Shown here piece after piece: positions 1 to 64,000 of a stretch of 64,000 nucleotides of DNA. Location: assembly GCA_963816535.1 (NCBI GenBank), contig CAWFKW010000006.1, positions 324,334 through 388,333 on the forward strand, written 5' to 3'. The notes under the pieces were generated by a model, which saw only the letters and a program-made list of their open reading frames with translations, had not been told where the DNA came from and did not search any database. Position 1 is the first letter of the stretch; the number at the start of each line of letters is the position of its first letter. Both the position numbers and the translations under genes were made by a program. Origin of the DNA: an uncultured Ignavibacteria bacterium. Lineage in GTDB: Bacteria; Bacteroidota; Ignavibacteria; Tepidaquicellales; OLB5.

Positions 1-2
1 TT

Positions 3-722
3 GAACTTCAGGAAAAAATTCATCAGGAAAAGGAAGAACAAAAGAAAATCAGAGAGCAAATGCGCGAAGAACAGAAAGTGCAAATCGAAATGGAGAAAGC
101 TAAACAAGATGCAGAACATGAAGAGGCAATATATCAAAAAGCTTTGGAAAAAGCCAAGGCTGATGTTTCCAAGACAACGGGCACAGAACTTGATCTTCTA
201 AACGAAAAAATCAAAACACTTGAACAAAACTTGCAAAAGGCGCAAGAGCAGAAAGCAAGAGCAATTTCCCGGGCTCAACAAACAAAATCAGGATATGTTT
301 ACATCATCTCGAACATAGGTTCATTTGGTGAAAATGTTTATAAATTTGGGATGACAAGAAGATTAGATCCTCAAGATAGAATCGATGAACTCGGTAATGC
401 TTCTGTTCCGTTTGATTTTGACGTTCACGGTTTAGTTTATACTGAAAATGCACCTGAATTGGAAAACAAACTACATTCTCATCTAAATGAAAAAAGACTT
501 AATCTGGTTCATTTGCGCAGAGAATTCTTTAACGTAACAATGGAAGAGATTGAGCAAGTTATTAAAGAATTTAATCTCGATATCCAGTTAACAAAATTAG
601 CAGAGGCTAAGGAATACAGAATGTCTCAGTCTATAAGAGAAAGCAAGCAGAAACAAACAGCAAATCAAGCAGATGCGACAGTAACGAAGGAACTTGATAA
701 ATTTCCAACGTCTTTAAACTGA
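3..722 (+). CDS. DUF4041-like coiled-coil protein with C-terminal T5orf172 (GIY-YIG-like) domain; 5' end lies outside the window
   Basis: Frame 3 is open from nt 3 (ELQEKIHQEKEEQKK...) to TGA at 720-722. The N-terminal part is K/E/Q-rich coiled coil. It is followed by GYVYIISN..VYKFGMTRR..DRIDELG..VPFDFDVH..LE..LH, which is typical of T5orf172/MUG113 domains. Confidence 0.7.
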   Translation, partial: ELQEKIHQEKEEQKKIREQMREEQKVQIEMEKAKQDAEHEEAIYQKALEKAKADVSKTTGTELDLLNEKIKTLEQNLQKAQEQKARAISRAQQTKSGYVYIISNIGSFGENVYKFGMTRRLDPQDRIDELGNASVPFDFDVHGLVYTENAPELENKLHSHLNEKRLNLVHLRREFFNVTMEEIEQVIKEFNLDIQLTKLAEAKEYRMSQSIRESKQKQTANQADATVTKELDKFPTSLN

Positions 723-776
723 TGAGGGCTTTTTGACCCTACATTTCTTCGAGTCGTAGATTAGCTTCAGAATTAA

Positions 777-806
777 ACCGTTGTAAGTGATTACAGCGGT
801 TTTTTG
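777..806 (+). terminator. Rho-independent terminator
   Basis: ACCGTTGTAA-gtga-TTACAGCGGT stem (10 bp, one G-U pair) followed by TTTTTT. It lies 55 nt after the stop at 722. Confidence 0.7.
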
Positions 807-891
807 TTTTATTATAGATACTTAGGCCGATATATCGTTTTCATCTCCAAATAATAGCTTATATTTAGCAAAGTAAATAAATAATACAACT

Positions 892-1797
892 ATGAAACAA
901 AAGTTATTTACGCTCATCCTTACATTATCAATAATTTCAATAAATAGTTATTCACAAAGCAAACATGAAACAGCGTCTGTTTCTCTCGGGTATGATTCGC
1001 TGTTATTCGACGGCGAAAATGGGAACCAATACAATTTATTAAATACATCAGACGGTAAATGTAAGATAAAAGTTCAGGATGTTTTCGGGGATGCAACGGG
1101 AACATTCATGGTTGATACGGTATTTGAAACCTGCGGAGAGAAGCATACAGATAAGGTCCGCAAAACCGGGCCGCTAAAAAGAGGGGTTGAGTTGATACCC
1201 GGATATGAAATAACCACCGGCGGAGAGGGATATAAGGGCAAGTCAGGGCACTTATATTCTAATATACTTATGCTGGATTTAGGCCCATCAGCTGTGATGC
1301 TCGGCAGAAGAACCAGCGCTATTGTAGGCTCTGATTGTGAAATAAAACTTAATACCGGCTCCGCATTGGTTTCAGGCGACCATGAAATTATTACACCAAG
1401 AACAATAATAACGCATAAACAGACTAAGTATTCTGTAGAAAGCGTTCCGGACGGGTCGGATACAATGGATATTGTAAAAGTATTTGAAGGATCAGTTAAG
1501 GTAAATCCGCATACAAACACAGATTCTTCGGTCGCTCATTTCAAAAAAATAGGCGATATGCAGACTGAAATGGCTAAATTGAATGATGATTTGATAAATA
1601 AAAGAATTACAGTTGATGAGTACAAAGCTAAGATCACAGAATTAAACAATGAAATGAAAACAAGTGAAAATAGTCTGTCCAAAGAAGTTGATGTTAATGC
1701 AGGCTATCAGTGTACCGTTGACCACACCGGCAAAATTTCCGACCCTGTCCCGATTGAAACAACCGAAACCCAATGGTTCGAAGATGTGGACAAGTAA
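892..1797 (+). CDS. Hypothetical secreted protein
   Basis: 301-aa ORF with an N-terminal signal-like segment (MKQKLFTLILTLSIISINSYSQ). It is flanked by terminators. No family motif recognised. Confidence 0.55.
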   Translation: MKQKLFTLILTLSIISINSYSQSKHETASVSLGYDSLLFDGENGNQYNLLNTSDGKCKIKVQDVFGDATGTFMVDTVFETCGEKHTDKVRKTGPLKRGVELIPGYEITTGGEGYKGKSGHLYSNILMLDLGPSAVMLGRRTSAIVGSDCEIKLNTGSALVSGDHEIITPRTIITHKQTKYSVESVPDGSDTMDIVKVFEGSVKVNPHTNTDSSVAHFKKIGDMQTEMAKLNDDLINKRITVDEYKAKITELNNEMKTSENSLSKEVDVNAGYQCTVDHTGKISDPVPIETTETQWFEDVDK

Positions 1798-1832
1798 AAC
1801 CCCGGAATACTGCAAGCAAAGTAATGGCAATA

Positions 1833-1860
1833 AAAATGGCTCGAAATTTCGAGCCATTTT
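1833..1860. terminator. Bidirectional terminator between convergent genes
   Basis: Perfect palindrome AAAATGGCTCGAAATTTCGAGCCATTTT, with an A-run on one side and a T-run on the other. It lies between the + gene ending at 1797 and the - gene ending at 1912. Confidence 0.75.
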
Positions 1861-1911
1861 CTATGTTAGAATTACTTATTTATCGCGGTTTTAAAATGCG
1901 AATAAGAATCG

Positions 1912-3591
1912 TCATTTTGTTAATGCAAGCTTTCTTATTTCAGAATAACTACCGGCGGTCATCCTGTAAAAGTAAAGACCTGATGCAAGCGAGCTCATCG
2001 AAAGCGATATTTCATAGCTTCCCTGGTTCATGTATTCATTAACAGGCGTCATAACCTCGCGCCCAAGAACATCATAGATCGAGATCCGTACGTTTGATGC
2101 CTGTCCAACGTCGAACCTGATGGTCGTGGACGGGTTAAACGGATTCGGGAAATTCTGGTTGAGCGCAAAGCTGTTTGGCGGCGCAGTCTCAAGATTTGTG
2201 ACGCCGGTTATATTCCCTGGCATGAATGACCCTGTGCCGTACTTAGCGCAAACCATGTTGGAGATCACTCGATGTGTTGTCGGAAGCCCTGCAAGGAAAC
2301 CGGTGATATACAAGTTTCCGTTATAGTCGGTCGCGAGGTCGTACCCGCAGTCGGTTCCGTTATTTGAAATGTGATACTTAGCCCTCAGAGTTCCATTACC
2401 TCTCAGAGAAAGGACGACAATATCTTCGCTTCCTGCAGCCGCTGATTGCTTGCTTGAGCCAATTACATAATATGTGCTGTCGCCGTATCTTGCAACCGAG
2501 TATGCAATATCCGCGTTATGCGCCGTCGGGTCGTCATATCTCGAAAGGAACTGCTGAGTCCCGTCTGAAGCTTTGTACTTGATTGTAAGATAATCTTCGG
2601 TGTTTGCCGCAGTCGAGCTTTTGCTTGAACCTGTTACAACAACGTCTCCTGAGCTTGCAAAAATAATTTTCCTTGCGATGTCGTCGCTGTTAGCCGAACC
2701 GTTGTAAGTTTTCAGCCACTGCTGCGCTCCCGATGTATTGTATTTAATAGTAACGAAATCTTTTCCGTTGCTGTAGGTAATAACGTACCCAGTAATGTAA
2801 CTGTTGCCTGAACCGTCTGTAACTATTGAATTCGATTCTCCGTCGGTATTTGTGCACTCGCCGTTTGATGTAGCAATCCACTGGCGGGCGCCTGCAGAAT
2901 TGTATTTGACGGTCTCGAATTGTTTATAATTGCCGTTCCCTGAAGCCAGAGTATATCCTGTTACATAAATATTTGAACTGTTATCCACGGCAATTCCGTT
3001 CACGCCGTTTGTGCCTGAAGTGCCGTCCCCGGTTTTTACCCATTGCTGGGTTCCGGCCGGGTTGTACTTAATTACCGTTAATTGATTTCCGCCGTTGCCG
3101 TAACTGTATCCGCCTATAATAGGGTTGCCGGCCGCATCTAAAACGATGCAGGTTGCAACATCGGGATGGCTGCCTGAGCTTGTATATCTTTGCATCCACA
3201 TCATTGCCCCGTCGGGGCCGTATTTAATGAGCGTCATATCTTTATCAGATGAAGCGCCTGTGCTTGTTCCGGCAACGTAGATATATCCGGAAGCGTCTTT
3301 TGCTATAGCGTAGCCTTCGTCAGTGGAGTTGCCTGGCCCGTTATAAATGGCCTTCCATTGCAGCGATCCGTCTGCGCCGTATTTAATTGTTGTGATATCG
3401 TGGCCTGAAACAGGGCCTGAGGTATAACCGGTTATGTATGAATTTCCTGAAGAGTCAACCGTAATTGCTGTCCCAACATTTTCCCCGTCCCCCGAACCGC
3501 TGAAGCGATCCAAAAACACTGGCTGCGTATAAGTGTTTCCCCCGAAACACAATGCCAGAAAACTGAGTAGAATAGAAAGTTTTGTTTTCAT
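1912..3591 (-). CDS. SBBP-type beta-propeller repeat protein with T9SS C-terminal sorting domain
   Basis: Signal peptide. At least 8 repeats of the form SGN.YITGYT / SGYIYVAGTS / NGNLYITGFL. C-terminus reads NQNFPNPFNPSTTIRFDV...GLYFYRMTAGSYSEIRKLALTK. Confidence 0.8.
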   Translation of the reverse strand: MKTKLSILLSFLALCFGGNTYTQPVFLDRFSGSGDGENVGTAITVDSSGNSYITGYTSGPVSGHDITTIKYGADGSLQWKAIYNGPGNSTDEGYAIAKDASGYIYVAGTSTGASSDKDMTLIKYGPDGAMMWMQRYTSSGSHPDVATCIVLDAAGNPIIGGYSYGNGGNQLTVIKYNPAGTQQWVKTGDGTSGTNGVNGIAVDNSSNIYVTGYTLASGNGNYKQFETVKYNSAGARQWIATSNGECTNTDGESNSIVTDGSGNSYITGYVITYSNGKDFVTIKYNTSGAQQWLKTYNGSANSDDIARKIIFASSGDVVVTGSSKSSTAANTEDYLTIKYKASDGTQQFLSRYDDPTAHNADIAYSVARYGDSTYYVIGSSKQSAAAGSEDIVVLSLRGNGTLRAKYHISNNGTDCGYDLATDYNGNLYITGFLAGLPTTHRVISNMVCAKYGTGSFMPGNITGVTNLETAPPNSFALNQNFPNPFNPSTTIRFDVGQASNVRISIYDVLGREVMTPVNEYMNQGSYEISLSMSSLASGLYFYRMTAGSYSEIRKLALTK

Positions 3592-4169
3592 CGGGATTGT
3601 TTGTTTTAATTAATGAATGATTATTAATAAAAAATTCTGAAACTGAATTTTTTTTATGTGTAAAGAACTCCCTCTTTACCGTAAAGCTATTTATAAAATT
3701 CCGATTCAACAATCACTCAAAAAGGGTAAACGCGTGTTCATCAAAAAAAAATACATTTAACGTTTGTATACTGTGAAAAGGTGAGGAAAATAAAAGACAT
3801 AAAGCTTATAATTGACGTTAATTTATAAGCGATACGTCTTTTACCGTTCAATTAAATCATAGCGTGAAAAGGTGAGAAGATACGCGAGAAAACGGGCACG
3901 CGGGCTTAATTTCAATATATTTCTCTTTGGCTTGGCAAATATAGAACGCATCATTTTATTCCTGTAAACCGTTCAATTAAGACTAAGCAAAGAAATGTAT
4001 TGATTGAGGATTGCCTGATGAAATAGAGGCTTTCCACATTAACCGCGGGAAACTATCGCTTTGAGTCAAAAGAATTTGCCGGCTATGTGTTGATATGGCT
4101 GTTGGCAAGGATCAAGGGCCGACTTAAAAGACGGCGGGAAATCGAACTGAACGAGTATTTTTTTTATAA

Positions 4170-5390
4170 CTAAAGATATATTATTTCTTTTTTATTGAAC
4201 AAATAAAGGAACATTAACAGGTAATCCCTGATATGCCTCGTGATCAGAAAATTATCTTTGATATGTTCTTTTCCGTTTATTCCAAGCTCTCTTGCGTAAA
4301 CCGGTTCATTAAGAAGCTGTTTCAGATAATACGCCGTTCCGTCAATTGAATAGCTGAGGATCCCCGAATATTGGTGCTTTATCTGCAGCGGGATGCCTCC
4401 TACGGCGCCGGCAATAACCGGCTTTCCTTTCCAAAGCGCTTCAGCCACGGTTAAGCCGAATCCTTCTTTCAGAGATTTCTGAAGTATTACAGTGGAAGCC
4501 CTTTGCAGCGCATTTATTTCTATGTTGCTTGAAGGCGGCAGGAACAGAATATGTATATCCGGGTCGGCGCCGGCGGCTTCCCGGACTTCATCAAGAACTT
4601 TCATGCCTTCTGGATCGTCGGTAGCTCCGCCGCCCGCAAGAACAAGCTGACAATCAATGTACTTCTTGACTTTTTTGTATACGTGCACCACGCCGACCGG
4701 GTCCTTAAGATAATCAAACCTTGAGATCTGGGTTACAATGGGCCTGCTCAGATCCAGCCCGAAGCTTTCCGCAATTTGTTTAACCTGTTCCGGCGGGAGC
4801 GGCTTGTTTTTATCCGCAAGCGGGTCGATAGAGGGAGGGATCAGGATTTGCAGTATATCAAGCTTCCTGGAAAACGCGGGCGCCGAAAAAACCGCGCAAT
4901 CGTATTGACAGATGTACTTATTGAGGAAGTTCATCACATCTGCCTGCGGGCTTGTGAAATCTATATGGCATCTCCATGCCCAGCGTCCTCTGACTTTATT
5001 TCTCTGTTCAACCAGCGCAACGGGCTGAGGATCGTGTATAAAGAACACATCGGCTTTAAGGTTCATGTTCTTCACGTTTTGCTCGTTAATTTCCAGGAAG
5101 TAGTCAAAATCTTCTTTTGTAAACGCTGTTTCGGAACCGTGAAGCGCGTTGTGCATTCTTTTGGTTATATCAAAATATTTTTCGTCTCCCTTAATCACAT
5201 CCCATTTCGCATTTACTCCAAGCTGTTCAAGCAGCGGGATCACCCTGGAGAGTATTTCGGCTACTCCGCCGCCAACCGCCGTCGAATTTATATTCAGTAT
5301 GGTTTTGCCTTTAAGCTTCCGGGAAAGAAGAAACAGGTCGTCGATGCGGCTCTGCCCAACAACTTCAGCGTAATCCTCAAGATTATTCAT
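4170..5390 (-). CDS. treT: Trehalose glycosyltransferring synthase (TreT-like GT4 glycosyltransferase)
   Basis: Blocks NSTAVGGGVAEIL, HDPQP, WRCHID, PPSIDPL, ITQISRFD, DDPEG, LQKSLKEGFGLTVAEALWKGKPVI, VGGIPLQI and NFLITRH match archaeal TreT as I remember it. It is the last gene of the trehalose operon. Confidence 0.75.
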   Translation of the reverse strand: MNNLEDYAEVVGQSRIDDLFLLSRKLKGKTILNINSTAVGGGVAEILSRVIPLLEQLGVNAKWDVIKGDEKYFDITKRMHNALHGSETAFTKEDFDYFLEINEQNVKNMNLKADVFFIHDPQPVALVEQRNKVRGRWAWRCHIDFTSPQADVMNFLNKYICQYDCAVFSAPAFSRKLDILQILIPPSIDPLADKNKPLPPEQVKQIAESFGLDLSRPIVTQISRFDYLKDPVGVVHVYKKVKKYIDCQLVLAGGGATDDPEGMKVLDEVREAAGADPDIHILFLPPSSNIEINALQRASTVILQKSLKEGFGLTVAEALWKGKPVIAGAVGGIPLQIKHQYSGILSYSIDGTAYYLKQLLNEPVYARELGINGKEHIKDNFLITRHIRDYLLMFLYLFNKKEIIYL

Positions 5391-6021
5391 ATTCTTTTAC
5401 AAGTTTAATTATATTTTTTCTCAATCCTTCAAGCGTAGTTGTATAAGGATCCAGCCGGGATACTTTTTCTGCAAGTTCTTTCTGCCCGATGGTATCAAAC
5501 CATTCGGCAAAGTCATTTCTTTTTCTGCCAAGCCTCAACTGTGTTTCAAAAACATGGTAATAAAAAGAGTCGATTGTGACTTTCTCCATAATTTCGGCAA
5601 ATTCCTTTAGATTTGACGCTTTATATTTCAGGGGGATGCAGAATGTCTTGCATGACATAAACTGAAAAGCGTCTCCCTCGTTGCAATTTACGTTATAAGC
5701 CTCTTTGCTGCGGAAATCTTCCAGCTTTGATACAAATGCCTGCCTCAAATCCTCGATACTTTTGAATGCAGTTATGTTGACGCTTGCAACCTGTTCGCCC
5801 AGCTCTCTCTGGTTTATTACATTTCTTATCCAGTAAGCAAAGTCATTTGGCGGTTCGGGGATCAGGTAATGATGCTGTTTCAGAAACCTGTGAGTATGAT
5901 AATAAATACAGCTATCAGGGGCTGTCTTAATATTTTCAAGAAGGCCCGCAACGTTGCGCGTCTTGATTCCCATCAAAACCGGGAGGTTGTATTCGGAATA
6001 AAAATGAAACGTCCTAGACAT
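5383..6021 (-). CDS. Conserved hypothetical protein, translationally coupled within the trehalose operon
   Basis: 212-aa ORF overlapping both neighbours by 8 nt. It has an internal repeat (NDFAYWIRNVINQRELGEQVASVN versus NDFAEWFDTIGQKELAEKVSRLD). Confidence 0.6.
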   Translation of the reverse strand: MSRTFHFYSEYNLPVLMGIKTRNVAGLLENIKTAPDSCIYYHTHRFLKQHHYLIPEPPNDFAYWIRNVINQRELGEQVASVNITAFKSIEDLRQAFVSKLEDFRSKEAYNVNCNEGDAFQFMSCKTFCIPLKYKASNLKEFAEIMEKVTIDSFYYHVFETQLRLGRKRNDFAEWFDTIGQKELAEKVSRLDPYTTTLEGLRKNIIKLVKEYE

Positions 6022-8215
6022 TTATCATGCTCCTTAATAATTTTCTTAATTCTCCAATATTCAGAAGATTAAACCGGGCATGCGAAGAGAGCGCTCCCAT
6101 TTTTACGGTGTAAGCGCTATCAGGCAGAGCCTTGAACATATCTTCGTCTGTCCAGTCATCGCCGGCGGCGAAAATAAAATCATATTTAGCTTCATCAGTC
6201 AGCGTTTTGATAATGGCGCCTTTGTTTACGCCGTTATTTCTTATTTCGATAATTTTATTTCCCTGCATTACCTGCACATCCATATTAGCCGTAAGTTGAA
6301 CAAGGTCGTCCATTATTTCTTTTGCTTTCACTGAGCTCTGCTCAGGGTCCGATTTCCTGTAATGCCAAACGAGGGCAAATTCTTTTTCCTCAACGAAAGA
6401 GCCGGGAAGCAGGTCGGCAAAATTTTCAAGCAAAGGAAATATTAATCTTTTCCAATCGGCGTTCAAAACGGTCTGCTGTTTCCATTCATGCCCTTTGTCT
6501 TTCAGCCATGCCCCATGCTCCGCGGCAAGCGTAATATAAAACCCGCCAAACCAATCTTCCATCGTGCTTCTATCCCTTCCGCTGATCATAACTAATCTTG
6601 TATTTTTACAAGAACATAGTTCGCCGATCAATTTCTGCAGCTCATGGCCAGGCGCGGCCTGCTCCGGGTGAACTTCGAAAGGCGCTAATGTGCCGTCGTA
6701 ATCCAAAAATAATATTTTGTTCTTTGCTGTTCTAAACGAGCTAACAATTTCCTTTTTATGTTCTGAATCAAGTATCTTAGCGCCCCATTGTTTTTGGTTT
6801 TTCTTTACATCACCCAGCGAAGCGATGAAAAGTTCGGCCCACCTGTTGACATTGTATCTCTTAATTCTTGAGCGCATCACAATGTTTCTTCTCTTCTGTT
6901 CCTCGGCGGGCATTTCTAAAGCCTCCTTAATTGCAGAGGCAATTTCATTTGTATTGTTCGGGTTTATTATCAGAGCTTCCCCGAGTTCCTTTGACGCGCC
7001 TGCCATTTCGCTCAGTATTAATACTCCCGAAAGATCTGTTTTACAGGCCAAATACTCTTTTGAGATCAGGTTCATACCGTCTCTTAGCGGTGTAATAAGC
7101 GCGGCGTCGCTCGCTTTATACAATCCCGACAAGGCGTTCTGGTTTATGAACCTGTACTGGTATATGATAGGCGTCCAGCTAATATTGCCGTATTTTCCGT
7201 TTATGTAACCTACAAGCTCGTTTATTTCCCTTTTCATCAGGCTGTATTTTTCAACTCCGATCCTTGAAGGCACAACTATCATAAGCAGGTTGACCTTGTT
7301 GTGCCACCCGGGATTAGATTTAAGAAACTGCTTGAATCCTTTCAGCCTGTTTAAGATGCCTTTGGTGTAATCAAGCCTGTCAATCGAGAGAAGTATCTTA
7401 CAGTTTTCAAATTTTTCGTTGATGGTTCTTATCTCGTTTTCAGCTTCGGCGCTTGATGACGACCTGACAAAACTATCGTAGTCAATACCCATAGGGAACG
7501 TTTCGGCGTGTACGAGCCGTTCGGGATGAAAAATCTGGCCCAAGTTGATCTCGTAGCCGAGCAATCTCTGTACGCAGCTGAAGAAATATTTTGTGTAGTC
7601 ATAAGTATGGAATCCCACGAGGTCAGCGCCTAAAATTCCTTCAAGTATCCCTCGCCTCCAGTCTTTTGGCAGCATTCTGAATATTTCAAAGGACGGGAAC
7701 GGTATGTGAAGGAAGAAACCTATTTTTGCATCGGGAATTTTATCCCTGATAAGCTTGGGAAGCAGCATGAGGTGATAATCGTGGATCCAGATAGTATCGC
7801 CCGGGGAAACAATTTTCAGGATCTCATCGCAGAAAGTCTGGTTTACTTTCTTATAGATTTCCCATGATTCCTCATCATAAACTGCATAAGAAGTAAAATA
7901 GTGGAACAGCGGCCATATAGTTTTGTTGCAGAAACCGAGGTAGAATTTATCCATCACTTTTTCCGGAACGAACACAGGCTTCAGGTTAAGCGACGAAGCT
8001 TCTGCCAGAAAGGCCTGTTTATTCGATTCAGAAAGCGCTCTTCCGGGCCAGCCAATCCATTTGTAATCGGAATTCTTATCCTTTGCGCCTTTGATTGAAG
8101 AAAGGTAGGCGCTTACTCCTGAAACCAATCCTCCAGAGCTTTCCCTCAAAGAAATTCCTCCCTCATCCTCAATAATCGTAACAGGAAGCCTGTTTGAAAC
8201 AATCAATAAGCTCAT
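6014..8215 (-). CDS. otsA: Bifunctional trehalose-6-phosphate synthase/phosphatase (GT20 OtsA fused to HAD OtsB)
   Basis: 733 aa. The N-terminal part is SNRLPV...GGLVSG...WIHDYHLMLLP...GFFLHIPFP...LRDGMNL (GT20). The C-terminal part is LFLDYDGTL...GDDWTDEDMF (HAD phosphatase). Confidence 0.9.
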   Translation of the reverse strand: MSLLIVSNRLPVTIIEDEGGISLRESSGGLVSGVSAYLSSIKGAKDKNSDYKWIGWPGRALSESNKQAFLAEASSLNLKPVFVPEKVMDKFYLGFCNKTIWPLFHYFTSYAVYDEESWEIYKKVNQTFCDEILKIVSPGDTIWIHDYHLMLLPKLIRDKIPDAKIGFFLHIPFPSFEIFRMLPKDWRRGILEGILGADLVGFHTYDYTKYFFSCVQRLLGYEINLGQIFHPERLVHAETFPMGIDYDSFVRSSSSAEAENEIRTINEKFENCKILLSIDRLDYTKGILNRLKGFKQFLKSNPGWHNKVNLLMIVVPSRIGVEKYSLMKREINELVGYINGKYGNISWTPIIYQYRFINQNALSGLYKASDAALITPLRDGMNLISKEYLACKTDLSGVLILSEMAGASKELGEALIINPNNTNEIASAIKEALEMPAEEQKRRNIVMRSRIKRYNVNRWAELFIASLGDVKKNQKQWGAKILDSEHKKEIVSSFRTAKNKILFLDYDGTLAPFEVHPEQAAPGHELQKLIGELCSCKNTRLVMISGRDRSTMEDWFGGFYITLAAEHGAWLKDKGHEWKQQTVLNADWKRLIFPLLENFADLLPGSFVEEKEFALVWHYRKSDPEQSSVKAKEIMDDLVQLTANMDVQVMQGNKIIEIRNNGVNKGAIIKTLTDEAKYDFIFAAGDDWTDEDMFKALPDSAYTVKMGALSSHARFNLLNIGELRKLLRSMINV

Positions 8216-8924
8216 ATGGCTCCGTCTCCTTCAACTCTTCATAATATAATAAAAGCGTACATATTCAAAAAAGTTTCGTTTTATTTAATTATTTCGGCGC
8301 CGCACACTAGTCCGTGTCAAAACCCTCGCCGCTTGAGCAGCATATGTCAAGCAGCGATATTCTCGTTTCTTTTTTCAAAAAACCTGATATAAAAGGACGG
8401 CACAGCGTCTTAATGTACATATCTTCCCAGTATTTGCGGACATTATCTTTTGGCCCGAACAAACCTGCATCCCCGTCTCCGTAAAATCCTTTTGACGCGG
8501 CAGATTCGTATAATCAGTTCTTTTCTGATTGATGTTGATCATTTTGAGGTGATTATTAAAATTTGAACGAAATTGTGAATGGCGTATGCTTAATTAAGAG
8601 CGAACAGAATATCTTTTGTAATTGTGGTTATATTGCCAATATAAAAAAATTTAAATGAATCGCAAGGTAAACACGAAATAAATCCCTAATGTCTGAAAAA
8701 TTATTTATCATAGGTTCATGATTTCTATTTGAGGGCACATAGCCTCATATTGCATCGCAATTACAGGAACGGATTTTCCTTTTTACGCCTATGCTCAGCT
8801 TTTACGAATGCCATACTGAAAAGCAATCGGCCATGGCTTATATAAAGCAAATAGAATTTTATGTGAAATTATTATTTTGTAAATTTAAAAGATGGCGGTT
8901 TTAACGCAAATTATAAGCATATAA

Positions 8925-10300
8925 TTGAAAAGATATTTCTCAGAAAGCACTGTATTATTTGTCAGCGTGCTCAAGTGGGTTTTTTTATCCACGATTGTTG
9001 GTGTGATTGTCGGGTTGGCTACTACGGGCTTTTTGAAGCTCTTAAACATCAGCATTGCCGCGCTAAAGATTACCAATATTATTTTCTGCTGCTTCCGGCG
9101 GCTTTTTTTGTAAGCACTTTTATAATCCAATACCTTGCCCCCGATGCCGAAGGGCACGGCACTGAAAAAGTTATCGAAGCAGTGCACAAGAATTCGGGAA
9201 GAATAAAAGCTGCCGTAGTACCCGTTAAATTAGTTTCTACAATAATAACTCTTGCCGCGGGAGGCTCTGTAGGTAAAGAGGGGCCGTGTGCGCAGATAGG
9301 CGGCGGGCTCTCATCGTTGTTTGCCGACCTTTTAAGATTCGGCGATGAAGACCGGCGGAAACTTGTAATCTGCGGAATCAGCGCCGGGTTTGCGGCAGTG
9401 TTCGGCACGCCAATTGCCGGGGCGATCTTCGGGGTCGAAGTTCTATTTATCGGAAGTATCTTATATGAAGTGCTTCTCCCTTCCTTTATCGCCGGGATAA
9501 CAGCATACCAGATATCATCGTCGCTAGGATTAACTTATTTCCACCACACTATAAATTTTGTTCCCGTATTCAGCGAGGGTTTTTTCCTGAAGATCATGCT
9601 GGCAGGTTTGTTCTTTGGCGTGGTTTCCATAATATTCATTGAGACGCTCAAATATTTCGAAAAGCTTTCGGAAAAAATTAAAATATGGAAACCTCTTAAA
9701 GGCGTTATTGGCGGAGTTGTTTTAATAGGGCTCACGCTGATCTTTTCAAGTCAATATCTTGGGCTGGGCCTGGATTCAATTGAATCGAACTTAAAAGGCG
9801 GAAGTATTCCGTGGTACGCTTTTCTTGTAAAGATCCTTTTTACAAGTATTACATTGAGCTTCGGCGGAAGCGGCGGAATTGTTACGCCGATATTTTTTGC
9901 AGGAGCGGCATCGGGTTCTCTGTTTGCAGTCATTCTTGGGCTTGATCTTGCCACATTTTCCGGTATTGGGCTGGTTAGCGTCCTTGCTGGAGCGGCTAAT
10001 ACCCCGATTGCAGCGAGCATAATGGCTGTTGAATTATTCGGCCCCAAAATAGCGCCGTATGCTACTGTAGCTTGCGTTATCAGCTTTCTTATCACCGGCC
10101 ACAGAAGCGTTTACCCTTCGCAAATTCTTTCATTCAAGAAATCATCCTCCCTTAACGCGGATATAGGTATTGAAATAGAAGATGTTGAACCGCAGGAACA
10201 ACAGCAAATAGTCAACTTCAAGCGCCGAAGCCTTATAGCATTTGGAAAACTAAGAAGGCGAAAAAAAGCAAAGACTGAAAAAATGGATGATCCCGGCTGA
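8925..10300 (+). pseudogene. ClC-family chloride channel gene interrupted by an apparent 1-nt frameshift (or a sequencing error)
   Basis: Frame 3 (8925-~9080) encodes the first TM helix, KWVFLSTIVGVIVGLATTGFLKLL. Frame 2 from ~9080 encodes YFLLLPAAFFV..APDAEGHGTEKVIEA..GKEGPCAQIG..GIFGVEV..GIVTPIFF. Adding one T to the T4 run at 9082-9085 joins the two frames. Confidence 0.7.
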
Positions 10301-10386
10301 GGACGGATTCCCCTGGGACCAATACCGGTTGCTGATTGAAGGGGAGGATCCGAAATGGATTATACTCTTATTAACATGCGTTTTTG

Positions 10387-10415
10387 CCCGTTTCATTAAT
10401 AGAAACGGGTTTTTT
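10387..10415 (+). terminator. Rho-independent terminator
   Basis: CCCGTTTC-attaata-GAAACGGG followed by TTTTTT, downstream of the ClC gene. Confidence 0.75.
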
Positions 10416-10521
10416 GTTTACTAAACCTATATTATAACCCCAATTATTAGCTATTCTATTTCTCATAAAATTAGATTATTATTAGAGGTTATTTTTAAAC
10501 AAAGTACCGGAAGTCCGTCAT

Positions 10522-13500
10522 TTGGAAGCCACAAAAGTATTAGTAATTGAGGACGAGCAGTTTATCGCTGATGATATTTCGGCGGCTCTTGTCAGGCTTG
10601 GCTACGAAGTATGCGGCGTTTTTGATAACGGCCGCGAGGCGATAAGTTCTGTTGGCAGGTTGAAACCGGATATCGCGCTTGTTGACGTTACAATAAAAGG
10701 CGATTTGGACGGCTTGCAGACCGCAACAAAAATAAATGAGCTCATCGATATTCCAATCGTATATCTTACCGCAAATCAATCCAGCGAAGTAATTGAGAAA
10801 ATGAATGCAACGCACCCGTTCGGGCTGCTTCTTAAACCTGTAAATGATAAAGAGCTGAAAACACGCCTGACGCTTGCACTGTACCGCTTTGAAACTGATA
10901 AAAGACTGAGGGAAAGCGAAGAAAGATATTTCCGCCTTACCGAGAACGCAAGGGATATGATCTACAGGATGCAGCTTCCCCAGGGAAATTACGAATATGT
11001 AAATAACGCTTCCATTGAATTAACCGGGTACTCTCCCGAAGATTTTTATAAGAACAGGGAGCTCATATCAGAAATAATTCACCCGGACTGGAAGCATTAC
11101 TTCGAAGTCCAATGGGAAAAGCTGCTTGGCGGCGAAGCTGACAGTTATTATGAATTCCAGATTATTCATAAGTCAGGCGAGGTAAAATGGCTAAACCAGA
11201 GAAACGTAATTGTTTACGGGCCGGATGGCGAGCCTGCGGCTGTTGAAGGAATAGCGACCGATGTTACCGCCCAGAAAAGATCGGAAAGCTTTATAAGAAG
11301 GCAGAGCGAGGAGTACAGGTCCATATTCGACGCGTTTCCGGATATGGTTCTTCTGAAGGATACAAACAACAGGATAGTAAGAGCCAACAAATTATGCGCT
11401 TCATACTTTGGGCGCAGGGTTGAAGAGCTGGAAGGAAAGTACATTGATGAATTTTTCCCCGGCGATGCTGAAGCTTCTCTGAAACAGGACAGGGAAATTG
11501 TTCTTTCCGGTATGCCTATGCTCGGAATTATTGAAAGGTACGATAATCCTGTTAAAGGAGATGTTTGGTTAAAGTTTGACAAGTACCCATTCAGAAATGA
11601 TAAGGGAGAGATAACCGGCATAATAGTTATGGGGCAGGATATCACCAGGGAAAAAGAATATGAACGGCAGCTTCAGGAGGCGGAGGCACAAAGCGCCGCC
11701 CTGGTTAATACTATACCCGATCTTCTCTTCGAGTATGACAGGGAAGGCAGACATGTGAGCTATAAAGTGAAAGATGAAAAGGATCTTTTTGTCCCGCCTG
11801 AAATGTTTTTGGGAAAGACGGTTACTGATGCGCTGCCCGGAGAAGTTGGCAGAAACTTCTTTAATTTTATTAAGAAGGCGTTTGAAACCGGGGAGATCCA
11901 GGTTTATGAATACGAGCTTGTTATCGACGAGGATATCAGGGATTTTGAAGTTCGGTTCGTAAAGAGCGGCGATGACAAAGTCCTGGGAATTGTGAGAGAC
12001 GTAAGCGACAGGCTGAAAGCGGAGCGCGCGCTAAGGGAAAGCGAGGAAAAATACAAGAACCTCGTGCAAAACGCCCCGATCGCGCTCACACGGTACATCC
12101 CTGTTAAGAAAATGTACGAATTTGCAAACGAAGAGCTTGTAAAACAGGCGGGCTTTACGCTTGAAGAGCTTAACGCTATGGACGATGAAGAATTCTATTC
12201 GCAGATACATGATGAAGACCGGGTGCTGGTCCTTGCAGAATATGACAAATGGGGGCTTGAGGGATATAAGGGAATCAAGAAATTAACTTACAGAATAGTT
12301 AACAAACAGGGAAAGCTCCTCTGGCTTGATTCATATCATTACGCAGATTTTAATTCAGAAGGCAAACTGCATGCAATTAACCAGATATACATAGATATCT
12401 CAGAACGGAAAAAGGCCGAAGAAGCGCTCTCAAAAAGCGAGGTGCAATACAAAAACCTTGCCCGCAACGCCCCGGTTGCCGTCACAAGGCTTGTTCTTAA
12501 AGACCGGAAGTATGATTTTGTCAATGATGAATTTGTGAGACAGTGCGGATACACTATGGATGAGATAAATAATATGAGAATGGCTGATTTTGCCGACATG
12601 GTTTACGAAGAGGACAGGCGGAAGATATCCGAAGAATATAACGAGTGGAGAGATGCAGGATGCAGCGGCGTAAAATTCATGGAATACAGGGTTATCAAGA
12701 AAAACGGCGACATTCTCTGGCTGAACACTTATGTCTACGGCGAGTTTTCTGAGAATGGCGAGCCGGAAACTATAAACCAGATATGCATAGACGTTACGGA
12801 CAGGAAAGAAGCCGATGAGGCAATAAAACAAAGCGAGGAAAAGTTCAGGGCGGTCTCTGAATCGATGCGCGCGCAGATTGTAATCTTCCAGGACGAAAGA
12901 TTTGTCTATGTGAACCCTTATTCGGAAGAACTTACCGGATATTCTACAGAAGAGCTGCTGAAGATGAATTTTTGGGGACTGATGCATCCTGAAGATAAGG
13001 ATATCGCAATGCAAAGGGGGCTGGCAAGGCAGAAGGGCGAGAATGCGCCGAGCGAATACGAAATGAAGATCATAACCAAGAGCGGCGCCGTGAAGTGGCT
13101 TTATTATTCAGCGGTAATGATAAAGTATATCGGCAGGCCGGCGGTGCTTGGTATAGCGTTTGATATATCTGACAGGAAAAAGTATGAAGAAGCCCTTAAA
13201 AAAAGCGAAGAGCGGTACCGCGCATTTATCGACCAGAGTTTCGAAGGAATCTACAGGATAGAACTTCTTAGCCCAATTTCAACTGACCTGCCTGTAGAAG
13301 AGCAGCTGAACCTGATGTACAGGTATAGCTATATAGCCGAATGCAACGAGGTATTTTCGGAGATGATGGGTTTTCGCGATACCGCCGAAATTGCCGGCAA
13401 AAGGATCAGCGAAATTGCGGATACTTCGGGCTGGGACTACTTCAGTAACATGAAGTCTTTTGTGGCAGGCGGGTACAGAGAGCTGAATGAGGAATCCCAT

Positions 13501-14277
13501 GAACGCAGAAAAGACGGCGGCGATGGTTATTACTTAAACAATTCAGTTGGGATAATCGAAGACGGGATGCTGCACAGGATTTGGGGCACAAGGCAGGATA
13601 TTACAGAAAAAAAGATGGCGGAGGACCTGTTGAAAAAATCTTTGCACGAGAAAGATATTCTTCTGAAAGAAATTCATCACCGCGTTAAAAATAACCTGCA
13701 GATAGTCTCAAGCCTATTAAAGCTCCAATCGCAGTACGTAAAAGATAAAAAGACGCTCGAGCTTTTCCAGGAAAGCCAGAACCGCGTCCATTCAATGTCG
13801 ATTATTCATCAGAAGCTTTATCAGTCCCGCGACCTCAGCAACATAAATTTCGGCGAATATATAGGTATGCTTGTATCGCACCTGATGCAAACATTCGGTC
13901 TGAACCCGTACGATTTCAAAATAAAAATTGATACTGAAAGCCTGGTAATGTCTCTTGATAATGCAATCCCGGCGGGCCTGATCATAAATGAGCTGGTAAC
14001 AAATTCACTGAAGCACGCATTTGAGGGCGATAGCGGCGGCGGGTCGATAGAAATAAAGGTCAGTTATGAAGAGAAAATCAACTCATATAAGATAGTTGTT
14101 AAAGATAACGGGAAAGGTATGTCTCCCGGTTTTGACATTGCAAACTCATCTTCGTTCGGCCTTAAGCTTGTATCTATGCTTACAAACCAGATGAACGGCA
14201 GCGTAAGCCATATAAGCGAAAAAGGCGCGGAATTCACAGTTATTCTAAAAAGCGCCGAATATAAGGAACGCTCCTGA
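10522..14277 (+). CDS. Hybrid sensor: REC + multiple PAS + HisKA_2 histidine kinase
   Basis: TTG start. N-terminal receiver (VLVIEDE..ALVDVTIKGDLDG..LLKP). About 7 PAS-like blocks are separated by D(I/V)(T/S)(D/E)RK..E linkers. H-box is HHRVKNNLQIVSSLLKLQ. ATPase boxes are NELVTNSLKHAF and DNGKGM. Confidence 0.85.
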   Translation: MEATKVLVIEDEQFIADDISAALVRLGYEVCGVFDNGREAISSVGRLKPDIALVDVTIKGDLDGLQTATKINELIDIPIVYLTANQSSEVIEKMNATHPFGLLLKPVNDKELKTRLTLALYRFETDKRLRESEERYFRLTENARDMIYRMQLPQGNYEYVNNASIELTGYSPEDFYKNRELISEIIHPDWKHYFEVQWEKLLGGEADSYYEFQIIHKSGEVKWLNQRNVIVYGPDGEPAAVEGIATDVTAQKRSESFIRRQSEEYRSIFDAFPDMVLLKDTNNRIVRANKLCASYFGRRVEELEGKYIDEFFPGDAEASLKQDREIVLSGMPMLGIIERYDNPVKGDVWLKFDKYPFRNDKGEITGIIVMGQDITREKEYERQLQEAEAQSAALVNTIPDLLFEYDREGRHVSYKVKDEKDLFVPPEMFLGKTVTDALPGEVGRNFFNFIKKAFETGEIQVYEYELVIDEDIRDFEVRFVKSGDDKVLGIVRDVSDRLKAERALRESEEKYKNLVQNAPIALTRYIPVKKMYEFANEELVKQAGFTLEELNAMDDEEFYSQIHDEDRVLVLAEYDKWGLEGYKGIKKLTYRIVNKQGKLLWLDSYHYADFNSEGKLHAINQIYIDISERKKAEEALSKSEVQYKNLARNAPVAVTRLVLKDRKYDFVNDEFVRQCGYTMDEINNMRMADFADMVYEEDRRKISEEYNEWRDAGCSGVKFMEYRVIKKNGDILWLNTYVYGEFSENGEPETINQICIDVTDRKEADEAIKQSEEKFRAVSESMRAQIVIFQDERFVYVNPYSEELTGYSTEELLKMNFWGLMHPEDKDIAMQRGLARQKGENAPSEYEMKIITKSGAVKWLYYSAVMIKYIGRPAVLGIAFDISDRKKYEEALKKSEERYRAFIDQSFEGIYRIELLSPISTDLPVEEQLNLMYRYSYIAECNEVFSEMMGFRDTAEIAGKRISEIADTSGWDYFSNMKSFVAGGYRELNEESHERRKDGGDGYYLNNSVGIIEDGMLHRIWGTRQDITEKKMAEDLLKKSLHEKDILLKEIHHRVKNNLQIVSSLLKLQSQYVKDKKTLELFQESQNRVHSMSIIHQKLYQSRDLSNINFGEYIGMLVSHLMQTFGLNPYDFKIKIDTESLVMSLDNAIPAGLIINELVTNSLKHAFEGDSGGGSIEIKVSYEEKINSYKIVVKDNGKGMSPGFDIANSSSFGLKLVSMLTNQMNGSVSHISEKGAEFTVILKSAEYKERS

Positions 14278-14393
14278 ATCCTTATTATGTATTGACAAAG
14301 CGACGTAAATACGTTATTTTTTAGCGGCTTTAAATAATTGTGCATTAACCGTCCTCATATGCCTGATTATGAATAATCTAAGAGAGATCTTCA

Positions 14394-17246
14394 ATGACTG
14401 ACCTTAACCGGAAACCTATAAATCCTGCCGGAATGTCTGCTACTGCAAGAATTACTTTAATATATTTTATTATAGGCGCGCTTTGGATATTCTCTTCCGA
14501 CTATATCCTCTCTTTGCTTGTTTCAAACGTTGAGACAATTAAATGGATCTCTATATATAAAGGCTGGTTATTCGTATTAGTTACCGGCATTTTGCTTTTT
14601 TTGCTTATGAAAAGAGCTGAATCGGCGCGTGATGAGCTTCAGGCAGAGCTGGTAAAGAGCGAGCGCAAGTACAGGTCAATAGTCGAGACTTTCAATGAAG
14701 TGGTATGGACGTTCGATGAAGAAGGGAAGATAACGTTTATAAATGGCGCCTGCAGAAGGCACTTTGGATACGGGCCGGAAGAAATGACCGGGAAGATCTT
14801 TTTGCAGTACGTAGCTCCGGAATGCAAACAGAGGGATATGGAATATTTTGCAGGCGCTGTTTCAGGCGGTCGCGATATAGTTGATTACGAAACAAAAATA
14901 ATTGATAACCTTGGAAATGTAAAAAACGTTATTGTTAACGCAGTGATCGCAAAAGACGCTGCAGGCAAAAAGACAGCTATATACGGGACAATATTTGACG
15001 TTACCGAACAAAAGCGATATGAAGAGGCGCTTGTTGCGAGCGAAGAGAAATACAGAAAACTGGTTGAATCATCTCACGGCCTTGTATGGACGTTCGATAA
15101 GAATTTTAATATAACATTTGTTAACCAGCCTTCAAATGAGATCCTGGGATATAAACCCGATGAACTTATAGGCAAGAACATTTATTCGATTTCCGACCCT
15201 GTTTATGCGCACAGGAACATGGCGATAATCACGCAGGTAATAAAGCTCAGGAAGTCAAAGGCTCAATTTGAATCTGCGCTGAAAGCAAAAGACGGCAGGC
15301 AGGTGTTTTTCCTGGTGAATTTATTGCTGGAGTATGACAGCGGAGGGAATTTCACAGGCTCTATCAGCAAATCTCTCGACATAACCGAAAGAAAGAAAAT
15401 TGAAGAGCAGGTAAGGATAAGCGAAGAAAAATACAGAAACATTGTTGAAACTGCTAACGAGGGCGTATGGATCACCGACAAAGAGAACAAGACCACTTTT
15501 GTAAACAGGGCGCTGGCAAAGATGCTGGGATACGAAGTGCGCGAAATGCTCGGAAGGCTCATTTACGAGTTTATAGATACGAGCGGCGCATCTGAAACCG
15601 GAACCGGCATTCTTATGGATAACCGCAGCAATGCTTCTATTTACGAGCTGAAGTTCCTGAAAAAAAACGGCGAAACGCTGTGGATATTGCTGAATACGAC
15701 CCCGATCTTCGATAAGGATGAGAATTTTGACGGCACGCTTGCAATGCTGACCGATATTAACGGGCGTAAGCTGGCCCTGGATGCGCTGGCTGCAAGCGAA
15801 AACAGGTACAGGACAGTTTTAGATACGTCTCCTTCGTCAATCAGAATAATCGACCTGAACGGGAAGATCCTGTATGGGAACAGGCGCACGGCGGTATTGC
15901 ATGGATATAACGATATTTCTGAGATGATCGGGATGAGCGTTTTCGAACTAATGAAAGGAGAAAACGAGGTAATTTCAAGGAATTCGCTTCAGGCGGTTAA
16001 GGATAAAGGCTTTGCCAGCGGTGAAATTTATTTTGCGAGAAAAGACGGTTCCGAATTCCCCGCGGAGTTCTATTCATCTATGCTGAATGATGAGTCGGAC
16101 AGGCCGATTGGGTTTATTTCCATTATTAACGACATAAGCGAGAAAAAGAAAGCGCAGCAGGAAGTTCTGGAAAGCAGGGAAAGACTCAGCTCCATCTTGA
16201 ATACAGCTATGGATGCGATTGTAACAACCGATGAAAGCAGAAAAATTGTTTTGTTCAATAAATCCGCTGAAAAACTTTTTAAATGCAGCGAATCAGCTGC
16301 GCTGGGCAGCGACGTTAATAAGTTCATACCGGAGAGGTTTCAGAAAATTCATAACAGGCACGTTGAAAAATTTTCACAGACTGCGGAAACATTCAGTTCC
16401 ATGCTCTCCGGAAGTTCTCCGGTTGCGATCACGCTTGACGGAGAAGAAATCCCGGTGGAGACTTCTGTTTCAAAAACAGAGATAGGCGGCATGAAATTTT
16501 ATACTGTGATCCTTCGGGACATTACAGAGAGGATCAGGTATGAGACCGACCTTAAAGATTCGAATTCAAAGCTTCACCACCTGGCTTCTCATCTTCAAAA
16601 CATAAGGGAAGAAGAGCGAATGCTGATATCAAGAGATATTCATGACCAGGTTGGGCAGGAGTTAACCGCGCTGAAGATGGACATGGTCATGCTCTCTAAG
16701 GAGCTTGAAAGAAACGGCGCTCCCTCTGACGGGAAGAAAGTTATTGAAGAATTGCGCTCAATGGCCGATCTTACTGATAAGAGCATCAAGTGGATAAGAA
16801 ACCTCTCAACTGAACTTAGGCCGGATGTGCTTGACAGGCTGGGTCTTTTTGAAGCAGTCGAATGGCATTGCAAAGAATTCGAAAAACGTTCAGGCATCGG
16901 GTGCAAGGTAAGATTAAACGGCAACGATTCGGACCTTTCAAAAGAACATTCAGTTGTTTTTTTCAGGATACTGCAGGAATCGCTTACAAATGTGCTTCGG
17001 CATTCCGGCGCTTCCGGCGTTGAAGTAAATATGACCGAATCCGGAGATGACTTTACGCTTATGGTAAAAGACAACGGGAAGGGAATTACTGAAGAGAGGT
17101 TGGAAGGGACTGCATCGCTTGGGCTGATAGGGATGAAAGAAAGGGCATATATGCTGGGCGGCGCGGTGGAAGTTTGCGGCAATGAAGGGAAAGGCGCAAT
17201 TATTAAGGCTGTCATTCCCAAAATAAATAAATCGTATCATGAATGA
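14394..17246 (+). CDS. Membrane-anchored multi-PAS histidine kinase (HisKA_3/NarX type)
   Basis: Two N-terminal TM helices and at least 5 PAS blocks. H-box is DIHDQVGQELTALK. HATPase boxes are QESLTNVLRHSGA, DNGKGI and GLIGMKERA. Its 3' end overlaps the response-regulator gene by 8 nt. Confidence 0.85.
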   Translation: MTDLNRKPINPAGMSATARITLIYFIIGALWIFSSDYILSLLVSNVETIKWISIYKGWLFVLVTGILLFLLMKRAESARDELQAELVKSERKYRSIVETFNEVVWTFDEEGKITFINGACRRHFGYGPEEMTGKIFLQYVAPECKQRDMEYFAGAVSGGRDIVDYETKIIDNLGNVKNVIVNAVIAKDAAGKKTAIYGTIFDVTEQKRYEEALVASEEKYRKLVESSHGLVWTFDKNFNITFVNQPSNEILGYKPDELIGKNIYSISDPVYAHRNMAIITQVIKLRKSKAQFESALKAKDGRQVFFLVNLLLEYDSGGNFTGSISKSLDITERKKIEEQVRISEEKYRNIVETANEGVWITDKENKTTFVNRALAKMLGYEVREMLGRLIYEFIDTSGASETGTGILMDNRSNASIYELKFLKKNGETLWILLNTTPIFDKDENFDGTLAMLTDINGRKLALDALAASENRYRTVLDTSPSSIRIIDLNGKILYGNRRTAVLHGYNDISEMIGMSVFELMKGENEVISRNSLQAVKDKGFASGEIYFARKDGSEFPAEFYSSMLNDESDRPIGFISIINDISEKKKAQQEVLESRERLSSILNTAMDAIVTTDESRKIVLFNKSAEKLFKCSESAALGSDVNKFIPERFQKIHNRHVEKFSQTAETFSSMLSGSSPVAITLDGEEIPVETSVSKTEIGGMKFYTVILRDITERIRYETDLKDSNSKLHHLASHLQNIREEERMLISRDIHDQVGQELTALKMDMVMLSKELERNGAPSDGKKVIEELRSMADLTDKSIKWIRNLSTELRPDVLDRLGLFEAVEWHCKEFEKRSGIGCKVRLNGNDSDLSKEHSVVFFRILQESLTNVLRHSGASGVEVNMTESGDDFTLMVKDNGKGITEERLEGTASLGLIGMKERAYMLGGAVEVCGNEGKGAIIKAVIPKINKSYHE

Positions 17247-17880
17247 AGGAATCATAAATATAATTGTAGCTGACGACCATGCGCTAATGAGGGCCGGCCT
17301 GAAGAGAATTATCAAAGATGAAACCGACATGAGGGTGTCTGCGGAAGCTAAAAGCGGGGACGAGCTGCAGGAGCTGCTGAAGAGCCACGGCGCAGAGTTC
17401 ATAATTCTCGATCTCACTATGCCCGGCGGCGGAATCGAGCTTATTAAGTTCATTAAGAAAAACTACCGCGATATAAAGATACTTGTACTCAGCATGCACC
17501 CGGAAGAAAGATTTGCTGTGAGGGCATTCAAAGCGGGAGCATCAGGGTATATGACAAAAGAAAGCGCCCCCGACCTGCTTGTTTCCGCAATCAGGCGAAT
17601 AGTGGCGGGAGGTAAATATGTCAGCGGAAGCCTTGCCGAACAGCTGGCCGAAGGCGCTAACGAAGATAAAACGCAGCTGCCTCATACGTCTCTTTCCGAC
17701 AGGGAGTTCCAGATATTCATAATGATTGCCTCGGGAAAAAAGGTGAGCGAAATAGCCAAAGACCTGTCTCTCAGCATTCACACCGTTAACACTTACCGCT
17801 CACGAATTCTTGAAAAAATGAACATTAAATCGAATGTTCAGATGACGCACTATGCTATGGAGAACGGCCTAATAGAGTGA
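17239..17880 (+). CDS. NarL/FixJ-family response regulator (REC + LuxR HTH)
   Basis: IIVADDH..ILDLTMPGG..LVLSMH..KAGASGY receiver, followed by LSDREFQIFIMIASGKKVSEIAKDLSLSIHTVNTYRSRILEKM. Confidence 0.9.
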   Translation: MNEGIINIIVADDHALMRAGLKRIIKDETDMRVSAEAKSGDELQELLKSHGAEFIILDLTMPGGGIELIKFIKKNYRDIKILVLSMHPEERFAVRAFKAGASGYMTKESAPDLLVSAIRRIVAGGKYVSGSLAEQLAEGANEDKTQLPHTSLSDREFQIFIMIASGKKVSEIAKDLSLSIHTVNTYRSRILEKMNIKSNVQMTHYAMENGLIE

Positions 17881-17970
17881 TTTACATTCCCTTAGAATGT
17901 AGTATTTAGTGTTACAATTCTTTCAAACTTTCGCTTATACCCCCTGCGTTATTAACCGGTTATTTTTGCA

Positions 17971-18393
17971 GTGAGATATGAAATTAATTGTATGATACTT
18001 GTCAAAATTTACATAGTGGAAGATTCGGAACTGATCAGGCAAAGAATTGACAGGTTAATTTCCTTTGTTGATGAAGTTGAAATCGCCGGGTACTCCGATA
18101 ACGTGGATGAGGCGATCGACGATATAAAGCGGTTAAAACCCGAGGTAGTGATACTTGACATTTCAGTCGAAAAAGTGAAAGGCCTTAAAATGATATATAA
18201 TATTAAACAGATCGATCCTCCGCCAACAGTTATCATGTTTACAAATTATGATTTTGAAAGCTACAGGGAAAAATCATTTGAGAACGGCGCCGACTATTAC
18301 CTTGACAAGTCTCATGACTTCGAAAAAGTAACCTTGATACTTGAAAAAGTGAAGATGGGTCATAAGTCGATTGACCTCATTGAGAGTCTTTAA
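17971..18393 (+). CDS. Stand-alone receiver (CheY-like) domain protein
   Basis: IYIVEDSE..VVILDISV..IMFTNY..YYLDKS pattern of a REC domain with no output domain. The real start may be the internal M at about 17992. Confidence 0.7.
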   Translation: MRYEINCMILVKIYIVEDSELIRQRIDRLISFVDEVEIAGYSDNVDEAIDDIKRLKPEVVILDISVEKVKGLKMIYNIKQIDPPPTVIMFTNYDFESYREKSFENGADYYLDKSHDFEKVTLILEKVKMGHKSIDLIESL

Positions 18394-18645
18394 CGGCGAC
18401 TAAGCAAAGTTTTAAAGTCAACCTTTTTTCTAAAAAATACGGGATCGGCTGGGGAAGCAACGCAAAGAGATTCCGTAAATTAACTTGGGAGCCTTGTAAT
18501 TGAAAAAGCCCTTACAAAGTTTTAATATTAACAATTTGGGCCCCGTCGGTTTTTACTTCGCCGGGGCTCGTTAATCGGGAAAATAAATCAAACCGGGTAA
18601 CTCTTAAAGTTAGCCTTTGGAAATTGCAGAAAGAGTATTGTAACT

Positions 18646-20853
18646 ATGAATATACGCGGAAATCTTAATATACTCGTTGTAGACGACGGGCTCTCAGAGG
18701 CCGAGACTCTTATGAACGAGCTGAAAAGTGAAGGCATGCCTCATATCCTTAAAAGAACGAAATCAAAAGACAGCTTTGAGGGCGCGCTGAACGATTTTAA
18801 ACCGAATCTGATAATTGCCGATTACTGCTTCCCTGATTTCGACGGCAAAAATATTCTTGACATAGCGCGGACCTCGAACCCCGATATGATGTTCATTCTT
18901 GTCGATAGAAAGCTAGGCGAAGAAGTTATAATCGATTTGATGCGCGACGGAAGGAATGAGTTCAAGCTTGTCGATAAGCCGTCAAATTTTATACCTGCGA
19001 TCAAGTCGGCTATTCAAAGGGCGTCTTTGAGGATAAAAGATCGAAGTAGCGTTGAAGATTTCGGCGACCTGTTGGGCAGGCTAGACGATGCGCTTGAAGG
19101 CATAGCAAAAGTTGATGAAAACGGAGCGATAATAAAATGCAACAATACGTTTTGCCGGATTTTGGATGAAGACGGCGGTTCTTATAACGGGGAAGAAATT
19201 GAAAATATTGTTGATTTAAACGACGTGGAGGCATGGTCCGGCGCATATAATTCAATGTTGAAAAGGGGCAAAGCGAAGGCCGAAATCAAGACGGTGAAAA
19301 GAAACGGAACTTCATTTTATGCCGGAATACAAATACTGAAGAATACAGGCAACGATGGAGAATACACCGGCTATTATTTTTTCATGGAAGATATCAGCGA
19401 AAAAAAGCGGGCGGAGCGTTCCATTAGGGAAGCTCAGAACATAACCGCCGCTTCTCTTAATTCTCTGAATGAACGCGTTGCGATAATAGATAGCGACGGA
19501 ATAATTCTGGCGGTGAACAGAGCATGGACCGCTTTTGCCCTGCAGAACCATGAGAACCCCAAAAAAACTTCTGTTGGCGTTAACTACATTGAGGTGTGCG
19601 AAGACCCGGCGGATAAGAATCCGCGTGAAAGCAGAGAATTCGCAAATGGAATAAGGAGGGTGCTTGACGGCGAAATAAGTGAATTTTCGGTCATGTATCC
19701 CCATAATACCCCGCTTCAGAAACGCTGGTTTCTTGCCAAGGTATCAAAATTCTACGGCGAAGGATCCCGAAAAGCGGTTGTTCTGCACGCCGATATCACC
19801 AAAAGCAGACAGTCGGAAATTGAGCTGGCAAAAAATGAGGAAAAATTCCGAAATCTGGTAAAACATTCTTCTGACATAATTTCCGTTCTTGATAAAGACG
19901 GGACATTAAAATATATAAGCGATTCGGCGGCCAGGGTATTCGGCGTTAACACTAATTACAGGAAAGGGAGAAATGTTTTTGAATTTATACATCCCGATGA
20001 TATTGAAAAGGTGAAGCTTGCCTTTCAAAGGGGATTTGAATCGCCAAACGACCCTGTAACAATAGAGTTCAGGTATAAGAAACCCGACGGCTCTTATATC
20101 TGTCTTGAGTCAATAGCCAATAATCTTCTTCTTGACCCGAGCGTAGAAGGTATTGTTGTCAATTCAAGGGATGTAACTGATAGAAAGGCCGCTGAAGAAC
20201 TTACGAAAGCGGCTCTCAAGGAAAAGAACCTTTTGCTTAGGGAAGTGCATCATAGGGTGAAGAACAATCTTCAAATAGTATCAAGCCTCTTAAAGCTTCA
20301 GGAAGATAATATCAGCGATAAGGGTTTTAAAAAAATATTCAAAGAAAGCATTAACAGGATAAAGGCAATGTCGCTCATTCACCAGCGTCTTTACCAGGAG
20401 CGCCGTCTTTCGCAGATTAATTTTGGCGCGTACCTGAGCGGCATAGTTGAATTTCTTAAAGAAACTTATGATGCAAATTCGAAAAATATCAACTGCAAAA
20501 TAATAGCGGAGAACGTGGATCTTAACCTGGAAACAGCCGTTCCGGCCGGGTTAATTGTTAATGAGATTGTCTCAAACTCGCTTAGGCATGCGTTCCGTGG
20601 GCGCAAAGAAGGCGAACTGCTTGTTAAGCTTGAATCAAACGGCTCAAACAGCATTACAATATCAGATAACGGCATTGGGCTGCCCAAAGGTTTTAATTTG
20701 CAGGAAGCTAAGACTCTTGGCCTCCAAATGGTGTACAATTTGGCAGTGCAGCTTAATGCCGACGTAAAGTTAGAGACCGGCAAAGGTACAACTTATGTAA
20801 TCACCTTTGACAATCTAATATATACCCAGCGTGTAAAAGAAGAGAAAATATAA
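18646..20853 (+). CDS. REC-like + PAS + HisKA_2 histidine kinase
   Basis: N-terminal receiver-like domain (ILVVDDG..IIADYCFPDFDG), about 3 PAS blocks, H-box HHRVKNNLQIVSSLLKLQ, and ATPase boxes NEIVSNSLRHAF and DNGIGL. It is a paralogue of the 10522 kinase core. Confidence 0.85.
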   Translation: MNIRGNLNILVVDDGLSEAETLMNELKSEGMPHILKRTKSKDSFEGALNDFKPNLIIADYCFPDFDGKNILDIARTSNPDMMFILVDRKLGEEVIIDLMRDGRNEFKLVDKPSNFIPAIKSAIQRASLRIKDRSSVEDFGDLLGRLDDALEGIAKVDENGAIIKCNNTFCRILDEDGGSYNGEEIENIVDLNDVEAWSGAYNSMLKRGKAKAEIKTVKRNGTSFYAGIQILKNTGNDGEYTGYYFFMEDISEKKRAERSIREAQNITAASLNSLNERVAIIDSDGIILAVNRAWTAFALQNHENPKKTSVGVNYIEVCEDPADKNPRESREFANGIRRVLDGEISEFSVMYPHNTPLQKRWFLAKVSKFYGEGSRKAVVLHADITKSRQSEIELAKNEEKFRNLVKHSSDIISVLDKDGTLKYISDSAARVFGVNTNYRKGRNVFEFIHPDDIEKVKLAFQRGFESPNDPVTIEFRYKKPDGSYICLESIANNLLLDPSVEGIVVNSRDVTDRKAAEELTKAALKEKNLLLREVHHRVKNNLQIVSSLLKLQEDNISDKGFKKIFKESINRIKAMSLIHQRLYQERRLSQINFGAYLSGIVEFLKETYDANSKNINCKIIAENVDLNLETAVPAGLIVNEIVSNSLRHAFRGRKEGELLVKLESNGSNSITISDNGIGLPKGFNLQEAKTLGLQMVYNLAVQLNADVKLETGKGTTYVITFDNLIYTQRVKEEKI

Positions 20854-20931
20854 TTATTTTTGTAATGGCGAAACTTCATAATAGGAAATAGGGTTTATTG
20901 TATGTAGAAATTGGTATAAAAAACGGCAGAA

Positions 20932-21192
20932 ATGTCATACGGAAGAATTTCTAAGTATTATAATAACAATTATTTAATAACCAAAAGGAAGGTAAAAAGT
21001 AATATGGAATACCTGACCGACGATCAGATGAAAAGAGAAAGACCCATCAAGAATGCATATACGAAGAAGAATAATGTAATACAGAAGTATTTTACAACGC
21101 CCGGGCAGCATACAACAGCGATAAAGAAACCAACTCCTGGAAGTCCGCTAAGTTTGAGTTTTATGCCTCGAAAGTTTTACCATAACAATTAA
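20932..21192 (+). CDS. Small hypothetical protein (weak call)
   Basis: 86-aa K/N-rich ORF. The only support is a good terminator directly after its stop codon. Confidence 0.25.
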   Translation: MSYGRISKYYNNNYLITKRKVKSNMEYLTDDQMKRERPIKNAYTKKNNVIQKYFTTPGQHTTAIKKPTPGSPLSLSFMPRKFYHNN

Positions 21193-21199
21193 TAAAACA

Positions 21200-21221
21200 G
21201 GGGGTTAACGCCCCCTTTTTT
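21200..21221 (+). terminator. Rho-independent terminator
   Basis: GGGGG-ttaacg-CCCCC followed by TTTTTT. Confidence 0.65.
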
Positions 21222-21320
21222 ATTACTACTCCTTCAACTGCAACTGAAATGTTTCAGCCAGCCTATTTTGATACGCATTTCTTCATTCAAAACATCTTAT
21301 TTTATGGATATTTTTGATGC

Positions 21321-22136
21321 ATGACAAGGAGAATTTCATATGGAATTATTGATCCTATTTATGAAGAATTCAGACCGGAAGAGCCGTTAAAGAACCTCAT
21401 TGAAAAGTTCTGGTATTTTAAATGCGGTAAAGGTAAAAAGAAACAAATCAGTTTTTATTTTTTACCTTCATATACATCATCTGTTGTTTTTTTGCGGGGT
21501 CTTGATTCAGGCGACACAAAGTTTATTTTCTCAAGCCCGATACTCAGGAAAATCAAAATTAGATCCAGCGAGAGTATTGAAATCGCGGCAGCTTCTGTAA
21601 AACCGCTTGTTACCGGATCTATTTTTAAAATCAGCAATACTTCTGCTGTGAATAAAATTTTTGAGATGAAATCGGCTGTCGGCCCGGATATTTTCGAAGA
21701 TGTAAGCATGAGAATTGGCGGTTCCCATACAGCCGCTGAACTGATAAGATCGCTGACACATCTTTTCATTCTGCTAAAAGAAAAGTACAAACAGCCAGAT
21801 AAGGACATCCGGTGCGCCATGGAACAGATGCTTGAGTCAGGAGGTAATTTAAAGCTTGCAGAAGTTTATTCTAAGCTTTCCATAAGCGCCAGGCAGTTTC
21901 AGAGAAATTTTTCAGCTCTCTCGGGCCTTAAGCCTAAGGAATTTCTTCGGCTTGTTAGACTTTCTAACGTAGCGTCAAATCTGGTAAAGAACGGGTACAA
22001 CCATTTTGACGTTCTTACCGAGGCCGGTTATTACGACCAGTCGCATTATGACAGGGAATTCAGGGAGATATACGGAACCAAACCTACAGAATTTGAGGCG
22101 AAACAAAAACTGATAAAACACATAAATCTTTTCTAA
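21321..22136 (+). CDS. AraC-family transcriptional regulator
   Basis: C-terminal HTH_18-like region: ISARQFQRNFSALSGLKPKEFLRLVRL...AGYYDQSHYDREFREIYGTKPTEF. Confidence 0.8.
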   Translation: MTRRISYGIIDPIYEEFRPEEPLKNLIEKFWYFKCGKGKKKQISFYFLPSYTSSVVFLRGLDSGDTKFIFSSPILRKIKIRSSESIEIAAASVKPLVTGSIFKISNTSAVNKIFEMKSAVGPDIFEDVSMRIGGSHTAAELIRSLTHLFILLKEKYKQPDKDIRCAMEQMLESGGNLKLAEVYSKLSISARQFQRNFSALSGLKPKEFLRLVRLSNVASNLVKNGYNHFDVLTEAGYYDQSHYDREFREIYGTKPTEFEAKQKLIKHINLF

Positions 22137-22241
22137 CCCCGGTAAATTCATTCGGCGGTAATTCATTCCTCCTGTCGTTTTTTTACAATACCTTGCAAAC
22201 TAATTAAGCTATGTTACATTCAGAATTAAAACCAAAACGGA

Positions 22242-23534
22242 GTGATTATGAAATATATCTCAATTATTACATTTATTATTATGATTACAATTCCGCCGCT
22301 TACAACAATACAGGCGCAGAATAATGTTTCGGATGAATTATTCAGCATGATTCACAGCAAAGACCTGTTTAGATTTCTTAATACGTTCAATACAGGAAAA
22401 GATAATCTGGATGACTGGCAGAGACTGTATTTTGAAGCATGGTCAATGAGCGTATTAAATAAATGCGAAGAATCTAGCCGGAAAATAGATGAATTCCTTC
22501 TAAAGTATCAGGATAAGCTTAACGAGATACAGTCGAAATTGATATATGAGGCGCGTGAGAACAACCAGCTTAAGCTGGGTATGTATAAGGAAGCTTCGGC
22601 AACGTCTGTATACCTTCTCAGTAAATACTCTTACCTGATGACCAAAGATGAGAAAGAAGAAGAGGAAAACGCTTTGATAATATGGAAAGCGTGCGCAGAT
22701 GTAGCGCCGCAAACAGCGGCAATTTCTGCTGATTCGCATATAAAAACCAAAAGAGATATGGCCGGGCTTTTAAACGTTCCGCTAAGCGTAAACGGCATTC
22801 AGGATGAATTCGTATTTGATACGGGGGCTAATATATCAACAGTTTCTAAATCGGAAGCTCTTAAATTAAAGCTAAAGATGATGGCGGGTACTTTAAAAAT
22901 AGGCACTGCCACAGGCATTAAAGTGGATGGGGGAATAGCGGTTACCGATAATCTGGTAATAGGGAATGTATCATTCAAAAATGTTTTGTTCCTTGTAGTT
23001 TCAGATGAATCGTTAAGCTTTGCGGGCGGAGCGTATGTAATCAACGGCATAATCGGGCTGCCGCTCATAAAAGACATGAAAGAACTTCACATATCCGATA
23101 ATGAATTGTTTGTTCCAAAAACTCCTGCTCCAACTGACCTTAATAATCTTGCGCTTGAAGGATTTATGCCCGTCATAAAAGTAATGGAAGGCTCCGATAC
23201 GCTGGCATTTAATTTTGATACCGGCGCAAGAACAACAATATTATACCAGCCTTATTATATGTTTCACAAAAAAGAAATTGAAAGTAAATTTACGCAGCAG
23301 GATATAGTTGTTGGCGGTGCAGGCGGGGATATGAAGGTTAAAGGATTTATCATTGATAATGTTCATCTAAATATCGGAAGCTCAAACGCAGGCCTTGGAG
23401 ATATTCAGCTTGCGGCAGAATTACTTAAAGAGAGCGACAAATACGCGTATGGAAATTTCGGGCAGGATTATATAAAACAATTCAAGACAATGATAATTAA
23501 TTTTGAAAGCATGTATGTGGATTTTCAGAATTAA
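22242..23534 (+). CDS. Secreted retropepsin-like aspartyl protease with two DTG lobes and an N-terminal helical domain
   Basis: Signal peptide. Two catalytic-type motifs, FVFDTGANIS and FNFDTGARTT, each followed by a G(I/N)IG/FG flap-like segment. Confidence 0.7.
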   Translation: MIMKYISIITFIIMITIPPLTTIQAQNNVSDELFSMIHSKDLFRFLNTFNTGKDNLDDWQRLYFEAWSMSVLNKCEESSRKIDEFLLKYQDKLNEIQSKLIYEARENNQLKLGMYKEASATSVYLLSKYSYLMTKDEKEEEENALIIWKACADVAPQTAAISADSHIKTKRDMAGLLNVPLSVNGIQDEFVFDTGANISTVSKSEALKLKLKMMAGTLKIGTATGIKVDGGIAVTDNLVIGNVSFKNVLFLVVSDESLSFAGGAYVINGIIGLPLIKDMKELHISDNELFVPKTPAPTDLNNLALEGFMPVIKVMEGSDTLAFNFDTGARTTILYQPYYMFHKKEIESKFTQQDIVVGGAGGDMKVKGFIIDNVHLNIGSSNAGLGDIQLAAELLKESDKYAYGNFGQDYIKQFKTMIINFESMYVDFQN

Positions 23535-23549
23535 TGAATGAGAACATAT

Positions 23550-23586
23550 TCATCCGATGACTTCGGAGTCATCGGATGAATTTTTG
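23550..23586 (+). terminator. Rho-independent terminator
   Basis: 13-bp stem TCATCCGATGACT-tcgg-AGTCATCGGATGA followed by ATTTTTG. Confidence 0.8.
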
Positions 23587-23622
23587 TTCTCCTTTCAGTT
23601 TCATGAATATCAATGAACCTTA

Positions 23623-24126
23623 TTACCGGTTTTCAGAGGCCCTATAATCTCTGAAATCCCGGATTGGCTTTGTATGCTTTACGACGCCGTAATAATCAGC
23701 TTCCGGAATAATTGTCTTAACGTCATAGGACCTAAAGTCGCGGATTGGCCCGTTAGAAGAAGTCCTGTAAAAGTATTCCATATCATAAAGCGGATACATC
23801 GATGTTACTGCGACCGCAGGCGCGACGAACGGATCGATGGCTGAAGCGGCTCCGCCGCTTTCGTTTAATTCAGCCGCGTGCGCTTCTTTCTGGCTGCCTT
23901 TCATGTCGTACTTATTTTGGCCGACTGAATTGTTCACGCTTTCAAGCCATTTAGCCATATGTGCGTAATACCTTACAGCTTTATTAGCATGATCGTTTCC
24001 GTAGGACAAAGCCTGCGTAAAAATTAGTAAGGTTATTACAACCAGCGCTGAAAAGATTTTTTGTGCAGTCATGTTTGCGCCCTCCTTTACCAATAAAAAC
24101 GAAATGATATTTGAACGGGTTTCCAT
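23623..24126 (-). CDS. Hypothetical secreted protein (likely start at 24072)
   Basis: The internal M gives a signal peptide, MTAQKIFSALVVITLLIFTQALSYG. There is a repeated PIRDFR(S/D)Y motif near the C-terminus. No family recognised. Confidence 0.45.
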   Translation of the reverse strand: METRSNIISFLLVKEGANMTAQKIFSALVVITLLIFTQALSYGNDHANKAVRYYAHMAKWLESVNNSVGQNKYDMKGSQKEAHAAELNESGGAASAIDPFVAPAVAVTSMYPLYDMEYFYRTSSNGPIRDFRSYDVKTIIPEADYYGVVKHTKPIRDFRDYRASENR

Positions 24127-24279
24127 AGGTCATGCTCAAAATCAGCAGTTTACAATTTTATTTTCGTATATGTATGAAAAAGAGAAGCTTAGATATTAAG
24201 CAGCAGTTTATAAGAAGTTTAGCGGTGTGATTAGGTCTTTTTATTTTTGCTTGATCCAGGAAGGTCGTGTTTTCCGGAG

Positions 24280-24369
24280 CGGAGAGGGAGGGATTCGAAC
24301 CCTCGATAGCCCTTAACAGACTATGTCGGTTTAGCAAACCGGTGGTTTCAGCCACTCACCCACCTCTCC
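24280..24369 (-). tRNA. tRNA-Ser (anticodon GCU)
   Basis: The reverse complement folds by hand. Acceptor GGAGAGG/CCTCTCC. 3-bp D-stem with a long D-loop. Anticodon stem CCGGT/ACCGA with loop TTGCTAA (GCT). Long variable arm. T-arm GAGGG-TTCGAAT-CCCTC. Discriminator G. No encoded CCA. Confidence 0.9.
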
Positions 24370-24370
24370 G
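24327..24370. repeat. attL core: 44-bp direct repeat (tRNA-Ser nt 1-43 plus 1 nt)
   Basis: cggtttagcaaaccggtggtttcagccactcacccacctctccg is identical to 32908-32951. Confidence 0.9.
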
Positions 24371-24457
24371 GTGGTTAAAAGCTCAAACAAAACACTTGTA
24401 AAGAGCAAATATAGCGAAAAGGCAGGATATAAAAAACGGACAAAATCAGAATCCAGA

Positions 24458-24502
24458 GTACCCAAATAGTACCTAACAGTACCCAAAATAGTGCCCAAAA
24501 TC
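24458..24502 (+). promoter_or_regulatory. Four tandem ~11-bp iterons (candidate integrase arm-type or operator sites)
   Basis: GTACCCAAATA GTACCTAACA GTACCCAAAATA GTGCCCAAAATC, ending 32 bp upstream of the int1 ATG. Related sequences lie near attR (32449, 32479, 32855). Confidence 0.55.
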
Positions 24503-24534
24503 TTTTTAAGTGAGTTCTGGAAAGGGGTTCAACT

Positions 24535-25575
24535 ATGTTTCTCTCAAAACAACACAAAGGGACTTACTACCTGTTCTACAATGATGAAATTACAGGCAAA
24601 AGGAAAAAAATCTCAACCAAAACAAAAAAGAAACCGGAAGCATATAATTTTCTAAATTCATTCAAAGCAGGTTTAACGCCTAAGAAAAACCCTGTAATCT
24701 ATTTGGAAGGTCTAAAAGATGAAGTGCTTAAATACACACAAACTAACCTGTCCCCCGCTACACACTGCCTTTATATAACTGCTTTTAAAAACCTGTTAAG
24801 TTTCTTAGGTAATAAGCCTATTAAGTTAATTACTACAAAGGAACTGGATAACTATAAAAACAAGCGGGCTAATGAGATAAGAAAAGCTACCGTCAATATT
24901 GAGCTATGCTGTATCAAAGCTATTTTCAATCTTGCTTTAAAATGGGACTTTATAAACAGTAACCCCGCTAAAGAAGTTAAGAAATTCAAAATTGAGGAAC
25001 GGGAAATATTAAGTTTCTCGGATACGGAGCTTAAAATATTGTTTGACGCTATTCCCGAAGGCAACATCAGGAATATTGTTCTTTTTGCCCTAAACACAGG
25101 TTGCAGGATTAACGAAATTCTAAACGTACAGATAAAGGATATTAACCTAAAAGAAAAAGTCCTTACCATAATGAATAAGGACGATTTTAGAACTAAGTCG
25201 GGCAGAATAAGACAGATACCGGTTTCGGACGCCTTAGAAACGCTGTTAAGGGGGTTATTAGGGCAGGAAACTAATGTATTTGAATTAAACGACCCTGAAA
25301 CATATTTGTTCGTTAATAGCAAGCGCTGTAAGTATGATAAAAATTTCATTTCAAAAAAGTTCAAGGAATATCTTCGCATGGCGGGTTTACCGGAAAAGTT
25401 TCATTTTCACTGCCTTAGGCATACATATATAACCAACCTTGTTAAAGCAGGGGCGAATATCAACTATATTAAACAGATAGCGGGGCACGCTGACCTGAAA
25501 ACAACGGAAAATTATATTCATATAGGAATTGAGGATTTGCGAAATGCAGTTAATAAAGTGAATGTAAATTATTAG
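24535..25575 (+). CDS. int: Tyrosine recombinase/integrase (full length, with N-terminal arm-binding-type domain)
   Basis: C-terminal catalytic pattern ..TGCRINEIL.. / FHFHCLRHTYITNL / GHADLKTTENYIH (R..HxxR..Y). N-terminal KGTYYLFYNDEITGKRKKISTKTKKKPEA resembles Bacteroidota integrase arm-binding domains. Confidence 0.9.
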   Translation: MFLSKQHKGTYYLFYNDEITGKRKKISTKTKKKPEAYNFLNSFKAGLTPKKNPVIYLEGLKDEVLKYTQTNLSPATHCLYITAFKNLLSFLGNKPIKLITTKELDNYKNKRANEIRKATVNIELCCIKAIFNLALKWDFINSNPAKEVKKFKIEEREILSFSDTELKILFDAIPEGNIRNIVLFALNTGCRINEILNVQIKDINLKEKVLTIMNKDDFRTKSGRIRQIPVSDALETLLRGLLGQETNVFELNDPETYLFVNSKRCKYDKNFISKKFKEYLRMAGLPEKFHFHCLRHTYITNLVKAGANINYIKQIAGHADLKTTENYIHIGIEDLRNAVNKVNVNY

Positions 25576-25640
25576 AAAATAACGTTATATTTTATAGAAT
25601 TTAATTCAAAGAATGGCGTAAAAACATAATAAAAATATAA

Positions 25641-25797
25641 TCAGCGTTTCTTATCTCATAGCTTAAACTCGCAAGTTTAAAATTTTACACGAAGATAAGG
25701 AGACGCTCACGCATTCCAGCGTGGGCTCTCTTATTCGTGTAAGGGTTTCTTGCGAGACCTAAGCTGCGGTAAGATGTAGTTTCACGCTGGTTTTTTT
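25641..25797 (+). other. 157-nt rod-like imperfect palindrome ending in a T7 run (candidate structured RNA, large terminator, or folded-DNA site)
   Basis: Hand-paired nested stems: 25642-47/25784-89, 25649-55/25768-74, 25660-65/25760-65, 25668-75/25749-56, 25685-25703/25727-42 (with bulges), and 25705-12/25719-26 closing a 6-nt loop. T7 follows at 25791-97. Confidence 0.5.
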
Positions 25798-26136
25798 ATT
25801 TAGCAGCAAACACAAAACAAAACACTGACTATGAAAGAGATGTCGATTAGAACGCATCGATAATATTTTCAAGTCAACTCTTGAATATTTAATTAATCAA
25901 ATGGGTAAATATAACGAACATAAATTTTTATCAAAGAGGTACATTTGGGATGCGCAAGAGGGAAATGTAATATATGAACAATTAGGTAATTTGGGATATT
26001 ATTGTATTAATATTTTCCTCACGTCAAGCTCAATAAATAACCAAGTAAAAGATTATCACTCAAAACATTAATAACAGTACATAAATTAATTAAATCTCAA
26101 ACCTATTCTTAATGCCTAAATTAACTGGAGGCTAAA

Positions 26137-26286
26137 ATGAAAAAAATGTTAATATTTTTATCTTTATTATTAGCGTTGCATATAATACAAATGCTGGAGC
26201 ATAAATTTTGTCACGTTGTGGCTATAGACAGAATGTTGTATAAGCCGTTTCCGCTATGTCCATACTTTTATGCCCATTTTACTTAA
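26137..26286 (+). CDS. Unlisted 49-aa small protein, copy A (hydrophobic N-terminus, Cys/His-rich C-terminus)
   Basis: MKKMLIFLSLLLALHIIQMLEHKFCHVVAIDRMLYKPFPLCPYFYAHFT. The paralogue at 27579 differs at 13 nt, of which 9 are synonymous. Confidence 0.6.
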   Translation: MKKMLIFLSLLLALHIIQMLEHKFCHVVAIDRMLYKPFPLCPYFYAHFT

Positions 26287-26356
26287 CAGTTAACGGCATT
26301 AGGTTGTTGTTTCACGCTGGTTTTTTTATTGACCTAAACACAAAACATTTACTTAG

Positions 26357-26740
26357 ATGAACAATACTGAAATAGAATTCTTTGAAGCAGAAGTCCAATC
26401 TCTCAGAGCCAATGGCTATACAATACATGTGAAAAACACTACGTCAGCAGTTCTCGTAAAGAAAGAAAAGATTAATTATTTAATAGCATTCGCTCTCGCC
26501 GCAATTGAAGCCTTATTTTTTGTAATGCTTTGCAGAACATCAGTTAACACAACGAACCTCATTATTCTATTCGGAATTACCTGTGTAGTGTACTATCTTG
26601 TGCGAAAGGAACACTATTTGTTTATTAAATTGAATTCTATTGGACAATTAGAGAAGAAAAAATACAAATCCGTGAAGCCCGGCGAATTGCTAAATCTCTT
26701 TGACTTGTTTCAACAAGATGCCTTCTCAAATGATTATTAA
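26357..26740 (+). CDS. Hypothetical small membrane protein (2 predicted TM helices)
   Basis: 127-aa ORF with hydrophobic segments YLIAFALAAIEALFFVML and LIILFGITCVVYYLV. Island cargo. Confidence 0.5.
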   Translation: MNNTEIEFFEAEVQSLRANGYTIHVKNTTSAVLVKKEKINYLIAFALAAIEALFFVMLCRTSVNTTNLIILFGITCVVYYLVRKEHYLFIKLNSIGQLEKKKYKSVKPGELLNLFDLFQQDAFSNDY

Positions 26741-26805
26741 CGGCTTTATTGAACCTTGAAAATGATAACACAGTTTTTGAACAATAAGCACTAATTCGCA
26801 ATTCT

Positions 26806-27519
26806 ATGAGTTTGAAATGTCCTAAATGCGGTCTGTTTAATCCCGACAATGCTCTTAGGTGCGATTGTGGTCATTCCTTTGTTAAAAAGCCTGAGACGAG
26901 CGTCCCGTCCGAAAACGAATTTGAATCTACAAATCGGCATGACTTTCTCAGAAAGCAAGTACTGAGCGGGAAAACAACTGCCGAAGCACTACAACTATGG
27001 AAGGAACGACAACTAGTACCCGTGTCAACTGAGAAGGTAAGAGAAGCAGAAGCGGGTAACGACCCAATAAAACCAGTGGAAGAAAAACCCGTTACCCAAG
27101 ATGATGCAACCGTCAATCAAAAAAGTACAAAAAAGATTGCTTTTGTTAAACGAAAAATTGTAATTTTTTCCTTAGTGATTGTTTCAATTGTTGTATTAGT
27201 CCTCATTGCTAAAGGCTATTTCTTTTCAACCGCAGAAGACTTCAATTCCACTTACATAATAAAAGTCTTCCCTTCAATTAAAGATGACCCTTATGATATT
27301 CAATATGAAATTAAAAGGAAAGATGGAACAATAATAATAAAGGATTTGAAAAGTCAAGAGGGTTATAATGATTACGAGGCTAATGGTAAAAAGCTGTCTG
27401 TAACAATCAGTCAAAGGTACAATGACCAAAACATAAAACTTGAAATATGGGAAAAGTTAAGTCTAAAGTTAAATGACGAATTGAAAGGAACGGGGAAACT
27501 AACGCTAAAGACTGAATGA
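26806..27519 (+). CDS. Zinc-ribbon / single-pass membrane protein of unknown function
   Basis: N-terminal CPKCG..(11)..CDCGH zinc ribbon, a charged linker, TM segment IVIFSLVIVSIVVLVLIA, then a ~90-aa C-terminal domain. Confidence 0.55.
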   Translation: MSLKCPKCGLFNPDNALRCDCGHSFVKKPETSVPSENEFESTNRHDFLRKQVLSGKTTAEALQLWKERQLVPVSTEKVREAEAGNDPIKPVEEKPVTQDDATVNQKSTKKIAFVKRKIVIFSLVIVSIVVLVLIAKGYFFSTAEDFNSTYIIKVFPSIKDDPYDIQYEIKRKDGTIIIKDLKSQEGYNDYEANGKKLSVTISQRYNDQNIKLEIWEKLSLKLNDELKGTGKLTLKTE

Positions 27520-27578
27520 TGATACCGCAAAACAAAACATTTTTGGCATATTTATAGCTAAATAAACTGGACGCTAAA

Positions 27579-27728
27579 ATGAAAAAAATGCTGATATTTT
27601 TATCTTTATTATTAGCTCTGCATATAATACACGTGCTGGAGCACAAATTTTGTCACGTTGTGGCTATAGATAAAATGTTATATAAGCCGTTGCCGCTATG
27701 TCCCTACTTTTATGCTCATTTTACTTAA
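27579..27728 (+). CDS. Unlisted 49-aa small protein, copy B
   Basis: MKKMLIFLSLLLALHIIHVLEHKFCHVVAIDKMLYKPLPLCPYFYAHFT. It lies in the second copy of the 175-bp repeat. Confidence 0.6.
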   Translation: MKKMLIFLSLLLALHIIHVLEHKFCHVVAIDKMLYKPLPLCPYFYAHFT

Positions 27729-28506
27729 CAGTGCTATGATACTCAAAACAAAACATATAAAAATGAAAGCATTATTACCCGTCTCAATATTATTCATTTC
27801 CTTACTTTCATTTATTTGCTCGACTAATACAGAAATAGAGCAGAACAAAAATATAAATGCGGTCAAAGGTATACGTTTATACTATGATACTTTACATCTG
27901 AATCCTATAAACAAAGAATTTTACTTCCCCACAAATTTATATACTCATGATTCAATTTATTTATCGGATAGGTCTGACACAATTACCTTTAAGAGTTATT
28001 TGAAACCCAATAATGACCATTGGCAACGAATGAATGAATGGTATTCCGAAGCGCTGAGGGCATTAAAAGAACCAAAAATATATAATTTGGATACAACGCT
28101 AGAAATTTATCGCTTTACTTGGCTAAGAACCTTTCATAAACCCGTAGCTATAAGAATTGAAAACAATAATAATAAATACAAACTGTTTTTGAAAATAAGT
28201 GACGGGGCAGGCGGGTATTCACCGGGTAAACTAATTGTGAATGAAAATAAAATTCTAACATATGATGAATGGAATATTTTTAAAGATATGCTAAGTAAAA
28301 TAAATTTTTGGCAACTCGTTCCAGAAACCCTCGAAAACATGGGTAATGATGGTGCAGGGTGGATTTTAGAAGGCAAAACAAAAGATAAGTATAATTTTAT
28401 GACAATATGGAATCCAAACGAAAAACATCATCAAGATTTTCGTGAGTGCTGTGAATATTTAATAAATTTAAGCAAACTCAAAATAAAGAAATCTGAATTA
28501 TATTAA
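27712..28506 (+). CDS. Hypothetical secreted protein (likely start ATG 27763)
   Basis: Starting at 27763 gives the signal peptide MKALLPVSILFISLLSFICSTN. The upstream 17 codons overlap the small ORF and the repeat. Confidence 0.5.
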   Translation: MLILLNSAMILKTKHIKMKALLPVSILFISLLSFICSTNTEIEQNKNINAVKGIRLYYDTLHLNPINKEFYFPTNLYTHDSIYLSDRSDTITFKSYLKPNNDHWQRMNEWYSEALRALKEPKIYNLDTTLEIYRFTWLRTFHKPVAIRIENNNNKYKLFLKISDGAGGYSPGKLIVNENKILTYDEWNIFKDMLSKINFWQLVPETLENMGNDGAGWILEGKTKDKYNFMTIWNPNEKHHQDFRECCEYLINLSKLKIKKSELY

Positions 28507-28530
28507 GGCAATAAAAACTTTGAGAGAAAA

Positions 28531-29376
28531 ATGAAAACAATATATTTATTTCCTGTTCTAATTATCTGTTTGTTGATAAATTTTAATACCAGCGTATCTC
28601 AAAATAATCAGGGCAGCGACAAAAAATCCGCTTCTGGTATAAAGTCTACAACAACATTCTTAATACTTTACGATAATGGTAAGCCTACGGGGGATTCCTT
28701 AATAAATTATTATATTGAATATGACAAAGAAGGAAATATATTGCAGGATTCCGATTATTATAAAGGGCATTTATTTGCAAAATATTTTTATAAGTACGGT
28801 AAAAATGGTTTTATAAAAGCCGAAACGTTTGAATATTATAACGAAAAAACGGGGCAAGTTAATGACGTCATAAAGACAAATTACAACAATGATGGGAAGA
28901 AGCTGGAAACAATCCATTACACTTTTATATTAGGGGATACTCTTTTAGATAGAAGTATTTATAAATATGACACAAAAAATGACTGTGAACTTAGCGTAAA
29001 CGTCACTGATAACGATTCAATTGTTAGCAAGACGTGTTTTAAATATGATAAAAATGGTAACGCTATTAAAGAAACCCATACAAACTCAAATGGTGTAGTA
29101 AATCTAACTTATAGCAGATTGTTTAATGACTCCGGTAATTTGATACAGGAAATATCGACTAACACAGATAAAGATTTTGAGTATAAAATTATTTGCAAAT
29201 ACAATGATTCTAATATAAAAACCGAGCAAATCAGATACGACGGCAACGGGAATTTACAAAGCAGTACAAAATTTACAAAATACGATTCAAATGGAAATCT
29301 TTTGGAAAGTATTACATACAATAGCAATGATAATATACTTTCAGTTTACCGCAACCAATTTCAATATTTTAAATAG
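28531..29376 (+). CDS. Secreted protein with YD-like repeats
   Basis: Signal peptide, then recurring (K)YD..GN(L/I)..(E/D).. units (YDKEGNILQDSDYY, KYDKNGNAIKETH, RYDGNGNLQSS, KYDSNGNLLESITY). Confidence 0.5.
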   Translation: MKTIYLFPVLIICLLINFNTSVSQNNQGSDKKSASGIKSTTTFLILYDNGKPTGDSLINYYIEYDKEGNILQDSDYYKGHLFAKYFYKYGKNGFIKAETFEYYNEKTGQVNDVIKTNYNNDGKKLETIHYTFILGDTLLDRSIYKYDTKNDCELSVNVTDNDSIVSKTCFKYDKNGNAIKETHTNSNGVVNLTYSRLFNDSGNLIQEISTNTDKDFEYKIICKYNDSNIKTEQIRYDGNGNLQSSTKFTKYDSNGNLLESITYNSNDNILSVYRNQFQYFK

Positions 29377-29407
29377 CAACAAACCATGAAATCAACATTA
29401 GTTATAA

Positions 29408-29431
29408 AGCGGATTAAATCCCGCTTTTTTT
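29408..29431 (+). terminator. Rho-independent terminator
   Basis: AGCGGAT-taa-ATCCCGCT (one bulged C) followed by TTTTTTT. Confidence 0.6.
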
Positions 29432-29459
29432 ATTTCTATACCCCTCTTAAATACTTATA

Positions 29460-29975
29460 TTGGTTAACGGGAAGGGAAAAATGAGTAAAAAAGACGCTAA
29501 AACCAGTACAGGTGAATTACCACAACGGTTATTTAAAATTGCCATGTCTTATATTGATTCCATGACAGACGAGGAGCGAAAGGAATTACTTATTAGAAAC
29601 TATGTTCCTAACGAAACTTATGAACAATGGCAACTTAAAATTAAAGAATCCGAAATACAGTACTTAAAACAGGATGTTGAATTAGAGAAAGAAAGTTCTC
29701 AACGGCTAAAAAATTTATACCTTGAATTGGCTTCAAAAAGCCCGTACGATTTAGCTTGTAAAATTGTACGAGTAAATCCCTCAAAGTATAATGACCTGTT
29801 AGTACCGCTATATGAATATATTGCCGAAAGGTTCACTTACAAAAAGAAAGACGGCAGTATAAACCGCTCTCAGGTCGCAAGACATATCAGAAAAATAGCA
29901 GGTAATACCAAAAAATCAGAACGAACAGTTCAAGCCGCATTAAGCCGTTACATTAACTCAAAACAGAAACGCTAA
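29460..29975 (+). CDS. Hypothetical protein, possible C-terminal HTH (likely start ATG 29481)
   Basis: ORF of 164-171 aa. The C-terminal INRSQVARHIRKIAGNTKKSERTVQAALSRYI looks HTH-like. No family recognised. Confidence 0.45.
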   Translation: MVNGKGKMSKKDAKTSTGELPQRLFKIAMSYIDSMTDEERKELLIRNYVPNETYEQWQLKIKESEIQYLKQDVELEKESSQRLKNLYLELASKSPYDLACKIVRVNPSKYNDLLVPLYEYIAERFTYKKKDGSINRSQVARHIRKIAGNTKKSERTVQAALSRYINSKQKR

Positions 29976-30168
29976 ATTCATGCAATTATTTTTCTCCAAC
30001 AAATTGTAGTAAAAAGTGTATTTAATTTTGTTCTATGAATGAGAAAATCATAGTTCAAAAATCAGTTAGGTATTCAACGGCAGCAAGGTTTCTTTTTGAT
30101 GTGCATTCCCTTTCCCGCACTCAATTGGTTTTCTCCCCTGTTGCCGTTTCTGTTTTCAGAGAAAATCA

Positions 30169-31083
30169 ATGCCTCGCTCCCAGATAAATAAATCTCCTGT
30201 AATATATCTTGAACAACTACAAGCGCAAGTGTTAAAATACACAGCGTCAAATCTTGCTCTAAGCACTCATCAACTGTACGTTACGGCTTTCAAAAACTTA
30301 ATTGGTTTCTTAGGCAATGTTCCCGTTACGCTAATTACTTCAAAGCACATTGACGATTTTAAGAGTTTTCGCTCTGAACAAATATCAAAATCAACTGTAA
30401 ATATTCAATTATGTTGTATAAAAGCAGCTTTTAACCTTGCTGTTAGATGGAATATGCTTGAAGTCAGTCCCGCCGAAAACGTTAAGAAGTTCCGAGTAGA
30501 GCAAACGGAAATACTGTCATTCCGAGATGATGAATTAAGGGTACTGCTTTCAGAAATTCCAGACGGCAACTTAAAAAATATTGTTTTATTTGCCATATAC
30601 ACTGGTTGTCGTATAAACGAAATCCTAAACATTCAGCATAAAGACATTGACCTCACAGAAAGAATTTTATTTATACGCAACAATGCAGAAACGGGATTCA
30701 AAACCAAAACAGGGCGCAACCGTCAAATCCCTATTTCAGATAGCTTGTACAACCCCTTACAACGCCTTTTAAAGCACGATAGCAACGTTTACTGCTTATC
30801 TGAACCTGACAGATACCTATTTACCAACCGCAAGGGCTTCAAATTCCAAAAAGACTATATAAGCAAGCAATTCAAAAATCATTTAAGAGCTTGTAACCTG
30901 CCAGAAAAATTTCATTTTCATTGCCTGCGTCACACATTCGTAACAAACCTTATCCGAAACGGGGTCAATATTTCTTTCGTTAAGGAGTTAGCGGGGCATT
31001 CTAATATTTCAACCACGATGAATTATATACACCTTGTTACGGATGACCTTCGAGACGCTGTAAACAAGATTAAGTTTGGTTAG
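30169..31083 (+). CDS. int: Tyrosine recombinase/integrase paralogue lacking the N-terminal arm-binding-type domain
   Basis: By eye roughly 55-60% identical to Int1 from Int1 residue ~46 onward (PVIYLEQL.., TGCRINEILN, FHFHCLRHTFVTNL, GHSNISTTMNYIH). An in-frame TGA at 30097-99 prevents any N-terminal extension. Confidence 0.85.
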   Translation: MPRSQINKSPVIYLEQLQAQVLKYTASNLALSTHQLYVTAFKNLIGFLGNVPVTLITSKHIDDFKSFRSEQISKSTVNIQLCCIKAAFNLAVRWNMLEVSPAENVKKFRVEQTEILSFRDDELRVLLSEIPDGNLKNIVLFAIYTGCRINEILNIQHKDIDLTERILFIRNNAETGFKTKTGRNRQIPISDSLYNPLQRLLKHDSNVYCLSEPDRYLFTNRKGFKFQKDYISKQFKNHLRACNLPEKFHFHCLRHTFVTNLIRNGVNISFVKELAGHSNISTTMNYIHLVTDDLRDAVNKIKFG

Positions 31084-31085
31084 GC

Positions 31086-32330
31086 TTGAATATGAAAGTT
31101 TACATCCCCTCCACTTTGCCAATAGCCCTGTTTCCTGAAAAGCATAAGGACAAGTATTTCTATTTCCTTCACAAAATTTATGAGGAAAGAGTATTTAATA
31201 AGGAATATGAATATAACTCTTACGTTAACCTGAATGCTTCAATTATGAGATATATTATAGGTCGAGGAAGCTTTGAACCTGTTAGAAGTGCCTTAATCGC
31301 TAAAGGTATTATTGAAACTGATAACTGGTATGTTGTAGGTAAGAAGTCCAAAGGTTACAGGTTAACTTTTCAATATAGCGGTGTTAAACATCAGCAGTTA
31401 GAGATAACGGATAGTAATATTATTAACAGGGTAAGCGTATTTAAGCAAAGGCAGGAATACAACATTCCGCTGGGAATAGAATATCAAAAACTCCATGAAT
31501 GGCTTAATTTATTTTCTATTGACTATGAAAAAGCTATCCAGTTCATTAATTCAAACTACGCCGCCGACACTCACAAATGGATATGTAATACCATTTCTGT
31601 AGATAAAATTAAGGAAAAGGACATCTTTTTTGTTGCCGATAGTTCAGCAGGACGGGTTCATACTAATATAACCAATCTTTCAAGAGAGTTGAGGCGGTTT
31701 CTGCTATTTGATAATAAGCCTCTTGTCAATATTGACCTTGCAAACTCCCAACCGTTTTTGTTTAATATCTTAATCAAAAAATATGTTGACGGCGGCAACG
31801 TTTCTTTTTCTAACAATCTTCCCAATTCTCAATCACATCTTCTACCTTATGATGGCTACTATGATGGAAAAGTTAATAATGACATTGATTTATATTTACA
31901 ACTAACAAGCGACGGCAAGTTTTATGAGTATTTAATGCAACAAATGAATTACAACGGCGATAGGAACATGTTTAAAAAAGAGTTTTTCGGTAAGGTTTTT
32001 TACTCTAAAAATAGCTCTAATTATGTTTTCAGGGAACGGAAAGAGTTTAAACGGCTATTCCCTACAGTTTCTAACATTATTGATTACCTCAAAAAGGATG
32101 ACTATAGGGCGCTGCCCGTCATGTTACAACGTGCAGAACGTAAGATTATCATTAATAAAATTGTCAGGAGAATTGTCATTGAGCGTCCCGAACTCCCTAT
32201 TAGCACTATTCATGATAGCATTCTGACAACCAAAGGGAATGAAAACTATGTTAGCGATGTAATAAGGGAGGAATTTTCTAAAGAAATTAATTTGATACCG
32301 TCCATTAAGACCGAAATATATGGTTCTTAA
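31086..32330 (+). CDS. Minimal family-A (PolA/T7-like, TV-Pol-like) polymerase-like protein
   Basis: Ordered motifs AGRVHTN, PLVNIDLANSQPFLFNIL (A), RNMFKKEFFGKVFY (B) and ISTIHDSILTT (C). It starts 3 nt (TTG) or 9 nt (ATG 31092) after the int2 stop. Confidence 0.55.
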   Translation: MNMKVYIPSTLPIALFPEKHKDKYFYFLHKIYEERVFNKEYEYNSYVNLNASIMRYIIGRGSFEPVRSALIAKGIIETDNWYVVGKKSKGYRLTFQYSGVKHQQLEITDSNIINRVSVFKQRQEYNIPLGIEYQKLHEWLNLFSIDYEKAIQFINSNYAADTHKWICNTISVDKIKEKDIFFVADSSAGRVHTNITNLSRELRRFLLFDNKPLVNIDLANSQPFLFNILIKKYVDGGNVSFSNNLPNSQSHLLPYDGYYDGKVNNDIDLYLQLTSDGKFYEYLMQQMNYNGDRNMFKKEFFGKVFYSKNSSNYVFRERKEFKRLFPTVSNIIDYLKKDDYRALPVMLQRAERKIIINKIVRRIVIERPELPISTIHDSILTTKGNENYVSDVIREEFSKEINLIPSIKTEIYGS

Positions 32331-32907
32331 AGGCACAGTGAATGACGTTAGCGGCGTTTGCCATCAAGCGCTGTTTTCACTTTTTAGGTAATATTATATT
32401 TTTTTTAACTTCGCTTTTTAGCGTAATTTATATTAAGAGGCTATTAAGGTACTCACAAGCCATTCCAAAATCGGAATAGTGCCGAAATATGATAATACGA
32501 TACTTAGAAATTTGAGAAATCTGACATATCGTTATAAGCTAAACAAAGTTAATATAATAAAGATATTGTTACTTAATGTTGTATAGGCGGAAACGTCATA
32601 GAGAAATTACTACCTTACAAAGTTAGAAATTTTAACCATAACAGCTATTGATTTTATTTTGCAGTTGAATTAATTTGCAGACGTTAAAACTTCAAACAGC
32701 TAAAATTGAAAACAGAAATTTTATTTACACATTCCCGTCAGGGTTACAAAAAGGGTTTAGCTGCCCCGAAGTTTTCCTTGACGGGATTTGTGTTTAAAAG
32801 GAACTCACTACAAAAGAAATTAATCATTTTTTAGGGCTTGAAGTAACTAAAGAAGTACCTACGTTTTCGATTTGTTTTGTTTCCCCTGCAAATTTGCCAC
32901 TTACCAA

Positions 32908-32951
32908 CGGTTTAGCAAACCGGTGGTTTCAGCCACTCACCCACCTCTCCG
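32908..32951. repeat. attR core: orphan 5' fragment of tRNA-Ser
   Basis: Identical 44 bp. The sequence on the side where the tRNA 3' half should be (..ttaccaa) is not tRNA-like. Confidence 0.9.
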
Positions 32952-33381
32952 TGATAAATTAGCTGAATTATTACCAAACATAATCATTTCTCAGGAATTT
33001 TCACAGACAAAAAAATAGACCACCGAGAGTTCAATTTACGATGAACATATTCTGGATCCAAATCTCCTGTATAGAAACCTCCTTACTCCGAAATCCTATT
33101 ATGCCTCTCCCAGGCAGTAGCTTGGGAGGGAGTAATGAGTTTAGCCGCTGTTTTCACAAATTACTGCCGCTGGTGGCGTTATAGCCAACAACTTTTAAAT
33201 ATAATGTATCCTTAGAAAAATATCTTTCATAAAAAACTCATATTACTGCCGTTGTTGGCGTTATCACCAGCAACTTTTAAGCCGGGAACTTCTTACGAAA
33301 TTCAGCATTGAGAATTAAATGGCAAAAAGCGAACTTAAGCTAAATATTTTCCTAATCTTGAATTCAAACCTCAACTAGTAT

Positions 33382-34167
33382 ATGAAAACTCAGAAAAATA
33401 TCTTTCATAAAAAACTCATTGGCAAGTGGGGTAAATTTACTATTTATCTGGTTGATGATGAAATAGTCCGCAACAAAGCCGAATATGCAGAAGAATTCAG
33501 CGACTACGGCGTGAACATTGGCAAGAGAGGACTGGCTACGCTGAATTTCAAATTCATACCGAAAGATGAAATATGGATAGCAAAATCCATCAAAGCGTCA
33601 GAAAGACATTTTATTATCGGTAACGCGCTATCTTACATAAAAAATATTGAAAACGGAGTAGAACCCGGCAAGGCATATGATAATGCCCTTAAACAGGAGC
33701 AGGACCGCCGCACAAATGAGGCAATAAATAAGCTTCATATAAAGACAAAGACGCTTTTTGATAATCCGCTTCATAAAAATGTGCCAAAGAAAGTTTATAA
33801 GAAGAAATATCTTGTAATAAAAGATAAGAAAGATATCGTAAGCGTATACTTAATCAATGCGCAGGTTGTGCGCGATTTGTACAAACCCGATTATGTTGAA
33901 GGCGGGCACGGTTATGTTTATGAATGGATACCTGAAAATGAAATATGGATTGATGTGAAAGTGAAGCAGGATGAAATACCGGTAATAATACTCCACGAAT
34001 ACCTGGAAAGGATATTGATGAAGTATAAGAAGTTTCCTTATGTAAGGGCGCATAACGCCGCGCTAAGAGTTGAGTTTGAGCACAGGGGAATTTTCAACAA
34101 GAAAGACGCCGCCGCGCTGAGCAGGAATGTTGTGCTGAATAAGCTCTTGCAGAATATCAAATACTAA
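33382..34167 (+). CDS. Hypothetical protein with internal two-fold repeat
   Basis: 261-aa ORF with repeated IP(K/E)(D/N)EIWI blocks. HEYLE is not a canonical HExxH motif. No family recognised. Confidence 0.5.
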   Translation: MKTQKNIFHKKLIGKWGKFTIYLVDDEIVRNKAEYAEEFSDYGVNIGKRGLATLNFKFIPKDEIWIAKSIKASERHFIIGNALSYIKNIENGVEPGKAYDNALKQEQDRRTNEAINKLHIKTKTLFDNPLHKNVPKKVYKKKYLVIKDKKDIVSVYLINAQVVRDLYKPDYVEGGHGYVYEWIPENEIWIDVKVKQDEIPVIILHEYLERILMKYKKFPYVRAHNAALRVEFEHRGIFNKKDAAALSRNVVLNKLLQNIKY

Positions 34168-34333
34168 GCCTTCACCGGCCATCTAAGTTAAATTGACTTA
34201 ATTGAGTTTATATTAGTTATGTCAGAATACCACGTTTGCGGCCCTAAAATCACGAAATCCGTTAGCAATTTCCTTTTAATAAACTTTATTATCAGTTAAA
34301 TTTAATGCGCTAAAAATTTACTAATTACATTCT

Positions 34334-35830
34334 ATGAAAAAGAGCCTTTTTCTCATTTGGGTTTTTCTGGCATCGTTCATAATTTATTCTCCTTCGGATC
34401 TGCACAGCCAGGAATCCGATCTGAATAAGATAATTAAATCAGGCCAGGACGCAGAGCAAACAGGCAATTATACCGAAGCCCTGTTTTATTATTCGGCAGC
34501 CATAGACGCCGACCCTGCATACGTGGATAGTTATGTGTACCGCGGCGGGTTGTACAAAAGAATGAAGAATTATCCCAAGGCCAAGCTAGACTTCCAGCAG
34601 GTGGTTAAAATAAACCCGCAGAATGAACAGGCGTATATGGACCTTGGATTGATCGACACTGAACTTAAGAGCTTCGCCGACGCGGTAAACGATTACAGCT
34701 CGGTTCTCTCTATCAACCCTAACAACGCCGATGCATATTATTTTAGGGGCAATAGTTATAATTCGCTTGGAAAGCTTAAAGAAGCGGCGGGCGATTATTC
34801 AAAAGCTGTTGAGCTTAACCCTTCAAATACCGATGCAAGCGCAAAGCTGGCGTCTGTTAACAACCAGCTTAATCAGAACGTGCAGATAACCTCAGCGGAT
34901 AACCAGAAATCAACAGATAACCAGAAATCAACAGATAACCAGAAATCAACGGATGAGAAAAACGAAAAGAGGAATGATGTAAGCGTTGAAAAGAAAACAG
35001 ACGTAACGACGGAAAACAAAACGGAAGATAACAGCCGGAAGAAACCCGATGTGACCGTAGACAATAAAACCGATGACAGCAAACAAGTTGCGGTAAATGA
35101 ACCTGAGAAAACAGGCGATTCTAAGAATGTACTTGTCAGAGAAAAACCCACTGAAGATAACAGCGTTTCAGATACCGACGGCGACAACCAGCAGCAGGAT
35201 ATTGCGGACAATACTCAGACGACAAACCCGGACAATACACAGGCCGATAACCAAAATACGAATCAAACAGAAAACACAAATAATACTTCTCCTGAAGTTA
35301 CTAACAATACTCAAACAGAAAATAATGTAAATACCGAAGAGAAAAAGGAAGAAGTAGCGCCCATAGTAGAGCCAAAGCCCGATATAGAGAATTTTATAAT
35401 GACAGGACTAGGGTACTATGAAAAGAAACAGTTCCAGAAAGCGCTTGATGAATATGACAAGGCGGTGCAGATAGACCCCGATTTTTACGAAGCCCATTAT
35501 CATAAAGGCAGAGCCTACACCGAGCTAAACGATTATGACGACGCTATTATGGAATATACCAGGACCATAGAGCTTGATCCTTCGCATGAAAAAGCTCACG
35601 TTAACCGCGGGTATATTTATAACGAACTGAAACAGTACGATAAGGCGATAGCCGATTATCAGAAAGCTGTGGAGATAAATCCAAAATCAGTTTTCGGATA
35701 TTACAACATGGGAATTACTTATTATAACATGAAAGATAAAGATGATGCTGCAAAAAGCTTTCAGCAGGCCGCGAGGCTGGGAGATACAGATTCACAGGAG
35801 TGGCTTCAGTCGAACGGTTACAGCTGGTAA
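34334..35830 (+). CDS. TPR-repeat protein with a long low-complexity central linker
   Basis: Signal peptide. TPR units are present at both ends (A..Y..A...DP....AY..RG..Y). The central region is D/N/Q/T/K-rich. Confidence 0.8.
   Translation: MKKSLFLIWVFLASFIIYSPSDLHSQESDLNKIIKSGQDAEQTGNYTEALFYYSAAIDADPAYVDSYVYRGGLYKRMKNYPKAKLDFQQVVKINPQNEQAYMDLGLIDTELKSFADAVNDYSSVLSINPNNADAYYFRGNSYNSLGKLKEAAGDYSKAVELNPSNTDASAKLASVNNQLNQNVQITSADNQKSTDNQKSTDNQKSTDEKNEKRNDVSVEKKTDVTTENKTEDNSRKKPDVTVDNKTDDSKQVAVNEPEKTGDSKNVLVREKPTEDNSVSDTDGDNQQQDIADNTQTTNPDNTQADNQNTNQTENTNNTSPEVTNNTQTENNVNTEEKKEEVAPIVEPKPDIENFIMTGLGYYEKKQFQKALDEYDKAVQIDPDFYEAHYHKGRAYTELNDYDDAIMEYTRTIELDPSHEKAHVNRGYIYNELKQYDKAIADYQKAVEINPKSVFGYYNMGITYYNMKDKDDAAKSFQQAARLGDTDSQEWLQSNGYSW
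34898..34951 (+). repeat. 3 x 18-bp in-frame tandem repeat (DNQKST)
   Basis: gataaccagaaatcaaca x3; the last base of the third unit is g. Confidence 0.9.
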
Positions 35831-35858
35831 AAGTAAAATTTATTTATTGTGAACTGTA

Positions 35859-35890
35859 GGGGCGAACTAAAGGTTCGCCCTTAATTTTTT
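35859..35890. terminator. REP-like hairpin acting as terminator between convergent genes
   Basis: GGGCGAAC-taaag-GTTCGCCC followed by ttaatttttt. It belongs to the GTAGGGGCG...CGCCC hairpin family. Confidence 0.65.
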
Positions 35891-36783
35891 CAGAACCTGT
35901 AATTCAGGATTCTATAGATTAGCTTTGCTGTTAGAAAATCCGGGAAAGCGTAGTCTTTTCGCGGGGCAAGTTCAACAACGTCAAACCCCACCAGGTTTCT
36001 TTTCTCACAAACCGATCTCAAAAGCCTCATTGTTTCATCCCAGTAAAATCCGTTAGGCTCCGGAGTGCCTGTTGAAGGCATAATAGACGGGTCAAAGTAA
36101 TCCACATCGAATGTAATATAGACATTCTGATCAAGCGAATTTACAATAATATCTATAAGCTGCCCGTCAAAACCTTCATGCCGCATTTGGTGTGCATAGA
36201 AGGTTGTAATTCCTTTATCTATAATAAAATCATGCTCTTCTTTTGACTGTGCGCGGATCCCCACCTGCGTTAATTTAGTCGTGAATTCAACTACCCGCTT
36301 AGCGAAACAAGCGTGCGAGTATTTTGTGCCTCCATATTCTTCGCGCAGATCCGAATGAGCGTCAAAATGCAGGATGGAGAGATTCTCATAAGAATCAAAG
36401 TGCGCCCTTATGGGCGCAGTTGATATGGTATGCTCGCCGCCAAGCGTAATTACAAACTTTCCGGCGTCTATCAGGGCTTTAACATTTTTGTAAATGAGGT
36501 CGAGAGCCTTTTTTCCGCTTAGCTTGCTGAAATCAAGCGCTTTTAACGCGGCAATACCTTCGGTAAAACATATTTCTTTTCCTGTTTCTTCATCGAAGAA
36601 TTCAACGTAGTGCGAAGCCTCAAGAATTGCGGCCGGCCCCTTGCCCGTTCCCTTGCCGTATGTAACCGTTTTTTCGTATGGACAAGGGAGAATAACTATT
36701 TTCGAGTTATCAAAATCAGAATACTGTTTTTCAATCGCCAGGAAGTTCTTTTTTAAAGGCAGAGTGCGGAATTTGTGCGGCAT
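35890..36783 (-). CDS. speB: Agmatinase / ureohydrolase-family enzyme
   Basis: Arginase-fold metal motifs GGEHTIS, HFDAHSDL, FDVDYFDPS and TGTPEPNG. Its ATG overlaps the dnaX TAA by 1 nt. Confidence 0.7.
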   Translation of the reverse strand: MPHKFRTLPLKKNFLAIEKQYSDFDNSKIVILPCPYEKTVTYGKGTGKGPAAILEASHYVEFFDEETGKEICFTEGIAALKALDFSKLSGKKALDLIYKNVKALIDAGKFVITLGGEHTISTAPIRAHFDSYENLSILHFDAHSDLREEYGGTKYSHACFAKRVVEFTTKLTQVGIRAQSKEEHDFIIDKGITTFYAHQMRHEGFDGQLIDIIVNSLDQNVYITFDVDYFDPSIMPSTGTPEPNGFYWDETMRLLRSVCEKRNLVGFDVVELAPRKDYAFPDFLTAKLIYRILNYRF

Positions 36784-38489
36784 TATCTTATTTCTTTTGC
36801 GTTAAACTCGTTTACAAGAATCGAGCGTATCTTATCGTAGGAGCTCTCAGAGTTTTCTTTGGCGGCAGATTTTTCATCGTTGTTTTCTGTGCGGGCGGGG
36901 ATAGTCTTTTCAACTGTGACATTGAGCGGGACTCCAAAATAGGCTGAGATCTTCTCGGCGATATAATCTTTGTACCCGCTCAGAAGTTCATAATTGCTCT
37001 CATCGATTCTGATGACGCAATTCCTTTTTCCGTCTGATTCAAAATATGAATCCTTTACAATGCTGTAAATCCACATCTTCTTCTCGGCTTTAATCCCGTC
37101 CTTAATTGAGGTCCAGTGGGAATCAAGATCGCCTAATACTGATGAAATATCCACAGCCTGGAACTGCGTTTGGACCGGCGTCGGCGTTTCTTTTAATGTT
37201 GCGGTTTCCGTGGCGGCCGCCGATTCGTTCTTCATATCATAATTTACTTTAACCGGGCTGCCTGCTTCTGATTTTACCGCGGTTTTGGTTTCGGTTGAAA
37301 CGCCTGAACGGCCTGAGTTTCTGCCTGTTTGACCCGCGCTTATTTCCTTTATTTCATCAAGTAATGTCGATATATCTTTCGTATCGGTAAACTTGATCAG
37401 CTCTATCAGGAGCGCTTCAATTAACGTTCTCTGGTTTGCCGAATATTTGAATGTATATTCAGTCTGCAGAATTAATTTAAGCGAGTTAATTGTTTCTATC
37501 TGCGTAAACTTACCGGCGAGCTGAAGATATTTTTCCTTCGTGGATTCCGATTCAAGTATTAATGCCGCTGAATTTGTGGATGCGGCTATCATCAGGTTGC
37601 GGTAATGCTCTGCCAGCCCGTCAAGAAAAGTCTGCATGTCGTATCCTTTGTTCATCAGTTCATCGAAGTAGTCAAGCAGTCCCTTTGCATCTCTCGCTTT
37701 AACAAGCCACGAGATGTTGAAATATACATCGGATTGCGCGATATTAAAAAACTCTTTCAGTTTATCGAACGTAATATTATTATCCGAGTATGCGGCGGAC
37801 ATATCGAACAATCCCTGCGCGTCGCGCATGGAGCCGTCGCCTTTTTTTGCGATGAAAAAAAGCGATTCGTCGTCTATCCTGATATTTTCTTTTTTCGCTA
37901 TTTCAATTGTGCGCGCTTTTATTTCGTCAATTGTAAGGCGCTTGAAATCAAATTTCTGGCACCTGCCAAGTATCGTCATAGGCACCTTTTCAGGGGATGT
38001 TGTGGCGAATATAAAAACAACATACGGAGGCGGCTCTTCCAGCGTTTTCAGCAGTGCGTTGAACGATGCGCCTGTAAGCATATGGACTTCATCAATAATG
38101 AATATCTTATATTTTGAGCGAACCGGCCCGTATTTTACTTTTTCTTTCAGCTCTCTTACATCTTCAATGTTCCTGTTCGAGGCGCCGTCGATCTCAAAAA
38201 CGTCGGGGTGGTTGCGGTTATCGTTCTGAATCTCTTTGCAGCTTTCGCAAACGCCGCACGGGTCGCCGTCAGGTTTGCGGTTCAGGCAGTTGAGCGATTT
38301 GGCCAGGATCCTCGCAACGGTAGTTTTGCCAACTCCGCGCGGTCCGCAGAACAGGTAAGCATGCGATACTCGTCCGCTTTTGACGGCGTTTTTCAGCGTC
38401 CTTGTGATAAATTCCTGAGACGTTACATCGTCGAACACCTGCGGCCGCCACTTGCGCGCCGTAACTCTGAATTCTAATTCTTCCGGCAT
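36783..38489 (-). CDS. dnaX: DNA polymerase III subunit gamma/tau
   Basis: ARKWRPQVFDDVTSQEFITRTLKNAV..HAYLFCGPRGVGKTT..CGVCESC..IIDEVHMLT..FNALLKTLEEPP. Confidence 0.95.
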   Translation of the reverse strand: MPEELEFRVTARKWRPQVFDDVTSQEFITRTLKNAVKSGRVSHAYLFCGPRGVGKTTVARILAKSLNCLNRKPDGDPCGVCESCKEIQNDNRNHPDVFEIDGASNRNIEDVRELKEKVKYGPVRSKYKIFIIDEVHMLTGASFNALLKTLEEPPPYVVFIFATTSPEKVPMTILGRCQKFDFKRLTIDEIKARTIEIAKKENIRIDDESLFFIAKKGDGSMRDAQGLFDMSAAYSDNNITFDKLKEFFNIAQSDVYFNISWLVKARDAKGLLDYFDELMNKGYDMQTFLDGLAEHYRNLMIAASTNSAALILESESTKEKYLQLAGKFTQIETINSLKLILQTEYTFKYSANQRTLIEALLIELIKFTDTKDISTLLDEIKEISAGQTGRNSGRSGVSTETKTAVKSEAGSPVKVNYDMKNESAAATETATLKETPTPVQTQFQAVDISSVLGDLDSHWTSIKDGIKAEKKMWIYSIVKDSYFESDGKRNCVIRIDESNYELLSGYKDYIAEKISAYFGVPLNVTVEKTIPARTENNDEKSAAKENSESSYDKIRSILVNEFNAKEIR

Positions 38490-38662
38490 TAATTATTTAT
38501 GATTAATATGCTAAGATAACGTTAAATTTAAACTTTAAATATCAAAAATCAAAACGAAAATGAAAAATCCTGCATGTTCCCAAAGTCCGTGATTGGGAAA
38601 CGGTTACTTGCATTATCTGCCCTGCTCCGCTGCCGCGGATTAGCATGCTGCGCCTATTGGAT

Positions 38663-39949
38663 TTACTTTTTAAAATCAATTCCGCAATACTGAACGCTTA
38701 GATATCCCTTATCATATCTCATCCAGCAGTTCGCGGTAAAATCGTTGTAAGAAGAAACGTTTATGTAATCGCCGAAGAATACTTTCTTTTTCGGCATGAA
38801 CGGCGATTCTGAAATTTTTATGTTCTTAAAGTTATCTCCGCCGTCTGTTGAGCGCGCAAGATATACATCTGTGTTTGCGTCGGAATAATTCCTCCTGTCA
38901 TAAAATAAAACATTTATTGCGCCGGTAACAGGGTCAACGCTCATCCAGCTCATGAACTGTTGCTTGCCGTTTCTCAGTGGGTCGTCGTTTACGCGCTTTA
39001 CCGGGCTCCATGTGTTCCCGCCGTCTGATGATTTCATAAAGAACACATCCACGTCGTTAACGCCGTTGGTTCTGTCAGACCAGCTTACGTAAATATTCCC
39101 GCGGAAAGGCGAGTGGCTGATATCGCATCCTGTGCTTGGCATCCCGTTGCAGCGGTAAATGCTGTCGATATCATAGCACCAGCCGCCGGGCATCTGCGTT
39201 ATTACTGATTCGGCCGGCAACCATTTTATGCCGCCATCTGTTGAACGGTTGAAAGAAATCCCCATCGGTCCGGCCCAGCATACATATATCTCGCCGCCCG
39301 GGCCAACGCACGGAACGGCGCCTTCCACTGTGAGAGACGAGTCTTTACAATCCCCTGCATAAGTATTAATTCGTTTTGCTTCGCTCCATGTGATGCCGCC
39401 ATCGGCTGACATTGAGAAATGAATATTTGAGCTGTCAAGCGGGTTCTTGCTTTCGTACCCGTCAAACTGCGTCCACGCAATATAGATACTGTTCCGCCAC
39501 TTGCTGTCGGATAGGTCAACGCAAACGCCGGGTTTATCCTGTTGTTTGGGACGGTTCAATCCCGTAAAGGAACCCGGGTTACTCCATGTTTTTCCCCAGT
39601 CGGTCGATTTCTGGCATACCATTCTGTCTATCCAGTTCTCCCGCGAGGGCATCGAGAGATGAAAATAATAACCGTTGCCTTTCAGGTCGCATACCACAAT
39701 AGGGTCGCCCCACACTCCGTAATCATCCGATTTGATGTAACCGTATCCCCATGTACCTCCTGCATCGGTTGAGTAATAATAATTGCTGAGGTTAGATGCG
39801 GCTATAATGTCCTGCGGATTAGCAGGGTTAACAACGATCGAAACTTCGTTGGGCCCGTTATTTTCGCTGTTAACTTGTATGTTTTTGTACTGCGCCATGC
39901 TTGCGGCGCTGAAGAGGAGGGCTGAAAGTAATATTATTTTTTTCATCAA
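38663..39949 (-). CDS. BNR/Asp-box repeat beta-propeller (sialidase-like) protein, no T9SS domain
   Basis: Signal peptide and six S-x-D-x-G-x-(T/K)-W boxes (STDAGGTW, STDWGKTW, SADGGITW, STDGGIKW, SSDGGNTW, STDGGDNF). Confidence 0.8.
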   Translation of the reverse strand: MMKKIILLSALLFSAASMAQYKNIQVNSENNGPNEVSIVVNPANPQDIIAASNLSNYYYSTDAGGTWGYGYIKSDDYGVWGDPIVVCDLKGNGYYFHLSMPSRENWIDRMVCQKSTDWGKTWSNPGSFTGLNRPKQQDKPGVCVDLSDSKWRNSIYIAWTQFDGYESKNPLDSSNIHFSMSADGGITWSEAKRINTYAGDCKDSSLTVEGAVPCVGPGGEIYVCWAGPMGISFNRSTDGGIKWLPAESVITQMPGGWCYDIDSIYRCNGMPSTGCDISHSPFRGNIYVSWSDRTNGVNDVDVFFMKSSDGGNTWSPVKRVNDDPLRNGKQQFMSWMSVDPVTGAINVLFYDRRNYSDANTDVYLARSTDGGDNFKNIKISESPFMPKKKVFFGDYINVSSYNDFTANCWMRYDKGYLSVQYCGIDFKK

Positions 39950-40054
39950 ATAGATTTTAGTTGGTCAAAAGAGCAAAACAAAAATCCTGCGCATCATTAC
40001 GTTCGCGTTTTAACGCGCAGGATAATTGAAAAATCACATTGGCGGCGCTTCCGG

Positions 40055-41644
40055 TTATTTTACCAATACCATTTTCTTTGTTTCTATATAAGACCCAGTG
40101 TGGAGTGTATAATAATAAACCCCCGATGCGTAATCGGCCGCGTCCCAGTTGATTTCGTACGAGCCGGGCTTCAGGTTTCCGCTCGCTAAAGTGGCGACTT
40201 CTCTCCCGAGCTGGTCATAAACTTTCAGGCTCGTTTGTCCCGAAACCTGTTTAGGAATATCGAACCGTATCTTTGTAGTTGGGTTAAACGGATTTGGATA
40301 GTTCTGGCTGAGAGAAAATGAATTTGGTACCTGACCGCTTACTGGTTCTATTCCGACCGGGAAATCAATTAAAGCGGTCCATACGCTGAGCCCGCTGCCG
40401 GTTAGCCTGGTCCACATTGGCCTTATTCTGCCGTTAGCGGCTGTAATGTTGTTATAATCCCCGAAAAATGTACCCGAGGTCGGCGTGAACGGGCTGGCGC
40501 TTATTCTTTCGTTGATCCAAGTTGTGCCGCCATCGGTTGAATGCGCCATATAAACGTCGGTGCCTGCGTTAGTATAATTTCTCCTGTCATAAAAAACTGT
40601 GTAAAGATAACCTGTTGTCTGGTCAATCGTCATCCATGTAAAGAATTGCTCTCTTGCGGTGGTGTCATCATTAACCCTTATCGGGGCGCTCCAGTTGAGT
40701 CCGCCGTTTGTCGACCTTATGATCTTCACGTCATGATCTCCGGGCGCGACGCTATCGGTGTAGTTAATATAGATGTAGCCTCTGTACGGCCCGTTGCTTA
40801 CGTCGCAGCATGTAATTGGCAAGCCATTGGCTCTGTATATTCCGCTTATATCATAATCCCATCCGCCAACCTGTGTGCCCGCAATAATGTTATTTGCCAG
40901 CCATGTACTGCCCCCGTCCGTAGATTTTGTGAAGAACAGCCTGGGAACATTATGGCTTAGCGGCCCGGCCCAGCCTACATAAACTTCGCCGTTGGGACCC
41001 ACGCAAGGTACGGCTCCCTCCTGTGTGTTATCGCTATCCACGCAATCGCCTGCAACCTGGTTAAGCCTTGCGGGCGTACTCCATGTTAAGCCGCCGTCTG
41101 TAGATCTTGAGAACATTATGTTTGAACTATCATTCGAATTTGTCGTGCCATAGACATCGAACCTTGTCCAGGTTACATAGATCCAGTTGCCATGCGAACC
41201 ATGAGTAAAATCTACGCAGGGCCAGGCCTTATCTTCCTGCCTGGGAAGCTGGAAGCCTGTAAAGGAACCATCGTTGTAACTTGCTCCGCCATTAGTTGAT
41301 TTCTGGATAACAATTCGGTCTATGAATGTGCCGCCCCCGGGATTAGTAAGATGAACATAATAGAAATTACCGGCTGTATCACAAGTAAGCGCAGGGTCTC
41401 CCCAAACGCTGTAGCTTGACGATATGGTATTTATGTTCCATGTTGTTCCGCCATCAGACGAATAATAAGCATTATTAATATTAGCTCCGGCAGTTAGCTG
41501 GTTTATGTTCTTTGGGTTTATTGTTATCGAAACTTCCTCGGGTTGGTTTTGCGAGCTTATCATCACGTTTGTGTAAGACGACTGGCTGTATAAGATGTTA
41601 ACCGAGATCAGCAAAGTTACAGTAAGTAAAAATATCCGCTTCAT
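40055..41644 (-). CDS. BNR/Asp-box repeat beta-propeller protein with T9SS C-terminal sorting domain
   Basis: Paralogue of 38663, with Asp-boxes SSDGGTTW, STNGGASY, STDGGLTW, STDGGSTW, STNGGLNW and STDGGTTW. C-terminus reads NYPNPFNPTTKIRFD...GVYYYTL..K. Confidence 0.8.
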   Translation of the reverse strand: MKRIFLLTVTLLISVNILYSQSSYTNVMISSQNQPEEVSITINPKNINQLTAGANINNAYYSSDGGTTWNINTISSSYSVWGDPALTCDTAGNFYYVHLTNPGGGTFIDRIVIQKSTNGGASYNDGSFTGFQLPRQEDKAWPCVDFTHGSHGNWIYVTWTRFDVYGTTNSNDSSNIMFSRSTDGGLTWSTPARLNQVAGDCVDSDNTQEGAVPCVGPNGEVYVGWAGPLSHNVPRLFFTKSTDGGSTWLANNIIAGTQVGGWDYDISGIYRANGLPITCCDVSNGPYRGYIYINYTDSVAPGDHDVKIIRSTNGGLNWSAPIRVNDDTTAREQFFTWMTIDQTTGYLYTVFYDRRNYTNAGTDVYMAHSTDGGTTWINERISASPFTPTSGTFFGDYNNITAANGRIRPMWTRLTGSGLSVWTALIDFPVGIEPVSGQVPNSFSLSQNYPNPFNPTTKIRFDIPKQVSGQTSLKVYDQLGREVATLASGNLKPGSYEINWDAADYASGVYYYTLHTGSYIETKKMVLVK

Positions 41645-41850
41645 TTGTTGTTACTTTTATTGAGTTTAAGCATTACGTAATGCCCTTAAATTAAGCAAAA
41701 ATCCCGAAATATGTATTTATATTCAAGATAATTCGATTGCGGATTTTAGAGTTGAGAATGTGGATTTTGCACCAAAAATCAAATATCGGGAGATCATTTT
41801 TGAGTTGTCATTTTACAGTTTAGTATTTGAACTTCGGCTTATTGTCTAAT

Positions 41851-42006
41851 GTAGGGGCGGACCTGTGTGTCCGCCCTCTTATTTTGTAAAAGAAAATTCG
41901 AATCAAACTTAAATTAGGAAGGGAAATAATGTTCATTCGTTATTTTTTGTTTTTCGGCATTTGCAAATCAAACGTAAGGGCGGACACACAGGTCCGCCCC
42001 TACAGG
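41851..42006. repeat. Two identical REP-like hairpins in inverted orientation flanking ~98 bp
   Basis: gtaggggcggacctgtgtgtccgccct at 41851, and its exact reverse complement ending at about 42004. Confidence 0.85.
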
Positions 42007-42018
42007 AATTCTAAATAC

Positions 42019-43674
42019 CTATTTCACCAAAACCATTTTTTTGGTTTCAGTAAATGAACCTGAAACAAGCTTATAATAATATATCCCGGAAGCATAGTCT
42101 GCGGCATCCCAGTTAACTTCGTACGAGCCGGGATTTATATTGCCGCTTACTAAAGTTGTAACCTCTCTGCCCAGCTGGTCGTAAACTTTTAATGTTGTTT
42201 CACCTTTCACGCCGGCCGGGATATCATATCTTATTTTCGTAGTCGGGTTAAATGGGTTCGGATAATTCTGGCTCAATCCAAACGATTTTGGAACCTGGTT
42301 GCTTGCTGTGTTAATTCCTACCGGGAAATCTATCAATGCGGTCCACACGCTGAGGCTGCCTGAAAGCCGTGTCCACATTGGCCTTACGCGTCCGCTTGCA
42401 GCCGAAATCCCGATGTAATCGCCAAAGAAATTTCCTGTAGTAGGTAAAAACGGACTTGAGCTTATCCTCTCATTTATCCACGTATTACCGCCGTCCGTTG
42501 AGTGCGCCATATAGACGTCTGTGTTTGCATTGGTATAATTTCTTCTGTCGTAAAAGTCAATATAAATAATTCCGGTCGACTGGTCAATCGCCATCCACGA
42601 TAAGAACTGTTCCTTCCCTGCGGGGTCGTCATTCACTCTTATCGGGGCGCTCCAGCTAACTCCGCCGTTTGTTGACTTAACTATTTTTACGTCGTGGTCA
42701 TTCGGGCCGGCGCTATCGGTATAATTAATATATATGTTTCCTCTGTATGGACCGTTGCTTACATCGCATAGAGTGCAAGGCAGGCCGTTGCATCTTTGGA
42801 GCCCGTTTATTAAATAATCCCATCCCCCCGGTTGAGGAGCGACGATCATGTTATTAGGGAGCCATGTGTTCCCTCCGTCGGTTGATTTGTCAAAAAATAC
42901 AGAAAAACTATTTACGCCTGATGGCCCCACCCATGCGTCGTACAACTCGCCATTTGGCCCTACGCAAGGCACAGCGCCTTCGGTAGTGTAATCAGCGTCC
43001 ATGCAATCGCCTCCGCGCCTGCTAAGCTTGTAAGGCGTTGACCATGTGCCGCCGGCATCTGTTGAGCGCGAGAACATAATGTGAGAGCTATCAGCGGGAT
43101 TAGGCGTGCCGTAATCGTCAAACTCTGTCCATGTAACATATATCCAGTTGCCTCGGGGCCCGTGAGTCCAGTCAATACCTATGCCGTGCTTATCCTGGAT
43201 CTTTGGCAGGTCAAGCCCGGTGAACGAACCAGGGTCGTTCCATGTGGCGCCGCCATTGCTTGATTTCTGACATATAATTCTGTCTACATAATACGGAAAC
43301 GGATGCCCGGGATCATTGGCGAGATGGAAATAATAAAATGAGCCCGCTGTATCGATGGCTATTATTGGGTCGCCCCACACGCCCCAGGAAGAGTTCACTA
43401 TAAATCCGGTTACCCATGTGGCTCCGCCGTCAGTTGAATAATCTGAATGATCTAAATTGGCTCCGCCGTCAGTTGAATAATCTGAATGATCTAAATTGGC
43501 CCCGCCTACAACCTGGTTAATGTTTTTTGGATTTACGCAAATGGACGGTTCTTCCGGTGCAAACCCGTTATGAGTCGAATTATCGATCATAACATTTGTA
43601 TATGACAACTGGCTGAACAATAGGGAAGGTAAAATCAATATTGAAACGAGAATAGTAAAATATATCTTCATCAT
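42019..43674 (-). CDS. BNR/Asp-box repeat beta-propeller protein with T9SS C-terminal sorting domain
   Basis: Closest paralogue of 40055. It contains a 13-aa in-frame duplication (GGANLDHSDYSTD x2) and the same T9SS C-terminus. Confidence 0.8.
   Translation of the reverse strand: MMKIYFTILVSILILPSLLFSQLSYTNVMIDNSTHNGFAPEEPSICVNPKNINQVVGGANLDHSDYSTDGGANLDHSDYSTDGGATWVTGFIVNSSWGVWGDPIIAIDTAGSFYYFHLANDPGHPFPYYVDRIICQKSSNGGATWNDPGSFTGLDLPKIQDKHGIGIDWTHGPRGNWIYVTWTEFDDYGTPNPADSSHIMFSRSTDAGGTWSTPYKLSRRGGDCMDADYTTEGAVPCVGPNGELYDAWVGPSGVNSFSVFFDKSTDGGNTWLPNNMIVAPQPGGWDYLINGLQRCNGLPCTLCDVSNGPYRGNIYINYTDSAGPNDHDVKIVKSTNGGVSWSAPIRVNDDPAGKEQFLSWMAIDQSTGIIYIDFYDRRNYTNANTDVYMAHSTDGGNTWINERISSSPFLPTTGNFFGDYIGISAASGRVRPMWTRLSGSLSVWTALIDFPVGINTASNQVPKSFGLSQNYPNPFNPTTKIRYDIPAGVKGETTLKVYDQLGREVTTLVSGNINPGSYEVNWDAADYASGIYYYKLVSGSFTETKKMVLVK
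43420..43497. repeat. Perfect 2 x 39-bp tandem duplication inside the BNR gene
   Basis: ggctccgccgtcagttgaataatctgaatgatctaaatt occurs twice back to back. Confidence 0.95.
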
Positions 43675-43819
43675 TAATTGAATTAAATTAGGTACAAAAT
43701 CTCCAATAATGATTTTACATTCAAGCTAATATTTTTGAATTGAATTAATTAAAACAGATGAGACCGCCCGGGAACGGGGTTACATCAAACATTTGAAGCG
43801 CTGAATATTTGGCAATAAA

Positions 43820-45133
43820 CTAATTTTCATTGATTATTGCAGTCCATAGGCTGGATGCCGAACCGTCAAGGCGCGTCCATACGGGCCGAACCACGCCGTT
43901 TATAGCGGCAATGCTGATATAATCGCCAAAGAAAGTGCTTTCCCCGGGAATAAAAGGCGATTCGCTGATCCTTTCACAGGTAAATGCAGCTCCTCCATTG
44001 TTCGACTTTGCAATATACACTTCTGTCATCTCCGTTGCGCTGTCGGGCCTGTTGTAATACAGGAAATATAGATTGCCGTCCGATTGGTCAATAGTCATTG
44101 CGCTGCAGAACTGCTGAGTTCCACGCGGATCGTTTGTAACTCTTTTTGCTTTGCTCCAGTGGCTGCCGCCATCAGAGGAAAAGGAGAACCAGATATCTGT
44201 ATCTTCCGGCCCGTTGCGCTGGTCGGTCCACGAAACATAAATTTTCCCGTTCTCCGTACCGCCGCTCCTGTCGCAGGCAATCGACGGGAACCCAAAGCAC
44301 CGGTAAATTCCGGGAACGTCGTATTTAAAACCTGCCGGCAGCAGGTCGATTGTTATTTCCTTTTCAAGCCATGTTGCGCCGCCATCGGTTGAACGGTTAA
44401 ATATTATTCCTTTCCCGCTTGACCAGCATTCATACAATTGACCATCGGGGCCCACCGTCGAAGTAACTCCAAGCAGCGTATTTGGCACGTCTGTGCATGC
44501 CGCGCCCGGCGTAGTGCTGATTATTTTAGGCTGCTCCCAGGAAACCCCCTGGTCTGACGACGATGAAAAAAATATATCAGTTTTTGGCTTGGTTTCATCC
44601 GGCGTGTGCGTTCCTTCATCTTTGTTTATCGCATAGTCGCCCTGCCCGCACTGCGTCCATGCAAGATAAATATTATCGCGGAACGGGCTGTTAGTAACAT
44701 CTATGCATGCCCACTCTTTATCCTGCATATGAGGAGGGTTTTGCCCTATCGCTGTATCAACCGCCGTCCATGTGATTCCGCCGTCTTCGGATTTCTGGCA
44801 AACTATTCTGTCATTGCTGAACCCGTTTGCAAGAGCCAGGTGGAAATAGTATAGGTTTTCCTTGGTATCGAATACGAGGCACGGATCGCCCCAAACGCCG
44901 AACTTTGATTCCAGCTTGCGGATCCCCCATGTGTAGCCCCCGTCGAAGCTGAAGAAGTAACTATCTATGTTGCAGGCTGCCACTATATGGTTTGTATTGT
45001 TCGGATTTATTACAACCGTGGGCTCATCCGGGCTGTTTTCGTTTGTTATCATAATATTTCTGTATGCGGACTGCGCGTATAATGCCGAGTACACAAACAC
45101 AAGCAACAGCAGGACAGGAATTTTTTTGAGCAT
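43820..45133 (-). CDS. BNR/Asp-box repeat beta-propeller protein, no T9SS domain
   Basis: Signal peptide. Asp-boxes SFDGGYTW, SEDGGITW, SSDQGVSW, STDGGATW, SSDGGSHW and SNNGGAAF. Confidence 0.8.
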   Translation of the reverse strand: MLKKIPVLLLLVFVYSALYAQSAYRNIMITNENSPDEPTVVINPNNTNHIVAACNIDSYFFSFDGGYTWGIRKLESKFGVWGDPCLVFDTKENLYYFHLALANGFSNDRIVCQKSEDGGITWTAVDTAIGQNPPHMQDKEWACIDVTNSPFRDNIYLAWTQCGQGDYAINKDEGTHTPDETKPKTDIFFSSSSDQGVSWEQPKIISTTPGAACTDVPNTLLGVTSTVGPDGQLYECWSSGKGIIFNRSTDGGATWLEKEITIDLLPAGFKYDVPGIYRCFGFPSIACDRSGGTENGKIYVSWTDQRNGPEDTDIWFSFSSDGGSHWSKAKRVTNDPRGTQQFCSAMTIDQSDGNLYFLYYNRPDSATEMTEVYIAKSNNGGAAFTCERISESPFIPGESTFFGDYISIAAINGVVRPVWTRLDGSASSLWTAIINEN

Positions 45134-45474
45134 AAAAATACATTTAAAATAATTCAGAAATCAAAATTAGATGTTATACGGCGAAACAGAAGTTTTAGTT
45201 CCAAAATTTAACTGATTGAATAAATTTCCACCCCCTCTGTATCTCCCCCTGATAGGGGGAGACGGAAACAGGCATGCTAAAGGAATAGATATTGTCCCAT
45301 CCTTACAGGAGGGGGTAGGTCTGCCCGCCTTCGGATGAGGAAGTGAAACTATAAACACCTTGTCGGGATATTCCGGGTTTGGCGAAAATTAATGCTTTCA
45401 ACCCCTGCTATTCTTTTAACATATGCGAAAATCTTTGACGGTGGTTTATTTTTTCGGTTAATGCGTTCTGCAAA

Positions 45475-48093
45475 TTAATACTTAATTTCAATATTGTCAT
45501 CACCCCCATCCGGGGATGCGATATTCAGCAGGTTCTGTTCAATATATGTGAGCGCCGATGCAGTTAAAACGTCTGAAACAGTTTCACCTCCGGGCACGGA
45601 ATAATAAACAAGTTTGAAGCGTTTGCCGATTCCCGTCTTACGTTTAGCATATTTGACGGCATCGTACAACCCTCCTATTTCATCAACAAGCCCTTTATTG
45701 ATTGCATCGGCGCCCAGCCAAACGTGTCCCTGCGCCACCTGTTCAACTTCTTCACGCGAGAGCTTTCTGCCCTGGGATACCGCGTCAACAAAGCGGTCAT
45801 AGTAAAAATCTATAAGCCCCTGGATTATCTCTATCTCCTGCGGAGTAAGCTTCCTGTAGTATGTGGCAATGTCTGAATTTTCCCCGCGCTTGAAATTTTC
45901 GACCTTAATTTTTTGCTGTTCCAGCAGGCTATCCACATTCGGCCGGGTTGTAAACACCCCAATGCTTCCGGTTATGGTAAGTTCATCCGAGAAAATCTTA
46001 TCGGCGCTTGCCGAAACGTAATAACCGCCCGATGCGGCCGCGCCGCCCATCGAAACATAGAAAGGTTTTCTGTATTTCTTCTTCAGCCTGATAACGGCGT
46101 CGTTAATTTCGCCCGATGCAAGCGCCGAGCCGCCGCCTGAATCGACGCGTAAAATTACGGCTTTAATTTTTGGGTTTGCAAATGCGTCTTCAAGCTGGCG
46201 GACAACGGATTCGGAACCTGTTGAGCGTCCGCCGCCCAAATAGGGAATTGGCAAAGTAACTGGCGGGGGAGGCTGGCTCTCGCCCGGCGTAATAGAAGCA
46301 TAAACTCCTATTATCGCAATGCCGTCAGGTTCGCCCCAATCATTATCCCACTCGCTCCGGTTAAGATACTTCACAACATTTGCGGTTTTTGTGTGGTCCT
46401 CGGATATTTTTTTCGCGTCATCATACCACCCAAGCTTATCGACCAGTCCCAGCCTTAGCGCGTCATTGGCGCTCATAGGCTGTGATATCTTTGTCTTCAT
46501 GTAATCATCCAAAATGATATTGCGTGCAGAAACAAGCCGCCCCATCATTTTTTCGTAAATAATATCCAGAACCCTGTTGATAACCTCTTTTCCTTCTTCA
46601 GATGATGAATCCAAAATTCCCTGGAAAGTGAGCTTGTATTTCCCTGCGTAAACATTCTGAAGTTCGATCCCGTATTTCTGCAGGAACTGTTTGTAGTTAA
46701 AAACGTTTATGCTCAGTCCATAAAAGAACAGTCCTTCTGGGGGGAGCACAATATCGTTTGCGTATGTGGCAATATAGTATTCCGCCGGGCCGGCGTCCTG
46801 CGGGAAGTAAGCGGTAATGGTTTTCTTCCTGGCCTTGAACCTGTCCATCGCCTCGCCAAGCTCCTCCAGCGGCGCGCTGATATCAAGCCTGCCGGTTGAG
46901 AGCGGGTAGATCCTCAGCAGCATTCCTTTCACCGAAGGGTCGTTTGCGGCAAAATCGATATCGGCAATAACTTCGTGAACGCTGCGTTTGGCTTTACCAA
47001 GCAGCCCGAAGAATACGTCATCTGTGTTATAATCCTGCAGGGATCCGGAAAGAGTTATTTCGATAACTCTTTTCTTTTCGGGAATGAAGCTTTCCTTTTT
47101 TTCTGAAAAGTAGGAAAATGAAAGTGAAGAACCGACATACTTATACCTGTTATTTGGGTAATAATTGAAAATATGTTCCCTCGTAATGACCGGGAAACCC
47201 CCGACAGTAACATCTCTTGTAACTGTGTTGCTGAGCGACTGGTTGTATCTTACCGATGCATGGGGGCTCTCAATCCTGAAGCCAACGCTGAACATATCGT
47301 TTTTAATATCATCATTGATCCTTGTAAAATTTGCGCTCAGTGAAATACCCGGAACCAACTTAACATCGGCTCCCAATTTTACCGAGTAATGGTCAAACGT
47401 TTCCTGGTTGGATCTTGGTGTAATTTTGAAATCTCCCAATAGCGTCAGCCTGTCATTTCTGAGCGGCCTGATAGCGAAACCCGCCATAAACAAATTCCCA
47501 ATATTATTATGAATTGACAGAGCTTCGCGGTTCTTATATACAAATGAAGCCGATACAAAATCTGTTGGACGGTATAATAAACCAAATCCGAACTTATAAC
47601 GCGAATTGGGCAGATAAAAATCCGCTAAACTGCCATCGTACTCAGTCATGAGGTACTCCATCAAAAGACCCGCTGACACAGTCTTGTTGCCGACCCCAAA
47701 TCCTAACGAAAATGTGTGCATTGTGTAACCGGCAGTATCAGTAAACGCAGGTATTCTTAATCCGTAATATGCGGATTCATAGACCGCTGAAAATATGTTT
47801 TCACGGACGTTTCTGTATGCAAGTCCAACTCTGCCGAAATTCAGCAGGTAATCGAATTCATCAACTCCGGAATTTCCGTTCAGAGTCTTTAAAAAAGCGT
47901 TTATTGTTGCGTTAAACTTATGATTTAAGCCCAGAACGGCCGGATTGTACCTGAAAGCGTTTGCGCCTTCGTCATATGCGGAAAATAAGTACAGCTCATT
48001 GGATGGATTGAGCAGATTGAAATCCTGGGCAAATGAATTTACTGAAAATCCAATTATGAATATTAAAACGGGCAGTAATGGATTTTTTTTCAT
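45475..48093 (-). CDS. sppA: Signal peptide peptidase SppA (67K type, two S49 domains) with an extra ~330-aa N-terminal beta-rich domain
   Basis: S49 motifs: DSGGGSALASGEI, GGAAASGGYYVSA, TGSIGVF. The N-terminal third shows alternating hydrophobic beta-strand patterns after a signal peptide. Confidence 0.8.
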   Translation of the reverse strand: MKKNPLLPVLIFIIGFSVNSFAQDFNLLNPSNELYLFSAYDEGANAFRYNPAVLGLNHKFNATINAFLKTLNGNSGVDEFDYLLNFGRVGLAYRNVRENIFSAVYESAYYGLRIPAFTDTAGYTMHTFSLGFGVGNKTVSAGLLMEYLMTEYDGSLADFYLPNSRYKFGFGLLYRPTDFVSASFVYKNREALSIHNNIGNLFMAGFAIRPLRNDRLTLLGDFKITPRSNQETFDHYSVKLGADVKLVPGISLSANFTRINDDIKNDMFSVGFRIESPHASVRYNQSLSNTVTRDVTVGGFPVITREHIFNYYPNNRYKYVGSSLSFSYFSEKKESFIPEKKRVIEITLSGSLQDYNTDDVFFGLLGKAKRSVHEVIADIDFAANDPSVKGMLLRIYPLSTGRLDISAPLEELGEAMDRFKARKKTITAYFPQDAGPAEYYIATYANDIVLPPEGLFFYGLSINVFNYKQFLQKYGIELQNVYAGKYKLTFQGILDSSSEEGKEVINRVLDIIYEKMMGRLVSARNIILDDYMKTKISQPMSANDALRLGLVDKLGWYDDAKKISEDHTKTANVVKYLNRSEWDNDWGEPDGIAIIGVYASITPGESQPPPPVTLPIPYLGGGRSTGSESVVRQLEDAFANPKIKAVILRVDSGGGSALASGEINDAVIRLKKKYRKPFYVSMGGAAASGGYYVSASADKIFSDELTITGSIGVFTTRPNVDSLLEQQKIKVENFKRGENSDIATYYRKLTPQEIEIIQGLIDFYYDRFVDAVSQGRKLSREEVEQVAQGHVWLGADAINKGLVDEIGGLYDAVKYAKRKTGIGKRFKLVYYSVPGGETVSDVLTASALTYIEQNLLNIASPDGGDDNIEIKY

Positions 48094-48167
48094 CTTATTG
48101 CGGTTTAGATTAACAGGCTTGCGAAATATTAGATTTAATTACTCAATATATAAATAAATTTAAAATT

Positions 48168-48701
48168 ATGTACCAGCAAATTTCCAATTTACTAAGGGTT
48201 TTCGGCGTTGCGCTATTTGTGTTGATCTCGTTCATTAACGCGAAAGCGCAGGACATAACCCTCAAAGAAGGCGACTTGGCGCCCGATTTTAAGCTCCAGT
48301 CCGATGACGGCAGCTGGATAAAGTTATCCGATTATAAGGGAAATTCCAATGTGGTGCTTTATTTTTATCCCAAAGATAAAACCACGGGCTGCACTAAGGA
48401 GGCATGCAGCTTCAGGGATAATATTTCGAAGATAACTGATCAAAACGCGGTGGTCCTTGGCGTTAGCGTGGATGACGTGGTTTCGCACAAATCTTTTAAG
48501 GATGATGACCACCTGAATTTTACGTTACTTGCAGATACAACTAAAGAAGTGTGTAAAGAGTATGGCGGACTGAACCAATACGGCATGGCAAACCGCGTGA
48601 CGTTCATAATCGGTAAAGACGGGACGATAAAGAAGATCTATCCGAATGTGGATGTGAATGAGCACTACAAAGAGATAATAGAAGAATTGGGAAAAATATA
48701 G
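48168..48701 (+). CDS. bcp: Thiol peroxidase Bcp (peroxiredoxin, AhpC/TSA family)
   Basis: VVLYFYPKDKTTGCTKEACSFRD peroxidatic-Cys motif. It has a signal-like N-terminus. Confidence 0.85.
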   Translation: MYQQISNLLRVFGVALFVLISFINAKAQDITLKEGDLAPDFKLQSDDGSWIKLSDYKGNSNVVLYFYPKDKTTGCTKEACSFRDNISKITDQNAVVLGVSVDDVVSHKSFKDDDHLNFTLLADTTKEVCKEYGGLNQYGMANRVTFIIGKDGTIKKIYPNVDVNEHYKEIIEELGKI

Positions 48702-48711
48702 AATGGTTAAT

Positions 48712-48770
48712 ACCTCACCCCCGGCCCCTCTCCATGTGGAGAGGGGTGGCGCGAAGCGACGGGGAGAGGT
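48712..48770. repeat. GC-rich nested hairpin repeat (CCCCTCTCCA..TGGAGAGGGG family)
   Basis: Outer arms ACCTCACCCC/GGGGAGAGGT enclose CCCCTCTCCAtgTGGAGAGGGG. Confidence 0.8.
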
Positions 48771-48826
48771 GAATTATGATTTATAGTATTTCAGTTTTGG
48801 GAGAATGAGAAAACAAGAAGAATCCC

Positions 48827-48858
48827 GTAGGGGCGGATAGAATTGTCCGCCCTTTTTT
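48827..48858 (+). terminator. REP-like hairpin plus T-run
   Basis: gtaGGGGCGGAtagaattgTCCGCCC followed by TTTTTT. Confidence 0.6.
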
Positions 48859-48953
48859 ATGGAATTTTATGCAGCAGTAGGGGACGCATCTCCGGGATGA
48901 TCTAGCCCGTAAAAGTTTTAACGACGGTTTGCGTAATATTGTTTTCAAAAACA

Positions 48954-49367
48954 TTTTCTAAGATGCGTCCCCTGCATGAAGAGAAATAGGAAGGCGATTT
49001 AAAGAATTCGTGCCACGACTTGGAGTCGTAGGCACGATAACATATTTCTATAGTGTTTTCTAAGATGCGTCCCCTGCATGAAGAGAAATGGGAAGGCGAT
49101 TTAAAGAATTCGTGCCACGACTTGGAGTCGTAGGCACGAGAAACATATTTTCGTGGCGCCTGCCTGTCCACGACTCCATCGAGTCGTTGACTCGTAGAGT
49201 TGCTGGCAGGCGACTTGGAGTCGTAGGCACGAGAAACATATTTTCGTGGCGCCTGCCTGTCCACGACTCCATCGAGTCGTTGACTCGTAGAGCTGCTGGC
49301 AGGCGACTTGGAGTCGTAGGCACGAGAAACATATTTCGTGGCACGACTTCCCGTCGTGCCTACGAAT
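48954..49367. repeat. Complex tandem array: 2 x 84-bp unit A (102-bp period), 2 x 93-bp unit B and a partial third B
   Basis: A at 48954-49037 and 49056-49139. B at 49140-49232 and 49233-49325 (1 mismatch). Partial B at 49326-49367. Every unit ends in GACTTGGAGTCGTAGGCACGA. Confidence 0.9.
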
Positions 49368-49484
49368 GAAATAGAGGGGGGCTGCGGGGTGAGGCGTAAA
49401 AAAAGGCTGCCCTTTTAAGACAGCCCCTTTGAAAATATTAGTTTATGATCCCGCTTTCAGCGGGATTGAAATAATCCTACCGGA

Positions 49485-51455
49485 TTATTTCAACAATATC
49501 ATTTTTCTTACGTCTGTAAATCCGTCGGCATTTATTCTGTAATAATAAATCCCGCTTGGCAAATTGGAACCGTCAAAGTTCAGGTCATGATCGCCGGCCT
49601 GGACAACCTGGTTAACAGGCGTGGCAACTACCCTGCCGAGAACATCGTACACTTTTAAAGTTACAAAGGTCGATTTAGGAACCTTGTAATATATTACAGT
49701 GGACGGGTTGAACGGATTCGGATAGTTTTGTAAAAGCTGGTACGCCTGAGGAACGTCTGTTCCGTTTCCCGAGATACCTGTAAAGTTGCCAACAAGAATA
49801 TTGAAATTGCGCGAGTGCACCCTCGGTCCGCCGGTCTCTGTTCCGGTTACAGTAACAGTATACGTTCCCAAAGGAACTGTAGCTGATACAACAGGGGTCA
49901 CCACTAACTGGTCAGGAGTTCCCGTTAAAACCTTAACGTTGCTGGGCGACCACTGGAACGTAATTGTTCCGGGCGACGGCGACGGAGTAACTGATTGAGT
50001 ATAAGTGACCGTGCCGGAATAATTGCCCATCATAGGAATGTAAACTATGTTAGGCACAGCGCCATTTTGTGAAATACTGTCAACTGCTCTGCTGAATGAA
50101 ATACCATAATCCGGCAGATAGGCTGTGAAATCAGCTTTACTGTTATTCTGTCCAACGTAACATGGGAAAGTCGGCGCCTTACCTGAAATACTCTGGTAAT
50201 CTCCGGCATAATTTGTGCTTCCCTGATTGAAAAAGCAGCTGTATGTGTTAAACGTCTGGTTGCTGACTTTAAAGTTAACGAAAGTATTTCCGCCGTCTGT
50301 TGATTCGCCGCACCACAATTCATTTAGCGTATTTGATGCGTCGTTTCTTGTGTCCCACCAGATCACCCAAACACGTCCCAGGTTATCAACTGAAACATCG
50401 GGCATCCACTGCTGGGTTGTGGTCGCGTCATCGTTTACTCTAACAGCTGTGCTCCATGTTGCGCCACCGTCAGTTGAGTGCGCGCAATAAACATCGGCTT
50501 CATCTGGTCCCGGCGGGTTTGTCGGGTAAACGTCATAAACATAACCTGCATGCGAGCCTGTTGTATTATCAATAGCTATGTGCGGCATTCCGTTTACGCG
50601 GATATTATTCTGTACGCATTGCCTCCCGCCGTAAGCATGTCCCGGCTGGCTATGGCTATCTGCCACTACTTCTGTAGACCATGTTGTGCCACCATCCGTA
50701 GATGTTCTCACGTTGGTGCCGCCTGTGCTGTTCCATGCAAGGTACACTTTTCCGTTTGCATCAACCGCTATATCGGGGCCCGGGTTGTTGCTGCTTGTTC
50801 CGAGATTAGCGCTGACAAGGGTCCATGTAGAACCGTTATTTGTGCTGCGCATAAGGGCTACACCGGCAGGGTTGACTGAAAAATTATCAAATGCTAAGTA
50901 AACATAATTTTTATAAGTTCCCTGTGTTTGGTCGGCGGCTATCCATTCCTTATCGATAGAAGCGATTCCACCGCCCGGCAGGAAAGGTATTGCCGTCCAG
51001 TTGACTCCCTGGTTAGAGGATTTATAAACAACAAATCCGTTAACGGCATTATTCAGCGTTGCAAGATAAAAATTATTCTGACCGTCCGCAGCAAATGCAG
51101 GGTCTCCCTGGTTGGCTGAAATAGTTGAAGCAGTCCAGTTCAAACCCGCGTCGCTTGTATAAAAGATTGATATGCCTCCGCCGAAGAACCCTGTTATCCT
51201 GTTATCAGTTGCGACAAAATTCAGCGGGTTTGAGGGATTTACAATTATGTCAGTTTCAAAGCCGCCCGGGGATGAGGTAACATAATAATTATCGAATGGC
51301 CCGTTTGATATGGCATCAATACCATATGGTTCGGGCGGCAAATACATTGGTTTCTCAACATGAAAGCGCGGCTGTGCAAAAGAAACGCTAACCATTAACG
51401 ATAGGGCGATAACTGCAAATAATCCCTTTGCAATTGCTGTAGTGAAGTTCTTCAT
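49485..51455 (-). CDS. BNR/Asp-box repeat beta-propeller protein with an extra Ig-like region and T9SS C-terminal sorting domain
   Basis: Asp-boxes TSDAGLNW, SSNQGVNW, STNNGSTW, STDGGTTW, STDGGATW and STDGGNTF. C-terminus reads NYPNPFNPSTVIYY...GIYYYRI..K. Confidence 0.8.
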   Translation of the reverse strand: MKNFTTAIAKGLFAVIALSLMVSVSFAQPRFHVEKPMYLPPEPYGIDAISNGPFDNYYVTSSPGGFETDIIVNPSNPLNFVATDNRITGFFGGGISIFYTSDAGLNWTASTISANQGDPAFAADGQNNFYLATLNNAVNGFVVYKSSNQGVNWTAIPFLPGGGIASIDKEWIAADQTQGTYKNYVYLAFDNFSVNPAGVALMRSTNNGSTWTLVSANLGTSSNNPGPDIAVDANGKVYLAWNSTGGTNVRTSTDGGTTWSTEVVADSHSQPGHAYGGRQCVQNNIRVNGMPHIAIDNTTGSHAGYVYDVYPTNPPGPDEADVYCAHSTDGGATWSTAVRVNDDATTTQQWMPDVSVDNLGRVWVIWWDTRNDASNTLNELWCGESTDGGNTFVNFKVSNQTFNTYSCFFNQGSTNYAGDYQSISGKAPTFPCYVGQNNSKADFTAYLPDYGISFSRAVDSISQNGAVPNIVYIPMMGNYSGTVTYTQSVTPSPSPGTITFQWSPSNVKVLTGTPDQLVVTPVVSATVPLGTYTVTVTGTETGGPRVHSRNFNILVGNFTGISGNGTDVPQAYQLLQNYPNPFNPSTVIYYKVPKSTFVTLKVYDVLGRVVATPVNQVVQAGDHDLNFDGSNLPSGIYYYRINADGFTDVRKMILLK

Positions 51456-51686
51456 TTGTGAAATAACATTAAATTTGAAAATAATGTAATAATATCACTT
51501 CAAAACCCTAAAATCAATAAACAAATTAGTATTTTAGTAACCAAATGCCTTAGCTTCTAATCAGTAGGTTCCGTTTACGCCGCTTCTTGCGGAAAAAGTT
51601 ACCTTTTATTTCAATCTTTGCTTGATTAATTTGTGTGATTGATACTGATTTTCACAATTTTCACTTAATCACACTACTCAATTTTT

Positions 51687-52607
51687 ATGTCATTATTAGT
51701 TGTAGGCTCGTTGGCTCTTGATACAATCGAAACACCCTTTGGCAAAGCGGAAAGAACTCTTGGGGGCTCCGCGACCTTCGTGTCGGTTGCCGCATCTTAC
51801 TTTCTTCAGCCGGTCAGGCTTGTTGGAGTCGTTGGCGGCGATTTCCCGAAAGAGGATATTGAATTCCTCAAAGACAGGGGCGTCGACCTGGAAGGGCTCC
51901 AGATCATCGAAGACGGGAAAACTTTCCACTGGCACGGCAAATATCACTATGACTTAAATTCGCGCGATACCATAACAACTGAATTAAACGTGTTCGCGGA
52001 TTTCGACCCGATAATCCCTGAGGCGTTCCAAAGAAGCTCATATCTATGTCTGGGGAATATAAACCCCGAGCTTCAGAAAAAAGTATTGCTGCAAATGTCA
52101 GGACCAAAACTTATTGTTGCAGATACTATGAATTTCTGGATTGAGGGGAAACACGATGCGCTGCTTGACGTTATTAAACATATTAATGTTTTGATAATAA
52201 ACGATTCTGAAGCAAGAGAGCTTTCGGGCGAAGCAAACCTGATAAAAGCGGCAAGGCGCATCGAAGAGATGGGACCGAAAACATTGATAATAAAAAAAGG
52301 CGAACACGGCGCCCTTTTGTTTCATGAGAACGAAATGTTCAGCGCGCCCGCTTACCCGCTCGAATCTATTTTTGACCCGACCGGCGCCGGCGATAGCTTC
52401 GCAGGCGGTTTTATAGGTTACCTTGCAAAGACAGATGATATCTCGTACGAGAATATGAAACGCGCCGTAGTTTACGGCAGCACAATCGCATCTTTCGCAG
52501 TAGAAAAGTTTTCGCTCGAGGGGATAAAGGACCTTTCATATTTTGAGATCAAAGACCGCTTCAACGAATTCAAAAGATTCTCGAGCTTCGACGCAAAAGA
52601 ACTTTAA
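51687..52607 (+). CDS. PfkB-family carbohydrate/nucleoside kinase
   Basis: N-terminal GSLALDTI..GGSA, and the C-terminal PfkB signature DPTGAGDSFAGGF. Confidence 0.8.
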   Translation: MSLLVVGSLALDTIETPFGKAERTLGGSATFVSVAASYFLQPVRLVGVVGGDFPKEDIEFLKDRGVDLEGLQIIEDGKTFHWHGKYHYDLNSRDTITTELNVFADFDPIIPEAFQRSSYLCLGNINPELQKKVLLQMSGPKLIVADTMNFWIEGKHDALLDVIKHINVLIINDSEARELSGEANLIKAARRIEEMGPKTLIIKKGEHGALLFHENEMFSAPAYPLESIFDPTGAGDSFAGGFIGYLAKTDDISYENMKRAVVYGSTIASFAVEKFSLEGIKDLSYFEIKDRFNEFKRFSSFDAKEL

Positions 52608-52622
52608 AGGCAATGAGTTGCT

Positions 52623-52693
52623 ACCTCTCCCCCTAACCCCCTCTCCACATGGAGAGGGGGAAGCGAACCCGAAGGGAGAGCAGGGGGTGAGGT
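52623..52693. repeat. GC-rich nested hairpin repeat
   Basis: ACCTCTCCCC...CCCCCTCTCCAcaTGGAGAGGGGG...GGGGGTGAGGT. Confidence 0.8.
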
Positions 52694-52716
52694 ATAAGAG
52701 AAAATTTCTCTGATGT

Positions 52717-53796
52717 ATGATTGATAAACTTGAATATACCAACAACCACGAGCTGGTTTACCTTGACCAGACTTTGCTGCCGCTAAAGGAAAAATACGTC
52801 AAGGCAAAAACTTACAAAGATGTTATAGACGCGATTGTTAAGCTCAAGATCCGGGGGGCGCCGCTGATAGGCATAGCCGCCGCTTACGGAGTTGTTATAG
52901 GCGTGCACAGCATCAAAACAGATAACAGGAAGAACTTTGAAATTCATTTTTTCAAAGTTATAGATGCTTTCAGAAATTCGCGCCCAACAGCTAAAAACCT
53001 GTTTTACGCTTTGGACAGAATGACAAAAGTTTATAATGAGAACTCCGGCAAAGATTTTTTGGATATTGAAGACGCGCTGCTTAGAGAGGCCGATAGCATA
53101 CTGGACGAAGATACCGAGATGTGCAAAAGGATTGGTGTTAACGGCTCGGACCTTATCGGTGAAAAATCTAACATAATTACCCACTGTAATACAGGCGAGC
53201 TTGCAACCGGAGGAATTGGAACGGCGCTTGGTATAATAACTACCGCCAAAACCCAGGGCAAGGATGTTTTTGTTTACGTTGACGAAACAAGGCCGCTTCT
53301 TCAGGGCGCAAGACTCACAACTTATGAGCTTGATAAAAATGATATTGATTACGACCTTATTATAGACTCGATGGCGGCAAACCTGATGAAGGAAGAACAG
53401 GTAGATTGCGTGATAATAGGCGCCGACAGGATAGCTTCCAACGGCGACGCCGTGAATAAAGTGGGAAGTTATTCGCTTGCAGTTAACGCCGCGTTTCACA
53501 AAATTCCGTTTTACGTTGCCGCCCCAAGCTCCACAATTGATTTTGATATCGAATCAGGGGATAAGATAAAGATCGAGGAACGCGACGCAGACGAGATAAG
53601 GACAATCAACGGTGAATATGTCACGGGCTCTCACGTGAACGTGATGAACCCTGCGTTTGACCTCGTCCCGAATGAGCTGATAACGGCGATAATAACCGAG
53701 TATAAGGTGCATTATGCGCCGTATAATTTTAAAGGATTAAAGCATATGTTCCGTTCGTATGTTCAAACGATATCTCATAAAGAAGATGAAGTGTAA
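52717..53796 (+). CDS. mtnA: S-methyl-5-thioribose-1-phosphate isomerase
   Basis: LDQTLLP..IRGAPLIGIAAAYG..RPTA.NL..THCNTGELAT..GTALG..VDETRPLLQGARLT..GADRIASNGDAVNKVG. Confidence 0.9.
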   Translation: MIDKLEYTNNHELVYLDQTLLPLKEKYVKAKTYKDVIDAIVKLKIRGAPLIGIAAAYGVVIGVHSIKTDNRKNFEIHFFKVIDAFRNSRPTAKNLFYALDRMTKVYNENSGKDFLDIEDALLREADSILDEDTEMCKRIGVNGSDLIGEKSNIITHCNTGELATGGIGTALGIITTAKTQGKDVFVYVDETRPLLQGARLTTYELDKNDIDYDLIIDSMAANLMKEEQVDCVIIGADRIASNGDAVNKVGSYSLAVNAAFHKIPFYVAAPSSTIDFDIESGDKIKIEERDADEIRTINGEYVTGSHVNVMNPAFDLVPNELITAIITEYKVHYAPYNFKGLKHMFRSYVQTISHKEDEV

Positions 53797-54525
53797 ATGC
53801 CCCAGGTAAAAACCGAAGCCATACTGCTGAAAGGAAACAATTACAGGGAGAGGAGCAAGATCCTTACTCTATACACACGCTCTCACGGGAAGATGAGCAT
53901 GATAGCCAAAGGGGTGAGGGACGTAAAGAGCCGGTGGGGCGGAGTACTGCAGTCTATGGCGCATCTGAATATTATTTTTTATTATAACGAGAACCGCACG
54001 CTTCATCTTATTACGGGCGCCGATTATGCCGGATCGTTCAGCGGAATTTACGGCGATTTTGAAAAAATGCAGATCGGCTTCAGAATTATTGAGCTGCTGA
54101 ACAAAACTACCGAGGAACACCAGGATAACGAAGAATTGTTTTCACTGGCAGTCTCGTCACTTGAAAGGCTTGACGAAGCAACTAAAAATTATGTAAATTT
54201 GTTATTTAATTTTGAGATTTGCCTGGCAAAGATACTGGGCTTCGAGCTAAACCCTGAGGCTCCCGCCGGCGTCTTATTTACAGGAGGCGGCTCTGTTGGT
54301 GACGGATTTTACCGGAACCTTTCTTTATCGAAAGGCGACTTAAAAACAATAAATACAATAGCTGAAGGGAACTTTAATAGCCTGATGGCTCTTAATATTT
54401 CAGAAGCTTCCGGGAAAAATCTGGACAGGTTCTTTGATATGTACTTCAGGATCCACATTGAAAATTTGAGTATTTCTAAAACACAAAAAGTGATAAATTC
54501 GAAGGAGTTTTCTATTAGAGCCTGA
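53797..54525 (+). CDS. recO: DNA repair protein RecO
   Basis: N-terminal OB-fold pattern EAILLKGNNYRERSKILTLYTRSHGKMSMIAKGVR. Length of 242 aa fits. Confidence 0.75.
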   Translation: MPQVKTEAILLKGNNYRERSKILTLYTRSHGKMSMIAKGVRDVKSRWGGVLQSMAHLNIIFYYNENRTLHLITGADYAGSFSGIYGDFEKMQIGFRIIELLNKTTEEHQDNEELFSLAVSSLERLDEATKNYVNLLFNFEICLAKILGFELNPEAPAGVLFTGGGSVGDGFYRNLSLSKGDLKTINTIAEGNFNSLMALNISEASGKNLDRFFDMYFRIHIENLSISKTQKVINSKEFSIRA

Positions 54526-54580
54526 AAAACTACGGATTGATTTAACAAAAGTAAAATAAATCATAAGGAGAATCATTAAA

Positions 54581-56098
54581 ATGTCCAAAAAATCAATTAT
54601 TGCTGCGGGATTTGTAGTTTTGTTCGCGCTTGTTTTCGGGGCTTTGTTGATAGCCAACTTCAGCGGAGTTAGGGTTGTTTATTCCGATTCACAGATCGAG
54701 TTTAATACAACGCCTCCCCTGAAAGTGAGCCCGGAAGTCAAGAGCATGAACGATGCTTTTGTAGATATCTGCAAAGCAGTCACGCCTACCGTAGTCAGTA
54801 TCACAGTAAAAACAGACCGCAAGACTGAAAAAAATCCGCAGGATAACGACCAGTTCAAGTTCTTCTTCGGGCCGGATTTCCAGATGCCTGAACAGGGACC
54901 TGAAATAGGCAGCGGTTCAGGAGTTATTATTTCCAAAGACGGTTACATAGTAACCAATAACCACGTTGTTAAAGAAGCTGGCGAAGACGGTATCACTGTA
55001 ACGCTTCTTGATAAAAGAGAGTTCAAAGCTAAAGTGATCGGCACGGATGCCAACACAGATCTTGCGGTAATTAAAATAGAAGCAAATGACCTGCCGACAA
55101 TGTCATTCGGTAATTCAGATAATTGCCAGGTTGGCGAGTGGGTTCTTGCGATAGGCAACCCGCTGGGCTTAAATTACACTGTTACTGCCGGTATTGTAAG
55201 CGCAATGGGAAGAAATATTGGTATTAACGGCGGCGGCTACGGAATAGAGAGTTTTATACAAACCGATGCGGCTATAAACCCGGGGAACAGCGGCGGCGCG
55301 CTAGTTGATATTAACGGCCAGCTTGTCGGGATAAACTCTGCGATAAAATCAAATAACGGTTATTACGAAGGGTATGGATTTGCAATTCCGGTTAACCTCG
55401 TTAAGGGAGTTGTATCAGAGCTTATTAAAAACGGAAAAGTATCCCGCGGATACATTGGCGTGCAGATACAGCAGATAGACGAGACCATGGCAAAGGCTCT
55501 GGGCCTTGATAAAGCAAAAGGCGTTCTTGTTCAGTCGGTTCAAAAGGGCGGCGCGGGCGAAGATGCCGGGATAAAAGAAGGCGATGTAATTTTATCCGTT
55601 GACGGAAAAGAAGTCAATGCGCCGAACGAGCTCCAGGTTATAATTGGCAGCCACCATCCTGGCGAGTCGGTTAAGCTTGCTCTTTTCAGAGACGGAAAGA
55701 CGCTGGATAAAGATGTAACGCTGAAACCCAAAGCTGATGACAATCAGCAGACAGCTTTAAACAATCCTCATAACGATCAGGAAGGTACAAACGGCGAATC
55801 TTCGTCCGGTAAAGAAATAAAGCCTATGGGCGTTTCTGTAGCTTCGATCACAGGTTCAATGAAGGATAAGCTGAAGATCAGCGGCGGAGTAATGGTAACA
55901 GCCGTAGATAACTATTCCGATGCTTTTATGAGAGGGCTCAGAAAAGGCATGGTTATTGTTGAGGCCAATAAGAAGTCAGTAAGCAATGTTGAAGACCTTG
56001 CAGAATCAGTGAAGGGCAAAAACAAGGGCGATTCAGTGCTTCTTAAGGTAGTTGACCAAACCGGCCAGGAGCGTATTATGGCGGTTGAACTGCAATAA
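54581..56098 (+). CDS. htrA: Periplasmic serine endoprotease DegP/HtrA (trypsin domain plus 2 PDZ)
   Basis: Catalytic triad context TNNHVV / DLAVIKI / TDAAINPGNSGGALVD. Two PDZ-like regions follow. Confidence 0.9.
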   Translation: MSKKSIIAAGFVVLFALVFGALLIANFSGVRVVYSDSQIEFNTTPPLKVSPEVKSMNDAFVDICKAVTPTVVSITVKTDRKTEKNPQDNDQFKFFFGPDFQMPEQGPEIGSGSGVIISKDGYIVTNNHVVKEAGEDGITVTLLDKREFKAKVIGTDANTDLAVIKIEANDLPTMSFGNSDNCQVGEWVLAIGNPLGLNYTVTAGIVSAMGRNIGINGGGYGIESFIQTDAAINPGNSGGALVDINGQLVGINSAIKSNNGYYEGYGFAIPVNLVKGVVSELIKNGKVSRGYIGVQIQQIDETMAKALGLDKAKGVLVQSVQKGGAGEDAGIKEGDVILSVDGKEVNAPNELQVIIGSHHPGESVKLALFRDGKTLDKDVTLKPKADDNQQTALNNPHNDQEGTNGESSSGKEIKPMGVSVASITGSMKDKLKISGGVMVTAVDNYSDAFMRGLRKGMVIVEANKKSVSNVEDLAESVKGKNKGDSVLLKVVDQTGQERIMAVELQ

Positions 56099-56115
56099 AG
56101 TTGACATGCTTTAAA

Positions 56116-56150
56116 GGAAAACGGCTAATTTAGCCGTTTTCCTGCATTTT
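56116..56150 (+). terminator. Rho-independent terminator
   Basis: GGAAAACGGCTAA-t-TTAGCCGTTTTCC palindrome followed by tgcatttt. Confidence 0.7.
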
Positions 56151-56248
56151 ATACGGCTTTTTTCTCATATAACGCTTTCCGGTGAGAAATTTAAGCTTGA
56201 CATTAGTTGCAAAATTTGATAATTTTGTGAAACTTTATAGAAAGGTAA

Positions 56249-56620
56249 ATGTATAAAGTATTAGTCATAGCGATTTGTCTATTTTTTATCTTAGGTACGG
56301 CCTTACATGCCAGCGCCTTTAATAAAAAACAGCCGGTGGATTTCAGAGGCAATCCTGATAAGTTTACGCTTAATCAGAATTACCCAAATCCATTCAATCC
56401 CAGTACTGTACTTTCCTATACACTCAAGTCCGACGCTTCGGTAAAATTAACAATTTACAATCTCGTCGGGCAGTCCGTGCAGGTTTTAGTTGACAGTTAT
56501 CAATCAGCCGGAGACTATGAAATAGTCTTCGATGCCAATGATCTGCCTGCAGGGGTTTACCTCTATAAACTACAGGTCGGAGATTATTCCTCGGTAAAGA
56601 GGATGACTCTGGTTAAGTAG
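56249..56620 (+). CDS. Small protein consisting essentially of a signal peptide plus a T9SS C-terminal sorting domain
   Basis: 123 aa: signal peptide, a ~25-aa linker, then NQNYPNPFNPSTVLSY...GVYLYKLQVGDYSSVKRMTLVK. Confidence 0.7.
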   Translation: MYKVLVIAICLFFILGTALHASAFNKKQPVDFRGNPDKFTLNQNYPNPFNPSTVLSYTLKSDASVKLTIYNLVGQSVQVLVDSYQSAGDYEIVFDANDLPAGVYLYKLQVGDYSSVKRMTLVK

Positions 56621-56660
56621 TTCTTTCTTTTTATTTAAATCAATAAGGGGTAACAACTAA

Positions 56661-57575
56661 ATGATGAAAGTCATTACGCGATTTGTGTTTACATTTTTTG
56701 CCGTCATATTTTCGTTTTCAACCGCTCTTTCACAATCCACCAACGTTATAGATAGTTTCGGCGATCATAAGCTCCCGGGCTGGTACTGGGGCGGAAGCAT
56801 TGCTATGAAATATTCACATTCCGAAGATAATGCAGAAAACGGTTACGGCATAATCTCATCGGCAGGGCAGCAAACGCCGCTTTCTTATGTCGGCTTGATC
56901 AGGAAAGAAGCAAAGATCCAGGTTACGGAAGATAACATTCTTTCAGTGATGCTTCAGGGCGTCGGCAACGACCTCTCAGCTACCGTTTCGATATTATTCG
57001 ACAGGAATAACGACGGGAAGTATGACGAAGATAAAGATACAAGGCTTGAAGCCAAACCGATATCTCTCAATTTTTCAGGATGGAAAGAGTTCCATATTAA
57101 CATCAACGAAAACGAAATGAAGGTTATCTCGAAGAACAAGAGCGAAGATTTCTCTGTTCTCGAAGATGACGCAATGGGGATCCAGATATCATACCAGACC
57201 GGCAAGGATTACAAACCGGCTGCATTTGAAACAGGCATAGCTTTAATATCTGAAAGGCCGAACAAAGAAGTTAAGCAGGAAACCGCTGGCAACAATGACC
57301 CGGTTCAGGGCGAATCATATTTCGGACTGAAGAATTATCCGAACCCGTTCAATCCTGAGACAAACATTACATATACTCTGAAAACCGCAAGCAGCGTGAA
57401 GATCACCGTCTATGATAAATTAGGCAGGGAAGTCGCGGTGCTGGTTGACGGCTCGCAGTCAGAAGGCGACCATACGGTTGTTTTCAACGCTTCGAACCTC
57501 CCAAGCGGAGTTTACTTCTACAGGGTAAAAACCGCCGACAGAACCGAAGTAAAGAAAATGGTATTGGCGAAGTAA
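56661..57575 (+). CDS. Secreted protein of unknown function with T9SS C-terminal sorting domain
   Basis: Signal peptide, a ~200-aa N-terminal domain, and C-terminus NYPNPFNPETNITY...GVYFYRVKTADRTEVKKMVLAK. Confidence 0.7.
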   Translation: MMKVITRFVFTFFAVIFSFSTALSQSTNVIDSFGDHKLPGWYWGGSIAMKYSHSEDNAENGYGIISSAGQQTPLSYVGLIRKEAKIQVTEDNILSVMLQGVGNDLSATVSILFDRNNDGKYDEDKDTRLEAKPISLNFSGWKEFHININENEMKVISKNKSEDFSVLEDDAMGIQISYQTGKDYKPAAFETGIALISERPNKEVKQETAGNNDPVQGESYFGLKNYPNPFNPETNITYTLKTASSVKITVYDKLGREVAVLVDGSQSEGDHTVVFNASNLPSGVYFYRVKTADRTEVKKMVLAK

Positions 57576-57598
57576 TATTTAATTAAGTTTTTCTAAGG

Positions 57599-57635
57599 GC
57601 CCCGCATCTGATGAAGATGCGGGGCTTTTGTTTTT
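57599..57635 (+). terminator. Rho-independent terminator
   Basis: GCCCCGCATC-tgatgaa-GATGCGGGGC followed by TTTTGTTTTT. Confidence 0.85.
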
Positions 57636-57640
57636 ATGTT

Positions 57641-57700
57641 ACCCCTCCCTGCGCACTAAAGTGCGCTTTCCCTCCCCTTCGGGGAGGGTTAGGGTGGGGT
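57641..57700. repeat. GC-rich double-hairpin repeat
   Basis: GCGCACTaaAGTGCGC and CCCTCCCCttcgGGGGAGGG, enclosed by ACCCCTCCC/GGGTGGGGT. A related copy lies at 59172-59220. Confidence 0.8.
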
Positions 57701-57764
57701 TCCGTTCATTTCCTTTTTTCTTAACGCTCCAAAAATTATTTTACACTAACCAAATTACTCATTT

Positions 57765-58562
57765 ATGAAATTACCTATAAATATAGTCGACGCTTTCACA
57801 GATGTAGCTTTCAAAGGGAACCCCGCCGCAGTATGCATACTCGAAGAGAGAATTCATGACAGCCTGCAGCAGTCAATAGCGTTCGAAATGAATCTTGCCG
57901 AAACGGCGTTTCTTTACAGGGAAGATGACGGCAGCTATCATTTAAGATGGTTTACTCCCGAAGCCGAGGTTGACCTGTGCGGACACGCAACCTTAGCCAG
58001 TACGCATATTCTATTTGAACATGGCATTTGCGGGCCGGATGAAACAATACGTTTCAACACTCGCAGCGGCGAGCTTAGAACCAAACGCGTTAACGGCTCT
58101 ATAGAAATGGACTTCCCCGCGATACCGCAAAAGAAAATAGATTATCCCAAAGAGCTTGAAACGGCGCTGGGCGTAAAACCCGCTTATGTAGGCATGACCA
58201 AATGGAACTACCTTGTTGAGGTTGAAAACGAAGATGTATTGCGGGCTATCAAACCTGATTTTAAAGCGTTAATGGAGCTTCCCGGCTGGGGAACAATTGT
58301 AACTACGCGTGCAAGCTCTATGCCGGGATATGATTTTGTCTCGCGATTCTTCGCACCGGAAAAAGGAGTGATGGAAGATCCCGTTACAGGCTCGGCGCAT
58401 TGCGCGCTAGGACCGTACTGGATGGAGAAACTCGGTAAAAATGAATTCACCGCATACCAGGCGTCAGAGCGCGGCGGCACGGTTGGAGTGAAAGTCGTAG
58501 GCGACAGAGTTTTTCTCACAGGCAAAGCCGTTACGGTACTAAATGGAACGATAGAAGTTTGA
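57765..58562 (+). CDS. PhzF-family isomerase
   Basis: VDAFTDVAFKGNPAAVC..LAETAF..RWFTPEAEVDLCGHATLAS..DPVTGSAHCALGPYW. Confidence 0.85.
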   Translation: MKLPINIVDAFTDVAFKGNPAAVCILEERIHDSLQQSIAFEMNLAETAFLYREDDGSYHLRWFTPEAEVDLCGHATLASTHILFEHGICGPDETIRFNTRSGELRTKRVNGSIEMDFPAIPQKKIDYPKELETALGVKPAYVGMTKWNYLVEVENEDVLRAIKPDFKALMELPGWGTIVTTRASSMPGYDFVSRFFAPEKGVMEDPVTGSAHCALGPYWMEKLGKNEFTAYQASERGGTVGVKVVGDRVFLTGKAVTVLNGTIEV

Positions 58563-58590
58563 TTAATTATAATACTATTGATAATGTTTC

Positions 58591-58621
58591 TGTAGGGGCG
58601 TTCGAAAGAACGCCCCTACAG
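58591..58621. repeat. REP-like hairpin
   Basis: tgtaGGGGCGTTCgaaaGAACGCCCCtaca. Confidence 0.8.
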
Positions 58622-58671
58622 GATTTTCGAAAAGAGAATATTATTCTAAAATCTCTCCCGGTAAAGGAGTT

Positions 58672-58855
58672 CTGGGAACTGTAATAAGATCATTTAAATC
58701 TTCATTTACACTTTGGTGCAGGTGAAATGGCTATAAAGATTTTAAATGGCAGAGAAATTTCTTTGAACGCATCATTAGAAACGAAAGTGAACTGGATAAA
58801 TCAGGCAATATATTTGCGATAATCCCGCAAAATGAGAACTGGAAGATGAAATAAA
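58672..58855 (+). pseudogene. Decayed C-terminal remnant of a RAYT/IS200-like (REP-associated tyrosine) transposase
   Basis: One frame reads GTVIRSFKSSFTLWCR*NGYKDFKWQRNFFERIIRNESELDK. A second frame then reads IRQYICDNPAK*ELEDE (TGA where W is expected). The pattern matches the WQRNFY(E/D)HIIRNE..L..IR.YI..NP..W tail of RAYTs as I remember it. Confidence 0.45.
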
Positions 58856-58886
58856 ACCGGACAATGATTTTTTCCTGAATATTTTC

Positions 58887-58917
58887 TTGACACTCTCGGA
58901 ATTTATACTTAATTTTG
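58887..58917 (+). promoter_or_regulatory. Candidate promoter
   Basis: TTGACA, a 17-nt spacer, then TAATTTTG. The second element fits both a weak -10 and the Bacteroidota-type TAnnTTTG -7 element. Confidence 0.35.
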
Positions 58918-58979
58918 TATAAGCTAAATTACAGACAATTTATAATTTAATCGGAGGAGATGAAGCTCTCTAAAGTATA

Positions 58980-59096
58980 ATGAAAATCAGAATCATAAAT
59001 ATCGCATGCATTAAGTACGATGCATCAGTCGTATTTGATACACCTCTCATGGGGGGAGCGCCGTGGTTTAGCCGAAAACAGGAGAATACAGAATAG
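58980..59096 (+). CDS. Possible 38-aa small ORF inside an orphan promoter-terminator unit (weak call)
   Basis: MKIRIINIACIKYDASVVFDTPLMGGAPWFSRKQENTE. It lies between the candidate promoter and a strong terminator. No conservation evidence is available. Confidence 0.2.
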   Translation: MKIRIINIACIKYDASVVFDTPLMGGAPWFSRKQENTE

Positions 59097-59124
59097 GGTC
59101 ACAATCTCATAAAAGTTTAAGCAA

Positions 59125-59162
59125 ACCGCGGACAAGTTAAAAAGTCTGCGGTTTTTTTTTGG
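59125..59162 (+). terminator. Rho-independent terminator
   Basis: ACCGCGGAC-(10 nt)-GTCTGCGGT followed by a run of nine or more T. Confidence 0.8.
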
Positions 59163-59171
59163 AGTAAAAAG

Positions 59172-59220
59172 AACCCCTCCCGCGCACCATAGGTGCGCTT
59201 ACCTCCCCGAAGGGGAGGGT
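59172..59220. repeat. GC-rich double-hairpin repeat
   Basis: GCGCACCataGGTGCGC and CCTCCCCgaaGGGGAGG. Confidence 0.8.
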
Positions 59221-59377
59221 AAAAGAAAAGCTAGGCTTTGGGTTTATCAAAATGAATCAAAAACCTATCCTTCCCTCCTTAAGGGGGATCAAGGGGTTAA
59301 GTCAGCGAACAAGTAAATTTAAAATAGAGATTGCCGCGCCGCCTTCGGCGGACTCGCAATTAACCATAAAAGTTTAA

Positions 59378-59408
59378 CCCTCCCCCCTTCGGGGGGATCG
59401 AGGGGGGT
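59378..59408. repeat. GC-rich hairpin abutting the ABC gene start
   Basis: TCCCCCCttcgGGGGGGA followed by tcGAGGGGGG, ending 4 nt before the ATG at 59413. Confidence 0.75.
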
Positions 59409-59412
59409 CAAA

Positions 59413-61308
59413 ATGAAAAATCTAAGAAAACTATTCGAAATATTAGATAAGTGGAAGTACCGCTACCTGCTGGCGGGCTTGCTGCTGGTTATTACAATCG
59501 CTTTTCGCTCGCTTGAGCCTAAAGTGCTGCAAATTGCCGTGGATAAAGTGGTTGTGTATTTTGCAAGCTCAGGCGCTAAAATAGTTGAGCCGGGCGATGG
59601 CGTAACGGCGTTCCTGTATTCGTTCCTGCCGGAACTTAAGATGGGAAACCTGCACATGATCCTGCTGGGACTCGGGCTTATGTACATGACGCTTGCGCTT
59701 GCCAGGGGCGGTTTCAGCTTCTTATCAGGAGTTATTTCAGCTTCTTCAACTGAAAAAGCCATAAAGCGCCTGCGCGATAAGCTGTTCAAACACCTGCAGC
59801 GGCTGCCAATGGCGTACCACAGCAGGAACACAACAGGCGAGCTCATCCAGCGGTGCACCGGCGATGTTGAAACTGTGGCAAAGTTTGCAAACATGCAGGT
59901 GGTTGAAGCTCTCAGAATGTCGGCGATATTTTGTTTCGCTTTCGGGATGATGGCTATGATAGATATTTCGTATGCGTTAATTGCGATATCCATAATTCCT
60001 GTTATACTGGTCGGTTCATTCTTCTTCTTCCGGAAAGAAGGCGAAGTCTGGGCCCAGCATGAGAAGGAACAGGATAAGCTTACCGCGATGGTTCAGGAAA
60101 ATCTTTCCGGTATCCGCGTGGTCAAAGCGTTTGCAAAGGAAAGATATGAGATAGAAAAATTCACGAAACAGAATCTCGAAAAAAGGAGATGGGGAATCAA
60201 ATTGATGAGGCTGCACTCCATGTACTGGCCGTCGTCTGATTTCTTCTCGCACCTGCAGATCGCCGTTTCGCTTTTTGCAGGCGGGTACTTTGCGCTTAAA
60301 AACAGGATATCTATAGGCGAGTACGTTGCGTTTTATTCGTATGCAGTCACGGTTACATGGCCGATGCGCAGGCTTGCACAGCTTGTTAGCGAAATGGGTA
60401 TGACATCGGTCGCAATAAAACGAATATATGAGATTCTCAACTCGCCTGTTGAGGATAACTCAGGTTTTGACGATGATTCGGTGGAGCTTAACGGCGAAAT
60501 AGAATTTGAGAACGTGAGCTTCAATTATAATGAGGGCGAAAAGCACAGGGTGCTGGATGGAGTCAGCTTCAAAGTTCTGCCGGGCGAAAAAATTGCGCTT
60601 CTTGGGCCGACCGGCGCGGGTAAATCGACTATAATCTCGCTGCTTATGCGGTTCTATGAGCCTGATAAAGGAACCATAAGGATCGATGGCAGGGATATCC
60701 GGGAATATTCTCCGGCATACCTCAGGAAAAAGATAGGCGTGGTGCTGCAGAGGCCGTTTTTGTTCTCCACTACCATCAAAGAGAACATTGCGTACGCCGA
60801 ACCGGAAACTGAGCTTGAGGATATTGTTGAATCGGCTAAGATAGCCAGCATCCACAGGATAATCGAAGACGTGTTCCCGAAGTCATATGATACTATTATC
60901 GGGGAAAAAGGCGTAACGCTATCAGGCGGACAAAAACAGAGGGTCACTATTGCAAGAACTCTGCTTAAAGAACCTGACGTGCTTGTGCTTGACGACTCAA
61001 CTTCATCGGTAGATACCGAAACCGAATTTGAGATACAGAAAGCTTTGCGCCCTGTCACGAAACATAAAACAACTTTTGTGATAGCGCACAGGATAACCTC
61101 GGTGCAGGATTCGGACAGAATAATAGTTCTCGAAAAAGGAAAAGTCATCGAAATGGGCTCGCACAATGAGCTAATTAAGAATAACGGATTCTATAAGAGA
61201 ATATTCGATATCCAGGTATCTATAGAAGATGAGATCAGCAGGGATATTGACGGAGCAGCGAATCCAAAGAGACAAAGAACAACAAATAAAACAAATGTAA
61301 TTGGTTAA
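59413..61308 (+). CDS. ABC exporter, fused permease/ATPase (MdlA/MsbA-like half transporter)
   Basis: Six-TM N-terminal domain. Walker A GPTGAGKST, signature LSGGQKQR, Walker B VLVLDDSTS. Confidence 0.9.
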   Translation: MKNLRKLFEILDKWKYRYLLAGLLLVITIAFRSLEPKVLQIAVDKVVVYFASSGAKIVEPGDGVTAFLYSFLPELKMGNLHMILLGLGLMYMTLALARGGFSFLSGVISASSTEKAIKRLRDKLFKHLQRLPMAYHSRNTTGELIQRCTGDVETVAKFANMQVVEALRMSAIFCFAFGMMAMIDISYALIAISIIPVILVGSFFFFRKEGEVWAQHEKEQDKLTAMVQENLSGIRVVKAFAKERYEIEKFTKQNLEKRRWGIKLMRLHSMYWPSSDFFSHLQIAVSLFAGGYFALKNRISIGEYVAFYSYAVTVTWPMRRLAQLVSEMGMTSVAIKRIYEILNSPVEDNSGFDDDSVELNGEIEFENVSFNYNEGEKHRVLDGVSFKVLPGEKIALLGPTGAGKSTIISLLMRFYEPDKGTIRIDGRDIREYSPAYLRKKIGVVLQRPFLFSTTIKENIAYAEPETELEDIVESAKIASIHRIIEDVFPKSYDTIIGEKGVTLSGGQKQRVTIARTLLKEPDVLVLDDSTSSVDTETEFEIQKALRPVTKHKTTFVIAHRITSVQDSDRIIVLEKGKVIEMGSHNELIKNNGFYKRIFDIQVSIEDEISRDIDGAANPKRQRTTNKTNVIG

Positions 61309-61314
61309 TTCTTT

Positions 61315-61355
61315 CCTCCCCCTCTCCAAATGGAGAGGGGGATGGGGGGTGAGGT
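61315..61355. repeat. GC-rich hairpin filling the gap between the two ABC genes
   Basis: CCCCCTCTCCAaaTGGAGAGGGGG followed by atGGGGGGTGAGGTaaaATG. Confidence 0.8.
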
Positions 61356-61358
61356 AAA

Positions 61359-63185
61359 ATGAGCAGATTAAAAGATAAACAATTTCGTACAAAAGGAGCA
61401 TTATGGCCGTTTCTGAAACGGCTGCTCGGCTACAGCTTCCGTTATCCTAAGTGGGTCGCGGGATTTGCCGTGTGCGTGCTTATGGTTGCATTGATGGAAG
61501 CGCTAATGCCGCTTGTGTGGCGCGCATTGCTTGATTCAGCGGTTATTCCGGCGGTGGATAAATATAAGCAAACAGGAATAATACAGTTTGACCTTGGCGG
61601 CGTTTGGAAATACTCTCTCCTGTTTTCAGGAATGGGCGCTGTGATAGCGGCTTCGGTTTTTGGCTTCATAAACTTTGCCGGCAGGATACAGGAATTTGCA
61701 ATGTATGATATCAGGGAAGGCCTGTTCATCAAATTGCAGGGATTATCGTTTTCATTTTATGATAAATCTGCGGTAGGCTGGCTGCTTTCCAGGATTTCGT
61801 CCGATACCAACAAAGTCACCGAGCTGATTTCATGGAACATGATAGAAGCTATCTGGGGGAGCGGTATGATATTGTTCTGCATAGTCGGTATGCTGTTTAT
61901 CAACTGGAAGCTGGCCCTGATAGTATCCTCTATACTTCCCGTTCTGATTGTTGTTTCTATCAAGATCAGGATGCTGATACTTAAGTACTCGCGCGAAGCA
62001 AGGAAGTATAACAGCGAAATGACGGCAAGATACAACGAGCACATTAACGGCGTCGAGGTTAACAAAAGCCTTGTGCAGGAAGACAGGGTTAGCGAGGAAT
62101 TCGAAAGCCTTAGCGAGAAGATGCGCGGCTCGTCGTACAAAGCTGCATTCTACCAGGCGGTGTTCACGCCGGTTGTAATTTTCGGCGGCTCTTTTGCCGC
62201 GGGCGTTGTGATCTACTACGGTGGAAACATGGCGGTATTTCTGCCTCCCGAAATTTCTGTCGGCACGCTTGCAGCGTTCTTCGGTTACGCTGCCGTTATA
62301 TGGGAGCCGATATTTGATATCTCCCGCTTCTACATGCAGGCGCAGGGAAGCATCTCTGCGGGCGAAAGAATATTTTCGCTGCTGGATACGAATCCTGCGA
62401 TAACAGATAAAGAAGGCGCGGGCGGGTTCAGCAAGATAAACGGGGATATTGAATTCGAAAATGTTTCCTTCTGGTACGAAGAAGGAAAATCGGTTCTGGG
62501 AAATCTGAACCTGAAAATAGAAGCAGGCGAATCGGTTGCGCTTGTCGGAGAAACCGGCGGCGGTAAATCTACTATAGTCAGCCTCATATGCAGGTTTTAT
62601 GAGCCGACAAGAGGCAGGCTCATGATTGACGGAGTTGATTATAAAGACATGAAAATTGAGAGCTTAAGAAGCCAGTTCGGAGTTGTGCTTCAGACTCCTC
62701 ACCTGTTTTCAGGCACAGTCCGTGAAAACATAAAATACGGCAGGGACCGGGCAAGTGACGAAGAAGTTATTGAAACACTGAAACAGGTTGGCGCGGAAGA
62801 CTTTGCCTTCAGGCTTGATGAGCAGGTAGGTGAAGGCGGCGAAAATCTTTCTATGGGCGAGAAACAGCTGATTTCGTTCGCGCGCGCTGTGCTGGCTGAC
62901 CCCAGGATATTCATAATGGATGAAGCTACATCATCTGTTGATACTCTAACCGAGGAAAAGATCCAGAACGGTATTTACAGCATGATGCAGGGCAGGACTT
63001 CAATAATTATCGCGCACAGGCTATCGACCATAAGACATTGCGACAGGATACTGGTTATAAACAAAGGAATGATTTTGGAAGACGGAAGCCATCACGACCT
63101 GATGAGGAAACGCGGATACTATTACAGCCTGTATACGCGGCAGCTAAGAGAGCAAAGAGAAAAAGAAGTTCTCAATGCAGAATAA
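61359..63185 (+). CDS. ABC exporter, fused permease/ATPase (MdlB-like partner half transporter)
   Basis: TM domain. Walker A GETGGGKST, signature LSMGEKQL, Walker B IFIMDEATS. Confidence 0.9.
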   Translation: MSRLKDKQFRTKGALWPFLKRLLGYSFRYPKWVAGFAVCVLMVALMEALMPLVWRALLDSAVIPAVDKYKQTGIIQFDLGGVWKYSLLFSGMGAVIAASVFGFINFAGRIQEFAMYDIREGLFIKLQGLSFSFYDKSAVGWLLSRISSDTNKVTELISWNMIEAIWGSGMILFCIVGMLFINWKLALIVSSILPVLIVVSIKIRMLILKYSREARKYNSEMTARYNEHINGVEVNKSLVQEDRVSEEFESLSEKMRGSSYKAAFYQAVFTPVVIFGGSFAAGVVIYYGGNMAVFLPPEISVGTLAAFFGYAAVIWEPIFDISRFYMQAQGSISAGERIFSLLDTNPAITDKEGAGGFSKINGDIEFENVSFWYEEGKSVLGNLNLKIEAGESVALVGETGGGKSTIVSLICRFYEPTRGRLMIDGVDYKDMKIESLRSQFGVVLQTPHLFSGTVRENIKYGRDRASDEEVIETLKQVGAEDFAFRLDEQVGEGGENLSMGEKQLISFARAVLADPRIFIMDEATSSVDTLTEEKIQNGIYSMMQGRTSIIIAHRLSTIRHCDRILVINKGMILEDGSHHDLMRKRGYYYSLYTRQLREQREKEVLNAE

Positions 63186-63325
63186 TAAATTAATAATGAA
63201 TCCTAACTCTCGTCTCCTCCAAAATGGGGAGATACAGAGAGGTGCAGAATAAGTCCGGGCCCTTGCCTGCATTTGAAGGGCTGCTCGGACTCGAAGTCCG
63301 CCACTGTCGGGTTTCGAGTGACAGT

Positions 63326-63567
63326 AACCCCACACTTCAGGGTGGGGATTTGATGTACAACTTATTCAGGACTTTAGTCCTGACAGAAAAAAAGTTCAGG
63401 GCTAAAGCCCGGCGTTCCGGTGTTTATTAATCCCCGACCTAAAGGTCGGGGTTAGTTAAAAAGATTCTTAACCCTGCTAAAGGTCGGGGTTAGTTAAAAA
63501 GATTCTTAACCCCGCTCTTTAGAGCGGGGATTGGGAAGAACTAAAAATTCAGGACTTTAGTCCTGAA
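63326..63567. repeat. Cluster of 6-7 short hairpins sharing (C)TTTA(G)/(C)TAAA(G) loops, including a 2 x 38-bp tandem repeat
   Basis: TCAGGACtttaGTCCTGA occurs at 63366 and 63549. Also present are CCCCGACCtaaaGGTCGGGG and CCCCGCTCtttaGAGCGGGG. The tandem units lie at 63439-63476 and 63477-63514. Confidence 0.85.
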
Positions 63568-63579
63568 AACAAGAATCAT

Positions 63580-64000
63580 ATGGAAGACAAATACAAATAC
63601 AACGAGCCGATGGTCCGGTTTTACGACGCCATATACGATAAAATGGCGGGCCCGCTTAATAAACATTTTTATATCGATAAAATGGTTAATGCCAGGGGCC
63701 CCGTTCTGGAAATTGGATGCGGAACCGGTAGATTGTTTTGCGAAGCATTAAAACAAGGCGCTGATGTATACGGTATTGACCATAGCGAGCTGATGCTCAA
63801 TGTGCTGAAAAATAAAATCGATGAAAAAGACCATCACCGCGTTAAACTTGTTGATGCGAAGGAATTTTTTTTATCAGAAAGAAAATATAATTTGATAATA
63901 GCTCCGTTCAGAGTGTTCCAGCATATTTATGAAGTTAAGGACCAGATAAGTTTTCTGAAGAATATCAAAAACAATCTGGCCGAAGGAGGCGAGTTTATTT
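63580..64000 (+). CDS. Class I SAM-dependent methyltransferase (3' end outside the window; not in the ORF track)
   Basis: ATG at 63580, open to the window end: MEDKYKYNEPMVRFYDAIY...GPVLEIGCGTGRL (motif I)...VYGIDHS...LIIAPFRVFQHI. Confidence 0.8.
   Translation, partial: MEDKYKYNEPMVRFYDAIYDKMAGPLNKHFYIDKMVNARGPVLEIGCGTGRLFCEALKQGADVYGIDHSELMLNVLKNKIDEKDHHRVKLVDAKEFFLSERKYNLIIAPFRVFQHIYEVKDQISFLKNIKNNLAEGGEFI

Follow-up and report, generated by a model that had tools for sequence, protein, structure and literature searches.

The question raised by this locus is how the 5' half of a tRNA-Ser(GCU) gene came to be present twice, once within an intact gene and once as a solitary fragment at the far end of an A+T-rich interval, and whether the DNA in between inserted itself there and rebuilt the gene that it had split. 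It was studied in a window of 64,000 nucleotides (the whole stretch of DNA analyzed) from an uncultured Ignavibacteria bacterium. Taking the findings below together, we propose with considerable confidence that the interval is a single site-specific island integrated by one of its own tyrosine integrases, Int1, comprising positions 24371-32907 plus one copy of the repeat and organized around a conserved backbone.

The window contains two exact copies of the 44-mer CGGTTTAGCAAACCGGTGGTTTCAGCCACTCACCCACCTCTCCG, which form the perfect direct repeat bounding 24327-32951 that a sequence-only reading had reported; a third copy was not found in the window with up to 3 mismatches (0 matches expected from 100 shuffles), and the concern that it might be a dispersed repeat is answered, within the window, by these two copies alone. 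The left copy was said to be nt 1-43 of a minus-strand tRNA-Ser(GCU) plus 1 upstream nucleotide, and both detection methods agree: ARAGORN calls tRNA-Ser(GCT) on the minus strand at 24279-24369, and the Rfam RF00005 covariance model matches over its full length at 24280-24369 (56.3 bits; gathering score, 29). All 7 of the 7 acceptor-stem pairs are formed. In numbering from G1 at 24369, positions 29-32 of the anticodon stem face 40-43, and the loop of 33-39 has the anticodon at 35-37; the block takes in the whole anticodon stem-loop, and its edge at nt 43 is the final paired base of that stem. Nucleotides 1-43 thus lie within the repeat common to the element, and nt 44-90 are host-derived. The right copy, lacking any tRNA 3' part beyond it, is indeed the orphan 5' fragment that it had been taken for; it has the same orientation as the intact gene and lies upstream of it in the tRNA sense. 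The G+C fraction is 0.335 for 24371-32907 and 0.415 and 0.434 in the 10 kb on each side, so that the compositional drop claimed earlier is real, but its size is 33.5% versus 41 to 43%, not 25 to 33% versus 40 to 50%.

Table 1. Features of the island and its boundaries, in window coordinates
Feature	Position	Strand	Remarks
Intact, regenerated tRNA-Ser(GCU)	24280..24369	-	ARAGORN, Rfam RF00005
attL copy of the 44-bp identity block	24327..24370	.	tRNA nt 1-43 + 1 upstream nt
Element arm between core and int1 (P' arm)	24371..24534	.	Absent from L072; homologous in L001, L004, L180
Candidate -7 box TATATTTG for the rebuilt tRNA	24406..24413	-	-44 to -37 from tRNA 5' end
Four tandem arm-type repeats AGTRCCYAA	24457..24498	+	Spacing 10-12 bp; 37 bp before int1 start codon
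int1, long tyrosine integrase, 346 aa	24535..25575	+	Pfam PF00589, 1.9e-31
182-nt internal direct repeat, copy 1	26109..26290	+	Holds 49-aa ORF 26137-26286
182-nt internal direct repeat, copy 2	27551..27732		Holds second 49-aa ORF 27579-27728
Cargo ORFs of 127, 237, 264, and 281 aa	26357..29376	+	
171-aa HTH-like protein	29460..29975	+	Upstream of int2
int2, short tyrosine recombinase, 304 aa	30169..31083	+	57% identical to int1 over residues 51-342
414-aa protein, predicted family A DNA polymerase fold	31086..32330	+	Directly after int2
Element arm adjoining attR (P arm)	32331..32907	.	
attR copy of the identity block	32908..32951	. (minus-strand sense)	Orphan tRNA 5' fragment
Native tRNA upstream region	32952..33014	-	Now feeds only the orphan fragment; 98% identical in L072

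An empty version of the site, which the earlier reading had suggested seeking in a relative, is present on JGI metagenome contig Ga0265342_10000772 (L072) and is exact across the 44-bp block. The flanking genes are syntenic with those of the window (amino acid identities of 87% for an aspartyl-protease, 55% for a 167-aa protein, 90% for a 261-aa protein, and 73% for a TPR protein), and the flanks are about 78% identical at the nucleotide level. Positions 9696-9789 of this contig equal window positions 24277-24370, tRNA included, with 100% identity over 94 nt, and 9746-9852 equal 32908-33014 with 98% identity; the stretch common to both matches is precisely the 44-bp repeat, across which the left flank, the tRNA, and the right flank are joined. 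The DNA that precedes the intact tRNA in the window, 24371-24534, is missing from L072, and the native upstream region lies beside the orphan, which bears out the suggestion that the tRNA gene now draws on the element for its 5' half as well as for the DNA upstream of it. Since the native upstream region stays with the orphan fragment, the rebuilt tRNA is preceded by element DNA. These observations support the insertion of an 8.6-kb island into the 5' half of tRNA-Ser, with the gene rebuilt from the element's own copy.

The P' arm, the sole DNA now upstream of the intact tRNA, contains a candidate promoter element, TATATTTG, that fits the Bacteroidota-type TAnnTTTG; it is also found at -47 to -40 in the relative L180 and, in a one-mismatch version, in L001. 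Motifs of this type number 70 across the window against 66.6 expected, and with no such enrichment the box counts for little as evidence. The native upstream region, for its part, holds TATGTTTG at 32975-32982 (-32 to -25). The same arm carries all four of the window's AGTRCCYAA matches (4/4 within 24457-24498, versus 1.35 expected), and variants occur at the equivalent place in L001 (AGTGCCTAG, twice), L004 (AGTAACTAA, twice), and L180 (four copies). On the far side of the core, roughly 32690-32907 of the P arm is conserved in islands of the same type, as an alignment to the L133 and L137 ends shows, and one-mismatch matches to the motif at 32842-32862 (AGTAACTAA and AGTACCTAC) resemble arm-type sites.

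The tyrosine integrase that was placed 165 bp inside attL is confirmed as a 346-aa ORF starting at 24535, counted from 24370; that reading noted only one integrase, and the island in fact has two paralogs, int1 and int2. Both match PF00589 with E values of 1e-31 to 1e-33. The family alignment shows conservation of the Int1 catalytic residues R191, K221, H292, R295, H318, and Y327, and Int2 carries the catalytic motifs TGCRINE, HCLRH, and GHS...Y and falls within a clade of 301- to 306-aa proteins. An N-terminal domain of about 50 aa is present in Int1 and missing in Int2, and we infer that it binds the arm repeats. The two enzymes may divide the labor between them. Assignment of either one as an XerC/XerD resolvase was rejected, the best NCBIfam scores being 107 to 146 bits against equivalog cutoffs of 220 to 335. 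More than 230 homologs of Int1 were found, and in the locus scan its close relatives occurred only in Ignavibacteria/Chlorobiota-type MAGs.

Among these relatives, eight are bounded by direct repeats of a tRNA 5' half (L002, L003, L005, L008, L010, L021, L031, and L033), with repeats that start 0 to 39 nt upstream of the tRNA and end at tRNA position 39 to 68; that of L033 ends exactly after the anticodon loop (nt 39), and those of the others end at 46 to 68. Another four share the geometry of the window, in which an intact minus-strand tRNA has its 5' end about 130 to 170 bp before the integrase, namely, L180 (Ser-GCT, with a 75% identical integrase), L001 and L004 (both Arg-CCT), and L028 (Pro-TGG). 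The right ends of L133 and L137 match that of the window, with a short Int, the conserved arm, and an orphan Arg-CCT fragment of positions 1-43; the blocks of the window and L133 both end at the anticodon-stem edge, and the Ser-GCT and Arg-CCT targets have the stem sequence GGTTT/AAACC in common. Use of the tRNA 5' half is hence a trait of one Ignavibacteria integrase family, extending over several of its clades and two orientations relative to int.

The 414-aa protein encoded after int2 was modeled with AlphaFold2 (mean pLDDT of 91.6), and the top 50 matches of this model in a Foldseek search of the PDB were all of the Pol I family (family A), with probabilities of 0.99 to 1.00, E values of 8e-6 to 5e-4, and modest TM-scores of 0.24 to 0.41. 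Searches with its sequence found no match to a PolA profile, Pfam, or the PDB. Three residues are invariant: D217, which ends the strand 211-218 ("IDxxNSQP"), and H376 and D377, which lie in the hairpin 373-382 ("TIHDS"). By our own reading, made without superposition, D217 may correspond to motif A and H376-D377 to motif C of the family A polymerases; a clear motif B was not seen in the protein. Homologs are encoded inside the bounded relatives L003, L005, L008, and L033. We suggest the 414-aa protein as the putative replicase of the element. The 171-aa protein resembles, over its C-terminal ~75 residues, proteins encoded ahead of the short integrase in further islands, including a 214-aa protein of L137 (35% identity, E value of 1e-8), the position being the same in L133-L137; it could be a DNA-binding regulator or a directionality factor. 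The 49-aa ORF in the first copy of the internal repeat (26137-26286) has a signal-peptide-like start. In the cargo region, the 237-aa ORF has a zinc-ribbon-like N terminus and the 281-aa ORF YD/RHS-like repeats; the cargo ORFs gave no significant match in Pfam, PHROGs, NCBIfam, or PADLOC.

We propose that nt 1-43 of tRNA-Ser(GCU) were present in copy on attP and that Int1, bound to the tandem arm repeats and the anticodon stem, recombined attP with the chromosomal tRNA gene. The crossover would most likely have fallen in the 7-nt anticodon loop; the block has one and the same sequence in attL, attR, and attB, which does not reveal the exact position. One product would be an intact tRNA gene with a chromosomal 3' part, in which the 5' half beyond the crossover and the upstream DNA come from the element, and the other the displaced 5' fragment, still joined to its native upstream region. 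Because the upstream DNA of the rebuilt tRNA is element-derived, its transcription would have to come from the 164-bp arm, divergent with int1. The conserved backbone has a long Int at the tRNA end; beyond the variable cargo, at the opposite end, it has an HTH-like protein followed by a short Int and a polymerase-A-like protein. Upon excision, the island would probably replicate as a plasmid-like circle.

The paralogy and shared orientation of int1 and int2 could point instead to a fusion of two elements that integrated serially in one tRNA gene, with subsequent loss of the att site between them, one contributing int1 and the cargo (approximately 24371-30000) and the other int2 and the polymerase-like gene (approximately 30000-32907). 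Elements arrayed in tandem at tRNA genes are a familiar finding, and the stand-alone 5- to 6-kb relatives L003, L005, and L008 consist of one long integrase and a polymerase-like gene. However, no tRNA remnant lies between the repeats, where the best local alignment score is 19 to 20 against a shuffled mean of 19.6, and a tandem array or accreted composite was rejected on this count despite the two integrases. Further, the uniform length of the short integrases marks a coherent clade and not random truncations; L133-L137 show the same succession of an HTH-like protein, a short Int, the conserved arm, and an orphan fragment; and a second island from the same sample, contained in one unitig, encodes a long Int, defense cargo, a 319-aa protein, a short Int, and the polymerase-like protein, repeating the order of long Int, cargo, short Int, and polymerase-like gene. 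We therefore consider such a fusion improbable. Equally doubtful, in our view, is that a genuine insertion has since become an immobile relic, whose genes and repeat persist without excision. In favor of a relic, an excised form was not observed, no excisionase was identified in the island by profile search, and the cargo is uncharacterized; against it, the 44-bp copies are still identical, both integrase ORFs are full length with their catalytic residues intact, the arm repeats are intact, and the element is missing from L072, the one syntenic relative recovered, so that L072 offers no hint that the element has long occupied the site.

An integrated, mobile island being the preferred reading, its kind has also to be considered. 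A tyrosine integrase beside a tRNA could belong to a prophage or a conjugative or mobilizable element rather than a plasmid-like island, and huge-phage records include homologs of the polymerase-like protein. Yet, among the ORFs scanned against PHROGs (int1 left out), only int2 matched a family; Pfam domains of virion proteins (capsid, terminase) and of transfer functions (relaxase, type IV secretion) are absent from the ORFs of at least 100 aa; IMG/VR yielded no relatives of the polymerase-like protein and a best integrase match of only 37% identity; and 8.5 kb falls short of what a tailed phage or an ICE requires, all of which makes this identity very improbable. That the repeat is an assembly artifact or a local duplication unconnected with site-specific recombination is barely conceivable even for a metagenome-derived assembly, given that the empty site in L072 agrees base for base, that eight related elements share the boundary type, and that in an independent Logan assembly of ERR12036782 one unitig spans exactly 24341-32937 and the right-flank unitig starts at 32922. 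The Logan unitigs break at both repeats, as is expected of any 44-bp repeat at k=31.

Several known systems offer parallels. The pSAM2-type integrative elements of actinomycetes are small and tRNA-adjacent and combine a tyrosine integrase with their own replication gene and variable cargo. Together with the tycheposons (bioRxiv 10.1101/2020.12.28.424599), they resemble the present island in being small tRNA-adjacent elements with an integrase, a replication gene, and variable cargo and in having relatives that carry defense systems. Here, in contrast, the putative replicase is a protein of ~400 aa with a predicted family A fold and without a Pfam family, there are two integrase paralogs, and the tRNA 5' half is used. 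Mobile elements needing two tyrosine recombinases are exemplified by the TnpA/TnpB pair of Tn554 and the XerC/XerD pairs, which likewise place two paralogous recombinases on one element, whereas int1 and int2 lie at opposite ends of the island and the N-terminal domain is confined to Int1. In the archaeon "Ca. [quoted passage not shown] It belongs to another domain of life and to an unrelated element type.

Regarding the position within the tRNA, the classification with an anticodon-loop ("A") sublocation is reportedly that of Williams in 2002 and is said to be used by Islander. Conventional "A" elements share with this island an identity block with one boundary at the anticodon stem-loop, an integrase gene beside attP, tandem arm-type sites, and a regenerated target; their block reaches the tRNA 3' end, whereas here it extends the opposite way, from the anticodon stem up to the tRNA 5' end plus 1 nt, so that the native promoter is left with the fragment and not with the functional gene. 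This geometry had been called uncommon in the sequence-only reading, and use of the 5' half is indeed rare; it is nonetheless already known as a documented minority class, since Islander lists a 5' fragment for 159 islands (~4%) and a 3' fragment for 3760. As in those 5'-fragment islands, the tyrosine integrase island is flanked by an intact tDNA and, upstream of it in the same orientation, a cognate 5' fragment, and the element restores the 5' part of the gene. In further agreement with the Islander definition, the fragment is on the side expected for its type, the recombinase genes in the interval retain their catalytic residues, and the interval is missing from an otherwise syntenic relative (the empty attB of L072). 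What distinguishes the present case is that the trait extends across several clades and both orientations within a single Ignavibacteria integrase family and that the island adds a second, short integrase and a polymerase-A-like gene.

The insertion in the tRNA-Ser(GCT) gene is a true site-specific island and falls in a minority class that is already known. The 44-mer proposed in the sequence-only reading as its bounding direct repeat is present at two places only in the 64-kb window, 24327-24370 and 32908-32951, with no third copy at up to three mismatches (0 expected by chance), which argues against a dispersed repeat within the window. The only tRNA gene that ARAGORN finds in the window is this one, and the Rfam tRNA model aligns end to end over 24280-24369 with 56.3 bits against a gathering score of 29, in agreement with the proposal of an intact gene. 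Numbering from G1 at 24369, the left repeat comprises tRNA nucleotides 1-43 and one upstream base; pairing in the anticodon stem ends with nucleotide 43, and the loop is at 33-39 and the anticodon at 35-37. The right copy is followed by unrelated sequence and is hence an orphan 5' fragment. The tyrosine integrase noticed near the left repeat is a 346-aa tyrosine recombinase whose gene begins at 24535. The reported GC contrast is likewise real, if smaller than the hand estimate, with 0.335 in 24371-32907 versus 0.415 and 0.434 in the 10-kb flanks.

The insertion is shown by an empty site of the kind called for in the sequence-only reading. It turned up when JGI metagenome contigs were searched with the 261-aa protein whose gene follows the right repeat. 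The contig recovered (L072, Ga0265342_10000772) is syntenic with both flanks of the window at about 78% nucleotide identity, with the four nearest flanking proteins showing 87%, 55%, 90%, and 73% amino acid identity, and it has one intact tRNA-Ser(GCT). Window 24277-24370 corresponds to L072 9696-9789 at 100% and window 32908-33014 to L072 9746-9852 at 98%; the two matches share exactly the 44-bp repeat as their overlap, as expected of an uninterrupted site. Hence, 24371-32907 and one repeat copy, 8581 bp in all, are missing from L072. The native upstream DNA of the tRNA is now found on the right side of the orphan fragment, and it follows that the functional tRNA has a chromosomal 3' part, with its 5' half past the crossover and all of its upstream DNA derived from the element. 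The earlier claim that the element must supply both the 5' half and the promoter is thereby borne out for the 5' half beyond the crossover point and for the upstream DNA.

Several other differences separate the two contigs. L072 carries at 8962-9639 an extra gene for a 225-aa membrane protein, between the homologue of a 167-aa protein and the tRNA 3' end, where the window has only about 150 bp (24127-24278); this looks like an ordinary difference in gene content. Between the orphan fragment and the 261-aa gene, the window has 430 bp, some 220 bp more than L072, and this interval contains two short direct repeats, at 33157-33280 (42 nt, 86% identity) and 33204-33419 (38 nt, 89%), the second of which overlaps the gene start. 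Further, a segment of about 930 bp in L072 (16714-17645) matches both window 40056-40986 and 42019-42897, at 77% and 73%, which indicates a pair of paralogous genes about 2 kb apart.

As for how the rebuilt tRNA might be transcribed, the native upstream region has TATGTTTG at -32 to -25, conserved between the orphan side of the window and L072, and the element-borne upstream region has TATATTTG at -44 to -37. The latter box recurs at -47 to -40 in L180, a related locus, and with one mismatch in another, L001. We take this motif to fit the Bacteroidota-type -7 element. A search for TAnnTTTG showed no enrichment of the motif across the window, so that the TATATTTG box is only a candidate promoter.

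The organization of the island is summarized in the table. All four matches to AGTRCCYAA in the window fall in the left arm (1.35 expected), and the catalytic residues are retained in both integrases. The six nonintegrase open reading frames (ORFs) received no significant assignment in Pfam, PHROGs, NCBIfam, or PADLOC. The copies of the 182-nt direct repeat are 90% identical, and each contains a 49-aa ORF (26137-26286 and 27579-27728) that starts with MKKMLIFLSLLLALHI and has two cysteines. These ORFs differ at four residues only and lie upstream of 127-aa and 264-aa ORFs; their products may be small secreted peptides. A viral origin of the island was rejected, since IMG/VR yielded only distant matches to the integrase profile (at most 37% identity) and none to the 414-aa protein.

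Features of the island in left-to-right order (window coordinates)
Feature	Coordinates	Placement	Remarks
Rebuilt tRNA-Ser(GCT)	24279-24369	Island left end	Minus strand
164-bp arm		Between tRNA and int1	Four tandem AGTRCCYAA repeats at 24457-24498
int1	24535-25575	After the 164-bp arm	Long tyrosine integrase
Uncharacterized ORF block		Between int1 and the 171-aa protein	Includes two 182-nt repeats (26109-26290, 27551-27732)
171-aa protein	29460-29975	Before int2	
int2	30169-31083	After the 171-aa protein	Second tyrosine recombinase, 304 aa; 57% identical to int1, without its first ~50 residues
414-aa protein	31086-32330	After int2	
577-bp arm		Between the 414-aa protein and the orphan fragment	
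Orphan fragment	32908-32951	Island right end	

The presence of two integrases suggested that the island might be an ancient fused pair of elements, a reading that we consider unlikely. Smith-Waterman comparison of the tRNA with the element interior on both strands gave nothing above the shuffled background, and thus no internal att remnant, whereby a detectable tandem array is rejected. In a rough neighbor-joining tree, the int1 clade has as its sister a clade of short integrases that are uniform in length (301-306 aa). In its C-terminal part, the 171-aa protein is similar to the one encoded before the short integrase at a related locus, L137. Moreover, a second island from the same sample (ERR12036782), contained in a single 18,959-bp Logan unitig, has the same order of long integrase, cargo, short integrase, and polymerase-like gene, the cargo running from AbiGi, restriction-modification, cyclase, and TIR genes to a 319-aa protein before the short integrase. 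Given this evidence against fusion, we treat the long and short integrases as a conserved backbone; candidate roles for the short one are as a partner for Int1 or as a resolvase of a circular form. The Logan unitigs of the sample start and end 30 nt inside the repeats, which we rejected as evidence for a circle, since any 44-bp repeat yields such ends at k=31.

The 414-aa protein belongs to a family of about 120 members without a Pfam domain and named by no profile library, and four of the repeat-bounded related elements contain homologues. The AlphaFold2 model, built from an alignment, has high confidence (pLDDT 91.6), and its best 50 Foldseek matches in the PDB are all family A DNA polymerases, including Aquifex Pol1, the apicoplast polymerase, KlenTaq, Mycobacterium Pol1, T7 DNA polymerase, and Pol theta (E values of 8e-6 to 5e-4; TM-scores of 0.24-0.41). 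Invariant in the family are D217 at a strand end (“IDxxNSQP”) and H376-D377 in a beta-hairpin (“TIHDS”); on our reading, and not from a superposition, these would be counterparts of polymerase motifs A and C. Taken with moderate confidence, the protein is probably the replicase of the element and, if active, would be among the smallest family A polymerases at about 400 residues. Besides the islands, one member is encoded on a 35-kb Hymenobacter plasmid (NZ_CP060788.1, 2824-4398), near a nucleotide-binding (Par-like) gene and 2 kb of noncoding DNA. Others are found in “uncultured phage” (huge-phage) records of 595-735 kb (e.g., LR756511.1, 395212-396360), where identity reaches 35%, over 98% of the length.

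For the integrase, more than 230 homologues were found; in the genome collection, every close relative is from an Ignavibacteria or Chlorobiota-type MAG. Scanning the loci of the relatives for tRNAs and repeats revealed three arrangements. In arrangement (a), seen in eight elements of 4.8-9.2 kb (L002, L003, L005, L008, L010, L021, L031, and L033), each bounding direct repeat begins between 0 and 39 nt ahead of the tRNA and runs to a point between tRNA positions 39 and 68. About 100-115 bp separate the orphan 5' fragment from the integrase gene downstream of it, both reading in the same direction, and the opposite end of the element holds the intact tRNA. The tRNA genes targeted in this way are Ser-TGA, Ser-GCT, Ser-CGA, Arg-CCT, Arg-TCG, and Pro-GGG. 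Several of these repeats reach 27-55 nt upstream of the tRNA, and that of L003 includes the box, implying that these elements copy the promoter region too. The tRNA called just upstream of the integrase in L012 and L031 was rejected as an instance of conventional geometry: alignment reveals 68-nt 5' fragments, and the copies called as tRNA are without the last four nucleotides, leaving the acceptor stem broken. Arrangement (b), that of the window, has an intact minus-strand tRNA whose 5' end is 130-170 bp before the integrase start, and is shared by four relatives, namely, L180 (Ser-GCT; integrase 75% identical, four arm repeats), L001 and L004 (both Arg-CCT), and L028 (Pro-TGG). Far ends of this type occur in L133-L136 and L137. 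There, a protein of about 211 aa precedes a short integrase of 302 aa; next come an arm with about 70% identity to window 32690-32907 and an orphan fragment comprising nucleotides 1-43 of Arg-CCT. Arrangement (c) comprises eight loci in a clade of their own, where an intact tRNA on the plus strand closely precedes the integrase gene, giving a conventional look; no far end was recovered at these loci. Arrangements (a) and (b) together show that much of the integrase family uses the 5' half, in two orientations relative to the integrase. A 7.2-kb Logan unitig with a related integrase (L181) showed no terminal repeats.

Some of these loci have further features. In the arrangement (a) relatives (fragment at about 9440-10000 in most), the native promoter of the tRNA is directed across the fragment and into the integrase gene, so that integration could place the integrase under a strong host tRNA promoter. 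Repeated fragments of the tRNA 3' end are also found downstream of tRNA genes that carry a 5'-half island. L003 has three (15820-16317), L028 a 45-bp copy at a distance of 4.1 kb (5578-5622, 9754-9798), and L001 a 32-bp copy at a distance of 70 bp (9698-9729 and 9797-9828). Both halves of one tRNA gene seem to be used by different elements. In L020, four to five tandem units of about 52 bp (261-485) separate tRNA-Pro(TGG) from the integrase gene, each opening with the final 10 nt of that gene (CTATCCCGAC...). In L010 (9790-9843, 15236-15300) and L031 (8904-8960), tRNA-Arg(TCG) is flanked on both sides by inverted short AT-rich repeats of the ATTGATA/GTAATTG type, partly inside the element-bounding direct repeat. 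Known defense-type cargo is carried on the same integrase backbone in L001 (11147-14761), L133 (700-7628), L137 (747-8796), and the 18,959-bp unitig carrying P0034/P0059; the types are AbiGi, type I restriction-modification, guanylate cyclase with ThsB-TIR, Multi_ubiq/E2/ThiF(-JAB) sets, and PLD-helicase-MmeI-type methylase sets. The cargo of the window island matches none of these.

As attL, attR, and attB are identical over 44 bp, the crossover site is not directly readable. The identity blocks of the window and L133 end at the edge of the anticodon stem, that of L033 ends immediately after the anticodon loop, and the Ser-GCT and Arg-CCT targets of the closest integrases have the stem GGTTT/AAACC in common. 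These features point to strand crossover in the anticodon loop. This would be the same position as the anticodon sublocation of Williams, with the identity block running to the opposite end of the gene.

A more speculative reading, which we hold to be less likely than not, is an undescribed family of self-replicating Ignavibacteria integrative islands. One end of the backbone would encode a long integrase that binds the arm, and the other end an HTH-like protein, a short integrase of Xer-like type, and a family A DNA polymerase in miniature. Such islands would use tRNA 5' halves (Ser, Arg, and Pro), supply the tRNA promoter themselves, and transport cargo that varies (among relatives, it includes defense systems of the restriction-modification, AbiGi, cyclase-TIR, and ubiquitin-like types), with the two integrases cooperating or dividing integration and resolution between them. 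A single integrase family with three arrangements (apparently conventional, 5' fragment beside the integrase, and integrase beside the rebuilt tRNA) offers a natural comparison for the cost to an element of supplying a tRNA promoter and for changes of target orientation in integrase evolution. The island also reveals a polymerase-A-fold family spanning these islands, a Hymenobacter plasmid, and huge-phage genomes. For annotation, islands with 5' fragments are easily missed by tools tuned to 3' fragments.

In the open-access literature, we found nothing on this Ignavibacteria integrase family, the paired integrases, or the polymerase-like protein, and the family-level features, namely, the two orientations, the two integrases, and the polymerase A-like gene, look undescribed. 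An element that enters a tRNA gene nearly always replaces its 3' part, which is usually explained by the host promoter then staying on the functional gene. A 2019 survey describes 5'-distal recombination as “considerably less frequent” and cites Zhao and Williams (2002) together with several archaeal cases, one of them in a tRNA-Ser gene (PMC6563490). The geometry was initially judged uncommon, and so it is, with 159 islands displacing a tRNA 5' fragment among the 3919 in Islander, a catalogue of genomic islands in tRNA genes; it is not new, and belongs to an already documented class.

Follow-up and report, generated by a model that had tools for sequence, protein, structure and literature searches.

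The window, by which we mean the whole 64-kb stretch of DNA analysed here, contains two copies of a 44-bp direct repeat that consists of the first 43 nt (5') of a tRNA-Ser(GCU) gene plus one base. The GC content between the two copies is 0.30-0.37, compared with 0.40-0.50 outside them. Together, the paired repeats and the internal drop in GC place the element under study, a rod-like hairpin directly downstream of an integrase gene, inside an integrated island of 8.6 kb. The repeat corresponds to the 5' half of the tRNA, unlike the usual 3' end, and the island therefore supplies the 5' half of the functional tRNA together with its upstream (promoter) region. The features of the left part of the island are as follows.

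24279-24369, minus strand: tRNA-Ser(GCU), found by tRNA detection; its 5' half is the island direct repeat found by repeat search
24327-24370, unstranded: left copy of the perfect 44-bp direct repeat (att core; repeat family D3)
24535-25575, plus strand: int1, Xer-like tyrosine recombinase (Phage_integrase, 1.9e-31; profiles)
25586-25593, plus strand: TATATTTT box (TATATTTG in the related locus L002), a weak promoter candidate from which a rod or cargo transcript might start; no -33 element is visible
25641-25790, plus strand: rod-like hairpin, 53 pairs in six helices (RNAfold and homologues)
26357-26740, plus strand: first cargo ORF past a hairpin remnant, with its start codon 29 nt beyond the T-tract
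32908-32951, unstranded: right copy of the 44-bp direct repeat (family D3), the end of the island

The best solved relatives of Int1 are XerA, XerC and XerD. The rod begins 65 nt past the int1 stop codon and is followed by at least seven cargo ORFs, all co-directional with int1; those from 26357 to 29975 all lie on the plus strand. Annotation of this cargo with PADLOC and against PDB returned nothing, the single PHROGs match was to a family without an assigned function, and Pfam gave only sub-threshold MORN_2 and RHS/YD matches. Further downstream lies a second integrase gene, int2 (30169-31083), whose product is 57% identical to Int1. It is directly followed by a 414-aa ORF with a weak DUF6339 match and no PDB relative (30169-32330 for the pair), and the same layout of an integrase and an abutting gene is seen in locus L041 at 222-1979. 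The island may represent two elements in tandem.

Comparison with loci that encode relatives of Int1 indicates that the module moves. In locus L031, the chromosomal gene beside the tRNA is unrelated to its counterpart in the window, and the island module is therefore mobile. In locus L002, dnaX and an arginase gene adjoin the tRNA-int junction (2-2561), and the same two genes lie beyond the attR end in the window (35890-38489); the tRNA-Ser neighbourhood has been rearranged between these two related genomes. More distant Int1 relatives (L001 7147-10761, L032 5295-12860 and another locus) carry recognisable anti-phage cargo: ThiF with Prok-E2_E, Multi_ubiq and TCAD9; AbiGi with type I restriction-modification and ThsB_TIR; and type I restriction-modification with DUF4062. 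On this gene content, the Int1 integrase family appears to mark small tRNA-linked defence islands. Short repeats of the AGAGATAAGAGATAAAAGATAAGAGATAA type occur at 4990-5020 of L032, and also in L034 and L035, within a 430-nt non-coding gap past the integrase. Repeats are also present in the window outside the right end of the island. Two local duplications lie there, one within 33157-33280 (42 nt, 86% identity, 82 nt apart) and one within 33204-33419 (38 nt, 89%, 178 nt apart), the latter overlapping the start of the ORF at 33382-34167. The TPR-protein gene at 34334-35830 contains three overlapping 27-nt copies with 18-nt spacing at 34892-34954.

RNAfold folds positions 25641-25797 of the plus strand into a single unbranched rod of 53 nested pairs, in blocks of 7+7+7+8+11+5+8. 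This agrees with the earlier note, which had drawn about 50 nested pairs, arranged as six helices under an apical loop of 6 nt; the loop is AUUCCA, at 25713-25718. The predicted minimum free energy is -64.6 kcal/mol, against -35.6 +/- 3.9 kcal/mol for dinucleotide shuffles (z -7.5), and none of 200 shuffles matched it. On the 3' side, an asymmetric bulge of 9 nt, UGUAGUUUC, interrupts the duplex at 25775-25783. The 3' end reads ACGCUGG followed by U7 at 25791-25797, as had been described. The parts of the rod referred to below are as follows.

25659-25693, plus strand: 5' strands of middle helices 3-5, covarying with 25734-25766 (alignment pair counts)
25699-25731, plus strand: apex, consisting of helix 6 and loop AUUCCA, near-invariant in the three homologues, with 10 of 13 pairs showing no variation
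25734-25766, plus strand: 3' strands of middle helices 3-5 (alignment pair counts)
25775-25783, plus strand: conserved asymmetric 9-nt bulge, TGTAGTTTC, which is TGTTGTTTC in the L031 type (fold and homologue comparison)
25791-25797, plus strand: T7 (U7 in RNA) tract adjoining the closing helix CAGCGU/ACGCUG (sequence and homologues)

The minus strand of the same region folds less well (-58.0 kcal/mol with RNA parameters), and with DNA parameters the values are -33.9 kcal/mol for the plus strand and -30.6 kcal/mol for the minus strand. Folding of successively longer prefixes, as in co-transcriptional folding, reaches the rod directly. The earlier note had also proposed that an alternative pairing competes with the apical helix. 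Both octamers are present where it placed them, CCAGCGTG at 25716-25723 and CACGCTGG at 25783-25790, but the competition has no thermodynamic support: the forced pairing reaches only -50.4 kcal/mol, compared with -64.6 kcal/mol for the rod, and has an equilibrium probability of about 0. A switch based on this pairing was rejected on energetic grounds, at a cost of 14 kcal/mol.

Close relatives of Int1 are few, as judged from a search of 5.8 billion proteins. The DNA around relatives of 47-91% identity was examined, and among these loci only L002 and L031 carry a rod. The L002 integrase is 75% identical at the amino acid level, with the rod at 6276-6439; the tRNA-int module of L031 is 91% identical at the nucleotide level, with the rod at 1931-2092. 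Both rods beat their shuffles, with z values of -7.6 and -6.7, respectively. A covariance model built from the window and L002 rods recovered the L031 rod at 114 bits and gave a weak match to a fragment at 26165-26330; it found no further copy in the 64-kb window or in 38 other loci (related or scanned). The rod is therefore rare, amounting to three loci and one fragment.

The three rods were then compared pair by pair. Standard pairs occupy 96.2% of the pair cells, and 13 of the 53 pairs have changed on both sides with pairing kept, counts that come from three sequences in an alignment fitted to the structure by the covariance model and hence biased towards the fold. Controls in which the 3' partners were slid by 1-3 columns yielded 0-1 double-change pairs and 35-52% pairing, and none of 500 column shuffles attained the observed pairing and covariation values. 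An independent MAFFT/RNAalifold analysis, in which the L031 3' arm is misaligned, gave 7 compensatory pairs. All 13 covarying pairs fall within helices 3, 4 and 5. Sequence hardly varies at the base, which comprises helices 1-2 and the bulge, or at the apex, formed by helix 6 and the loop. The alignment contains 17 G.U cells and 1 A.C cell, and the plus strand is more stable than the minus strand in each of the three loci (-61/-54, -58/-52 and -55/-42 kcal/mol). The G.U excess and the greater stability of the plus strand indicate that it is the int1-sense strand that folds, either as RNA or as plus-strand DNA.

Covariation or conservation of the helices in related elements, whose absence the earlier note had named as a refutation, is thus present. 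The compensatory changes and the strand-specific fold support the view that the rod works as a structured nucleic acid. It is a real element, strand-specific and under selection for its structure, outside the described RNA families; its fold, compensatory conservation, folding strand, U-tract and position are all matters of direct observation. A search of the window and seven related loci against Rfam yielded only tRNA at the gathering score and nothing relevant at E up to 10. In viral contigs, 0 matches were obtained with a 24-mer of the apex, a 17-mer of the tail or a degenerate version of the apex; the apex 20-mer had two chance matches in metagenome contigs, both inside GC-rich coding sequence; and the tail 19-mer had 20 chance matches in 185,579 genomes (one per species), none with a hairpin. 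These exact-pattern collections lack the window's own genome, and absence from them carries little weight. The rod had no blastn match among phages and plasmids, and no Int1 relatives were found in viral contigs.

Other roles for the arms of the rod were considered and rejected. An ORF running through the rod is suggested by a gene call in L031 that begins at an ATG in the 3' arm, but this ATG is not conserved (the window reads ATG TAG). A promoter in the 3' arm (TTG ... TAGTTTCA) would have a 24-nt spacer and an imperfect -7 box, and the box is missing from the L031 type. Pairing of the 5' arm with int1 codons 113-118 (16 of 17 nt) is not conserved in L002.

Part of the rod is found again downstream. 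The 22-mer GTTTCACGCTGGTTTTTTTATT occurs exactly twice in the 64 kb, at 25779-25800 and 26309-26330, with 0 occurrences expected by chance, and AAACACAAAAC comes after both copies. The downstream features are as follows.

26109-26290, plus strand: repeat R, copy 1 (repeat family D1), with a 49-aa ORF, abutting the remnant
26290-26330, plus strand: leftover 3' arm (about 41 nt, with T7 and ATT) of another hairpin, of the L031 type, lacking a 5' partner

The earlier note had interpreted this recurrence as re-use of the rod's own 3' arm. The recurrence stands, but the re-use does not: positions 26290-26330 are 93% identical to L031 2052-2092, closer than to the window's own rod. The fragment is what remains of a second, divergent rod that was truncated by an illegitimate junction. 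It is joined directly onto the end of the 200-nt repeat R, whose copies at 26109-26290, 27528-27732 and L031 2564-2766 are 90-93% identical. A microhomology deletion at TTAAC was considered as the source of the fragment and rejected, since neither copy of TTAAC has been lost; the junction is therefore simply illegitimate. The conserved 49-aa ORF of repeat R reads MKK(M/I)L(I/V)FLSLLLALHII(Q/H)(M/V)LEHKFCHVVAID(R/K)MLYKP(F/L)PLCPYFYAHFT; the repeat stops sharply just past its stop codon, and a different gene follows each copy.

Sequence identity also shifts abruptly at the rod itself. Between the window and L031, identity is 90-100% in int1 and about 90% in the upstream spacer, and 62-67% in the rod; between the window and L002, it is about 73% in int1 and 53% in the spacer, and 75-92% in the rod. 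All four copies (window, L002, L031 and fragment) share the end ...CACGCTGGTTTTT(TT)ATT and then run into four unrelated cargo sequences. These shifts, together with a shared end before unrelated sequence, place breakpoints at both edges of the rod. Such mosaic breakpoints hint at a role at the DNA level. They also indicate that the rod is an independent module, swapped between islands separately from integrase and cargo, which would be unusual for a mere terminator.

The reading we favour, tentatively and at just short of an even chance, is that the rod is a cis-acting RNA between integrase and cargo, which works as a terminator or attenuator of extended length and perhaps also as a site of dsRNA processing. 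Among the roles put forward in the earlier note, a terminator or gate between int1 and cargo fits best, because the U-tract is conserved, related islands lacking the rod carry a short terminator, and the cargo starts right downstream; a folded single-stranded DNA site and an sRNA stay on the list as less probable roles and are weighed below. The U-tract is kept as T5-T7 in all four copies, namely in the window, L002, L031 and the fragment (26321-26327). Relatives that lack the rod (L003, L006, L007 and L008) have a short GGGGCA...TGCCCC hairpin and a T run of five or more after the integrase stop codon; a short terminator at the equivalent site points to positional equivalence with the rod. 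The cargo start codon lies 15 nt past the U-tract in L031, 29 nt past it at the second copy in the window and 50 nt past it in L002. Distances of 15-50 nt leave no room for a promoter, and the cargo must therefore be transcribed through the rod. With the rod placed right before the cargo starts, some transcription must pass. The same rod-less relatives also have conserved G-rich blocks, e.g. ccacccggggg.aggggtcttgaaggggtgggggtaggt.tggaaagtgaccaggaggtttga, in a long run of non-coding sequence, at about 1740-1840 in L003, about 1340-1380 and 1650-1720 in L007, about 1480-1520 in L008 and about 1560-1590 in L006. These blocks were unmatched in Rfam at the gathering score and may form a further structured element.

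Termination, read-through, cleavage and factor binding at the rod, as we infer them, would proceed as follows. As the polymerase leaves int1, the GC-rich apical hairpin would form first and the arms would zip up afterwards. The last helix, CAGCGU/ACGCUG, would then close beside the U-tract, and most transcripts would terminate there. The rod would thus act as a gate, or attenuator, that sets the amount of transcription into the cargo. Its duplex body of about 53 bp probably doubles as a determinant of processing or stability, either as an RNase III-type dsRNA site, like lambda sib or the T7 intercistronic sites, or as a docking site for a factor that recognises the apex and bulge, both of which are invariant. 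This added role of the long duplex, apex and bulge is proposed because termination needs no 53 pairs. Ordinary short terminators are present inside the same island at 29406-29427 and 32350-32375, and termination alone therefore leaves both the 53 pairs and the invariant apex and bulge unexplained. If the gate reading is correct, a small integrative island would here separate its mobility gene from its payload by a structurally constrained RNA gate of unusual complexity, and structured RNAs would gain a new motif with clean covariation.

A different account treats the rod as a recombination element at the DNA level, either a single-stranded or cruciform site for cargo exchange next to a Xer-like recombinase, possibly integron-like and akin to the unexplained 'motif 3' of the recombinase' of Bacteroidales rAID-1 arrays, or a fragile palindrome that provokes illegitimate recombination. 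We consider this unlikely, but retain it as an account of some weight because of the mosaic edges, the orphan fragment, the Xer-like neighbour and the parallel with rAID-1 arrays. Homology between islands breaks at both rod edges, four different cargo sequences follow the common end, an internal junction in the cargo holds a piece of the 3' arm of a second rod, and the architecture resembles that published for rAID-1 arrays (10.1101/471110). Plus-strand DNA folding that tolerates G.T pairs would moreover yield equal covariation and an equal strand signal. Yet a conventional 44-bp att core for Int1 is already present in tRNA-Ser, and the conserved T-tract has no role in a recombination-site model. 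The attC boxes R''/R' (RYYYAAC / GTTRRRY) are missing at the rod ends, Int1 scores 71.6 bits against a 265-bit cutoff in the integron-integrase model, and the rod folds on the sense strand, in contrast to integrons, where the bottom strand is used. One full rod and one fragment serve at least seven cargo ORFs, so that there is no site per cassette, and the left junction of the fragment falls within helix 3, giving no recurrent crossover point. A more specific version is a long shot: a platform for capturing cargo, distinct from integrons, would recombine at the folded rod, with a Bacteroidota Xer-like integrase swapping or acquiring modules via a strand-specific hairpin just past its own gene. 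Under that reading, the mosaic edges and the orphan 3'-arm fragment would be footprints of such capture events. If the DNA-level reading were true, it would mean a second, integron-independent use of folded DNA for cargo shuffling, and would bear on the assembly of recombinase-associated immunity or defence arrays in Bacteroidota. Interest in the rod would rise sharply if the recombination-site reading or the rAID link were confirmed.

The rod could instead be the body of an independent sRNA of about 200 nt, transcribed from a promoter within the int1-rod spacer, ended by a terminator of its own and acting in trans through the apical loop and bulge; we judge this decidedly improbable. The TATATTTT box resembles the Bacteroidota -7 promoter element, TAnnTTTG, and is one of few blocks conserved across the spacer, which is otherwise 53% identical between the window and L002; the box might drive a leader or sRNA transcript. 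The comparison nevertheless involves effectively two independent spacer sequences, and a -33 element is not visible. The invariant unpaired AUUCCA and UGUAGUUUC resemble recognition surfaces, and a terminator is present at the 3' end of the rod. However, the rod matches no Rfam family and was never found apart from the integrase stop codon, and its sole long complement, in int1 at 24872-24888, is not conserved in L002. We give very little credence to a single-strand initiation site or origin, i.e. a DNA hairpin that primes the complementary strand, or a single-stranded DNA promoter, after single-stranded entry. The rod is a strand-specific long imperfect palindrome in a mobile island (the 91%-identical tRNA-int module of L031 lies in an unrelated chromosomal neighbourhood), and the hexamers CAGCGT/TAGCGT at its 5' base and apex presumably resemble the CS-6 motif (TAGCGT) of ssoA origins. 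These hexamers, however, sit in stems, outside the loop; no relaxase, Rep or conjugation genes were recognised in the island; stability with DNA parameters is near equal between the strands (-33.9 versus -30.6 kcal/mol); and the model explains neither the T-tract nor the position directly past int. A selfish or neutral palindrome of MITE or REP type, inserted without serving the island, is likewise a highly improbable explanation of the rod. The size and shape of the rod are typical of MITE/ERIC-type imperfect palindromes, and a truncated copy lies 530 bp away, but the 13 compensatory pairs and the 17:1 ratio of G.U to A.C indicate selection on the fold of one strand. No target-site duplication is visible flanking the rod, no further copies occur in the 64-kb window or the 38 loci, and the position relative to int is identical in three islands.

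Intrinsic terminators are among the known systems closest to the rod, with which they share a GC-rich closing helix, CAGCGU/ACGCUG, followed by U7 at the 3' end of a gene; the rod also occupies the site of the short terminators in related islands. It differs in size, as the earlier note had rightly emphasised: terminators have stems of about 5-14 bp and loops of 3-8 nt, whereas the rod has 53 pairs over about 150 nt. The invariant apex and bulge flanking a covarying middle are a further difference. A consensus terminator scan detects only the apical sub-hairpin of the rod, which lacks a proper T-tail. The long imperfect RNA hairpins found past int or between cistrons, lambda sib/tI and the T7 intercistronic RNase III sites, resemble the rod in form. 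The lambda sib hairpin overlaps a terminator and controls the fate of int mRNA, and the rod similarly lies downstream of int1 and overlaps a putative terminator. In lambda, however, attP lies between int and sib, and integration uncouples the two; here int1 lies downstream of the att core (24327-24370), and int1 and the rod remain together whether or not the island is integrated.

Integron attC sites resemble the rod in being imperfect palindromes conserved in shape, rather than in sequence, on one strand, and in the setting: the rod adjoins a Xer-family recombinase, at the border between an integrase module and variable co-directional cargo. In contrast to attC and attI sites, it has no R/L boxes, and its ends (..AATCAGCGTTTC.. 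and ..GTTTCACGCTGGTTTTT..) match neither box. It is not repeated per cassette, it is longer than a typical attC, and it is the sense strand that folds. The low score of Int1 in the NCBIfam integron-integrase model (71.6 bits, cutoff 265) derives from residues 263-330, the only part that matches.

A further parallel, in architecture, is with the rAID-1 arrays of gut Bacteroidales. As described, these arrays have a 5' XerD-like recombinase with a conserved motif immediately 3' of its stop codon, and short, co-directional, low-GC genes, and are called 'reminiscent of integrons' (10.1101/471110). The published criteria include a recombinase at least 44% identical to BF9343_RS08045, at least two co-directional downstream genes with GC <= 41%, and cargo consisting of orphan immunity genes (10.1101/471110). 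The host of the window is apparently not a gut Bacteroidales, its island is bounded by a tRNA-Ser repeat, and its cargo has only weak immunity-like matches (MORN_2, RHS/YD). On the other side, Int1 is XerD-like by profile, and the cargo ORFs lie on the plus strand at a GC of 0.30-0.37, like the co-directional low-GC genes of the arrays. A repeated intergenic sequence is common to both systems (repeat R in the window island), and the rod, directly past the recombinase stop codon in three loci, can be likened to the rAID motif by its position. The biogenesis of rAID arrays is stated to be unknown (PMC12247911), and if the cargo-capture reading were true, the rod would offer a first way into the mechanism by which rAID and similar recombinase-associated arrays are assembled.

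Follow-up and report, generated by a model that had tools for sequence, protein, structure and literature searches.

A 175-bp repeat in a 64,000-nucleotide stretch of contig CAWFKW010000006.1 from an uncultured Ignavibacteria bacterium (hereafter, the window) looks like a real small protein-coding gene of 49 amino acids preceded by a short 5′ leader, judging from the pattern of substitutions among its copies. On balance, we lean towards the explanation that this gene and its leader form a junction module of an integrative island at a tRNA-Ser gene, and that the gene product is a membrane peptide probably acting in trans.

The two repeat copies, at 26116-26290 and 27558-27732, align by blastn over 175 nt with 91.4% identity (15 differences, E=3.7e-66), and a repeat search extends the match to 26109-26290 and 27551-27732 (182 nt, 90% identity). 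No further copy was found in the 64-kb window by tblastn or blastn. The leaders and ORFs of the two copies, hereafter A and B, are as follows.

26109-26136, + strand: 5′ leader of copy A, GCCTAAATTAACTGGAGGCTAAA, followed by ATG; common to copy B, to a third copy (C) in locus L015 and to the leader of the p247 gene in locus L014
26137-26286, + strand: small ORF A, 49 aa, MKKMLIFLSLLLALHIIQMLEHKFCHVVAIDRMLYKPFPLCPYFYAHFT; the sole open frame, with dN/dS of 0.09-0.18 against copies B and C
27541-27578, + strand: 5′ leader of copy B, with a sigma-54-like element TGGCAT-N5-TAGCT at 27544-27559
27579-27728, + strand: small ORF B, 49 aa, MKKMLIFLSLLLALHIIHVLEHKFCHVVAIDKMLYKPLPLCPYFYAHFT

A preliminary description of this DNA had reported a duplicate of about 91% identity over 175 bp with an unannotated 49-aa ORF in each copy, both at the positions listed, and had counted nine synonymous nucleotide differences in eight codons next to four conservative amino-acid changes; a codon-by-codon count agrees with it exactly. 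Of the 175 bases, 15 differ, and 13 of these fall in 12 codons of the ORF, eight codons (9 nt) being synonymous and four being the conservative replacements Q18H, M19V, R32K and F38L. The remaining two differences lie within the 21 nt of the aligned interval that are 5′ of the ATG. The ORFs are indeed unannotated: the small ORF was passed over by the gene caller on an identical Logan contig, and no record of the exact peptide sequence was found. Gene calling also gave the downstream genes start sites too far 5′, so that they run into the small ORF.

The same description had read this pattern as the signature of a constrained coding gene rather than a non-coding repeat, and had set beforehand that frameshifts or stops in homologous repeats, or a loss of the synonymous bias when more copies are compared, would count against that reading. 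A third intact copy, copy C (2615-2764 of L015), comes from an independent metagenome and is identical to A and B in length, start and stop. The synonymous bias is kept upon its addition, with dN/dS values of 0.177 for A-C and 0.124 for B-C next to 0.086 for A-B by Nei-Gojobori (Fisher p of 8e-3, 1.4e-3 and 6e-5, respectively), and the coding reading therefore survives the test. Over the three lineages, 12 changes are synonymous and 6 are replacements (binomial p=1.8e-5), a statistic of limited power because it comes from just three copies of one island lineage, which are not fully independent. Third codon positions account for 12 of the 17 variable sites among the three copies, and all of the replacements (M/I, I/V, Q/H, M/V, R/K and F/L) are conservative. 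When 13 random substitutions were simulated, only 0.13% of the sets gave four or fewer amino-acid changes and no stop, and about 34% of the sets created a stop. The first ATG and the TAA stop are kept in all three copies, with Met4 replaced by Ile in copy C; the other five reading frames contain stops in every copy, and the homology breaks off 2-4 nt past the stop at three different downstream junctions.

Codon usage gives a mediocre score, with log-odds of −5.4, −0.3 and −3.2 for the ORF frame in the three copies, compared with 13.2 ± 4.8 for in-frame windows of the long genes of the island and −28.5 ± 15.8 for off-frame windows. This may be explained by the unusual amino-acid composition of the peptide. 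In copies B and C, the ORF frame outscores the other five; in A, a minus-strand frame scores slightly higher. A structured RNA was also considered and was ruled out, as the modules have no Rfam match and no significant fold (z-scores of −0.99 and +0.42).

No homologue of the peptide was found by a word-indexed search of about 5.8 billion clustered proteins, by an exhaustive HMMER search of 1.84 billion representatives, by back-translated pattern scans of GTDB genomes, viral contigs and JGI metagenomes, or by tblastn against plasmids and phages. The peptide likewise has no match among PDB sequences or in Pfam, PHROGs, PADLOC and NCBIfam, and the leader DNA pattern was not found in metagenome and viral contigs. 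A 15-bit HMM match in L017 was ruled out as a chance match over 20 residues, and P0129 (L020-L022) as a clustering artefact. As no homologue was found, the peptide has no functional anchor. Metagenome-wide surveys of small ORFs have uncovered unannotated small transmembrane proteins on mobile elements. The present ORF resembles these in being hydrophobic, unannotated, located on a horizontally transferred island and recognised through conservation; however, it differs from them in having no detectable family, with zero matches in the HMMER search and in the scans of DNA.

Both copies lie in an island of 8,581 bp at a tRNA-Ser gene, which has perfect 44-nt repeats at both ends and encodes two tyrosine recombinases. 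The GC content of the island is 33.6%, against 42-44% in the flanks, and its genes, all on the + strand, range from 28 to 37%. Besides the features listed here, the island carries a p414 gene, and its only large hairpin (25642-25789) is downstream of Int1.

24327-24370: left island repeat, 44 nt, inside tRNA-Ser(GCT) (24279-24369, minus strand)
24535-25575, + strand: tyrosine recombinase Int1
26357-26740, + strand: cargo gene p127, an orphan with a hydrophobic stretch at about residues 40-85 (by eye), starting 70 nt past the ORF A stop
26806-27519, + strand: cargo gene p237, with an N-terminal zinc-ribbon-like CPKC...CDC, a hydrophobic segment and a C-terminal domain; weak zinc-finger matches
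27763-28506, + strand: cargo gene p247, with a lipoprotein-like N-terminus; widespread uncharacterised family
28531-29376, + strand: cargo gene p281, with a signal-peptide-like N-terminus; sub-threshold MORN_2 and YD-repeat matches
30169-31083, + strand: second tyrosine recombinase Int2, 57% identical to Int1 in amino-acid sequence
32908-32951: right island repeat, 44 nt, 100% identical to the left repeat

The 90% cluster of p127 consists of a single member, and the sole true homologue of p237 is a 326-aa protein in L015; P0132 (L016) was considered as a further relative of p237 and was ruled out, since the two have only the common zinc ribbon between them. In contrast to these, p247 has 194 homologues, which occur elsewhere as singletons in unrelated contexts with no small ORF, and its model gives only a weak match to a Mago-like fold. 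No dedicated exporter or processing genes were found in the island, and no cargo gene matches an interbacterial-immunity family in Pfam, NCBIfam, PHROGs or PADLOC, there being just the sub-threshold MORN_2, RHS and YD matches of p281.

Short repeats also mark the surroundings of the two modules, and the leader plus ORF B is bracketed by a pair of them.

26300-26345, + strand: fragment GTTTCACGCTGG followed by T7 and the A/C-rich motif AAACACAAAACA; a second copy of the 3′ end of the Int1-downstream hairpin (25770-25815; repeat D3, 78% identity)
27519-27540, + strand: left copy of a 21-22 nt direct repeat (repeat D6), ATGATACCGCAAAACAAAACAT
27736-27756, + strand: right copy of the same repeat, ATGATACTCAAAACAAAACAT, ending 6 nt 5′ of the p247 start
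29406-29435, + strand: intrinsic-terminator-like hairpin and T run; no earlier site of this kind follows either small ORF

The fragment at 26300-26345 is 92.7% identical to positions 2052-2092 of L015. Its T run was considered as an intrinsic terminator 3′ of ORF A, which was rejected because the T run lacks a stem on its 5′ side. The module yielded no convincing conserved promoter, and only two of the four leaders contain the sigma-54-like element.

Comparison with a sister island shows how the module is placed. In the window, it lies 5′ of p127 and of p247; in L015, it lies 5′ of the p237 homologue. In L014, the small ORF is missing before p247, and the p247-p281 pair has the leader alone, with the leader and ATGAAA joined in frame to p247. 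Thus the leader can serve as the start region of a gene from a widespread family, and the p247-p281 pair of the sister island can do without ORF B. The preliminary description had proposed that each copy heads its own two-gene cargo module. This arrangement is present within the window; however, it does not hold as a fixed association, given that the sister island has another gene after the ORF and a p247-p281 pair that lacks it. These placements partly show that the ORF and its conserved leader behave as a recombining junction module rather than as the fixed head of a cassette.

The divergence between copies A and B is about 9%, compared with 5-9% between the two islands. Because of this divergence and of the star-like relation of A and B to copy C, diverged alleles are favoured over a recent duplication in situ, which the sequences make less likely. 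Copies A and B may thus have been united by recombination between related variants of the island at shared junction sequences, a history that we infer from the present-day copies. None of 13 loci with related integrases, all but one of them from MAGs of the Ignavibacteria lineage, has the small ORF or the A/C-rich motif; among them, L002 has tRNA-Ser repeats and a p414 homologue, yet lacks both.

The preliminary description had also predicted a signal- or transmembrane-like helix at the N-terminus, and the peptide bears this out: a hydrophobic segment at residues 4-18 (Kyte-Doolittle mean of 2.35-2.5) directly follows KK, and AlphaFold2 predicts a helix over residues 2-32 and a second one over residues 42-48, at low confidence (pLDDT 66). 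Most likely, the product is a single-pass membrane peptide with its N-terminus in, its C-terminus out and a polar stripe of His, Gln and Cys. MKK and the following approximately 17 hydrophobic residues would constitute an N-terminal signal-anchor helix, by which the peptide is probably inserted in the inner membrane, leaving about 29 aromatic- and proline-rich residues, including two cysteines, on the periplasmic side. H15, Q/H18, H22, C25 and H26 would share one face of the helix, an arrangement that suits self-association or the binding of a partner; metal binding or disulfide formation by the peptide is speculation. In the mechanism that we propose, the gene and its leader would make up a conserved module at junctions within the cargo region of the 8.6-kb tRNA-Ser integrative island, the small ORF would be read as the first cistron ahead of differing cargo genes, and the peptide would most likely act in trans in the envelope, together with the adjacent membrane, lipoprotein-like and secreted cargo proteins. 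The topology, the polar stripe and the partnership with cargo proteins are suggested by inspection of the sequence and by the model of pLDDT 66.

The position of the ORF raises a different explanation, namely that it is a cis-acting upstream ORF whose translation serves the next cargo gene, either by translational coupling or by nascent-peptide sensing. In all three copies, the next cargo gene is on the same strand and starts 26-70 nt downstream of the small ORF, and no terminator-like site was found downstream of the small ORFs before the hairpin at 29406 is reached. The leader is able to drive p247 directly, as seen in L014. Precedent for coupling exists in the ORF-11, ORF-17 and ORF-18 of attI1 in class 1 integrons, of which ORF-11 is a translation-enhancing short ORF at the head of a cassette; these encode 11-18 amino acids whose sequence is largely irrelevant (PMC8876359). 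As in integrons, a short ORF with its own start here lies tens of bases 5′ of swappable cargo on a recombinase-driven platform. However, the present peptide has 49 residues and is under purifying selection over its whole length, whereas the amino-acid sequence of ORF-11 hardly matters. The island also lacks the other marks of an integron: no attC-like inverted repeats were found between the cargo genes, the modules are unstructured, and the two recombinases score far under the cut-off of the integron-integrase model TIGR02249 (71.6 and 77.4 bits versus 265), their best profile matches being generic Xer-type ones, likewise below cut-offs.

Nascent-peptide sensing has its examples in SecM, MifM and VemP, which have a signal or transmembrane segment at the N-terminus and a conserved stretch at the C-terminus, and whose coding sequences lie just upstream of the gene that they regulate. 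The present ORF shares this general arrest-peptide layout, with a Pro- and aromatic-rich C-terminus at the stop and a gene immediately downstream. In contrast to those systems, a much shorter peptide is encoded here, it is followed by unrelated cargo genes that differ from copy to copy and include no Sec or YidC component, and the RNA between the genes shows neither conservation nor structure. From the stop to the next start, the spacers vary in both length (70, 34 and 26 nt) and sequence, no significant or conserved RNA structure is available to mask the downstream start, and p247 keeps its own A-rich start region where the small ORF is present. A frameshift fusion to the downstream gene was ruled out, as relative to the small ORF the gene that follows lies in frame +1, +1 and +2 in the three copies. 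We regard a cis-acting role, by coupling or by sensing, as rather unlikely.

Less probable still is a small membrane toxin, holin-like peptide or addiction factor that stabilises the island. Type I toxins such as Hok, Fst, TisB and Ldr are hydrophobic single-helix peptides shorter than 60 aa, which are frequently carried by mobile elements and frequently overlooked in annotation. The product described here resembles them in its 49 aa, its single hydrophobic helix at about residues 4-20, its location on a mobile island and its having been missed by annotation, and by inspection the one-sided His/Gln/Cys stripe could line an oligomeric pore. However, it has no sequence similarity to these toxins, and neither an antisense RNA partner nor the characteristic mRNA fold was detected, the modules being without RNA structure. 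Consensus scans, which are weak evidence, returned no conserved antisense promoter or antitoxin RNA, and the lone minus-strand promoter-like site, near copy B (27746-27718), lies in sequence not common to copy A. Moreover, the ORF is co-oriented with the cargo genes and directly 5′ of them, the island has two copies that both read into cargo genes, the loss of the ORF is tolerated at one locus, and there are no PADLOC or Pfam matches.

The same N-terminus could instead direct Sec export, followed by cleavage of the signal peptide, e.g., after VVA29, and release of a mature signal or bacteriocin-like peptide of about 20 aa with the neighbours as its partners or immunity proteins. The n- and h-regions are signal-peptide-like, the V-V-A|I site obeys the −3/−1 rule, and the small p127 with its hydrophobic stretch comes next after copy A. 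However, the c-region would be unusually long, the island has no dedicated exporter or processing genes, and Sec export by itself would stop at the periplasm in this diderm host. Since nearly identical peptides precede three unrelated genes, there is no consistent immunity partner, and we consider this explanation a poor one. The least probable reading, that the module is a non-coding element of the island (a recombination site, a promoter or part of a 5′ UTR) with an incidental ORF, could draw on its position at cassette junctions, the short flanking direct repeats, the presence/absence polymorphism, the repetitive intergenic sequences of recombinase-associated arrays such as rAID-1, the oversight by gene callers and the mediocre codon usage, but it is contradicted by the strong synonymous bias across three lineages, by a frame open in all copies though about a third of random substitution sets would have closed it, by a homology boundary at the stop codon and by the lack of any attC-type inverted-repeat or hairpin structure.

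Among known systems, the island as a whole invites comparison with rAID-1 of the Bacteroidales. The rAID-1 arrays are defined by a XerD-like recombinase at the 5′ end that shares over 44% identity with BF9343_RS08045, by at least two co-directional downstream genes with GC of 41% or less and by immunity-homologous cargo, and homologues of their recombinase above 50% identity are reported from Bacteroidales only (Ross et al. 2019, bioRxiv 10.1101/471110). The present island likewise has a XerD-like tyrosine recombinase at its 5′ end, co-directional cargo in the required GC range and below that of its host, and repeats at gene junctions; the host is a related one (FCB group), and some of the cargo has faint MORN-type repeat matches. 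The two differ in three ways. First, the junction repeat here is a coding small ORF under purifying selection, rather than a non-coding intergenic motif. Second, the present element is a discrete one, integrated at tRNA-Ser, and carries p414 along with two recombinases, and the close relatives of Int1 are all in Ignavibacteria MAGs. Third, no cargo gene here matches a known immunity family in the four databases named above.

A bolder reading, which we regard as a long shot, is that the leader and the 49-aa gene, bracketed by CAAAACAAAACAT-type repeats, form a mobile junction unit of an undescribed cassette-shuffling platform of the Ignavibacteria, and are moved, or used as a crossover site, by the two recombinases. 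If so, a functional membrane peptide lined with His would be the product of the repeated recombination and expression element itself, which would make the island an integron- or rAID-like system in which a gene serves as the repeat.

With three copies, one lineage and no functional anchor, the present impact of the finding is modest. It offers a clean case in which what looks like a real, constrained small gene was missed, and even overwritten, by standard gene callers. Its copies define an orphan family of small proteins, carried along with exchangeable envelope-protein cargo on a tRNA-targeting island of the Ignavibacteria, a poorly studied group; should the peptide work with the cargo proteins or mark the junctions of recombination, it would reveal how islands of this kind put their cargo together and express it.

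A repeat search of the window returned a 182-nt direct repeat with 90% identity (26109–26290 vs. 27551–27732), within which blastn aligned 26116–26290 with 27558–27732 over 175 nt at 91.4% identity (E = 3.7e-66), bearing out the duplicated 175-bp module of the preliminary description; blastn found no third copy elsewhere in the 64-kb window. Each copy does contain a 49-aa ORF, at 26137–26286 (small ORF A) and 27579–27728 (small ORF B), and the repeat bounds hug it, starting 28 nt 5′ of the ATG and ending 4 nt past the TAA. The differences between the two ORFs had been described as mostly synonymous with four conservative amino acid changes, and a codon-by-codon comparison gave the same counts, i.e., 13 nucleotide differences spread over 12 codons, with 8 codons (9 nt) synonymous and 4 conservatively replaced (Q18H, M19V, R32K and F38L). 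The Nei–Gojobori dN/dS is 0.086 (Fisher p = 6e-5). When 13 random substitutions were simulated, four or fewer amino acid changes without a stop codon arose in 0.13% of cases, and a stop was created in 34%. The remaining five frames all contain stops, in copy A as well as in copy B.

Both copies lie on an 8,581-bp island flanked by perfect 44-nt direct repeats (24327–24370 and 32908–32951), which are the 5′ portion of a minus-strand tRNA-Ser(GCT) gene (24279–24369). The GC content is 33.6% on the island vs. 42–44% in its flanks, and all island genes lie on the plus strand.

Genes of the island besides the two small ORFs
24535–25575, + strand: tyrosine recombinase Int1
After Int1 and before small ORF A, + strand: 56-aa ORF
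After small ORF A, + strand: p127, orphan protein with a hydrophobic stretch
26806–27519, + strand: p237, zinc-ribbon-like N-terminus and hydrophobic segment
27763–28506, after small ORF B, + strand: p247, lipoprotein-like N-terminus
After p247, + strand: p281, signal-peptide-like N-terminus, faint MORN/YD repeat matches
Between p281 and Int2, + strand: p171
30169–31083, + strand: second recombinase Int2, 57% identical to Int1
31086–32330, after Int2, + strand: p414

With their 57% identity, the two recombinases point to two related elements having accreted in tandem. The closest integrase relatives (32–55% identity, full length) are all found in MAGs of the Ignavibacteria lineage, which makes an Ignavibacteria host probable. 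One of these loci, L002, is a similar island of 5.9 kb (9848–15797) that has the same tRNA-Ser repeats and a homologue of p414. The island is also present as an 8,597-bp contig in the Logan assembly ERR12036782. p414 has no significant domain match and is 43–50% identical to homologues in L002 (13019–14239) and in the related locus L010 (15786–17040), both broken up by frameshifts or stops; it is probably a replication or mobilisation protein of the island. A short way 3′ of Int1, a large and very stable structure is predicted at 25642–25797 (−68.4 kcal/mol, z = −7.8); CAGCGT/ACGCTG closes it, and seven T follow. It has no Rfam match and is kept in the sister island described below, where 3 of its 37 predicted pairs are changed on both sides and still paired; possible roles are those of a terminator, a small RNA, or a site of recombination or replication.

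Tracing Int1 and p247 through their 90% clusters turned up two contigs of JGI metagenome 3300078328, L015 and L014, which carry a sister island 91–95% identical to the window island in the common parts. We infer the adjacency of the two contigs, which overlap by just 8 nt, from synteny with the window. A third copy, ORF C (L015 2615–2764), is intact and reads MKKILVFLSLLLALHIIQMLEHKFCHVVAIDKMLYKPLPLCPYFYAHFT, with length, start and stop as in A and B. Its dN/dS is 0.177 against A (Fisher p = 0.008) and 0.124 against B (Fisher p = 0.0014). The three copies are about equidistant (11–13 differences per pair), and their 17 variable sites fall at the third codon position in 12 cases, at the first in 4 and at the second in 1. 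A star-tree count gives 12 synonymous vs. 6 replacement changes, with about 20% synonymous expected (binomial p = 1.8e-5). Copy C has Ile at Met4, showing that ATG-1 is the conserved start, and homology between the copies stops 2–4 nt past the stop codon, at three different downstream junctions. As copy C is free of frameshifts and stops and the synonymous bias persists with more copies, the reading as a constrained coding gene rather than a non-coding repeat survives the refutation test that had been set for it. On this sequence evidence, we regard the small ORF as a real orphan small-protein gene, with two copies in this island and one in its sister. Codon usage is neutral or slightly unfavourable. 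In the frame of the ORF, the log-odds are −5.4 (A), −0.3 (B) and −3.2 (C), lower than for in-frame windows of the long island genes (13.2 ± 4.8) but much higher than for off-frame windows (−28.5 ± 15.8), and the ORF frame is the best of six in copies B and C. The odd amino acid composition plausibly explains this middling score.

The ORFs are indeed unannotated, as had been stated. The gene caller passed over the 49-aa ORF on the Logan contig, and in the NCBI/ENA annotation the source contig has p247 as 264 aa, starting from the ATG at 27712 within ORF B. Calls from upstream ATGs reach into small-ORF 3′ ends for p247 (27712–28506) and for the 326-aa p237 homologue of L015 (2734–3714), and also at 26256–26360; the starts backed by homology are 27763 and L015 2788, respectively. 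Such mis-extension of downstream genes goes some way to explaining the absence of the small gene from protein databases. No homologue of the peptide was found among 5.8 billion protein clusters, in 1.84 billion representatives searched exhaustively with HMMER, or in GTDB species genomes, viral contigs, plasmids and phages, and there was no match in PDB sequences or four HMM libraries. Neither the peptide core nor the leader, the conserved DNA directly 5′ of the ATG, was matched in a search of JGI metagenome contigs, and the small ORF is absent from the related Ignavibacteria islands examined. As for the cargo, the 90% cluster of p127 has no other member, and p237 has almost no relatives. The p247 family has at least 194 members, the named ones being from Bacteroidota (e.g., Niabella, Mucilaginibacter) and one Inquilinus genome; outside the two islands they are single genes in unrelated contexts, without the small ORF. 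The family has invariant W, R, G and Y positions, TPR fusions in some members and no Pfam domain, and the p247 model (pLDDT > 85 for most of residues 90–247) gave only a weak Mago-nashi-like fold match.

The preliminary description also had each copy lead its own two-gene cargo module. This holds in the window, where p127 and p237 come after ORF A and p247 and p281 after ORF B, but not in the sister island. There, Int1 and the hairpin precede a gene for a 162-aa protein that matches MORN_2 faintly; ORF C comes next, then a homologue of p237 that is longer than p237 itself, and finally a leader fused straight to p247. The fusion is read within one contig, L014, as TTTTGGCATATTTATTGCTAAATTAACTGGACGCTAAA-ATG-AAA-ACA-TTA, i.e., the leader of ORF B and its ATGAAA run on into p247 codon 3; the window thus has 184 extra bases (27579–27762), and the edges of this segment have AAAATGAAA in common. 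A 21–22-nt direct repeat, ATGATAC(CG/T)CAAAACAAAACAT, brackets ORF B and its leader (27519–27540 and 27736–27756). The A/C-rich CAAAACAAAACAT occurs five times on the plus strand of the island (25813, 26336, 27528, 27744 and 28374) and twice in L015 (2564 and 3723), and is absent from the plus strand of all other integrase-related loci examined. It recurs at gene junctions, with three copies sitting 6–8 nt 5′ of an ATG; its candidate roles are that of an unstructured translation-enhancer or standby element and that of a sequence for junctions or recombination. Following ORF A, the 46 nt at 26300–26345 duplicate the 3′ end of the post-Int1 hairpin (78% identical to 25770–25815, 93% to L015 2052–2092) and, being without the stem, are probably not a terminator. 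The repeat pair has GTTTCACGCTGG and T7, encloses a 10-aa ORF, the 56-aa ORF and small ORF A, and looks like an insertion or recombination scar. p237 and its L015 homologue (2788–3714) have the zinc-ribbon start MSLKCPKCG in common and a C-terminal part 95% identical in DNA, with wholly different central regions, that of the homologue being about 70 aa longer; p237 is, by this alignment, a mosaic cargo gene. We regard the module, leader plus small ORF, as a recombining junction and not a fixed cassette head. Given the nested duplications, the two recombinases, and an A–B divergence (about 9%) similar to that between islands (5–9%), we infer that copies A and B would be diverged alleles, joined by recombination between related island variants at common junctions.

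The modules have no significant RNA structure (z = −0.99 and +0.42) and no Rfam match. The first terminator-like hairpin past the small ORFs, AAAGCGGATTAAATCCCGCTTT plus a T run, lies shortly after p281 (29406–29427), where the cargo transcription unit probably ends, making co-transcription of the small ORFs with the cargo genes plausible. A sigma-70-type scan was uninformative (41 sites vs. 35 expected). A sigma-54-like −24/−12 element in leader B, TGGCAT-N5-TAGCT (27544–27559), is the sole match in the window, where the chance of such a match is about 25%; L014 has TGGCAT-N5-TTGCT at 5–20, leaders A and C lack the element, and we treat it as a lead only. The position of the ORFs matches a cis-acting upstream ORF, coupled to its downstream gene as is ORF-11, the short ORF of integron attI1 (PMC8876359), or acting as a SecM/MifM-like sensor. 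However, constraint spans the whole peptide, the spacers (70, 34 and 26 nt) are unconserved and unstructured, and the downstream genes are unrelated, which leaves this role rather unlikely.

The predicted product agrees with the signal- or TM-like N-terminal helix first described: residues 4–18, after MKK, are strongly hydrophobic (Kyte–Doolittle mean 2.35–2.5), and AlphaFold2 places a long helix at 2–32, a loop at KPFPLCP and a short helix at 42–48, albeit at low confidence (mean pLDDT 66, from an alignment of two sequences). By inspection, H15, Q/H18, H22, C25 and H26 fall within a helix arc of about 100 degrees, a putative polar stripe that would lend itself to oligomerisation or to binding a partner, and whose polar character Q18H leaves intact. 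Size and hydrophobicity would also match a type I toxin or holin-like peptide, which is improbable, as no conserved antisense element was found. Less probable still is a cleaved Sec-exported peptide: past the hydrophobic core there is no good signal-peptidase site, with V-V-A|I, after residue 29, as a possible one, and no consistent partner gene accompanies the ORF. A non-coding junction repeat is made very unlikely by the codon-position pattern. As the product we favour a bitopic membrane peptide oriented N-in, C-out; this topology and any interaction with neighbouring envelope proteins are proposals.

In architecture, the island resembles the rAID-1 arrays of Bacteroidales (Ross et al. 2019, bioRxiv 10.1101/471110), with a XerD-like recombinase, cargo genes that are co-directional and low in GC, and repetitive sequences at the junctions. 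Its cargo gave no match to known immunity families in Pfam, NCBIfam, PHROGs and PADLOC. An integron was ruled out, with integron-integrase scores of 72–77 bits vs. a cut-off of 265 and no attC-like hairpins on the island. Unlike in rAID-1 and integrons, the repeated junction element here is the constrained gene itself. As a small hydrophobic protein that annotation overlooked on a mobile island, the product is of a kind already known; the small-ORF family is new. The finding is modest unless the module is the working unit of a cassette-shuffling platform, in which case it would be of greater interest.
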